The notes under the pieces were generated by a model that made no database searches, was not told the origin of the DNA, and worked only from the letters and a program-made list of their open reading frames with translations. A stretch of DNA of 32,000 nt. Origin: Candidatus Saccharimonadota bacterium (lineage in GTDB: Bacteria; Patescibacteriota; Saccharimonadia; Saccharimonadales; UBA4665). The stretch is from NCBI GenBank assembly GCA_963716945.1, contig OY970322.1:330001-362000 (forward strand), given 5' to 3'. The position numbers and the translations under genes are program-made. Below are positions 1 to 32,000 of the stretch, piece by piece. Position 1 is the stretch's first letter. Every line of letters starts with the position of its first letter.

Positions 1-9
1 GGCCGGCTG

Positions 10-1149
10 CTAGAAGGTCGGCGTACAGATATAAGTCAGGGTAGTGGTGTAGGTTCCGGCAGGCTGGCTACCAGGGACGTTAGCGATGTAGGATACGGTA
101 AATATCTGGGCGTCGGAGCCGCCAGGGCCGCCATTGGCGCTGTTAGCCACGCTGTCCGTGCTTGTGAACTTAAAGTTGTCGACGGCATTGTAGCCGGTAA
201 TAGCCTGGCCCCTGTAGTTAGTGCCGTTAGCCGCCGGTGCCACCTCGGTTCCGACCGCCGGTGTCGACGTGGCCGTGGTGTTGGCTTTCAGGTTGAGGCC
301 GAACTGGCTGGTACCGCGGATACCGGTAGTCGAAGTACCCATAGCGACGATGGTGTTGCTACCGGACGTCAGCGTCGGCCCGTTAACGGTTATGTTGTAG
401 CCCGAACCGGCGTTGGTCGAAGCCGCCATCTGCGAGGTGGCCGTCGCCGTATCGGTAGGCGAGAAGAGCTGGTTGAAGCTGACGGCGCCGCTGGTAGCCG
501 TCGAGCAGTCCGGCACGCCGCCGGTAGTCCCGACCGTGCCGCCGGCACAGAACACCAGGGACTCGGGCATGGTGCCGGTCAGCGTGATCTGAGAAGCCGT
601 GCTGGCAGCCACGTTGCCGGTGTCGGTCGCGCTGCCCGTGGTGTCGGTAGAAGCGAAAGTCGAGAGGCGCACATAGAAAGTCTGGTTCGCCGTAGTCGGG
701 TTGGTTACCCCCAGCAACTGGTAGCTAAGCGCCGTACCCGAAGAGATACTGGCTGCCGTACGGGTAATGTACGGAGCCCCGTTGGTGGTGTTGACAATAC
801 TGAAGCCGGTAGCGCCGCTTTGGGTACCCATGGTAGCCGACGTAGTAACCAGACCGGTCGGCGTAGTACAGGTTCCGGCCGCGGTGGTGCAATAAAGGAA
901 CTGAATCGAGCCGACATTACCGGTACTGCCGGTCGTGAAGTTGAACAAATGGTTAACGACGCCACCGGGCTGCGAACCGCCATCCGTAACGCCCGCCTCA
1001 AGGGTCAGGCTGCGGCTGGTAATCTGCGAGGCAGAGACGCTGGCCGGTATAGAGGAGAGAGTTCCTACTACTAGACCTGCCACAAATAGTACAGCTATGA
1101 GGAATGATAATTTAGATTTTTGGAACATTTTTGTTTTTAGTTTATCCAC
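10..1149 (-). CDS. Secreted Thr/Ser/Gly-rich beta-rich surface protein, large paralog (fimbrial/WxL-like terminal strand pattern)
   Basis: 379-aa ORF with an N-terminal signal peptide (KSKLSFLIAVLFVAGLVVGTLSSIPASVSA|SQ) and no other TM segment. Its C-terminal half aligns by eye with the next ORF (QFG[LI]NL.ANT ... [FY]T[VI]SYI.NV ... G.YT ... CT.T[FY]-stop). A TTGACA-18-TACGCT promoter-like sequence lies on the minus strand in 1150-1219. Confidence 0.6.
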   Translation of the reverse strand: MDKLKTKMFQKSKLSFLIAVLFVAGLVVGTLSSIPASVSASQITSRSLTLEAGVTDGGSQPGGVVNHLFNFTTGSTGNVGSIQFLYCTTAAGTCTTPTGLVTTSATMGTQSGATGFSIVNTTNGAPYITRTAASISSGTALSYQLLGVTNPTTANQTFYVRLSTFASTDTTGSATDTGNVAASTASQITLTGTMPESLVFCAGGTVGTTGGVPDCSTATSGAVSFNQLFSPTDTATATSQMAASTNAGSGYNITVNGPTLTSGSNTIVAMGTSTTGIRGTSQFGLNLKANTTATSTPAVGTEVAPAANGTNYRGQAITGYNAVDNFKFTSTDSVANSANGGPGGSDAQIFTVSYIANVPGSQPAGTYTTTLTYICTPTF

Positions 1150-1219
1150 GAAGAGCGTAACAGAAATTTCAGCCTCTTGTCAAGGCATATTTACGCAAGC
1201 GCTATGGTCTGTGGAAAAG

Positions 1220-1942
1220 TTAATAAGTACCGGTACACAATATCGTCTGGCCGCCGGTATAGTTACCGCCCGGCGTCAGGCTGCTGACGTTGACTATATA
1301 ACTTATGGTGTAGGTGGTCTGGCCGGAGCTTTTGGGGGCCGTAGCGATGGTGTCGCCGCTGTTGAACTGGTAGCTATTGGAGGTGTTGTAGCCAGCGGCC
1401 GCCGAGCCCGTGCCGAACTGGCCGTGGTCGGGGTTAAAGCCCAGCGAAGTCGGCAGCGTATTGGCTACCAGGTTGATGCCGAACTGTTCGACACCTGTCT
1501 GGGAGGGCGCGGCCGAGGCAATGCCGGAGATAACGTGCGCCCCGTTCGTCGGCGGGTTGCCAAAAATCTGGACGACGTAGCCGTAGCTGGTATAGTCGAG
1601 CACCTGGAAGCTCGAGGTCGCGGTCGCCGTGGTGCTTGGCGAGAAGTCGCCGAAGCTGACATTGGAAGAGTTAACGGCGAAGGCCAGCGCCGGGTCGCTG
1701 GTGGTGGTGTTGCCGGCATTGATCTGGAAGCTGGCCGAAGCCGAGTTCCCAATACCCAGGATGCCGGCCGAAGTCGAGGCTTGGTAGTCGGGCGACTGGG
1801 TATCGAGGATACTGTTGCCGCCGAGGGCGCTTTCTTCGAACTGGTAGTTGGTCGACTTAAGGGTATCGGCAAAAGCGGCCGACGCGGTGACCGCGACGGT
1901 GCAGACCACGACCACGGACAAACATAACCTCGGCTTCACCAT
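1220..1942 (-). CDS. Secreted beta-rich surface protein, small paralog of 10..1149
   Basis: The track ORF runs to 2038. I trimmed it to the ATG at 1942, which gives a signal peptide (MVKPRLCLSVVVVCTVAVTASAAFA|DT). It shares motifs with the C-terminal half of the upstream paralog (VSFGDFSP.TTATATS, QFGINLVANT, YTISYIVNV..PGGNYTGGQTILCTGTY). Confidence 0.6.
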   Translation of the reverse strand: MVKPRLCLSVVVVCTVAVTASAAFADTLKSTNYQFEESALGGNSILDTQSPDYQASTSAGILGIGNSASASFQINAGNTTTSDPALAFAVNSSNVSFGDFSPSTTATATSSFQVLDYTSYGYVVQIFGNPPTNGAHVISGIASAAPSQTGVEQFGINLVANTLPTSLGFNPDHGQFGTGSAAAGYNTSNSYQFNSGDTIATAPKSSGQTTYTISYIVNVSSLTPGGNYTGGQTILCTGTY

Positions 1943-2084
1943 ATCTTTATATTGTTGCTGAACCGGGGGTATTTTGCAAACCGCTAACACTTGGTCATGG
2001 TACTCGCCGGCCGGCGGCTTCAGCCGATTTCCCGACATTAAGCCTAAGCGTTATAATGTCAGGTTGAGAGTTGAGGAAAATTTG

Positions 2085-3146
2085 ATGGACAATGCGCCAT
2101 TACAAGAGCCAAAAAGCCAAACAGCGGAAAACCCGGAACCCGAAGCCCTGAAACCAAGGGTGGACGAGGCCGCGCCGTCGCAGAGCGGGACGGCACCGGT
2201 TACCCGTGTGCCCGCCGCGCCGGCCACCGGCAAACGGCCCAAGCACCGTAATTACCGGCCGAGCCACAAAGCTACCTTCATCGGGGCGGCCGTCGTTATA
2301 GTTATCCTGGTCATCAACGCTGGCATCCTGGCTTTCGTGCTCAAGAACCAAACCAAAACCATCGAAGTCGGCGCCAACGGCGACGTCACCGTCAGTCCCA
2401 GCGTCCTCAAGAAGCTGGGCGTTAACAGTTCGACGCTCGGCAGTCCCGGCGTTCAGCTGGTAGTCGACCCCGACGCCCAGTTCAAGGGCAAGGTATCGAT
2501 TGCCGGCAACCTGGCTGCCAGCGGCCAAGTCCAGGTCAACGGCAAAATTACCGGCAGCGACGCCAGTCTGACCCAGTTGGAGGCCGGCAACACCGCCTTG
2601 TCGCAATTAAACGTTAACGGCAATAGCACCCTATCCGGCCTGAATCTGCGCAGCAACCTGGTCGTGACGGGGACGACCCAGCTCCAGGGCGCGGTTAATA
2701 TCAGCCAGTTATTGACGGTTGATAACAGTTTGAACGTGGTTGGCAACGTGGCTATCGGCGGCACTCTGTCGACAAGGACATTCAGCGCCAACAGCTTAAC
2801 CTCGACCAGTACGCTAACGATTGGCGGCCATGTCGTTACCGGCGGCTCGGCCCCCTCTGTCGGGCCCGGGGGCGGAGCTCTCGGCTCCAATGGCACGGTA
2901 TCGATTAGCGGTGACGACAGCGCCGGCGTAATTGACATTAATATCGGTACCGGCGCCGGCGCGGGCACGCTCGTTAACGTGGCCTTTCGCACCCAGTACG
3001 GCAGCACTCCCCGCGTGGTTATTAGCCCGGTTGGGGTGCCGGGGGAATTTTATGTGCTAAATCTCACCAGCAGCGGTTTTAGCGTGGGGGTTGGCGGCAG
3101 CCTGCCGCCCGGCGGCTACGCTATCAATTACATCGTTGAACAATAG
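2085..3146 (+). CDS. Membrane-anchored beta-helix-like repeat protein (type II orientation) with a C-terminal globular domain
   Basis: Start trimmed to the ATG at 2085, with GAGGA 8 nt upstream and TATAAT at 2052-2057. A Pro/Ala/Glu-rich N-terminal region precedes one TM helix (ATFIGAAVVIVILVINAGILAFVL). Roughly 20-residue repeats of the form x-L-x-V-x-G-N follow (e.g. VSIAGNLAASGQVQVNGKITG, LNVNGNSTLSGLNLRSNLVVTG). The gene is divergent from the two secreted paralogs. Confidence 0.55.
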   Translation: MDNAPLQEPKSQTAENPEPEALKPRVDEAAPSQSGTAPVTRVPAAPATGKRPKHRNYRPSHKATFIGAAVVIVILVINAGILAFVLKNQTKTIEVGANGDVTVSPSVLKKLGVNSSTLGSPGVQLVVDPDAQFKGKVSIAGNLAASGQVQVNGKITGSDASLTQLEAGNTALSQLNVNGNSTLSGLNLRSNLVVTGTTQLQGAVNISQLLTVDNSLNVVGNVAIGGTLSTRTFSANSLTSTSTLTIGGHVVTGGSAPSVGPGGGALGSNGTVSISGDDSAGVIDINIGTGAGAGTLVNVAFRTQYGSTPRVVISPVGVPGEFYVLNLTSSGFSVGVGGSLPPGGYAINYIVEQ

Positions 3147-3181
3147 CCGTTGCCGCGCCTTTTGACGAACCGGCAGCCGCC

Positions 3182-3445
3182 TTACATATTGACGAACAGC
3201 ATGACCTCGTCGTCGCGGACGCCGATAATCCCGTTGCTGATATTGAAATTAATCGTGTCCGAATCGGTTTCGATAACTACTTCGCCCGGACTCATGACCG
3301 AGAAGAAATCGGCGTGCCCGGGCAGTACGTCGAAGGGTCCGACCCGGTTAATACCCGACACCAGCCGGGCCGGGCCTTCATAATATATATGAAAGGGCGC
3401 GCGGGCGATGACGGTCAGCTGCTCCGGTTCGGCTTTGTGTTTCAT
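3182..3445 (-). CDS. atpC: F1 ATP synthase epsilon subunit, beta-sandwich domain only
   Basis: 87 aa. It sits last in the atp operon and its ATG overlaps the atpD stop (ATGA at 3442-3445). Sequence resembles the epsilon N-terminal domain (FHIYYEG.., GPFDVLPGHADF). It is too short to contain the C-terminal helical hairpin. Confidence 0.75.
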   Translation of the reverse strand: MKHKAEPEQLTVIARAPFHIYYEGPARLVSGINRVGPFDVLPGHADFFSVMSPGEVVIETDSDTINFNISNGIIGVRDDEVMLFVNM

Positions 3446-4893
3446 GGCTGTTTGTCGGTTGGCGGCGGCGCGGCGGCGGCCGGGGTTTCAGGCGCCGGCG
3501 CCGGGGCCGCGTCGTCCGGCAGCGGTTCGGTCGGGTCTTTGGGCGGCGCGCCTTCGGTCGGGGTCTTATCGCCCAGGATTTCCTCGATGCCGTCGAGCGT
3601 CTGGTCATGGGTGAAGTACTGGCCCGGCTTGCCGGTCAGGTGTTCGGCGACCGCGAAATCCTGCGAGAAGAACTCGATCAGCTTCTTGGCGCTCTGGTAG
3701 TCGCTGCGGTCGGCCGGCGACAGTTCGTTTTCGCCGACGATGGCGATGATGTTCTTCAAAGACTCGTATTTCTGCATGATGGCTTGGACGCGGCCGGCCA
3801 GCCGGTAGTGGCGTTCGCCGACGATTTGCGGGGTTAGCAGGGAAGAAGTGGTTTTTAGTAAATCTACTGCCGGGCGGATACCGTTTTCGGCGACCGAACG
3901 GGATAGCACCAGAACCGAGTCAAGCTGCTGCTGGATTGCCTGGACGGCCGGGTCGCTCAAGTCGTCGGCCGGGATATAGACGGCTTGCACCGAAGTTATC
4001 GAACCTTTGTCGGTCGAGCTTAAACGGTCTTCCAGGCGGCGCAATTCGGAGAATACCGTCGGCGAGTAGCCGCCTTCGGACGGAATCAGGCCGAGGTTGG
4101 TCGACAGTTCGGTCAACGCCTGGATATGGCGGTAAATATTGTCGACGAAGAACAGGATGTCGCGGCCTTCCTCGTCGCGGAAATATTCGGCCGACGTGGC
4201 CGCCGCCGGCCCGACCATCGACCTTATAGCCGGCGTGGCGTCCATCTGGCCGAAGAACATGACGGTGTTCTTGAGGACTTCGGTCTCCTTAAGCGTCTCG
4301 TAGAGTTCGTTGCCTTCGCGGATACGCTCACCGACACCGCAGTAAATCGACAGGCTTTTCTTGTTGCGCGTGACGTTGTGGATCATTTCCATCGTCAGCA
4401 CCGTCTTGCCGACGCCGGCGCCGCCGACGATGCCGATTTTGCGGCCTTTGACGAAAGGCGTCAGGAAGTCGATGACCTTGAGGCCGGTTTCCAGCAGTTC
4501 GAGCTTCTCGCCGGAGCGGTAACTCTTGGTGCCGGTGGCCTCGCTGATGACCCGCCGGTTTTCCTGGATTAATTCGCCGTTATCCAGCGGTTCGCCGAGG
4601 GCGTTAAAGACCCGTCCGAGCGTCGCCGGTCCGACCGGCACGCTGACTTTGTTGCCGGTCCGCCGGACGGTCTGGCCGCAGCGCAGCACCTGGCTGTTGG
4701 TCAGGTTGACGCAAACGGCCACGCTGGCTTTGAAGAAACTGACTTCCAGGAAAACCTCGGGGTGGTCGTCGACCGTCAACAGCTCTTTTTCTTCGGGCCG
4801 GCTGCCGGCGACTTCGACTTCGACCATCAGGCCGCGCAGGGACTTAATGAGCCCGACTTTGGCTTGGTCGTCTTTGGGGGCGGCGGTTTTCAT
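3442..4893 (-). CDS. atpD: F1 ATP synthase beta subunit with a ~45-aa Pro/Ala-rich C-terminal tail
   Basis: Walker A motif GGAGVGKTVL and typical beta motifs (FFGQMDATPAIR, SVQAVYIPADDLSDPA). The tail reads GDKTPTEGAPPKDPTEPLPDDAAPAPAPETPAAAAPPPTDKQP. Confidence 0.95.
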   Translation of the reverse strand: MKTAAPKDDQAKVGLIKSLRGLMVEVEVAGSRPEEKELLTVDDHPEVFLEVSFFKASVAVCVNLTNSQVLRCGQTVRRTGNKVSVPVGPATLGRVFNALGEPLDNGELIQENRRVISEATGTKSYRSGEKLELLETGLKVIDFLTPFVKGRKIGIVGGAGVGKTVLTMEMIHNVTRNKKSLSIYCGVGERIREGNELYETLKETEVLKNTVMFFGQMDATPAIRSMVGPAAATSAEYFRDEEGRDILFFVDNIYRHIQALTELSTNLGLIPSEGGYSPTVFSELRRLEDRLSSTDKGSITSVQAVYIPADDLSDPAVQAIQQQLDSVLVLSRSVAENGIRPAVDLLKTTSSLLTPQIVGERHYRLAGRVQAIMQKYESLKNIIAIVGENELSPADRSDYQSAKKLIEFFSQDFAVAEHLTGKPGQYFTHDQTLDGIEEILGDKTPTEGAPPKDPTEPLPDDAAPAPAPETPAAAAPPPTDKQP

Positions 4894-5765
4894 GGGCGGC
4901 CCGCCGATTTCTTGCGTTTCTTCTTCTTGAGGCTGATCATGACCTCGCGCAGGCGGCGGTCACTTTCGGAACGCTTGGAACGGTGGAATTCCAGCTGGTA
5001 GTAAACCAGCAGTTCCCAGGCCCGTTTCTTGGCGACGGCCATGGCGTTGAAGCGGCTGGCGTCCTGGGCGAGGCTGGATTCCAGAATGGCTTGGCTGAAG
5101 GCCAGCGTCATCATCGTCATTTCCATCTGGTCGGCAATCTCGTCGAGCGACGGTTCAAAGATGGTGTCCTTGTCGGTGATGATGTCTTCGTCGTCATCGG
5201 TCTCGGCACCCTCGCTCATGGCCCGCATCGTCGACATCAGGTCAATCGTCTTGATACCTTGGACGCCGAGTGAGACGTACTCCTCGTAATAGACGGTGAC
5301 TTTGGCGTAGGGCGCGATGGCCTCAATGACCGGGCTGACATCGATGTAACTGTCGCTTTCCGGCACCTGGAAATAGCGGATGAAAGGGATGCCACGCTGC
5401 TCGAGCTGGTTGGCGCCGTGGCTGCCGAGCACGATGATGTCGGTCGTGTCGGGGTTGTAGGCCGGCAGCATGGTCTCAATCAGTCGTTGGTCGATATCAC
5501 CGCTCAAGCCGGCTTCGGCGGAAATGATTACGAAGACTTCGCGGCCGCCCTCTTTGGCCTGGCGCCGGTTGGTAATCCGCGAGTTAGGGTCGACCCGGAT
5601 CGAGCTGTAGCGTTTCCAGAGCAGTTCGAAGAACTCCTTGGACAGCTCGACTTTGTTCTTGATCTTGGCCACCTGGGTGCTGGCGATACTCTCGAAGACG
5701 CCGGTCAGGTCCTCGACCGTGGTGATCTGCTCGGTCTCTTTCTGGATGGCGCTAGCTCTGCGCAT
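4890..5765 (-). CDS. atpG: F1 ATP synthase gamma subunit
   Basis: Lies between atpA and atpD with overlapping junctions. N- and C-terminal helices are gamma-like (IASTQVAKIKN ..., ASRFNAMAVAKKRA). It has an unusual Lys-rich tail (SLKKKKRKKSAGRP). Confidence 0.85.
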   Translation of the reverse strand: MRRASAIQKETEQITTVEDLTGVFESIASTQVAKIKNKVELSKEFFELLWKRYSSIRVDPNSRITNRRQAKEGGREVFVIISAEAGLSGDIDQRLIETMLPAYNPDTTDIIVLGSHGANQLEQRGIPFIRYFQVPESDSYIDVSPVIEAIAPYAKVTVYYEEYVSLGVQGIKTIDLMSTMRAMSEGAETDDDEDIITDKDTIFEPSLDEIADQMEMTMMTLAFSQAILESSLAQDASRFNAMAVAKKRAWELLVYYQLEFHRSKRSESDRRLREVMISLKKKKRKKSAGRP

Positions 5766-7299
5766 GGGCTTTGTCCTCGGTTTTGGCTTCGGCCGGTTGG
5801 GGCTCGGGCTGCGGTTGTCCAGGCTGGCCGCCGGCCGCTGCCGTGTCTGCCGGCTGGCCGGCTGCCGGTTGGACCGGCGGGCTAACCGGCTTGGAATGCT
5901 TCTTCAGCAGTTCGGCTTCCAGGCGGTCAAAGTCCTTTTCGTCTTTGACTTCGGAACTGACCTCCTTAGCCGATTGCTTGAGGGCGGAGACGTCGATCTC
6001 GGCCGCGCCTTCGCCCAGCAGGATGGTCTCCAGGATCAGCTGCTGCTCGACCAGCGAATGCCGTTCTTCCGGCGGCTGTTTCAGCGCTTCGTAGATCTGT
6101 TTGCCGATCAGCAGGTCGATGCCGGCGTCTTTGGACAGGCTGGAGCCGAAGTGGGAGAACTCCTCGGCCTGGTGGTATTTGGCCAGCTTTTTGAACAGGT
6201 TGCCGGACAGGCGTTTCTGGCGGACGGTCTGGGCTTGGCCGCCGACGCGCGAAACCGACAGTCCGGCGTTGACGGCCGGCCGCACGCCCTGGCGGAAAAC
6301 GCCCAGGTCGAAGATAATCTGACCGTCGGTAATCGACATGATACTGGTCGACAGGTAAGCCGTGATGTCGTCGTTAGGCGTGATGACGACCGGCAGGGCG
6401 GTCAGTGTCTTGTTGGTATCCAGCAGCTTGCCGGCCCGTTCCAGTAGCGATGAGTGGGCGTAAAACATGTCGCCCGGGTACGAATCGCGGCCGGGATCGA
6501 CTTCCTGCAGCAGCGACAACTGGCGGTAAGCCTCGGCATGGCTGCTCAAATCGTCGTAAATGATAACCACGTCCTGGCCGCCGTACCAGAGGTTCTCGGC
6601 CATGGCGCAGGCCGCGTAGGGCGCCAGGTACGACTGCGTCAAGGCGTCGAAAATGTCGGCCAAAACGACGATCGTGTGGTCCATCGCCCCGGACGCCCGC
6701 AGCCCGGCCAGCAGGATTTCGATGTCGACCTTGCGCTTGCCGATCAGGACGTAGACCACGATCCGGTCGGTGCCGGCCTGGTTGGCGCTGAGCTGGCTTA
6801 GGAACGTGCTTTTACCGGATTTGCTGTCGCCCAGGATGGCGATGCGCTGGCCCAGGACGACCGGGAAGAACATGTCGACGGCCGACACGCCGCTGGCCAG
6901 CTGCTCGTTCAGCATGCTGCGGGCCATGATGCCGGGCGCGGCGTTGAAAATACCGGACACTTCCTGGGTCCGGATGGCGCCTTTGCCGTCCAACGGCACC
7001 CCCATCGGCGAAACGACGCGGCCGACCAGGCCTTTGCCGACCGGTACGCTCAAGACGTCGTTTTCGACGACCGCCAGCGTGCCGGGCTCCATTTTCTCCG
7101 AATCGATATTGAATAAAATCACTTGGTCGCCGTAAGCTTCGCGGACCAGCCCGCGCTGGCCGTCTTCGAAGAGTACTTGGGCGCCAAGCGTAACCCCTTC
7201 CAGGCCTTTGACCTCGACGATGAAACTGTTAGATGCTACGACTTCGCCGGTCAGGTGGTCGGCTTCGACCAGTTTTTGAAAGGCCTGGTTATCAAACAT
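5752..7299 (-). CDS. atpA: F1 ATP synthase alpha subunit with a ~50-aa Pro/Gln/Ala-rich C-terminal tail
   Basis: Start trimmed from 7368 to the ATG at 7299, which has GGAGGT upstream and overlaps the atpH stop. Walker A motif GDSKSGKST and typical alpha motifs (VYVLIGKR, DDLSSHAEAYRQLSLL). The tail reads KPVSPPVQPAAGQPADTAAAGGQPGQPQPEPQPAEAKTEDKAHAQS. Confidence 0.95.
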   Translation of the reverse strand: MFDNQAFQKLVEADHLTGEVVASNSFIVEVKGLEGVTLGAQVLFEDGQRGLVREAYGDQVILFNIDSEKMEPGTLAVVENDVLSVPVGKGLVGRVVSPMGVPLDGKGAIRTQEVSGIFNAAPGIMARSMLNEQLASGVSAVDMFFPVVLGQRIAILGDSKSGKSTFLSQLSANQAGTDRIVVYVLIGKRKVDIEILLAGLRASGAMDHTIVVLADIFDALTQSYLAPYAACAMAENLWYGGQDVVIIYDDLSSHAEAYRQLSLLQEVDPGRDSYPGDMFYAHSSLLERAGKLLDTNKTLTALPVVITPNDDITAYLSTSIMSITDGQIIFDLGVFRQGVRPAVNAGLSVSRVGGQAQTVRQKRLSGNLFKKLAKYHQAEEFSHFGSSLSKDAGIDLLIGKQIYEALKQPPEERHSLVEQQLILETILLGEGAAEIDVSALKQSAKEVSSEVKDEKDFDRLEAELLKKHSKPVSPPVQPAAGQPADTAAAGGQPGQPQPEPQPAEAKTEDKAHAQS

Positions 7300-7795
7300 G
7301 GCGCAATACCTCCGGGAACTTGCCGCGGGCCGCCAGGATTTGGCGCCGGAACGACCAGTCGAAAACATGGCTGCCGTAGGCCACGACCATGCCGCCGAGC
7401 AGGGTAGAGTTGAAGCGGAAAGTCACCAGGATGTCCGGCGCGACATGCTGCCGGCACCAGGCGACGAGCGTTTTTTTGAGGCTGGCCGGAGGCGGGGCGG
7501 CCAGGGTGATTGTCATGTGCGGCGCTTTGGCCTCGAAGGCTTCCAGGGCGTCAATCAGGCCGTCCAAAGCCGGCTGGGTCAACGGCTTGCCGCCGGCCAG
7601 GCCCTGGATTAAGGCCACGGCCCCGGCCGATACCGCCGGCGGTTCGGCGATCTTGCCGCCGCCGACCTGCTTCTTGACGCTAGCGTGGGCGAACCAGCGG
7701 GCGTACTGGCGTATCTCGAGCACGATGGCCTTGATGTCCTGGGGCGAAGAGACGTTATCGGGCAGCTTCAGGTTCATCGCCCGCCTCCTTTTCAT
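7292..7795 (-). CDS. atpH: F1Fo ATP synthase delta (OSCP) subunit
   Basis: Lies between the b-like gene and atpA. The C-terminus is delta-like (FRFNSTLLGGMVVAYGSHVFDWSFRRQI). Two candidate starts, 7795 and 7777, each have AAGGAGG 6 nt upstream, so the true start is ambiguous. Confidence 0.75.
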   Translation of the reverse strand: MKRRRAMNLKLPDNVSSPQDIKAIVLEIRQYARWFAHASVKKQVGGGKIAEPPAVSAGAVALIQGLAGGKPLTQPALDGLIDALEAFEAKAPHMTITLAAPPPASLKKTLVAWCRQHVAPDILVTFRFNSTLLGGMVVAYGSHVFDWSFRRQILAARGKFPEVLRHV

Positions 7796-8402
7796 TACCT
7801 ACCTCCTTGATGAAGTCGCCTTTGTGTTCTTCCAGCATGGCCGTCAGGTAAGCGCTTTGGCTGCCCAGGTCGATGTTATGCTGCAAGGTGTCAATCAGGA
7901 AAGACCCGACGGCGTCGGCCAGTTTGGTATCGATCTGCTGGACCAGCCATTGCTTCTCGGCCTTTAGCTCTTCGGCCAGCTTGGCCTCGGTTTCGGCCTG
8001 GTGCTTGGCGACTTCGGCCCGGATGCCGCCCATGCCGTCTTCGGCCTGTTTGCGCAGCTGGTCGAGTTGTTTGCGGTAATTTTCGAGTTCGTCGCCGACG
8101 ATTTCGTTCGCCAGGTGGCCGACGTTTTTGTTGATCTGGGCGGCCGTGGCCTCCAGCTCGCGCTGCAATTGGGCGGCCGAGTGGTCGAGCACGGCCTGGA
8201 AGTGGGCCTGGGAGGTTTGCATCAGCCGTTCTTTAACGGCCGGCGGCAAGTGGTCGCCCGCCGCTTGGGCGTGGGGCTTGTCCGGTTCCGGGGGCGGCGG
8301 CCGGAAGTGGGCATAGGCGTGCCGCACGGCTATCGAAGCTACGACACCGGCGAAGAACACGTCGACCAGGAGGAATAGTTGCAGGATGGCAATGGCTGTC
8401 AT
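7755..8402 (-). CDS. atpF: Fo ATP synthase b-like stator subunit (one TM helix plus long coiled coil)
   Basis: N-terminal TM helix (AIAILQLFLLVDVFFAGVVASIAV), then a Pro-rich linker (FRPPPPEPDKPH), then a charged helical region. It occupies the atpF position upstream of atpH. Assignment rests on architecture and synteny, not strong sequence identity. Confidence 0.55.
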   Translation of the reverse strand: MTAIAILQLFLLVDVFFAGVVASIAVRHAYAHFRPPPPEPDKPHAQAAGDHLPPAVKERLMQTSQAHFQAVLDHSAAQLQRELEATAAQINKNVGHLANEIVGDELENYRKQLDQLRKQAEDGMGGIRAEVAKHQAETEAKLAEELKAEKQWLVQQIDTKLADAVGSFLIDTLQHNIDLGSQSAYLTAMLEEHKGDFIKEVGNEKEAGDEPEAAR

Positions 8403-8403
8403 A

Positions 8404-9285
8404 TCAGAACCTTGACAACACCATGTAAATTGATAAAACCGCGACCCCCAGGATGACCACCACCAGCGTCGACAACTGCAGCACGTTCCGGTAAACCGCC
8501 GCCTGCGACATCGGGTTGCGCCCGACCGAAATAATGCTGCTGTGGATCATGGCGTAGATAATGCTGACGACGATCACCAGCGTCACGATGAAAATACCGA
8601 TGCTGATCAGGATCGGCAGGGAATTGACGGTTTTGCCGGCCAGGGCGTCGGCGATGTTTTGGATGGCCTGGGGGATCAGGGTTTTGGTCGGCTGTTTGTA
8701 GTAGTAGGCGACATTGACCAGGACCGGCACCTCGCCCAGCAGGACGGTGTGTTTTTGGTGGTTTTTGTCGATGTAAGTCTGCTGGCTGCTGGTACTGTTC
8801 GGGAAGACGTCCTGGGCGGTGCCGATGATTTCGGCGTTGCTGCTGGTTTTCATGCCGACACCGCTGATCGGCGAGGCCGTAATCGGGTCGCCGACCTGGA
8901 TGTTGCCGTTCATGTTCGATACCAGCACCTGTTCGATGCCGTTGGTGGCGACCTGGACCTGGTTGCTCTGGCCCGACGACAGCGAGACCTGGGAGTTGTC
9001 GCTGCCGATGATGACGCCCAGCAGGCCGCTGGCGTTGCCGACCGTGGCCGGGTCGACGTAATCCGAGGAATTTTTCTGCAAACTGACAATCGAGCCCGTC
9101 GGCGGATTGCCGTTGGCCAGGAAGCCCTGTGAAATCAAGGTGTCGGCGGCGGCGATAGCCGGAACGGCAAGGGCAAGGCAAACGGCGGCCGCGGCCAGCC
9201 GGAACCCGGCGCCGCCCGGTTTGGACCGCCTGGCCACGCGGCCCCCATAGCCGTTTTTAATTAATTTTTGCGTTTTCATTTCCAT
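8404..9285 (-). CDS. Signal-peptide protein with a ~170-aa extracytoplasmic domain and a C-terminal TM-GRNP-TM hairpin; first gene of the atp operon
   Basis: 293 aa with AAGGTGG upstream of the ATG at 9285. Signal peptide is FRLAAAAVCLALAVPAIAA|ADT. C-terminal TM1 spans aa 223-254, the loop G255-R256-N257-P258 follows, and TM2 spans aa 268-290. Its stop at 8404-8406 is 1 nt from the atpF ATG at 8402, suggesting translational coupling. Confidence 0.6.
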   Translation of the reverse strand: MEMKTQKLIKNGYGGRVARRSKPGGAGFRLAAAAVCLALAVPAIAAADTLISQGFLANGNPPTGSIVSLQKNSSDYVDPATVGNASGLLGVIIGSDNSQVSLSSGQSNQVQVATNGIEQVLVSNMNGNIQVGDPITASPISGVGMKTSSNAEIIGTAQDVFPNSTSSQQTYIDKNHQKHTVLLGEVPVLVNVAYYYKQPTKTLIPQAIQNIADALAGKTVNSLPILISIGIFIVTLVIVVSIIYAMIHSSIISVGRNPMSQAAVYRNVLQLSTLVVVILGVAVLSIYMVLSRF

Positions 9286-9383
9286 CCACCTTGTTAACCT
9301 GGGCTTTATTATAGCAAATAATTCCTGAGGTAAATCCCTGTTCGGCGGCCCGGCCGGATTAGGCCGCCCGTAGCCGCCGGCTG

Positions 9384-9413
9384 TTGACGAAGACCCCTGA
9401 TTACTCTTATGCT
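9384..9413 (+). promoter_or_regulatory. Sigma70-like promoter (TTGACG-18-TATGCT) upstream of the mini-prepilin ORF
   Basis: The -35 is TTGACG at 9384-9389 and the -10 is TATGCT at 9408-9413. Confidence 0.4.
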
Positions 9414-9449
9414 AAACACGTGCCACTAACTAACCGGGCAGGTGTAAAA

Positions 9450-9563
9450 ATGCGCAAACCGCCAACTGGCCAAGCCGGCTATACCTTACTCGAACTGCTG
9501 GTCGTGATCATAATCGCGTGCATCTTGATCACGCTGATAGTCATCAATCTGGCGAACAAATAG
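9450..9563 (+). CDS. 37-aa prepilin-type N-terminal cleavage/methylation peptide (type IV pilin N-terminus only; micro-protein or gene remnant)
   Basis: Not in the ORF track because it is under 60 aa. I translated it as MRKPPTGQAGYTLLELLVVIIIACILITLIVINLANK-stop. It has the class III signal pattern: a basic leader, G|YTLLE with Glu at +5, then a hydrophobic helix. AGGTG lies 6 nt upstream of the ATG. Confidence 0.5.
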   Translation: MRKPPTGQAGYTLLELLVVIIIACILITLIVINLANK

Positions 9564-9568
9564 CGAAA

Positions 9569-9973
9569 CTATTTCAGCTTCGAGGTGCAGAAAGCACAGC
9601 GCCTGGCGTCTTTGGGGATCTGGCTGAGGCACTCCGGGCATTTCTTCTCCGTCGGTTCCTCAGCCGTCTTTTTACGGTTGGTCAGGGCGACGAACTTGTT
9701 CAACGGCTGGACGACGAAGAAAAAGATAACCGACGATATCAGCAGGAAAGAAATAACGGCGTTGAGGAAGTCGCCGTACATGAACTTGCTGCGGTTAAGC
9801 GTGAAATACAGGTTGGAAAAGTCGGGTTTGCCGCCGATAGCACCGATTAACGGCGTCACCAGGTCTTTCACGAGCGCGGTAACAATCGCGCCGAACGCCG
9901 CGCCGATGACGACGGCTATGGCCAGGTCGACGGCGTTGCCGCGCAAGATAAATTTCTTAAAGTCGTTTAGCAT
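9569..9973 (-). CDS. mscL: Large-conductance mechanosensitive channel MscL with a C-terminal CxxC...CxxC zinc-ribbon-like tail
   Basis: The N-terminus is classic MscL (FKKFILRGNAVDLAIAVVIGAAFGAIVTALVKDLVTPLIG). The C-terminus reads KKCPECLSQIPKDARRCAFCTSKL. Confidence 0.9.
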   Translation of the reverse strand: MLNDFKKFILRGNAVDLAIAVVIGAAFGAIVTALVKDLVTPLIGAIGGKPDFSNLYFTLNRSKFMYGDFLNAVISFLLISSVIFFFVVQPLNKFVALTNRKKTAEEPTEKKCPECLSQIPKDARRCAFCTSKLK

Positions 9974-10036
9974 AACTCCCCCTGTGATTACCTTAGTTTA
10001 ATCATATACTAGTCCGGCATCGGCCAAAGTCAAATG

Positions 10037-11086
10037 TTAGGGCCGGTGGCCGCGCCGCGCCGCCCGGCCGAACCGGTGCAAAACCCGGCGGTGGCTCGCA
10101 GCCTGCGACGCGGCTGTCGGCTCGGCCCCCAAAACCGTGGTCCTGGGCGGACGCGACACCGGTCCGCGGGGCGGGTTCGTCCGGTGTTCCTGGTTGACGC
10201 GTTCGTAATCTTCCGGTGTCAGCAGCCTACCGACCGACGGGTCTTCGATGACGGCTTCGATGGCGGCTATCGCTTGGCCGGACTGCCGCCTGGTCTGTTC
10301 GACCAGGCCCCTCAAGCTGATCACGGCCGGCAAGGCTTCAAGCCAGGCGCCTAACTGGGCAGTGTCTTTGTCCTCGATATTCAGGCCGTTATACCAGTCC
10401 AGGGCGTCGGCCGCCGGGACGACCGCGGCCTCGCGGCCCATCGGGTAGGGGTTATCGTAAAAAGCTAACTTTACATGCCGGCTATCGGGTTTAATCGACC
10501 CGCCGGCTTCGGCCGCCAGGTGCGGCCCGCTGTCCCAGCCAAAGGTAACCTGGCCAAGCGGCAGAGGGGTGATCCGTAGCATGGCGTGGCCTGCGATATT
10601 GAAGTTGAAGTTATAAATGCCGTCCGGCCGGGTGCAGATTACGCCGCCGGACTGGTTGCGCCGCGAATAGCTGAAGCTGAACTCGCCTTCGGCCGAACGC
10701 CCCCCCATTCTCCAGAATTCGCTCGGCTGGTCGTCTTCGTCCTCCGGCCGGTGGAAGATGACGGCGGCACTGAGGAACTCGCCGGCCGGCCCCCTCAGCA
10801 AACGGCTGTCGCGGCCCGGCCTGTCGGATGACGCGCCGGCGTTTAATTCCGTTCTCTGGGTGTTTTCTTCGTCAAGGGCGTATTCGCCGCCGGGGGAGCG
10901 CCAGGCCGAAGCCGTCCAACCGCCTTCGGCCAACCTGGGGTCCCGGGGCTGGCCTATGCTATCTATCAAGGGCCGGATGCCGGCGACGGTTTCACGGATG
11001 GCTTCCGTGACTACCGCCAGGTCGGCCGCGGCCAGGCTGGACTCATGGTCCGATGCCGGCCGCTCTGAGGGGGGAACTCCTGCCAT
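10037..11086 (-). CDS. Hypothetical cytoplasmic protein (orphan)
   Basis: Long ORF with codon usage typical of this window. Start trimmed to the ATG at 11086; the track's TTG at 11107 lies inside the predicted -10 box. No TM segment, signal peptide or motif that I recognise. Confidence 0.5.
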   Translation of the reverse strand: MAGVPPSERPASDHESSLAAADLAVVTEAIRETVAGIRPLIDSIGQPRDPRLAEGGWTASAWRSPGGEYALDEENTQRTELNAGASSDRPGRDSRLLRGPAGEFLSAAVIFHRPEDEDDQPSEFWRMGGRSAEGEFSFSYSRRNQSGGVICTRPDGIYNFNFNIAGHAMLRITPLPLGQVTFGWDSGPHLAAEAGGSIKPDSRHVKLAFYDNPYPMGREAAVVPAADALDWYNGLNIEDKDTAQLGAWLEALPAVISLRGLVEQTRRQSGQAIAAIEAVIEDPSVGRLLTPEDYERVNQEHRTNPPRGPVSRPPRTTVLGAEPTAASQAASHRRVLHRFGRAARRGHRP

Positions 11087-11095
11087 AATGCTTAA

Positions 11096-11124
11096 TTTAT
11101 AGTACAAATTACTGCGCTTGTCAA
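11096..11124 (-). promoter_or_regulatory. Near-consensus promoter TTGACA-17-TATAAA for the 10037..11086 gene (near-leaderless)
   Basis: On the minus strand, TTGACA is at 11119-11124 and TATAAA at 11096-11101. The ATG at 11086 lies 9 nt downstream of the -10 box. Confidence 0.5.
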
Positions 11125-11195
11125 TTCAGGGCCCGCAACGGGCGGATAAAAATATAGTTCAAACCCGGCCAGCCATCATTTCAAACCGCTAATGC

Positions 11196-11224
11196 TTGCG
11201 TTAAATTCCGGATGTAATTATGAT
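11196..11224 (+). promoter_or_regulatory. Promoter TTGCGT-17-TATGAT for the 11251..11844 gene
   Basis: The -35 is at 11196-11201 and the -10 at 11219-11224. GGAGAG lies upstream of the ATG at 11251. Confidence 0.45.
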
Positions 11225-11250
11225 ACATGGGCTCTGGAGAGTAATAGCTT

Positions 11251-11844
11251 ATGACGGAATACTTAGACACCCTTGAACCTGACGCCACCATAGTCAGTAT
11301 CTTAGACGACATCTACTCGGATGCCCGGGGCCTTGCCGGCCGGGCCGAGGCCCTGCTGGTGGCCGCCCACGGACCCGACAGCGGTTTGACGACCATACCG
11401 GGCATGGCTTTACAGATGGATCAGGTATCCTCACGGGCTCCTCACGGCGAAGACTTATCAACCGAGCGTTTATTTACCGATACCGACTTGGGACGCCGGG
11501 TTTTACTGTCGGTGTCGGCCACTGAAGGCTACACTACGATTCAACAGAGGGCCGTGCAGGCCCCTAGGGGCGGTGAAGTCGGCGGCTACGTGCTGGCGGT
11601 TTCCCAAACCGGCCTGATAGAGTGCGTTTTGCAAGCCGGTGACCCGGCTGATGAAGCGGAGCCCGTCGGCCGCGACCTGCTGCCGCCCTGGCGCTTCGTA
11701 TCCGAGCTGCCGGATGACACAAGGGATCGTTTAAGGGCCGTAACCAGTTCCTTGAGGGGCAATATGGCCGCCGTCGAATTAATCATGGAAGGCGTCGATC
11801 CCGAAGAGGCGCTGGCCGCCGTCAGCCACGCTGCCGCGGCCTAG
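11251..11844 (+). CDS. Hypothetical acidic cytoplasmic protein (orphan)
   Basis: 197-aa ORF with its own promoter and SD. No recognisable motif. Its stop shares the palindrome CTAG (11841-11844) with the convergent DipZ-like gene. Confidence 0.5.
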   Translation: MTEYLDTLEPDATIVSILDDIYSDARGLAGRAEALLVAAHGPDSGLTTIPGMALQMDQVSSRAPHGEDLSTERLFTDTDLGRRVLLSVSATEGYTTIQQRAVQAPRGGEVGGYVLAVSQTGLIECVLQAGDPADEAEPVGRDLLPPWRFVSELPDDTRDRLRAVTSSLRGNMAAVELIMEGVDPEEALAAVSHAAAA

Positions 11845-13550
11845 CTGCCAAAGGTAAACGTATACAGCTGCACCCCTTTAGGCACGCTTAAGGTAACCGT
11901 CGTGTTGCCGAACTGTCTCAAGGACACGATGTGGTAGAGACGGGAAGCGCTGACCGTGACCTGGCCGTTTACCGCGTCGGCCCCGTACTGGCCGGCTTGA
12001 CCGCTTGGCAAGCCGACTGAAACGGTTTGGTTTTGGGCGCTTGCGCCGCTGGCGACCATATAAACGTCTTTGGCGCTGACGCTGATGGCCAGCGTGGATT
12101 TATTGGCGCCGCTGCTGATATATTCGGGGTTGATTTGCCAGTTGCCGCCCAGGGTCCACTGGCCGGATGCCAGCGGGGCGGCCGGTTTGAAGTCCGCCGT
12201 CCCGTCGCCTAAGACGGCCGGCGTACCGGTGTAACTTTGCTCCCGGTTGGTGCCGAAATAAGTTTCCGCGGTTTGGTCCTGCGAGATCGGCACCGTGCCG
12301 CCCGGCGTTTGCAACGGCGCCTTGATGCCCAGCAGTTCCTGGATGGCCTCCTCGGTCTTGTCGTAGTCGCCCTCGCCGAGGCTGACGTAGCGGACATTGC
12401 CGTCCTTATCGATCAAATAGTCGGCCGGCCAGGAATCATTGTTGTAGGCGTTCCAGGTGTCATCGTTATTGTCCAGGGCAACCGGGTAGAGAATGCCGTC
12501 TTTTTTGACAGCCGCCGCGACGTTGGCCGGGTTGTGCTCAAAAGCGAATTCCGGCGTGTTAATCCCGACGATAACCAGGCCTTTATCCTGGTATGCCTGG
12601 TACCATTTCTCGATGTAGGGCAGAGTCCGGATGCAATTAATGCAGGAGTAGGTCCAGAAATCGACCAGTACGACTTTGCCCCGGAGCTGGCTCATGGTCA
12701 GCGGCGGGCTGTTAATCCAATTGGTCAGGCCCTGGAACTGCGGCGCCGGCGCCGGCTGGACGTTCAGCACGTCCGAGCCGGTTGCGGCCTGGGCCAGGTT
12801 ATGGATAATCGAGTTCTTATGCTGCTTGGCCAGCAAAACCCGTTCGATCCGGGTCTCGTCAAAAGGCAGGTGGTTGGCCACCCACGTTTCGGCCTTAACC
12901 TGGTAGCCGCTGATGACCGCCACACCGATCAGGATAAAAACTACGCCCAGCGCCCGCCGGAACAGGCTGTGCGTGTCAACCGCCCACTCGAACCGGCTGA
13001 TGAACTCCCGCCCAGCGACTGACACCAATAGCAGCGCCAGAACCAGGCCCAGAGTATAGGCGCTCAAATAAATCAGCCCGGCCACGAAACTGCCCGGCAG
13101 CACCGACGCCAGGATGAAAGCGTAAGTCGGGCTGCAGCTGGCGAAGACCGGTCCCAGCGCCACGCCGATTAGCACCGGCCCGACGTATTTATCCTTGTTC
13201 TTTTCGCCTTTGCCGAGGAAGCGCTGCGACGCCGCCTGCCAGTTCAGGCGCACCATCAGCGCTTCCCACCACTCCGGTACGAGCGCCGCCAGACCGAGGG
13301 CGATTAGCAGCCCGCCGGAGAAATCGGTCAGCACGTCCGGCGGCAAATTAATCAGTATGGTGCTGACTTTGAGCAGCAAGGTGAAGAAGATAATCGACCC
13401 GGCCAGTGCCGCCACGATGATGTAGGGCCGGCCTTTTTCCTTGGCTTTACCGCCGACGGAACCGCCGACGATGACCGGCAGCACCGGCAGCACGCACGGG
13501 GCGAGAATCGTCAGCACCCCCGCGATGAAACTTATAATTAGCAGCAGCAT
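11841..13550 (-). CDS. DipZ-like thiol:disulfide interchange membrane protein (CcdA/DsbD-type membrane domain + thioredoxin-like domain + C-terminal beta domain)
   Basis: N-terminal CcdA-like TM region with a conserved Cys (LTILAPCVLPVLPVIVG). Periplasmic redoxin domain with a CxxC motif (DFWTYSCINCIRTLPY). About 150 further C-terminal residues follow. Confidence 0.8.
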   Translation of the reverse strand: MLLLIISFIAGVLTILAPCVLPVLPVIVGGSVGGKAKEKGRPYIIVAALAGSIIFFTLLLKVSTILINLPPDVLTDFSGGLLIALGLAALVPEWWEALMVRLNWQAASQRFLGKGEKNKDKYVGPVLIGVALGPVFASCSPTYAFILASVLPGSFVAGLIYLSAYTLGLVLALLLVSVAGREFISRFEWAVDTHSLFRRALGVVFILIGVAVISGYQVKAETWVANHLPFDETRIERVLLAKQHKNSIIHNLAQAATGSDVLNVQPAPAPQFQGLTNWINSPPLTMSQLRGKVVLVDFWTYSCINCIRTLPYIEKWYQAYQDKGLVIVGINTPEFAFEHNPANVAAAVKKDGILYPVALDNNDDTWNAYNNDSWPADYLIDKDGNVRYVSLGEGDYDKTEEAIQELLGIKAPLQTPGGTVPISQDQTAETYFGTNREQSYTGTPAVLGDGTADFKPAAPLASGQWTLGGNWQINPEYISSGANKSTLAISVSAKDVYMVASGASAQNQTVSVGLPSGQAGQYGADAVNGQVTVSASRLYHIVSLRQFGNTTVTLSVPKGVQLYTFTFGS

Positions 13551-13648
13551 CTTAAGTCCAAGTATAAACCGAATGCTTAATAACTACTTAATGCCTCGTG
13601 ATAACGCCAGCGCTTGCAATCCGCCGGGCAGCGCTCTAAGCTGTTCCC

Positions 13649-14008
13649 ATGCCCGTTCTCTATATCAAGGACCTGGTCGTCGAAGGCAAGCACGGCGTGC
13701 ACCTGCACGAACAGACGACGCCGCAGCGCTTCAGGATAAACGTCGAACTGACCATCGACACCTCGAAAGCCGCCGCCTCGGACGGCCTGGCCGACACCGT
13801 CAATTGGTCCGAGCTCAGGGATATGGTCACCGACACCGTCCGGAACCGGTCATTCGGTTTGGTCGAGCGGCTGGCCCAGGCCTTGGCCGACCAAATCCTG
13901 GCCGACGGCCGTGTCGAAAAACTGGTCTTGTCGGTCGACAAACTCGACGCTTTCCCGAGCGGCATACCCGGCATCCGCATCGAAGCCGCCGGTCCGGCTG
14001 CCGGCTGA
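13649..14008 (+). CDS. folB: Dihydroneopterin aldolase
   Basis: 119 aa with the FolB-like pattern (IKDLVVEGKHGVHLHEQTTPQRFRINVEL ... ASDGLADTVNWSEL ... LVERLAQALADQIL). Confidence 0.8.
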   Translation: MPVLYIKDLVVEGKHGVHLHEQTTPQRFRINVELTIDTSKAAASDGLADTVNWSELRDMVTDTVRNRSFGLVERLAQALADQILADGRVEKLVLSVDKLDAFPSGIPGIRIEAAGPAAG

Positions 14009-14029
14009 TATAATAATTCGGTGCCAGCC

Positions 14030-14106
14030 GCCACCTTAGCTCAGTTGGCTAGAGCGCCGCTTTCGTAAAGCGGAGGTCCGGGGTTCGAATCCCCGAGGTG
14101 GCTCCA
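14030..14106 (+). tRNA. tRNA-Thr (anticodon CGU), CCA encoded, discriminator U73
   Basis: Cloverleaf folded by hand: acceptor GCCACCT/AGGTGGC, D arm GCTC..GAGC, anticodon stem CCGCT/AGCGG with loop TTCGTAA, T arm CGGGG-TTCGAAT-CCCCG. Confidence 0.9.
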
Positions 14107-14139
14107 TAGTTTCACTGTCGGACGCTTCGCTCGTGTCAA

Positions 14140-14164
14140 CATGAAACCCCGCCGGGGTTTCATG
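14140..14164. other. Perfect 11-bp hairpin (CATGAAACCCC-gcc-GGGGTTTCATG) inside the tRNA-Thr/tRNA-Gly spacer
   Basis: Direct inspection shows a perfect inverted repeat with a 3-nt loop. It abuts the duplicated tRNA 3' fragment. Confidence 0.7.
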
Positions 14165-14189
14165 GGTTCGAATCCCCGAGGTGGCTCCA
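14164..14189 (+). repeat. 26-nt exact direct repeat of the tRNA-Thr 3' end (T-loop, T-stem 3' strand, acceptor 3' strand, CCA)
   Basis: GGGTTCGAATCCCCGAGGTGGCTCCA occurs at 14081-14106 within tRNA-Thr and again at 14164-14189. No matching 5' acceptor strand precedes the second copy, so it is not a functional tRNA. Confidence 0.85.
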
Positions 14190-14197
14190 CGTGATCC

Positions 14198-14272
14198 GCG
14201 GGTGTCGTATAACGGCTATTATGTAGCCTTCCCAAGGCTGAGACGCGGGTTCGACTCCCGCCACCCGCACCA
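14198..14272 (+). tRNA. tRNA-Gly (anticodon CCC), CCA encoded
   Basis: Acceptor GCGGGTG/CACCCGC, anticodon stem TAGCC/GGCTG with loop TTCCCAA, T arm GCGGG-TTCGACT-CCCGC. Confidence 0.85.
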
Positions 14273-14300
14273 GCATAAGTGCTACAATAAGGTTTAAACC

Positions 14301-14666
14301 ATGGCGACTTCCAAGCAGTATTTTCATGACCATTTAGTGATGCTGTTGCTCAGCATCGACGCTTTCTTGGCCGTCGGCGGCAGCATTTTTATTTTGCTTA
14401 GCCTCAGCAACGGCCACAGCAACGGCTACATAGTTCAGTGCCGCGACTGCTCCAACCCGGCCGCCGTCAGCAGGTTCACTAACGGCAACCTCACCGGCTT
14501 GCTCAGTTTCGTGGTTTTCGCCGCTCTGGTGCTGGCCGCCCATTCCGTCCTGAGTTTCAGGGCTTACAAAATCCACCGGCAGCTGGCTGTCGCCATCCTG
14601 GCACTCGGCATCCTGCTGCTGATACTCAACATCATAGTCAGCAACGCCCTCCTGGTATTGCGTTAG
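14301..14666 (+). CDS. Small integral membrane protein (about 4 TM helices)
   Basis: 121 aa with four hydrophobic segments. It ends 6 nt before the GT2 gene, so it is probably co-transcribed. Confidence 0.55.
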   Translation: MATSKQYFHDHLVMLLLSIDAFLAVGGSIFILLSLSNGHSNGYIVQCRDCSNPAAVSRFTNGNLTGLLSFVVFAALVLAAHSVLSFRAYKIHRQLAVAILALGILLLILNIIVSNALLVLR

Positions 14667-14672
14667 CCCGCC

Positions 14673-16304
14673 ATGACCGACCTGGAAATCCCGTTTCCCC
14701 AAGACCGCCACGGCCACTACCGCTTCTTCGAAATCCTACCCGGCTTCCTGAGCTGGACCCTTATCCTGGCGCCCCTCATCCTGAGTTTCATAAACGTTAC
14801 GCTGGCGGTCTTCTTTATCCTGATGTACCTGTTGATTTTCTTCGTCAGGGGGCTGGCTTACTCCAGCCGGGCAATTTCCGGCTACCGCGCCATGAAACAG
14901 CAGATGAAACTCGACTGGAACGCCTTGGCTGCCGACATTGACGCCGGCAAAGTCACCGGCGGCAGCGCCCAGCGCCCCAAATGGCACCTCAAGAACCTGA
15001 GGTTGCTCGGCAACCGCGCCTTGCCGCTGAAACCGTCCGAACTGACCCATGCCGTCATCATCGCCACCGTCAACGAGAGCCGGGAAGTGCTTGAACCCAC
15101 CATCCAGGCCATCCTCGACGGCGACTACGACGCCAAGCGCCTGATCCTGGTCATCGCCTACGAAGGCCGTGCCGGCCACGAGTCCGAAGAGCGGGTCCGC
15201 GAGCTGATCGGCCTGTACGGCGGCAGATTTCTCCACGCCATGGCCGTCAAGCATCCGCCCGACCTGCCCGGCGAAATCATCGGCAAAGGCGGCAACATCA
15301 CCTACGCCGGCCGCGCCCTGCAAAAGTATCTGAAAAAGGAAAACTACGACCCGACCCGCGTCATAGTCACCACCCTGGATGCCGACAACCGTCCCGACAA
15401 ACGTTACTTCGCCGCCCTGAGCTACCTCTACTGCGTCGTACCGAACCCGTTGCGCGCCTCCTACCAGCCGATCCCGATGTTCACCAACAACATCTGGGAC
15501 GCCCCGACCATGATGCGGGTTATCGCCACCGGCAACAACCTGTTCTACATCGTCGGTACGCAGCGCCTGCACATGATCCGCAATTTCTCGGCCCACGCCC
15601 AGCCGATGAGCGCCCTGATTGACATGGACTTCTGGAGCGTGCGCACCATCGTCGAGGACGGCCACCATTTCTGGCGGTCCTATTTCTGCTACGACGGCGA
15701 TTACCGGGTTTATCCGTTGAGCATCCCGATCTACCAGGACGCCGTGCTGGCTGACGGTTACCTCAGGACTATCCGGGCCCAGTTCATCCAGCTGCGCCGC
15801 TGGACCTACGGCGCTTCCGACATCGCCTATATTGCCGACAAGGGTTTCTGGCACAAGAACAAAGCCCCCAAAGCCGACGTCCTGTCCAAACTGCTGCGCG
15901 CCCTGGAGGGCCATGTCACCTGGGCGACCGGCACGATACTGATCCTCGGCGCCGCTTTCATCCCGCCGCTGCTGCACCCGCAAAACCTGGCCGCCAACGA
16001 GCTGCCGCTAATCGTCAGGAACGTCCAGCGGGTGGCTATCGCCGGCACGCTGGTCCTGGTCTACGTCTGCTTGGTAACTTTGCCGCCGCGGCCCGCCCGC
16101 TACAAGCGCCACCGTTCGGTCCTGATGCTCGCCCAGTGGGCGCTGATCCCGGTTACCAGTATCTGTTTCGGCTCGCTGGCGGCCTTCAACTCGCAGACCC
16201 GCCTGATGTTCAAACGCTACCTGACACGTTTCGACGTCACGGAGAAGGCCACCATCACCGCCGCCGGCGTCAAACACAGCACCGAAGCCGACCCCGGGAA
16301 GTAA
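14673..16304 (+). CDS. Membrane-embedded family-2 glycosyltransferase, processive synthase type (cellulose/chitin/hyaluronan-synthase-like)
   Basis: N- and C-terminal TM helices flank a cytoplasmic GT-A domain. The domain carries the motifs TLDADNRP (DxD), EDGHHFWR (ED) and QLRRWTYG (Q/RxxRW). Confidence 0.8.
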   Translation: MTDLEIPFPQDRHGHYRFFEILPGFLSWTLILAPLILSFINVTLAVFFILMYLLIFFVRGLAYSSRAISGYRAMKQQMKLDWNALAADIDAGKVTGGSAQRPKWHLKNLRLLGNRALPLKPSELTHAVIIATVNESREVLEPTIQAILDGDYDAKRLILVIAYEGRAGHESEERVRELIGLYGGRFLHAMAVKHPPDLPGEIIGKGGNITYAGRALQKYLKKENYDPTRVIVTTLDADNRPDKRYFAALSYLYCVVPNPLRASYQPIPMFTNNIWDAPTMMRVIATGNNLFYIVGTQRLHMIRNFSAHAQPMSALIDMDFWSVRTIVEDGHHFWRSYFCYDGDYRVYPLSIPIYQDAVLADGYLRTIRAQFIQLRRWTYGASDIAYIADKGFWHKNKAPKADVLSKLLRALEGHVTWATGTILILGAAFIPPLLHPQNLAANELPLIVRNVQRVAIAGTLVLVYVCLVTLPPRPARYKRHRSVLMLAQWALIPVTSICFGSLAAFNSQTRLMFKRYLTRFDVTEKATITAAGVKHSTEADPGK

Positions 16305-16356
16305 TATCCAAAAACCGATTACTGAATCACCAAAATTTATGTTATAGTTTGCCCTT

Positions 16357-16971
16357 ATGAAAACAGGTTCGGAGTACGCCTTATCCGCGGATAAGGACGC
16401 TTTCAATTCCGCGGTTGCGCATGCCTTGGCCCCCCTGGCCCTAGCCAGCCGGGCCGTATTGGGGCGTAGCCTGGAAGGACGGCCCGGCGAAGACTTTGAA
16501 CTTGACTTTGACCAGGAACGCCTGGGGGCGAACGGGGAAGTCTTCCTGATCCATAAATTGCGCACGCTTGACGACGAAACCGGCGAGCCGCTCAACCGGA
16601 CGGCTGAACTTTTCCGCCGTAACGGCATAGATGAACTGGCGCAAGTCCGCAACGTCTTGGCCGGTGAAATGAACATCATCGCCCACCGTCCGCTGCCCTT
16701 AGACCTCCAGGAAATGGTTTTCCATTACGCCAGGCCGAGCTGGGTCCGCATCTGGCACGAAGTTGTCGGTCCGGAGAAACCGGGTATGGCCAGCAGTTTC
16801 TCATTGGCTAACCACAGGGAAGCGCTTGATCCGAAGCGGCCGGATACGGTTAAGTCCAGGGCCGACGATCTGCTGCGGTCCGATATCCGCGACCACTTAG
16901 GAGGCTCCCTGGTTCGCGACGTTTCCATGCTGGGCAAGGTCATGGCTGCCATGGTCAGAGGCGAAATGTAG
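16357..16971 (+). CDS. Divergent small phosphoglycosyl transferase (bacterial sugar transferase, PglC/WbaP-like) with a weakly hydrophobic N-terminal helix
   Basis: Aligns by eye with the PglC core: FDQERLGANGEVFLIHKLRTL (Q.R.G..G..F.I.KFRTM), GIDELAQVRNVLAGEMNIIAHRPLP (sLDELPQl.NVL.GdMS.VGPRP) and EKPGM (PGiTG). TATAGT at 16343-16348 lies 8 nt upstream of the ATG, so the mRNA looks leaderless. Confidence 0.55.
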   Translation: MKTGSEYALSADKDAFNSAVAHALAPLALASRAVLGRSLEGRPGEDFELDFDQERLGANGEVFLIHKLRTLDDETGEPLNRTAELFRRNGIDELAQVRNVLAGEMNIIAHRPLPLDLQEMVFHYARPSWVRIWHEVVGPEKPGMASSFSLANHREALDPKRPDTVKSRADDLLRSDIRDHLGGSLVRDVSMLGKVMAAMVRGEM

Positions 16972-17001
16972 CCCGCCCAAAACCGGCATCCGCAGATTCG
17001 T

Positions 17002-17406
17002 CTAAAGCTTATGAAATGCCCGGTAGTGCGTACCGGCCGCTTGATCGAAACGTATTAGCGCTACTTCGGCCACGGCGGCGATATTCTGTCCGCTGACTGT
17101 GCCGCCGGCCACATGGGCCGGCAGCTTAGCTATAACCGTACTTGTCAGGCCCTTGGCGTCTTCCAGGGCCGATGGGCGGTGTTCGCAGCTCCGGTAGAGG
17201 CTTAAGAACAACTTATCGCGCGAAAAGGGCCGCAAGCCCCCGCTTTTGCCGCGGACCGCCCAGGCGCCGCCGTATTGGGCCGTTTCGGCGGTCGTGAAAA
17301 GGGCCCCGCAGTCCAGGCACTGCCGCCGGCGCCAAACCTGGTTGTTCCGGCTTTGCCGCCGCGAGTTCACGACCTTAGTTTTGCCGCCACAATGTATGCA
17401 AACCAT
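17002..17406 (-). CDS. nrdR: Transcriptional repressor NrdR (zinc ribbon + ATP-cone)
   Basis: Start trimmed from 17469 to the ATG at 17406. The N-terminus reads MVCIHCGGKTKVVNSRRQSRNNQVWRRRQCLDCGALFTT (CxxC...CxxC), followed by an ATP-cone-like region. Confidence 0.85.
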   Translation of the reverse strand: MVCIHCGGKTKVVNSRRQSRNNQVWRRRQCLDCGALFTTAETAQYGGAWAVRGKSGGLRPFSRDKLFLSLYRSCEHRPSALEDAKGLTSTVIAKLPAHVAGGTVSGQNIAAVAEVALIRFDQAAGTHYRAFHKL

Positions 17407-17421
17407 GTCAATATATTGACA
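17406..17421. promoter_or_regulatory. Perfect 16-bp palindrome TGTCAATATATTGACA, NrdR-box-like, overlapping the nrdR start codon
   Basis: Verified as a perfect palindrome by reverse-complementing it. The core CAATATATTG matches the core of the published NrdR-box consensus (CwAtATaTwG). The flanking triplets differ from that consensus. Confidence 0.45.
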
Positions 17422-17467
17422 CACAGCTATTAATAAAGCCAGTGGATAAACCGGTCCGAAACGGTGC

Positions 17468-17503
17468 AAAACAAAAACCCCGCAAGACTTAATGTCCCCG
17501 GGG
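17468..17503 (-). terminator. Rho-independent terminator-like hairpin on the minus strand, upstream of nrdR
   Basis: Minus-strand RNA CCCCGGGGAC-AUUAA-GUCUUGCGGGG forms 10 bp with one bulge. It is followed by UUUUUGUUUU. Confidence 0.5.
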
Positions 17504-17674
17504 CGGCGCTGCGGTCACCGCTGTTCGCTGGGCCGGCGCCTACTTGGTCGAAGCGGCGGGCCGGAGGCGGCGAATACGGTTGTTCCTGGGCTTGGAGGAG
17601 ATAAGCTCCTCGTAAAACAGCTGAAAGGCGTCTAAAGCGCTACTATTACGAATACCAAAACATCCCTGTTTAAC
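17468..17674 (-). ncRNA. Candidate ~205-nt structured RNA or cis-regulatory leader (class unknown)
   Basis: Bounded by the promoter TTGACT(17704-17709)-17-TAGGAT(17681-17686) on the minus strand and the terminator at 17468-17503. No ORF of 60 aa or more. GC-rich hairpins are present, e.g. GAGGAG-cuuau-CUCCUC. Confidence 0.3.
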
Positions 17675-17754
17675 CGATCTATCCTACCAAACATACATAT
17701 ACCAGTCAATACTTTGGCCCTAAACGCTAGTGCTTATAACAGGGGCGGTAAAGC

Positions 17755-17782
17755 AAAAATCCAGCCCCAGGGGCCGGATTTT
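17755..17782 (-). terminator. Rho-independent terminator downstream of tRNA-Val
   Basis: Minus-strand RNA AAAAUCCGGCCCCUGGGGCUGGAUUUUU. The stem is better on the minus strand, where a G-U pair replaces the plus-strand A-C mismatch, and a U5 run follows. Confidence 0.6.
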
Positions 17783-17793
17783 AATTAACTAGC

Positions 17794-17870
17794 TGGTGGG
17801 CGATATAGGATTCGAACCTATCACCTCCGCAACGTCAATGCGGCGCTCTAGCCAAATGAGCTAATCGCCC
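17794..17870 (-). tRNA. tRNA-Val (anticodon GAC), CCA encoded
   Basis: The reverse complement folds as acceptor GGGCGAT/ATCGCCC, D arm GCTC..GAGC, anticodon stem CCGCA/TGCGG with loop TTGACGT, T arm ATAGG-TTCGAAT-CCTAT. Confidence 0.9.
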
Positions 17871-18038
17871 TCTAACAGAGTATAAGTTACATTAATTCCG
17901 GCCGGAACGCAACCGCAACACCTATGGCATCGGGCGAAAATTAAATTTGACGCCAAGCATGACGTCATCCCGAAATAGTTATCCCCATGTTGAAATGTCG
18001 TAATTACAGCATAAATAGGCTAGCCTTATAGTACTAAC

Positions 18039-18147
18039 GCTGCTATGATACTTCGTAGGTGAAGTTTTGCCGAGATTGTTTTACCTCGTCGGAACGAGCT
18101 AAAGAGGGTTGAATGGCTTGCGAGATCATTCGACCCTTTTTTGTTTT
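18039..18147 (+). ncRNA. Candidate ~110-nt small RNA or upstream attenuator (class unknown)
   Basis: Promoter TTACAG(18004-18009)-17-TATAGT(18027-18032); an alternative is TTGAAA(17990-17995)-16-TAAATA. Internal hairpins lie at 18056-18085 and 18085-18098. A strong terminator ends the unit at 18105-18147. Only tiny ORFs are present. Confidence 0.3.
18105..18147 (+). terminator. Strong rho-independent terminator
   Basis: An 11-bp stem AGGGTTGAATG/CATTCGACCCT with an 11-nt loop, followed by TTTTTGTTTT. Confidence 0.75.
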
Positions 18148-18173
18148 GCCGGTGCCGATGCTACAATAAGGTT

Positions 18174-18340
18174 GAGCGTTGACGTGGACTAACCAGCCGC
18201 CGAGCTCCGCCGGGGTGGCGACAACGTGCGTAAACGTAGTCGCAAGAGTAAACGTCGAGGTGGAACCTCCTGAACCAGCAGGACCGAGACACTTGAGATT
18301 AAATACCGTGCGAGAGTATTGAATCCAAGTGTCTTTTTAT
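18174..18340 (+). promoter_or_regulatory. T-box riboswitch leader of thrS (antiterminator/terminator type)
   Basis: T-box-like GTCGAGG-TGGAACC-TCCTG. The 7-nt bulge UGGAACC is at 18261-18267. Helix A2 is TCCTG/CAGGA. The 3' strand CCGAGAC overlaps the 5' arm of a terminator (GAGACACTTG ... CAAGTGTCT + TTTTTATTT, 18286-18340). TACAAT at 18162-18167 may serve as the -10. The specifier codon was not resolved. Confidence 0.65.
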
Positions 18341-18367
18341 TTATAAAATTTTTGAGGAGACAACAAC

Positions 18368-20212
18368 GTGCCAGACCAACCGGACCAACTTCACGCCATG
18401 CGCCATTCGCTGGCCCACATTATGGCCGCGGCCGTGCAGCACCTCTGGCCGGAGGCCAAATTCGGGGTCGGGCCGGTGGTCGAGAACGGCTTTTATTATG
18501 ATATCGACCTCGGCGAGACTAAGGTTTCCGAAGAGGATTTCGCTAAGATCGAGGCCGAAATGCACAAGATCGTCGCTCAGGATGTGCCGTTTGAACGCTC
18601 CGAGAAGTCTATCGACGAAGCTATCGACTGGGCCAAGCAAAGCGGCCAGCCCTACAAGGAAGAGCTGCTGAATGACCTGAGACGGTCCGGCACCACTGTC
18701 GCTAAAGACCTCAACGCCGAAGAGATGGGTACTATAACCGAAGGCGAAGCCCAGGTCGGCGTGGTTTCGTTCTATAAGAACGGCGATTTCATGGACCTGT
18801 GCCGCGGCCCCCACGTCGAATCGACCGGCAAGGTCGGCGTGTTCAAGCTGCTCCGGGTCAGCGGCGCCTACTGGCGCGGCAACGACAAGAATCCCCAGAT
18901 GCAGCGGATTTACGGGGCGGCTTTCGCGACCGACAAGGAATTGAGCGAGCACCTCGAGAGACTGGAGCAGGCCAGGAAGCGCGACCACCGCAAACTGGGG
19001 CAGGAGCTGGACCTGTTCATCATCTCGCCGCTGGTCGGCTCGGGCTTGCCGCTCTTTACTCCCAGGGGTACCGTGCTGCGGGACGAACTGAACCGCTACT
19101 CGCAGGCTATCCGTAAGCGGGACGGCTGGCAAAAAGTCTGGACGCCACATATCGCCAAGAAGGAGCTCTACGAGGTGTCCGGCCACTGGGCCAAGTTCGG
19201 CGACGAATGGCTGACCGTCAAGAGCAACGAAACCAGCGACGAGCTGGTCATGAAGCCGATGAACTGCCCGCACCACCAGCAGCTCTATGCCTCGCGGCCG
19301 CGCAGCTACCGGGATTTGCCGCTGAAGTACATGGAAACAACGACCGACTACCGGGACGAGAAGGCGGGCGAACTGCTGGGGTTGGCCCGCGTACGGGCCC
19401 TGACCCAGGACGATAGCCATACTTTTTGCCGGCCCGACCAGATTCACGAGGTTATGGCCAAGCTGGTCGATATCGTGGGCGAGTTTTACAGCGTGCTCGA
19501 TTTGCCGCTGAAGGTCCGCCTGTCGTTCCGCGACGACTCGGACGGCTACCTTGGCGACAAGGAACTCTGGGACCGGGCGCAAACGATTATCCGCGAGGTG
19601 GTCGAAGCGGCCGGCCTGGAATATTACGTGGCCGAAGGCGAAGCGGCGTTTTACGGGCCCAAGATTGATTTCATAGCAACCGATGCCATGGGTCGCGAAC
19701 TGCAGGTGGCCACGCCGCAACTGGATTTCGTCCAGCCGGAACGCTTCGGCCTGAAGTACGCCGACGAAGACGGCAAAGACAAGACCCCCGTCATGGTCCA
19801 TTTCGCCCTGATGGGTTCGATCGAGCGTTTCCTGGCGGCCTATATCGAGCACACGGCCGGCCGTTTCCCGGTTTGGCTGGCGCCGGAACAGGTCCGGCTG
19901 ATTACCGTTAACCAGGAAAGCGCCACCGTGGAATTTGCTGATAAGGTCCAGTCCCAGGCCAAGGAACTCGGTATCAGGCTGGAGGTAGATAATTCCAACG
20001 AGTCGGTCGGCAAGAAGATCCGGGCCGCCGAACTGGCCAAAGTCCCCTACACCGTCGTCATCGGCGACAAGGAAATCGCCGGCGGGGAAGTGGTGCCGCG
20101 TATCCGCAAGGACATGGCCGTGATGGACGTGCCGCTGGCCGTCGGCATCGAGCAATTCCTCAAGACGGTCGCCAACGAAGCTAAGAGCCGGGTGCTTAAA
20201 ACCTCTTTGTAA
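18368..20212 (+). CDS. thrS: Threonyl-tRNA synthetase lacking the N-terminal TGS domain
   Basis: GTG start with GAGGAGA 7 nt upstream. The protein begins at the editing (N2) domain (MRHSLAHIMAAAVQHLWPEAKFGVGPVVENGFYYDIDL). Class II motifs are present (KPMNCPHH, RVRALTQDDSHTFC, GEAAFYGPKIDF), as is an anticodon-binding domain. Confidence 0.95.
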   Translation: MPDQPDQLHAMRHSLAHIMAAAVQHLWPEAKFGVGPVVENGFYYDIDLGETKVSEEDFAKIEAEMHKIVAQDVPFERSEKSIDEAIDWAKQSGQPYKEELLNDLRRSGTTVAKDLNAEEMGTITEGEAQVGVVSFYKNGDFMDLCRGPHVESTGKVGVFKLLRVSGAYWRGNDKNPQMQRIYGAAFATDKELSEHLERLEQARKRDHRKLGQELDLFIISPLVGSGLPLFTPRGTVLRDELNRYSQAIRKRDGWQKVWTPHIAKKELYEVSGHWAKFGDEWLTVKSNETSDELVMKPMNCPHHQQLYASRPRSYRDLPLKYMETTTDYRDEKAGELLGLARVRALTQDDSHTFCRPDQIHEVMAKLVDIVGEFYSVLDLPLKVRLSFRDDSDGYLGDKELWDRAQTIIREVVEAAGLEYYVAEGEAAFYGPKIDFIATDAMGRELQVATPQLDFVQPERFGLKYADEDGKDKTPVMVHFALMGSIERFLAAYIEHTAGRFPVWLAPEQVRLITVNQESATVEFADKVQSQAKELGIRLEVDNSNESVGKKIRAAELAKVPYTVVIGDKEIAGGEVVPRIRKDMAVMDVPLAVGIEQFLKTVANEAKSRVLKTSL

Positions 20213-20220
20213 GGAGTTAA

Positions 20221-20577
20221 ATGGAAGAAGTCGAAGCCGGTTTCCGGCAACGGGTGGAAGCGCTGGTAGCGCTCATACCGGCCGGCCGGGTCATGACCTA
20301 CGGCCAGCTGGCAGCGCTCTGCGGCAATGCCCGGGCCGCCCGGATCGTCGGCGGCATCGCCCACTTCGGCGACCCGGCTTTGCCGTGGCAGCGCGTAGTT
20401 AACAAGCAGGGCGGCCTGGCGGCCGGCTATCCCGGCGGCCGGTCCGGCCACAAGCAGGTCCTGGAAGCCGAGGGCGTCACGGTTTCGGACGAGTATAAGG
20501 TAGCCGTCGATAAACTGCTGTGGTGGCCGCCGCACTCCGGCCCGTCGGGGCCGCAGTTAAGGCTGATTGATGGCTAA
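20221..20577 (+). CDS. atl: Alkyltransferase-like protein (MGMT DNA-binding domain with Trp replacing the active-site Cys)
   Basis: VMTYGQLAALCGNARAARIVGGI ... ALPWQRVVN carries PWQRV where MGMT has PCHRV. AAGGAG lies upstream of the ATG. Confidence 0.7.
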   Translation: MEEVEAGFRQRVEALVALIPAGRVMTYGQLAALCGNARAARIVGGIAHFGDPALPWQRVVNKQGGLAAGYPGGRSGHKQVLEAEGVTVSDEYKVAVDKLLWWPPHSGPSGPQLRLIDG

Positions 20578-21448
20578 AACGCCGCCGCTCCTGGTCATCG
20601 TCGGCGAAACCGCTTCCGGTAAGACCGAGCTGGCAATCCGGCTGGCACGGCACTTCGGCGGCGAGATTATCTGCGCCGACAGCTGGACGGTCCGGCGCCA
20701 GGCCGACATCGGCACCGCCAAGCCGACACCGGCGGAGCGGGCTGCCGTCCCGCATCATCTGTTGGACGTCGTTAACCCTGACGAGGATTTCACGGCCGCG
20801 GTTTTTAAGAAACTGGCCAACGAGGCGATAGCCGATATTGACAGCCGGGGCCGGTTACCGATTATGGCCGGCGGCACCGGCCTGTACATTGACGGTGTGA
20901 TCTATGATTACGGTTTTTTGCCGGCCGGCGACCGGTCCGACAGGGAAGCGCTCAACAGGCTGGACACGGCCGCGCTCCTGGAGATGATAGCCGGCCTCAA
21001 GCTTGACCTCGGTGGCGTAGATGTCCGCAACAAGCGCCGGCTAATTAGGCTTATTGAAACCGGCGGCGCCCGGCCGACCCGGCAAACCCTCCGGCCCAGA
21101 ACCTTAATCATAGGTATCAAAACCGACCGGGCGGTCCTGGAAGCCCGTATCACGAAACGCTGCGACGCCATGCTGGCGGCCGGCCTGGAGGCCGAGGTCA
21201 AGCGCCTGGCCGAGCGCTACGGCTGGACTTGCGAAGCCCTCAAAGGCGTCGGCTACGCGCAGTGGCAAGGCTACTTTTCAGGTACTCAAAACCTGGCCGA
21301 AACCCGCCAAAAAATCATTAAGGCCAACCTCGATTTGGCCAAGCGCCAGCGCACCTGGTTCAAGCGTAACAAAAGTATTCAATGGTTTTCCACCCCTGTT
21401 AATTGGAATGATATTGTAGCTTCAGTGACAACATTTTTAGAGAGCTGA
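20567..21448 (+). CDS. miaA: tRNA dimethylallyltransferase
   Basis: P-loop VGETASGKT and ICADSWTVRRQADIGTAKPT (MiaA DSmQvYr..dIgTAKp pattern). The start overlaps the atl stop by 11 nt. Confidence 0.85.
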   Translation: MMAKTPPLLVIVGETASGKTELAIRLARHFGGEIICADSWTVRRQADIGTAKPTPAERAAVPHHLLDVVNPDEDFTAAVFKKLANEAIADIDSRGRLPIMAGGTGLYIDGVIYDYGFLPAGDRSDREALNRLDTAALLEMIAGLKLDLGGVDVRNKRRLIRLIETGGARPTRQTLRPRTLIIGIKTDRAVLEARITKRCDAMLAAGLEAEVKRLAERYGWTCEALKGVGYAQWQGYFSGTQNLAETRQKIIKANLDLAKRQRTWFKRNKSIQWFSTPVNWNDIVASVTTFLES

Positions 21449-21485
21449 TATTCACAATCGAACCAAACTTTGCTACACTTAACAA

Positions 21486-22115
21486 ATGATTGAGCAATTG
21501 TTTGGGTCAAAAACGAGGGTTAAGTTATTGCAGCTGTTTTACAGCAATCCGAACCGTTCTTTTTTCGTGCGCGAGATAACCCGCAAGATCGACGAGCAGA
21601 TTAACTCAGTCCGGCGCGAGCTCAGCAATTTGCTCAGCATCGGCATTATCACGTCCGACAACACCAACAACAAGCTGTACTACGAGGTCAACCAGAAATT
21701 CGAGTACTACGAACCGCTGCAGCAGATTTTCGGCGGCGGACTGAAGAAAAAGGCCGCCGGTTCGTCATCCCAAGCGGTCGCCGATACCGAGGGCGGCCCC
21801 GAAGCCGACTTCCGGGCTATCGGCCAGATTGACCTGGTAGTTTTCACCGGCCAGTTCACCCGCGACGAGACCGCCGGAGTCGACTTTTTGATTGTCGGCG
21901 AGGTCAACCCCAATGCCCTTCAGAAGTACGTTGACGAACTGGAAGCCAAAGAGAACAAAGCCATCCGCTACACCGTCATGAGCCTGGCCGATTTCCAGTA
22001 CCGGCAACAGATACGAGACCGTTTCGCTACGGCTATCAGACAATCCAAAAAACAAGTCGTGGTCGACAAGCATAACCTGTTATCGCCCGAAGAAAAGGAA
22101 AAGGTAGAGGACTAA
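21486..22115 (+). CDS. Winged-helix (ArsR/MarR-like) DNA-binding protein with an uncharacterised C-terminal domain
   Basis: N-terminal wHTH pattern: SKTRVKLLQLFYSNPNRSFFVREITRKIDEQINSVRRELSNLLSIGII. Confidence 0.55.
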   Translation: MIEQLFGSKTRVKLLQLFYSNPNRSFFVREITRKIDEQINSVRRELSNLLSIGIITSDNTNNKLYYEVNQKFEYYEPLQQIFGGGLKKKAAGSSSQAVADTEGGPEADFRAIGQIDLVVFTGQFTRDETAGVDFLIVGEVNPNALQKYVDELEAKENKAIRYTVMSLADFQYRQQIRDRFATAIRQSKKQVVVDKHNLLSPEEKEKVED

Positions 22116-22738
22116 TGGAACTGCAGTTTTACGGCGCCAATTGCGTCGGTTTGTCGCTTAAGGGGACACGTATCATAGTTGATGACAACCTGGACGAACT
22201 GGGTGCCAAAAGCGTTACCAAGCCTGATGACATCGCCCTGTTCACCGGTGTCCACGGTGACATCGACGCCGCCAGGCGGGTGTTCGACAGCCCCGGTGAG
22301 TACGAGGTTGCCGACATCTCCATTATCGGCATAACCGCCCGTGGCCACCTGGAAGAATCCGGCAAACTGGGCGCCACGATGTTCAAGCTTGTCACCGGCG
22401 ACCTGAGCGTGTTAATCACCGGCCACATTTACCCTGAGCTGACCGACGCCCAGCTCGAGGCTATCGGTACGGTCGATGTCTTAATCGTGCCTGTCGGCGG
22501 CAACGGCTACACTGTCGACCCGGTCGGGGCCCTCAAGCTTATCAAGGATATAGAGCCCAAGCTGGTCATTCCGACCCATTACGCCGACAAAGCCCTGAAG
22601 TACCCGGTGCCCCAGCAGGAACTGTCCAACGCCCTCAAGGAACTGGCTATGGAGCCCAAAGAAACGGTTTCCAAACTCAAGCTCAAAGCCGCCGAACTGA
22701 CCGACGTCACCCAATTGGTCATTCTCCAGAAAGCCTAG
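22115..22738 (+). CDS. Metallo-beta-lactamase-fold protein (UPF0173-like) with a degenerate metal-binding motif
   Basis: Fold-level resemblance (MELQFYGANCVGLSLKGTRIIVDD ... VLIVPVGGNGYT ... KLVIPTHY). The HxHxDH position reads TGVHGDID. TAATG overlap with the upstream gene. Confidence 0.5.
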   Translation: MELQFYGANCVGLSLKGTRIIVDDNLDELGAKSVTKPDDIALFTGVHGDIDAARRVFDSPGEYEVADISIIGITARGHLEESGKLGATMFKLVTGDLSVLITGHIYPELTDAQLEAIGTVDVLIVPVGGNGYTVDPVGALKLIKDIEPKLVIPTHYADKALKYPVPQQELSNALKELAMEPKETVSKLKLKAAELTDVTQLVILQKA

Positions 22739-22759
22739 ACGGCGAACAAGACTACAAGA

Positions 22760-22963
22760 CTATTTAGAGGCAGGGGTCAGCAGACCCTTCTTCTTGAGGG
22801 TACGGATAGCCTGGGTGCTAAGCTTCATCTGAACTTTGCGGCCGTCAACAACGACGGTTTTCATCTGTAAATTAGGCTTCCAGACCTTTTTGGTGTGGCG
22901 CTGCGAGAAGCTGACATTGCTGCCGTATTGCTTGCCTTTGCCGGTGAGGTCGCATTTCTGCAT
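22760..22963 (-). CDS. rpmB: 50S ribosomal protein L28
   Basis: MQKCDLTGKGKQYGSNVSFSQRHTKKVWKPNLQ is a classic bL28 N-terminus. Confidence 0.9.
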   Translation of the reverse strand: MQKCDLTGKGKQYGSNVSFSQRHTKKVWKPNLQMKTVVVDGRKVQMKLSTQAIRTLKKKGLLTPASK

Positions 22964-23011
22964 ATCAGTCCTTAAAATTTATTGACGTATTAAGGTGTTA
23001 TTGTAGCGGTT

Positions 23012-23512
23012 TTAAGCCGGCCCGTCAACTTGTCCGGTAACGGCTTGATGTTCCGGGCCGACAGCGGCCAGCAGGCGGCTGACGGTTTGTCCGCTAACCG
23101 GATCGACCAGCCCGGGATTTAAGTCGGCCAACGGCCGGAGCACGAAATCCCGCTCGCGGAAATCGGGGTGGGGGATGGCCAGTTTATCGGTCTCAAGTAT
23201 CGTGTCGCCGTACATGATGATGTCGATATCGATTTCGCGCGGCCCATGGCGGAAAGTCGGCGTCCGGCCGACTTGCCGTTCGACAGCTTTGATTCGGTCA
23301 AGCAAAGCCGCCGGCTCCAGGCTGGTTTCACCGCTGACGGCCGTATTGAGGAAGTCCGGCTGGTCGGCGTAGCCGGTAGCTTTGGAAGCGTAGACCGGCG
23401 CCTGTTCCATGCCGTCCAAGACGGCCGCCAATAACTCAGCGGCTTGCTTGATATGCTGCCGCGAATCGCCGACATTTGATCCCAGAGCCAGATAAACTGT
23501 CGCCATTGACAC
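23012..23512 (-). CDS. folK: 2-amino-4-hydroxy-6-hydroxymethyldihydropteridine diphosphokinase (HPPK)
   Basis: VYLALGSNVGD ... PDFLNTAV ... GPREIDIDII ... IPHPDF..RDFVL.PL are typical HPPK motifs. The start could instead be 23506. Confidence 0.9.
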   Translation of the reverse strand: MSMATVYLALGSNVGDSRQHIKQAAELLAAVLDGMEQAPVYASKATGYADQPDFLNTAVSGETSLEPAALLDRIKAVERQVGRTPTFRHGPREIDIDIIMYGDTILETDKLAIPHPDFRERDFVLRPLADLNPGLVDPVSGQTVSRLLAAVGPEHQAVTGQVDGPA

Positions 23513-23553
23513 ATGTTAGCACAGCCCCGGACGCGATTTGCTATGATAGCAGC

Positions 23554-24303
23554 ATGGTTCAACTAGTCGGGATTTTGAACATTACGCCGGACAGCTTCAG
23601 TGACGGCGACCTTTACCTGGACCCCGAGAAAGCGGTCCGGCACGCCGAGAAGCTGATGGCCGACGGCGCCGGCTTGGTGGACATCGGCGCCGAGAGCACG
23701 CGCCCCGACGCCAAGCCGGTCACGCCGGACCAGGAATGGCAGCGCCTGCAGCTGGTCCTCGAATGGTTCTCGACGCTTTATCCCGGCCGGCTATCGCTCG
23801 ATACCTACCATCCGGAGACAGCCGCGAAGGCGCTATCGATGAGGGAGTTTATCATCAACGATGTTACCGGCATGAACAACCCGGCTATGGTCGATGTCGT
23901 CGCCGAACACCAGGCCAGGTGTATTATCGGCCATTTGCGGGGTACCGACATCCAAGCGGCCCACCGGGGTGAACCGATTGACGACATCCGGGTCGTAGTT
24001 GACGATTTGCTGGCCAAAGCCGGCCTCTTGCAGGACAAGGGGATCAAGCACAACCAGATCATCCTTGACCCCGGCATCGGTTTCGGCAAAACCCAGGCGC
24101 TCAACGAGCAACTGCTTGAATTCGCCAAACACGTGCCTGAATACGACGTCATGATCGGCTATTCGCGCAAGCGCTTCTTAGGCGACAAACGGATGGAGCT
24201 CGAAACCAACCTGGCTGCCGGCCGCAAAGCCATTGCCGCCGGGGCGGCCTACTTGCGCGTCCACGATGTCGCCGGGCATAAGCAGCTTCTAGAGGAGACA
24301 TGA
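23554..24303 (+). CDS. folP: Dihydropteroate synthase
   Basis: Start trimmed to the ATG at 23554, with TATGAT at 23542-23547 lying 6 nt upstream. The N-terminus MVQLVGILNITPDSFSDGD ... DIGAESTRPDA shows typical DHPS motifs. Confidence 0.9.
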   Translation: MVQLVGILNITPDSFSDGDLYLDPEKAVRHAEKLMADGAGLVDIGAESTRPDAKPVTPDQEWQRLQLVLEWFSTLYPGRLSLDTYHPETAAKALSMREFIINDVTGMNNPAMVDVVAEHQARCIIGHLRGTDIQAAHRGEPIDDIRVVVDDLLAKAGLLQDKGIKHNQIILDPGIGFGKTQALNEQLLEFAKHVPEYDVMIGYSRKRFLGDKRMELETNLAAGRKAIAAGAAYLRVHDVAGHKQLLEET

Positions 24304-24347
24304 CTTTTATAAAAAGCCAGCTGAAGCATATATACTAGGAGTTAAGC

Positions 24348-24977
24348 ATGTTGACCGACTTATCTGGTATTAATCTGTTGCTAGCTTTGCTGTCGATTAT
24401 TATTGCTTTGTCGATGCACGAGGCGATGCACGCCTATGTGGCCCACTGGCTGGGTGACGATACGGCTCACTCGATGGGTCGTTTAACGCTTAACCCTCTC
24501 AAGCACATTGACGCCGTGACAACCGTCTTGCTGCCGCTGGTCATGATAAAGCTTATCGGCCAGCCCTTTTTTATAGCCAAGCCTGTCCCTTTCAACCCGG
24601 ACCGCGTCAAATATGAAGAGTTCGGCGCGGCTATGGTCGGCGTGGCCGGTCCGCTAACCAACCTGGTGCTAGCTTGTCTGGCGGCCGGTGCTTTCCGGCT
24701 TTGGGGTGCTGATCTTAGTAGTCTTTTTTACAATGCTATTATCATTTTTACAGAGGTAAATATCGGTTTCTTCATCTTCAATATGATTCCTTTCCCGCCG
24801 CTGGACGGCTCGCGACTGCTATATGCTTTCGCGCCTGAACCGCTTCAAGAAATCATGCGGCAGATTGAAGGTTTCGGCTTCGCCGGCATCATACTTTTAA
24901 TGCTGCTTATCTTCAGGTTCATTTCCGGGCCGATTAGTAACGTCGACACCAGCATCTTGAATTTCCTGCTCGGCTAA
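24348..24977 (+). CDS. Site-2 protease family (peptidase M50) membrane metalloprotease
   Basis: HExxH lies inside a TM helix (LSMHEAMHAYVAH). Also present: NPLKHIDAVTT, FNMIPFPPLDGS and several TM helices. Confidence 0.8.
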   Translation: MLTDLSGINLLLALLSIIIALSMHEAMHAYVAHWLGDDTAHSMGRLTLNPLKHIDAVTTVLLPLVMIKLIGQPFFIAKPVPFNPDRVKYEEFGAAMVGVAGPLTNLVLACLAAGAFRLWGADLSSLFYNAIIIFTEVNIGFFIFNMIPFPPLDGSRLLYAFAPEPLQEIMRQIEGFGFAGIILLMLLIFRFISGPISNVDTSILNFLLG

Positions 24978-25019
24978 AGGTCTAACCGGCCGGGCCGGCG
25001 TACGCTATAATAGACCATT

Positions 25020-25213
25020 GTCGGGTAGGGCCATTGGCCCGCAACCGAGATAATGATTATCTGATACTAATCATTAGGGAGCTCAAGATTTGCGTCGGCC
25101 GTGGCCGCCGCGTGCGAGCACCCACCTGGGATCCCTCAGGTGATCACCTCGGTGCCCGGCACTTAAGATGTCCTGTGGTGTGCTTTTACGGATGACGCTT
25201 CGGCTGTCCCGAC
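25020..25213 (+). ncRNA. Candidate ~195-nt structured RNA upstream of tRNA-Pro (class unknown)
   Basis: TATAAT at 25006-25011. A closing helix pairs GTCGGG (25020-25025) with CCCGAC (25208-25213). Internal hairpins include TAATGATTA-8nt-TAATCATTA and CCTGGG-atcc-CTCAGG, plus the palindrome AGGTGATCACCT. The only track ORF here is an antisense one that overlaps the tRNA. Confidence 0.25.
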
Positions 25214-25234
25214 CGAAACGCCCACCGGGCGTTT

Positions 25235-25310
25235 CGGGGTGTAGCGCAGTTGGTAGCGCGTACGGCTGGGGGCCGTGAGGTCGCAGGTTCAAGTCCTGTC
25301 ACCCCGACCA
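25235..25310 (+). tRNA. tRNA-Pro (anticodon GGG), CCA encoded
   Basis: Acceptor CGGGGTG/CACCCCG, D arm GCGC..GCGC, anticodon stem TACGG/CCGTG with loop CTGGGGG, T arm GCAGG-TTCAAGT-CCTGT. Confidence 0.9.
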
Positions 25311-25314
25311 TTTA

Positions 25315-25983
25315 TTAACCGGTCTCGTCGGGCTCGGACGGATACCGCAGCAGTATCTCCGCTGTTTCCGGGCTTATCCAGTTCAACCCGCCGCGTTCAA
25401 TATCCAGTCTGTCACACATCGTGTCGAGGTCTCTTCTGGTTTCCGGGTCCGAAATGGAGCCAGGACCTTCTTTGATCTCCGTGGCCCTATTGCGGTCCGA
25501 TATGGGCCCGGTCGTATTATTCCATGAAGGCTGCGGAGGTTCCGCTTTTGGCGCGGCTTCGGCCCGGCCTTTGCCGGCCGCCGTAAACGCTACCCGGATG
25601 ACGGCATCCAGACTGTCCTCGTCCTTTCCGAGGCCCAGCATCCCGGCTTTGGCAACCCGTACGACCGATAGCCGGGCACTGCCATAGGCCGCTATCTGCG
25701 AGTGGCCGGTCTCGGCGGCATCAAGGGCGATTAGCGCCAGGTAGCCGCTAACCTCGGTCAATAGCCCGTCGACGGCCGCCTGATCCCTGGGCGCCCTGTC
25801 TAATAAATCCCGGACGTTGGCATGAGTTTGGTTATCACCTTTGAAATTTTCGCGCCATGCTTCATAAACGGCTTCCAGGTCGAGGGCACTACCGGGTTCG
25901 GCCAGCGGTTCAGGGTTACTCTCGCCGACTAACCTTAATCGTTCAACGGTTGCTCCGCGGTCATGTTCTGGTCTATGTGTCAT
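25315..25983 (-). CDS. Hypothetical cytoplasmic protein (orphan)
   Basis: 222-aa ORF with AGGAG 5 nt upstream of the ATG at 25983. It ends 5 nt from the tRNA-Pro 3' end. No recognisable motif. Confidence 0.5.
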   Translation of the reverse strand: MTHRPEHDRGATVERLRLVGESNPEPLAEPGSALDLEAVYEAWRENFKGDNQTHANVRDLLDRAPRDQAAVDGLLTEVSGYLALIALDAAETGHSQIAAYGSARLSVVRVAKAGMLGLGKDEDSLDAVIRVAFTAAGKGRAEAAPKAEPPQPSWNNTTGPISDRNRATEIKEGPGSISDPETRRDLDTMCDRLDIERGGLNWISPETAEILLRYPSEPDETG

Positions 25984-26065
25984 TTTCTCCTAAGCGGCAA
26001 GCTGCCCATTGTGTATAAATATAAAATAACTCATTCAATATGTCCAGGCCGAGCTGTTCATCGGA

Positions 26066-26094
26066 TTGACTAATCACTAATAATTCATTATAAT
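26066..26094 (+). promoter_or_regulatory. Consensus-grade promoter TTGACT-17-TATAAT
   Basis: The -35 is at 26066-26071 and the -10 at 26089-26094. The GTG start at 26105 lies only 10 nt downstream of the -10, so the mRNA is effectively leaderless. Confidence 0.55.
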
Positions 26095-26104
26095 ATTATA
26101 AATT

Positions 26105-26743
26105 GTGACTGCTGAAGCCCTACAACTCGAAGGCCGCTATACCATTGCTCCCGATACCGAAATACTCGGAGGAGTTTATTACCGGCGGGCTGCCATAGTC
26201 GTGGATTTTGCCGAGAACCCGGCGAAGTACGAAGAGGCTTATGGCTGGCTGGAGCGCATTTTGGACCGCGAAGAGGACCCGAACTCCCTTTTGCCGCTGG
26301 GGCATGCCGTCAGCCAGGTGACGAAGGGCATGATAGCTTTCCAGCGTTTAGTATCGGGGATGATACTGAAGGCCCACGCCGAAAGCCTAGGCCTGGAAAG
26401 GCTAACCGAGAGCCACGCGCTGGGGCTGTCCGTGTTTATGGAGAGCGGTGCCGGCTCGTGCCATCATCAGGCCTTGCTGGCCGGCTCCTTATTGAGGTTG
26501 CTGCAAGATAGGCGGGACATCGGCGGCCATGTCAGCCTGGAAGGGCCGGAGCAAGAAGACGGCTTCGGCGTCAGGCACCCCTGGATACGCTACACGCGTG
26601 ATGACGGCAAGCTCGTCATTGACGTATCCGAGAATCGCGTCCTGGCTTTCCGGGAATCGTTACCGGCGGGCCTGGACGTTTACCTGAGACCCGAAGAGGT
26701 AGCTGCCCGGGCCGATCTCGGAACTCCCGGCCCCGGGATTTAA
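26105..26743 (+). CDS. Hypothetical protein with a transglutaminase-like Cys-His-Asp pattern
   Basis: GAGSC(119)HHQALLAGSLLRLL ... RH(158)PWIRY ... LVID(173)VS. The spacings (C to H 39 aa, H to D 15 aa) and local context resemble the transglutaminase-like cysteine protease core (G.C..fA..l..llR ... HaW ... D). No signal peptide. Confidence 0.4.
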   Translation: MTAEALQLEGRYTIAPDTEILGGVYYRRAAIVVDFAENPAKYEEAYGWLERILDREEDPNSLLPLGHAVSQVTKGMIAFQRLVSGMILKAHAESLGLERLTESHALGLSVFMESGAGSCHHQALLAGSLLRLLQDRRDIGGHVSLEGPEQEDGFGVRHPWIRYTRDDGKLVIDVSENRVLAFRESLPAGLDVYLRPEEVAARADLGTPGPGI

Positions 26744-26746
26744 TAA

Positions 26747-26775
26747 TTGCATCTAATTCGATTTAGTGGTATAAA
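26747..26775 (+). promoter_or_regulatory. Promoter TTGCAT-17-TATAAA
   Basis: The -35 is at 26747-26752 and the -10 at 26770-26775. AAGAGGTG and the ATG at 26798 follow. Confidence 0.5.
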
Positions 26776-26797
26776 TACAATTAGATAAGAGGTGATT

Positions 26798-27367
26798 ATG
26801 TCGCGACCAAGCCAGCCCGAATCAGCCCCTCAGACCGGACAAGCCTCCCCCGGCAATGACGTCTTGCTTTACCGCAGGGCCACCGGCCTATCGGTCGACG
26901 CGCTGAACCTGTCCACCACGCCGCTAAGGGGCCGGCAGGCTAACCACCGCGTACTGGACGATTTTATCTTGCCAATCTTATACGAACATCAAATTGAACG
27001 GGCCAGGGGAAGCTCCAAGCTAAAGAGTCCCCCGACCTCCGAAGAAGTTGCCAAAGAACTCGGCGCCCTGCCCGTAAAGTCCATGCACCGTGTGGTCGAG
27101 GCCGACGTAGTCGATGTCGTGTCGGCCCACGGCGACACCCTGGTGCAAGTAGACTATGACGAGTTTACCGATGAACAAACCGACATGGCCCGGGCCGCCC
27201 GCGAGATTATGGGCCTGCCCGAAGGCTATAACTTCCGGCTCGGCTCCGCCGAAGCCGGCGTTATTATCGCGACGGCCGAACTGTCAGACGAAAAAATGCT
27301 TGCCGTTAGGGGTGCTATGGCTGCGACATTAAGCTTTTCGCCGGTCCGGCACGACTTCCCGGAATAA
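26798..27367 (+). CDS. Hypothetical acidic cytoplasmic protein (orphan)
   Basis: The track ORF starts at GTG 26792. The ATG at 26798 has better SD spacing (AAGAGGTG). No recognisable motif. Confidence 0.5.
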   Translation: MSRPSQPESAPQTGQASPGNDVLLYRRATGLSVDALNLSTTPLRGRQANHRVLDDFILPILYEHQIERARGSSKLKSPPTSEEVAKELGALPVKSMHRVVEADVVDVVSAHGDTLVQVDYDEFTDEQTDMARAAREIMGLPEGYNFRLGSAEAGVIIATAELSDEKMLAVRGAMAATLSFSPVRHDFPE

Positions 27368-27408
27368 CATAAACCCTACCGGCCGGCCGGCATGCTAAGA
27401 TAGAGGGC

Positions 27409-28104
27409 ATGTGGAACGAAACCAAACACGGGCTCTACCGACAGTTTAACTTCGAGAATTTCAAACAAGCCTGGGCTTTCATGACCAAAGTGGCCGAACT
27501 GGCCGAAGAGTTCCAGCACCATCCGCGCTGGGAAAACGAGTGGAGCGTCGTCCAAATCTGGCTGATTACCCACGAGGGCGGCCAAACGATTACCGACAAA
27601 GACCGCGAAATGGCTGACGCCATCGACAAGCTTTTCGCCGAGACCGGCCCGCCCGGCGAGCAGGCAGCCGACCCGTCCGCCCACCCCGACAAGGTCAAGG
27701 TTTTCGGCGACGGCGGTTCGCGGGGTAATCCCGGACCCAGTGCCAGCGGCTTCGTAATTCTCGATATGGAAGACAACGTGCTGGTCGACAAAGGGGTTTA
27801 CTTAGGCATAACCACCAACAACCAGGCCGAATACACTTCGCTCAAACTGGCCCTTGAAGAATGCCTCAAGATGGGGGCCAAAGAGGTCCAAGTCTATATG
27901 GACAGCTTGCTGGTAGTCAACCAGCTAAAAGGCATCTTCAAAGTCAGAAACCGCGACCTCTGGCCAATCCACGACGCCATCAAGAAACTATCGGCTCAAT
28001 TCGATGAAATAAGTTTCAGCCACGTGCCGCGCGAATTCAACAAGCTGGCCGACGCCGCCGTCAACCGAGCCCTCGACGAGGAACTCGGTATTTCACCCAG
28101 CTGA
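27409..28104 (+). CDS. Fusion protein: pterin-4a-carbinolamine dehydratase-like domain (N) + RNase H (RNase HI/RVT_3-type) domain (C)
   Basis: N-terminal domain: FENFKQAWAFMTKVAELAEEFQHHPRWENEWSVVQIWLITHE..TITDKDREMADAID, matching the PCD/DCoH HHP...TH...D pattern. C-terminal domain: FGDGGSRGNPGPSASG, TNNQAEY, VYMDSLLVVNQ and NKLADAAVN, which supply the DEDD residues of RNase H. Confidence 0.75.
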   Translation: MWNETKHGLYRQFNFENFKQAWAFMTKVAELAEEFQHHPRWENEWSVVQIWLITHEGGQTITDKDREMADAIDKLFAETGPPGEQAADPSAHPDKVKVFGDGGSRGNPGPSASGFVILDMEDNVLVDKGVYLGITTNNQAEYTSLKLALEECLKMGAKEVQVYMDSLLVVNQLKGIFKVRNRDLWPIHDAIKKLSAQFDEISFSHVPREFNKLADAAVNRALDEELGISPS

Positions 28105-28127
28105 ACAGAGGTGATATAATAGTTAAC

Positions 28128-28502
28128 GGCCAGATTACCGGCTGATCGCCTTTGGCGGGCCGCACTCGTGCGGCCATCGCGCCAGAGGAGGAAAGTCCGG
28201 GCAGCACAGGGAAGGGCAGTCGCTAACGGCGACCGGGGGCGACCCTAGGGAAAGTGCCACAGAAACGAAACCGCCACTTCGGTGGTAAGGGTGAAACGAG
28301 CGGGGTAAGAGCCCGCAGTTCACGGCGGTGACGCCGCGAAGAGGTAAACCCTGCCTGCTGCAAGGAGATGGACCCTTGAGGCCTAAAGCCTGAAGCGTCC
28401 CGCTAAGGATCCACCGCAAAAACCGCTTGAGCGGGCTGGCAACAGCCCGCCTAGATAGATGACCAGCCTCGACAAAACCCGGCTTACAGGTAATCTGGCC
28501 GC
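28128..28502 (+). ncRNA. rnpB: RNase P RNA, bacterial type A
   Basis: P1 pairs GGCCAGATTACC (28128-28139) with GGTAATCTGGCC (28489-28500). Conserved P4 strands GAGGAAAGTCCGGGC and ACAAAACCCGGCTTA are present, as is GGTAAGGGTGAAA. TATAAT at 28115-28120 lies 7 nt upstream. Confidence 0.95.
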
Positions 28503-28505
28503 CTT

Positions 28506-28531
28506 AAAGCCCCGCCGTAGAGCGGGGTTTT
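28506..28531 (+). terminator. Rho-independent terminator after rnpB
   Basis: AAAGCCCCGC-cgtaga-GCGGGGTTTT. Confidence 0.65.
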
Positions 28532-28598
28532 AAGATGCTCAAGCTTGCATTTACTAACACCTTACAGCACTATTAAGTCTGATAAACGAGGCATTTTG

Positions 28599-29399
28599 AT
28601 GAGTTCAGGTATCGACGGTGGAGAAAACACGCCGGCAGCGGCTAACGAAACGGCCGTGTTCCAGGTCGGTACTTTAGTCGAGGACATGCAGTCGGGATTA
28701 ATGAGAATCCTTGGACTGGAGAAAGCCTTCGCCGCCCTGAGAGATTATCAGCAAAGACTTGTTGACCACACGGTTGACCTAGACGAAGCCCAAAAGTCCG
28801 TAGAAGAGCTTCAGGCGGCTTTACCGGAGGATGATACTCGGCCAAATCGACTATTCGAATTCCTGAACGACCTTAGCAGCGGGGCTACTTATAACACCGA
28901 CCGGGTTGGTAAGGTAGGCCACATGGCTATTTTATTAGGCGCCCAAGGCAAGACCATGGCCAGGGAACATCAGGCCTGGGCGGAAGGGCCCGTGCCTCAG
29001 GCGTGGCTGGGTAAGAGCGTAATTCTCCAGCGTCCGTCCGTAGACGCCATTCGGGAAGACCCCAACGTGCCTAATACCGGCCCTCTGTCCAGGTTACTAG
29101 AGAAGGGAAAGCCCTCCACGAAATATTACCCGGGCGGTGACCTGGGAGGACATAACGGCAAGCTCGAGGAGGTGTCGCTGGAGCAAAACGGCAGACTGGT
29201 CCTTAACCGGGGCGCCGAAGGCAATGAAATCATAGAGCTGTTCGAGGCGATCAAAGACCCTGCGACAGGGGAAATTACGCACTATCTACCGCGGGTCGCG
29301 GTCAAAGCATTAAGTCGGAGAGAGCGTGCCAAGCGAAAGGCAAGAAGCGCGGCGATTAAGCATATGATGCCTGAATTGCCGGAAGAAACTATTTCTTAG
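28599..29399 (+). CDS. Hypothetical protein (orphan) with a basic C-terminal tail
   Basis: The track start is TTG at 28545. I trimmed it to the ATG at 28599, which has GAGG 8 nt upstream. No TM segment or known motif. The region looks locally lower in GC by eye. The last 11 nt overlap the convergent rplT. Confidence 0.45.
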   Translation: MSSGIDGGENTPAAANETAVFQVGTLVEDMQSGLMRILGLEKAFAALRDYQQRLVDHTVDLDEAQKSVEELQAALPEDDTRPNRLFEFLNDLSSGATYNTDRVGKVGHMAILLGAQGKTMAREHQAWAEGPVPQAWLGKSVILQRPSVDAIREDPNVPNTGPLSRLLEKGKPSTKYYPGGDLGGHNGKLEEVSLEQNGRLVLNRGAEGNEIIELFEAIKDPATGEITHYLPRVAVKALSRRERAKRKARSAAIKHMMPELPEETIS

Positions 29400-29733
29400 C
29401 GGCTTTGACGACGGCCGTGAAGGCCTTGGGCTCGTTGATGGCCAGTTCGGCCAGGATCTTGCGGTCCAAGGTGATGTTGGCCTTCTTGAGCCCGGCAATC
29501 AGCTTGCTGTAAGTCGTGCCGTTCAAACGGGCGCCGGCGTTGATGCGCGTATTCCACAGCTCGCGGAAAGTCCGCTTGCGGTTCTTCCGGTCGCGGGTAG
29601 CGAACTGCAGCGATTTGGTCAAAGCCTGGCGGCCGCGTTTGACGCTGGCGCGGTTAGGGTGGCTGAAGCCTTTGGTGGCCTTGCGGATTTTCTTATGTTT
29701 GGCGTGGCCGGGCACGCCGCGTTTGACTCTCAT
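29389..29733 (-). CDS. rplT: 50S ribosomal protein L20
   Basis: MRVKRGVPGHAKHKKIRKATKGF...R.FRELWNTRINAGAR is a classic bL20 sequence. Confidence 0.95.
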   Translation of the reverse strand: MRVKRGVPGHAKHKKIRKATKGFSHPNRASVKRGRQALTKSLQFATRDRKNRKRTFRELWNTRINAGARLNGTTYSKLIAGLKKANITLDRKILAELAINEPKAFTAVVKAAKK

Positions 29734-29736
29734 CTG

Positions 29737-29931
29737 CTAAACTCCTAAATTCTTCTTAATGTTCCGGGCCATGGCGCCGGAACGGGTGCTCAGGCCGCGC
29801 AGCGAGCGCTTGCGGCTGCCGCTTTTCTTGCCGAGGAAGTGGTTCATGTTAGAGTGGCCGACCCGGACTTTGCCGTTCTTGCTCACTTTGACGCGGTCCT
29901 TGGTACCGCTATGCGTCTTCAGTTTGGGCAT
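29737..29931 (-). CDS. rpmI: 50S ribosomal protein L35
   Basis: MPKLKTHSGTKDRVKVSKNGKV is a classic bL35 sequence, and the infC-rpmI-rplT order is conserved. Confidence 0.9.
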   Translation of the reverse strand: MPKLKTHSGTKDRVKVSKNGKVRVGHSNMNHFLGKKSGSRKRSLRGLSTRSGAMARNIKKNLGV

Positions 29932-30481
29932 TGTTATCTCCTTCTTGTTTGGGCTGGTAGGCGACGGTGCCTTTGCCGCTGCTCCTGGCGACGAAGCTTA
30001 GTTGCCGGCCGGCTAATTGCGGCGGCTGGTCTACCACAATTGTATCACCGAAATCGTCAATTACCTTCTGGGCTATCTTAAAACCGATCTCCTTGTGGGC
30101 CTGTTCGCGCCCCCTGTAAACCAGCGTAATCTTGACCTTGTGTCCGGCTTCCAGGAACTTTGCCACCTTGCCCATCTTAATCGATAAGTCGTGGGCCCCG
30201 ATCTTGAGTCCGAAACGCATCTGCTTCATGTCGAGCGTCTTGGTCGTCTTGCGGTTTTTCTGCTGCTGCTTGGTCCGCTGGTAATTAAACTTGCCCCAAT
30301 CGACAATTTTGCATACCGGCGGATCGGCGTCAGGTGAAATTTCCACCAGGTCGAGGTCGCGCTCTTGCGCGAGTTGCAGGGCCTCCTGCTTGCTCAAGAT
30401 GCCTAACTGCTTGCCGTCTTCGTCGATGACGCGCAGCCGAGGCGCCCGAATCTGATCATTCAGGCGGGTGTATTTGGCGAT
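29909..30481 (-). CDS. infC: Translation initiation factor IF-3 with a non-canonical AUC start
   Basis: The track ORF starts at an internal TTG (30397). The frame stays open upstream, reading IAKYTRLNDQIRAPRLRVIDEDGKQLGI, which matches the IF-3 N-domain. An ATC at 30479-30481 has AAGGAG 8 nt upstream and an in-frame stop 4 codons further up. Confidence 0.85.
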   Translation of the reverse strand: MAKYTRLNDQIRAPRLRVIDEDGKQLGILSKQEALQLAQERDLDLVEISPDADPPVCKIVDWGKFNYQRTKQQQKNRKTTKTLDMKQMRFGLKIGAHDLSIKMGKVAKFLEAGHKVKITLVYRGREQAHKEIGFKIAQKVIDDFGDTIVVDQPPQLAGRQLSFVARSSGKGTVAYQPKQEGDNNAQTEDA

Positions 30482-30519
30482 AGGTCCGTCTCCTTACTTG
30501 TTGATTTCAAGGTATCAGC

Positions 30520-30548
30520 ATTCTAACAGATAGAATTCCAGAGGTCAA
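30520..30548 (-). promoter_or_regulatory. Promoter TTGACC-17-TAGAAT for infC-rpmI-rplT
   Basis: On the minus strand, the -35 is at 30543-30548 and the -10 at 30520-30525. Confidence 0.55.
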
Positions 30549-30556
30549 CAAATTGC

Positions 30557-32000
30557 TTAATCTTTTCGGCCTTGGGAGCGGTAGGCCAAAGCCTCGCCGA
30601 TATGGGCCGCCGTTATCGAATCCGAAAGCTCAAGGTCGGCGATCGTGCGGGCGACCTTGATGGTCCGCATGTAAGCCCTGGCCGAGAGCTTGAGCTGGCC
30701 GGCCGCGGCGTTCAGCAGCGACCCGGCTTCGGTATCGAGACAGGCGAAAGCCTTGATGTCGCGGTTGGCCATCCCGGCGTTGAGCCGGTGTCCGCCGTAG
30801 CGTTTGGCTTGCTGCCGCCGGGCCCGCCAAATGCGCTGCCGGACCGTCAGGTCGGCCGCCGGCCTGGCCTTTTGCGCCAGCAGCCGCTCATGCTGAACCT
30901 CGTGGACGCTGCAACAGAGGTCAATCCGGTCCAGGATCGGTCCGGAAAGCTTCTGTCGGTAGCGGACCAGTTCGTATGGCCGGCAGCCGCAAACGCTGCC
31001 GCTGGTGCCAGCCGGCACGCCATAGTAGCCGCAAGGGCAGGGGTTGGCTGTGGCTACCAAAATGAAATCGGCCGGGTAGTCGGCCGTCTCCTTGGCCCGG
31101 GCGACGCTGATAATACGGTCTTCAAGCGGTTGGCGCAGGGCCTCCAGCGTTTCACGCTGGAACTCCGGCAGCTCATCGAAGAAGAGCACGCCGCGGTGGG
31201 CCAGGCTGATCTCGCCGGGCCGCAGCCTGGCGCCGCCGCCGACGATGGCCGCGTGGCTGGCGCTATGGTGCGGCGTCCGGAAAGGCCGCTCGGTTACCAG
31301 CTGCTCGTAATCATGGCCGGCCAGGCTGTGCAGGTGGGTGACCTCCAGTATCTCTTCTCTGTTAAGGGGCGGCAGCAGGCCTTTCAGCGCCTTGGCCAGC
31401 ATGCTTTTGCCGGTGCCCGGCGGCCCGCTTAACAGGACGTTATGGCCGCCGGCAGCGGCGATTTCCAACGCCCGCTTGGCTTGGGCCTGACCGATGACTT
31501 CGCTTAATTGGACGCCGTTTTGGCCGGGTTTTGGCCGGGCCGGCCGGTATTTGCCCGAACCTGTCACGACCGGTTCTATAACCTGGCCGCCGTTTAGGTG
31601 GCCGTAAAGCTGTTGCAGGCTCCGGACCGGTATCAAATTAACCTTCGGCACCAGCTGGGCCTGTCCCAGGTTGGCCTCGGGTATATAGAAGGTGGTGACG
31701 GCCTTGGCCCGGCCGGACAGGACTTTGCCGATTATGCCCCTGACCGCCCGGGTCGAACCGTCCAGGCCCAGCTCGCCGATAAAGGCCTGGTGCTTGCCGG
31801 TTTCGCCGCTAAGTTGGCCGTCGGCCAGCAGGATGGCGACGGCTATGGCCAGGTCGAAGCCGCTATCTGCCTTGGGAATGTCGGCCGGCGCCAGATTAAC
31901 AGTGATGCGCTTACGAGGTAGCATTATATGGCTAGTCGCGAACGCACCCCTGATACGCTCCCGTGATTCGTCGACCGCCTTGTTGGCGAAGCCGACAATT
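30557..32000 (-). CDS. comM: Mg-chelatase-like AAA+ ATPase ComM/YifB, 5'-partial (runs off the window)
   Basis: RITVNLAPADIPKADSGFDLAIAVAIL (Lon-like N-domain), Walker A motif SGPPGTGKSML and GVLFFDELPEF. The frame stays open upstream of the track's ATG at 31924 (..IVGFANKAVDESRERIRGAFATSHI), which matches the family N-terminus. Confidence 0.85.
   Translation of the reverse strand, partial: IVGFANKAVDESRERIRGAFATSHIMLPRKRITVNLAPADIPKADSGFDLAIAVAILLADGQLSGETGKHQAFIGELGLDGSTRAVRGIIGKVLSGRAKAVTTFYIPEANLGQAQLVPKVNLIPVRSLQQLYGHLNGGQVIEPVVTGSGKYRPARPKPGQNGVQLSEVIGQAQAKRALEIAAAGGHNVLLSGPPGTGKSMLAKALKGLLPPLNREEILEVTHLHSLAGHDYEQLVTERPFRTPHHSASHAAIVGGGARLRPGEISLAHRGVLFFDELPEFQRETLEALRQPLEDRIISVARAKETADYPADFILVATANPCPCGYYGVPAGTSGSVCGCRPYELVRYRQKLSGPILDRIDLCCSVHEVQHERLLAQKARPAADLTVRQRIWRARRQQAKRYGGHRLNAGMANRDIKAFACLDTEAGSLLNAAAGQLKLSARAYMRTIKVARTIADLELSDSITAAHIGEALAYRSQGRKD

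Follow-up and report, generated by a model that had tools for sequence, protein, structure and literature searches.

A putative F1-like ATPase operon of Saccharimonadia in which a surface protein with a c-subunit-like hairpin occupies the place of the a and c subunit genes

The c subunit of F-type ATP synthases is a helical hairpin with a polar R-(Q/N)-P loop, an Asp or Glu in helix 2, and a GxGxGxG motif in helix 1. Relatives of the F1 portion are known to serve other purposes. FliI, FliJ and FliH, of the flagellar and type III export systems, are homologous to α/β, γ and b/δ, respectively, and together make up a stalked ATPase, related to F1, that works for a filament system outside the cell; FliI is a homo-hexamer and the complex has no ε. 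The Mycoplasma F1-like ATPases (the type 2 gliding motor of Mycoplasma mobile and the type 3 cluster) have F1 subunits of the α/β/γ type in which the catalytic residues are conserved, are uncoupled from proton translocation, and are co-encoded with cluster-specific membrane proteins, one of them a 2-TM protein. They coexist with genuine F1Fo and are functionally tied to the giant surface proteins Gli521 and Gli349; in M. mobile the 2-TM and 12-TM proteins of the cluster have been proposed to pass rotation to Gli521.

Two studies describe apparently related genes in the CPR. Kantor et al. (2013) reported that in the ATPase operon of a complete WWE3 genome the a, b and c subunits lack homology; they treated the operon as an ATP synthase, leaving the ion and the direction as unknown. 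Troman et al. (2026) described the Pam pilus operon and observed that ‘ATP synthase components’ are encoded close to the pam operon and a tail fibre-like gene; these genes were treated as ATP synthase, with mention of coupling to ATP production. The same authors found no assembly platform for Pam pili and argued that the pili need no dedicated trans-envelope machine. The earlier literature thus calls the genes “ATP synthase”, and their odd membrane subunits were remarked upon once, in 2013. A literature search returned no paper joining ‘F1-like ATPase’ with Patescibacteria, and several papers on CPR metabolism do not address the ATPase subunits.

The DNA analyzed here, referred to as the window, is a stretch of 32,000 nucleotides from a Candidatus Saccharimonadota bacterium. 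Its minus strand carries seven translationally coupled ORFs in the order ORF293-b-δ-α-γ-β-ε, all of which were found again at the coordinates, and with the coupled junctions, reported in a preliminary description of this DNA. ORF293 (8404-9285), named X, combines a signal peptide, a β-rich ectodomain resembling phage decoration and tail-fibre domains, and a C-terminal c-subunit-like TM hairpin, as judged from the ORF, an AF2 model, Foldseek and its homologues. It is followed by a b-like peripheral-stalk subunit (7755-8402), which consists of an N-terminal TM helix and a long coiled coil and was assigned by a weak NCBIfam match and by its fixed position in all loci; a δ/OSCP-like subunit recognizable in its C-terminal half only (7292-7795; PF00213, E=5e-5, 23.8 bits; TIGR01145); an F1-like α subunit with a Pro/Gln-rich C-terminal tail (5752-7368, with the start probably near 7299; PF00006, 8e-63; TIGR00962); a divergent F1-like γ subunit (4890-5765; PF00231, 3e-26; TIGR01146); an F1-like β subunit with a Pro/Ala-rich C-terminal tail, in which the Pfam domain of the N-terminal barrel is not recognizable (3442-4893; PF00006, 1e-65; TIGR01039); and an ε subunit of 87 amino acids that includes only the N-terminal β-sandwich (3182-3445; PF02823, 1.6e-9; TIGR01216). 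X and b are joined by TGAtATG at 8400-8406, the γ/β and β/ε junctions are ATGA overlaps, and the remaining junctions have longer overlaps. Upstream of X a promoter-like region and a divergent gene had been proposed. The -10-like hexamer TATAAT is present on the minus strand at 9308-9313, and the divergent gene codes for 59 amino acids that include a type IV pilin N-methylation motif; a consensus scan gave no good match for a -35 element.

The slot in front of the b-like gene, where atpB and atpE would be expected, is taken by X. No homolog of subunits a or c was found among all window ORFs of at least 45 amino acids by phmmer with E. coli AtpB, AtpE and AtpI or with a c-subunit HMM, and the multi-TM ORFs of the window are other proteins (X itself, MscL, a DsbD/thioredoxin fusion, an M50 peptidase, two membrane proteins of 121 and 543 amino acids, and antisense artefacts), which bears out the earlier claim that the window lacks both subunits. 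AtpB and AtpE homologs were also absent from 2.1 Mb of related loci (about 170 loci). A search with the β subunit returned only F1-like orthologues among the best 120 matches listed. A canonical F1Fo encoded elsewhere in the genome is quite possible, although we lean somewhat against it; its presence and its absence are both compatible with an a-less F1-like ATPase.

The F1-like subunits keep the marks of catalysis and have otherwise diverged. In β the P-loop, the catalytic Glu and the adenine-binding Tyr are intact, and the identities to the E. coli proteins are 38% for α (AtpA), 45% for β (AtpD) and 20% for γ (AtpG). By their NCBIfam scores α, β, γ, δ and ε all fall below the F1Fo equivalog cut-offs (388 bits against 484 for α, 449.5 against 462.85 for β, 71 against 194 for γ, 18 against 57.5 for δ, and 31 against 67 for ε). 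The b-like protein has no match to the Pfam ATP-synt_B family and only a weak one to the NCBIfam F0F1 subunit B (E=0.03-0.07). The canonical F1Fo of another Saccharibacterium, Southlakia epibionticum (atpIBEFHAGDC), matches the families far better: its γ scores 3.5e-82 compared to 3e-26 here, its ε has 141 amino acids compared to 87, and its b matches PF00430 at 1e-25 compared to no match. The window cluster and canonical F1Fo share the b-δ-α-γ-β-ε order, the catalytic motifs and an R-N-P hairpin in the c position; the window cluster differs in having no subunit a, no stand-alone c, no carboxylate and no GxGxGxG, in subunits that score under the family cut-offs with a truncated ε, and in its surface-fibre neighbors. 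The α and β subunits reach 190-220 bits with the FliI/SctN models, far below their F1 scores. With the NCBIfam models of the Mycoplasma F1-like ATPases (MSC_0618/0619 and glide_MMOB1660/1670) α and β score 389, 250, 341 and 291 bits against cut-offs of 570, 520, 850 and 600, respectively, which is below all cut-offs and lower than their scores with the canonical F1 models. The window cluster represents a lineage independent of Mycoplasma that, unlike the latter, keeps the canonical F-type order, b-like and δ-like stalk subunits and ε, and has a membrane partner that is c-like and carries an ectodomain. The two have in common α/β/γ-type F1 subunits with conserved catalytic residues, a detachment from proton translocation that is inferred for the window, and co-encoded cluster-specific membrane proteins; a tie to giant surface proteins, functional in Mycoplasma, is seen here in the neighboring genes, which include relatives of giant fibres.

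A Shine-Dalgarno-like AAGGTGG abuts the first ATG of ORF293, and for this reason the translation start is probably the second ATG, at 9279 (MKTQ..., 291 amino acids), as in the homologs. The AF2 model obtained with a 141-sequence alignment had a mean pLDDT of 90.8, compared to 50 with 29 close homologs only, and includes a helix at residues 25-39, a β-rich domain at 51-195, a helix at 206-216 and a hairpin of helices 222-256 and 258-292. All the parts previously attributed to ORF293, i.e., a signal peptide, a domain facing outward and two TM segments around GRNP, are thus recovered. The predicted Sec-type signal peptide (9148-9285, amino acids 1-46) ends in the cleavage motif AIA|AADT and includes the AF2 helix 25-39. 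The predicted extracellular domain (8671-9147, about amino acids 47-205) has a fold that strongly resembles that of phage cement/decoration proteins and of fibre N-terminal domains (PF23982 XM1_gp53, PF22758 and PF09956). In Foldseek searches the ectodomain matched phage decoration and fibre proteins (in the PDB, the Borrelia phage BB1 shell, 8pkh, E=4e-4; in BFVD, 38 matches at E<=1e-3, the best at 1.4e-9), and the only partners of the hairpin were c subunits. PF23982 is matched by 23 of the 141 X family members; the window protein itself has no Pfam match. Neither Pfam nor NCBIfam identified a family for ORF293, whether the whole protein or the hairpin alone was used, and a PDB search with the whole-length X profile gave no match. 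X differs from phage decoration proteins in being cellular, in having a signal peptide and in being anchored to the membrane by the hairpin.

The TM hairpin (8410-8622, amino acids 222-292), defined by AF2, by hhalign and PDB profile comparisons and by column statistics, turns in the model exactly at the cytoplasmic loop G255-R256-N257-P258 (8512-8523). In the columns of the alignment of 141 diverse sequences G, R and P are invariant and N is conserved in at least 90%; the GRNP motif was identical in all 126 X family members typed for context, and the invariant stretch of the cytoplasmic loop is 13 residues long. The predicted topology is that of subunit c, in which two TM helices form a hairpin whose termini both lie outside and whose polar R-N-P loop is in the cytoplasm; the N-terminus of helix 1 is placed outside by the signal peptide and the ectodomain that precede it. 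Two other c-subunit traits are absent, in agreement with what had been noted before. Neither helix has an acidic residue, the helix 2 position that aligns with the carboxylate is hydrophobic, and helix 1 (LPILISIGIFIVTLVIVVSIIYAMIH) has no GxGxGxG motif. The sole semi-conserved polar site of helix 2 is Q270 (sometimes E or D), located 14 residues past the loop Arg and about 6 residues nearer to the cytoplasm than the c-subunit carboxylate.

When the PDB was searched with a profile of the hairpin alone, just one sequence came up within the limit of E<=10. It is the c subunit of an ATP synthase (E=0.12), and the alignment pairs SIGRNPL with AIGRNPE. Comparison by hhalign to a c-subunit profile of 7 sequences, of which only the E. 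coli one was confirmed against its record, aligned the two in register (score 20.7, P=0.0018, probability 15%); 150 shuffles all stayed below this score, and of nine membrane proteins used as controls none exceeded 16. The hairpin alone had no Pfam match even at E<=10, the PF00137 model included. On these sequence and model comparisons the X hairpin appears to resemble F-type c subunits weakly but specifically. The probability of 15%, the E-value of 0.12 and the lack of a Pfam match are below accepted thresholds, and a TM hairpin is a simple fold. AtpI was also considered as a relative of the hairpin and was rejected by the hhalign comparison. Among the readings advanced in the preliminary description, the one best supported by the PDB profile, hhalign and Foldseek takes ORF293 as a degenerate, c-like anchor for an exposed domain. 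Its suggestion of a tether to the stator is less favored: an invariant cytoplasmic loop fits a contact with the rotor, at the γε foot, better.

The association of X with the ATPase genes is conserved. Within Saccharimonadia the order X-b-δ-α-γ-β-ε was complete in 62 of 80 loci from GTDB species, the other 18 were cut by contig ends and there were no exceptions, so that ORF293 homologs do lie upstream of atpF in relatives, a point that had been left for checking. The cluster is carried by 276 GTDB genomes. The contig that includes the window is itself outside the GTDB representatives set, in which its best match is 71% identical. The same linkage was found in a locus of only 36% identity (P0130), in Ca. 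Microsaccharimonas, and in two loci reached starting from β rather than X. By sequence comparison X is a member of a very large Saccharimonadia family, with more than 1,395 close homologs and 4,472 clusters at 50% identity (about 4,500). Other arrangements occur, such as X-ATPase-giant and ATPase-X-giant, as well as X-giant pairs without the ATPase; the gene orders differ, yet X, the ATPase and a fibre gene remain together. Many X paralogues adjoin giant fibre genes at loci where no ATPase genes occur within 10 kb. The GRNP loop is equally invariant in the paralogues that do not adjoin an ATPase; its conservation need not, therefore, mean γε binding, unless those proteins use the same ATPase.

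X and the ATPase always adjoin membrane-anchored tail-fibre-like proteins, which range from 390 amino acids in the window to more than 3,700 in other loci. The window gene, d1 (1974-3146, plus strand, with the start probably at 2085), is convergent with the ATPase operon, codes for a cytoplasmic N-tail, a TM helix and a β-helix, and is kept at the same position in 61 related loci. Its C-terminal 150 amino acids correspond to the C-terminal domain of giant fibre proteins (blastp E=2e-16 to a 2,681-aa protein of locus L116), and these giant proteins hold an X-like ectodomain module. From its description, we infer that d1 is the ‘tail fibre-like protein’ of the pam neighborhood of Troman et al. 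(2026). Beyond d1, on the minus strand, are PamT, the tip pilin of the CPR Pam pilus (1220-2038, with the start probably at about 1912; NF058579 CPR_pilus_PamT, 272.5 bits, cut-off 240), and a Pam pilus pilin of the PamA/B/E type (10-1149; NF058581 CPR_Pam_pilin_C, 143.8 bits, cut-off 55), at which point the pam operon runs past the edge of the window. Both models also score above their cut-offs in a Microsaccharimonas locus (L174). Pam pilin homologs were sought near a second group of ATPase clusters and were not found, and the Pam link is consequently restricted to the clade of the window. The operons of WWE3 and OP11 in Kantor et al. (2013) are apparently of the same kind, with recognizable α, β, γ and δ/ε and three adjacent genes without homology to a, b or c. 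The carboxylate-less c-like hairpin of X, its phage-like ectodomain and its pairing with giant fibres are described neither there nor in Troman et al. (2026).

In this genome and hundreds of relatives the cluster has lost the ion-channel subunits, X is found in their place, and fibre and pilus genes adjoin, an arrangement that suggests a motor acting at the cell surface instead of producing ATP. The interpretation that we prefer, to which we give an even chance when its two parts are taken together, is that the cluster codes for a lineage-specific, a-subunit-less F1-like ATPase of the class Saccharimonadia, not a conventional ATP synthase, and that a c-derived X links ATP hydrolysis to the cell surface without ion translocation. 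The X hairpin would have descended from subunit c and would oligomerize in the membrane, its G-R-N-P loops docking the γε foot like the R-Q/N-P loop of the c-ring. Because there would be neither a subunit a nor a carboxylate, no ion path would exist through the X complex, and ATP hydrolysis would for that reason act mechanically: X would pass a rotation or a power stroke on to an extracellular crown and the fibre/pilus apparatus. The role might be attachment to the host or movement on it, and the functional analogue would be the F1-like motor (type 2) by which M. mobile glides with the help of giant Gli proteins at its surface. A more specific version, in which X forms a c-ring-like rotor driven by F1 that delivers torque or a power stroke to a crown holding or driving fibres and/or Pam pili, seems to us rather doubtful.

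Some observations do not sit easily with this interpretation. Subunits b and δ normally hold subunit a; here both are kept without an explanation, and no stator anchor has been identified. Phage decoration domains are usually trimeric, a habit that fits poorly with a large c-ring. It is also at odds with the argument by Troman et al. (2026) that Pam pili can do without a dedicated trans-envelope machine.

Among the alternatives, the cluster could belong to an ordinary proton-coupled F1Fo with a split operon, in which atpB and atpE located elsewhere supply the partners of this F1, b and δ, and X is an accessory or an unrelated surface protein on the shared transcript. The retention of the catalytic residues and of both b and δ would then be natural, complete canonical operons do occur in other Saccharibacteria, and NCBI and JGI label these β subunits as F0F1 ATP synthase β. 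We nevertheless consider a split operon unlikely: all non-catalytic subunits are strongly divergent and ε is truncated, X is translationally coupled in the a/c slot at every assessable locus of 80 species, a and c genes are absent from the 2.1 Mb of loci, and the constant neighbors are surface fibres and not energy-metabolism genes. Furthermore, the sole ATPase operon reported for the complete WWE3 genome has non-homologous membrane subunits.

Similarly unlikely in our judgment is a motor for protein export or assembly akin to FliI-FliJ-FliH, which would translocate or assemble the giant fibres or the Pam pilins with X as a membrane gate or platform. The homology of the Fli proteins to F1 parts and the bit scores of α and β with the FliI/SctN models are in keeping with such a motor, as are the constant vicinity of fibre genes coding for up to more than 3,700 amino acids and of the pam operon, and the fact that no assembly platform was found for Pam pili (Troman et al. 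2026). However, whereas FliI forms a homo-hexamer without ε, the window has separate α and β in the F1 order, plus ε, and their F1 scores are far above those for FliI; no export-gate genes or homologs are present, X has no channel-like features, and the fibre proteins and pilins bear ordinary N-terminal signal anchors or Sec signal peptides.

We regard as quite unlikely that X is a generic two-helix anchor, which exposes its phage-like domain at the foot of the fibres and makes no contact with the ATPase, the operon reflecting co-regulation only. This could account for the many paralogues beside giant fibre genes that are ATPase-free within 10 kb, for the equal conservation of their loop, and for the X-like ectodomain module inside the giant proteins, but it leaves aside the TGAtATG coupling of X to the b-like gene in exactly the a/c position, the persistence of X, ATPase and fibre gene together through varied gene orders, an invariant 13-residue cytoplasmic loop that exceeds the needs of an anchor, and the specific likeness of the hairpin to subunit c. 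Finally, the proposal of the preliminary description that the hairpin is a conjugative pilin of the TrbC/VirB2 type next to atp genes by coincidence, prompted by a two-helix hairpin after a signal peptide and compatible with the occurrence of VirB2-like pilins in Saccharibacteria, is almost certainly wrong and can be taken as refuted because the synteny with the ATPase is conserved and similarity is absent (no PF04956 or PF18895 match; hhalign scores of 9-10 against VirB2/TraA, which are background), the 170-aa ectodomain between signal peptide and hairpin and the lack of type IV secretion genes in the window being also contrary to it.

If the a-less F1-like ATPase reading is true, F1 would have been converted into a mechanical device a second time, independently, and here the element of transmission in the membrane could be identified: a c-derived hairpin fused to an extracellular domain. 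The giant fibres and Pam pili, through which the host is contacted, would then have in this complex a candidate for both their energy source and the structure at their base. Should X in addition be a rotor, the complex would be a rotary machine of a new type, powered by ATP and acting at the cell surface. It would supply the membrane-spanning part that the CPR fibre and pilus apparatus has so far lacked, and would directly exemplify the ‘Fo-like transmission’ that is still being looked for in the gliding motor of Mycoplasma. These ideas are testable, since Ca. Mycosynbacter amalyticus carries the pam neighborhood and is cultivable, and methods for cryo-EM, cryo-ET and proteomics exist. The complex may also be the sole F-type complex of these lineages, which would then have no ATP synthase at all. 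Metabolic reconstructions of CPR bacteria, Saccharibacteria among them, annotate and discuss the genes as an ATP synthase, and if the complex has no channel subunit and no ion-binding site, the inferences about proton motive force would be wrong for hundreds of species.

The operon that begins with ORF293 (hereafter X) lies on the minus strand of the window, whose G+C content is about 60%; the source class is Saccharimonadia (Saccharibacteria, TM7), and all named homologues of ORF293 belong to Saccharimonadia or Saccharimonadales. The gene for X (nucleotides 8404-9285) is followed on the same strand by those for a b-like protein of 215 amino acids whose N-terminal TM helix leads into a long coiled coil (7755-8402), a 167-amino acid δ-like protein with an OSCP/δ match in its C-terminal half (7292-7795), α (5752-7368), γ (4890-5765), β (3442-4893), and an 87-amino acid ε that consists of the β-sandwich domain only (3182-3445). 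Genes are joined by TGAtATG or by overlaps, and no convincing internal terminator was found on the minus strand of the operon. The ORF coordinates and the sequence agree with every detail of this seven-gene operon and its junctions that was checked from the preliminary description, the one amendment being that the second ATG, at 9279, is probably the real start of X. The reported lack of genes for the ion-channel subunits a and c also held: phmmer searches with E. coli AtpB, AtpE and AtpI and a c-subunit HMM detected no homologue among the ORFs of the window, and none of its multi-TM ORFs is a candidate for either subunit.

Judged from its sequence, the ATPase part derives from F1 and appears to be active, but it is not a standard F1Fo. 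Its catalytic core is intact: β retains GGAGVGKT as the P-loop, GVGERIREGNE with the catalytic Glu, and YIPADDLSDP of the adenine pocket, and α retains its own P-loop and the SRVGG arginine-finger region. The cluster has a rotor, made of γ and that half of ε which binds the c-ring, and a peripheral stalk of the b-like and δ-like proteins. All five scored subunits fell below the NCBIfam curated F1Fo cut-offs (bits/cut-off: α 388/484, β 449.5/462.85, γ 71/194, δ 18/57.5, ε 31/67). Compared with the E. coli proteins, β is 45%, α 38%, and γ 20% identical; δ and b gave no significant match to theirs, and the N-terminal barrel domain of β was not recognized by Pfam in the window protein or its 120 closest relatives. 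In contrast, the saccharibacterium Southlakia epibionticum has a normal operon, atpI-a-c-b-δ-α-γ-β-ε, whose subunits score as ordinary F1Fo (γ, 3.5e-82; ε, 141 amino acids; b, PF00430, 1e-25; c, PF00137; a, PF00119); the divergence is therefore specific to the type of cluster found in the window and not a general CPR property. Both β (3442-3560) and α (5752-5900), on the minus strand, carry low-complexity Pro/Ala/Gln-rich C-terminal tails of about 40-50 amino acids, which are missing in E. coli and in the 434-amino acid β of a second group of clusters. Two near-identical F1-like β proteins are labeled by NCBI as Magnetospirillaceae and Candidatus Woesebacteria (P0281 and P0351); these are probably binning or labeling errors rather than true occurrences outside Saccharimonadia.

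A profile search of 1.84 billion representative proteins recovered 4,472 clusters of X at E<=1e-3, nearly all of 250-290 amino acids and with identical architecture. In the AlphaFold2 model (pLDDT 90.8 with a 141-sequence alignment) a signal-peptide helix precedes a β-rich domain (residues 51-195), after which a short helix leads to two 35-residue helices (222-256 and 258-292) with the turn at G255-R256-N257-P258. Across the 141 sequences the G, R, and P of this loop are invariant and the N nearly so, and among 126 family members typed by genomic context the stretch S-S-I-I-S-[VI]-G-R-N-P-[ML]-[SA]-[QE] is essentially fixed. Among phage proteins the ectodomain matches capsid decoration/cement proteins and fibre N-terminal domains (PDB 8pkh, E=4e-4; 38 BFVD matches at E<=1e-3, the best 1.4e-9), and 23 of the 141 family members pass Pfam PF23982. 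Within the membrane part a single polar site is semi-conserved, position 270 (Q270 of ORF293, nucleotides 8476-8478), located in helix 2, 14 residues past the loop Arg and closer to the cytoplasm than the c-subunit carboxylate; most members have Q there, and about one in five has E or D (12/97 ATPase-linked and 12/29 fibre-linked sequences).

Four independent but weak lines agree that the hairpin resembles subunit c. A hairpin-only profile had one match at E<=10 among 177,635 distinct PDB sequences, an "ATP synthase subunit c" (9itj_H, E=0.12), in which AIGRNPE stands opposite SIGRNPL of X. Comparison by hhalign with a small c-subunit profile scored 20.7 (P=0.0018) and placed GRNP on ARQP, in register over 42 columns; 150 column shuffles all stayed below this score (maximum 18.6), and reversing the profile gave 8.3. 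Foldseek matches to the hairpin were c subunits only (probabilities 0.44-0.77). Finally, X occupies the atpE position, and its predicted topology, with helix 1 entering from outside and a cytoplasmic loop, fits subunit c. The alternative that the hairpin is of the VirB2 type found no support. VirB2, TraA, AtpI, AtpB, AtpF, MscL, and other membrane proteins used as hhalign controls all scored 16 or less. The preliminary description of a c-like hairpin devoid of the carboxylate is upheld: X has no carboxylate in mid-helix 2, no Gly motif, and no Pfam match. The hairpin is therefore probably c-derived, but X itself falls outside the c-subunit family.

A pattern scan that covered a single genome for each GTDB species located relatives in 276 stretches, and gene order was examined in the best 80, which all come from Saccharibacteria MAGs and are 50-71% identical. 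In 62 of them the order X-b-δ-α-γ-β-ε was complete and in the other 18 it ran into the contig end, without exceptions, so that the location of X upstream of the b-like gene, regarded earlier as possibly coincidental, is conserved in relatives. The same order occurs at a 36%-identical homologue (P0130), in Ca. Microsaccharimonas, and in two loci reached via β rather than X, and no a or c homologue was present in the approximately 2.1 Mb of related loci fetched. In a neighbour-joining tree of X all 78 members of the window protein's clade are ATPase-linked, and 119 of 126 sequences share the context of their nearest neighbour.

Across the 80 species loci the downstream side of the cluster is conserved whereas the upstream side is not. 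Upstream in the window are a 59-amino acid ORF divergent from X (9384-9563, plus strand) with a type IV pilin N-terminal methylation motif (PF07963, 1.1e-6), too short for a full pilin and matched in position by a 30-amino acid N_methyl gene of locus L001; a gene for an MscL mechanosensitive channel (9569-9973, minus strand) with a C-terminal zinc-ribbon extension (PF10571, PF17032); and, within 10037-11844, ORFs of 356 (minus strand) and 197 (plus strand) amino acids with no Pfam match and no homologue across the 80 loci. Downstream of ε and convergent with it is d1 (1974-3146, plus strand), a 390-amino acid protein in which one TM helix joins a Pro-rich cytoplasmic tail to a β-helical exterior, followed by two secreted Thr/Ser/Gly-rich proteins; 61 related loci have a d1 homologue in this position, and 58-59 have homologues of the secreted pair. 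By NCBIfam models above cut-off the pair is assigned to the CPR Pam pilus, as PamT (1220-2038, minus strand; 272.5 bits, cut-off 240) and a PamA/B/E-type pilin (10-1149, minus strand; 143.8 bits, cut-off 55). Nucleotides 10-2038 are the start of a Pam operon that runs away from d1 and past the window edge. Troman et al. (bioRxiv 2026, 10.64898/2026.03.03.709456) solved the Pam pili of the Saccharimonadia bacterium Ca. Mycosynbacter amalyticus, interpreted the neighbouring ATP synthase genes as coupling to ATP production, and concluded that there is no dedicated trans-envelope machine; the missing a and c genes and X go unmentioned. Ahead of the Ca. Microsaccharimonas cluster (L174, 5729-9859) are genes for a CBS-domain (CorB-like) protein, DsbA, an MFS transporter, and a MazE-like antitoxin, which without DsbA is the "ATP/PMF sensing" set found beside the pam operon in that study; none of these genes is present in the window.

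A second sample, 80 metagenome loci containing IISIGRNPL, showed X in two settings. In about 22 an ATPase operon is followed after ε, in the same direction, by a giant membrane-anchored repeat protein (at least 1,640 amino acids when cut by the end of the locus; 3,086 amino acids in L175; at least 3,779 in L176); in L100 the order is b-δ-α-γ-β-ε-X-giant. In about 26 X precedes a giant of 770 to more than 3,285 amino acids, homologous to those beside ATPase operons, with no ATPase within 10 kb. Ahead of such lone pairs (L097, L111, L116, L130, L144, L157, and others), parA-parB and a divergent signal peptidase I gene recur, which places the pairs near the chromosome partition locus. The 231-kb contig L176 has both X-ATPase-giant and a divergent second X-giant pair, the two X paralogues lying back to back (1-4998, minus strand; 5764-21305, plus strand); the second giant, of at least 1,443 amino acids, matches the X-family HMM (2e-18), and an X-like ectodomain module is therefore part of the fibre proteins. 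Over its last 150 residues d1 aligns with the C-termini of the giants (E=2e-16), making it a miniature member of that family. Pam genes were not found near the second group of clusters, and the Pam operon adjoins the cluster only in the window's clade.

That a canonical F1Fo co-exists in the source genome is possible, at somewhat short of an even chance. Oral Saccharibacteria have the canonical operon only, clade G6 has no F1Fo ATPase, and the complete genome of WWE3 bacterium RAAC2, of another CPR lineage, has a single ATPase operon with "a, b and c" subunits without homology to known ones (Kantor et al. 2013). The cluster belongs to none of the families compared: several defining features of canonical F1Fo fail in it, and models of the Mycoplasma F1-like, FliI, and N-ATPase ("alternate F1F0") families score lower than canonical F1 models, those of the N-ATPase also below their own cut-offs. 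The N-ATPase operon keeps subunits a and c.

By analogy, the cluster most plausibly works like the F1-like machines of Mycoplasma. Its closest working analogue is the type 2 F1-like motor of Mycoplasma mobile, whose cluster encodes 2-TM and 12-TM proteins through which rotation is proposed to reach the giant surface protein Gli521. In the cluster described here subunit a is not encoded and a c-like hairpin protein without an ion site takes its place, the extracellular domain of X is by fold match of the kind by which phages fix fibres and decoration proteins, and the neighbourhood always includes surface fibres. X would oligomerise in the membrane, its invariant R-N-P loops would receive the γε foot in the fashion of a c-ring, and, as there would be no ion path, ATP hydrolysis would be converted to movement of X and of whatever it carries on the outside. 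The stator might be anchored by the fibre protein, through its TM helix and cytoplasmic tail. X paralogues far from the ATPase keep an identical loop, which cuts against the simplest form of this mechanism: such paralogues either rely on the same ATPase or retain the loop for a different reason.

Prior art consists of one 2013 sentence on unrecognisable membrane subunits and the 2026 neighbourhood analysis that named the genes ATP synthase. The searchable literature yielded no account of what X is, no mention that the ion-translocating parts are lost, and no description of how large the X family is, of its two-context distribution, or of the constant pairing with tail-fibre-like giants. We rate the cluster as an F1-like ATPase with a non-Fo membrane partner, which redefines a widely annotated "ATP synthase" and provides a testable candidate motor for CPR surface filaments.
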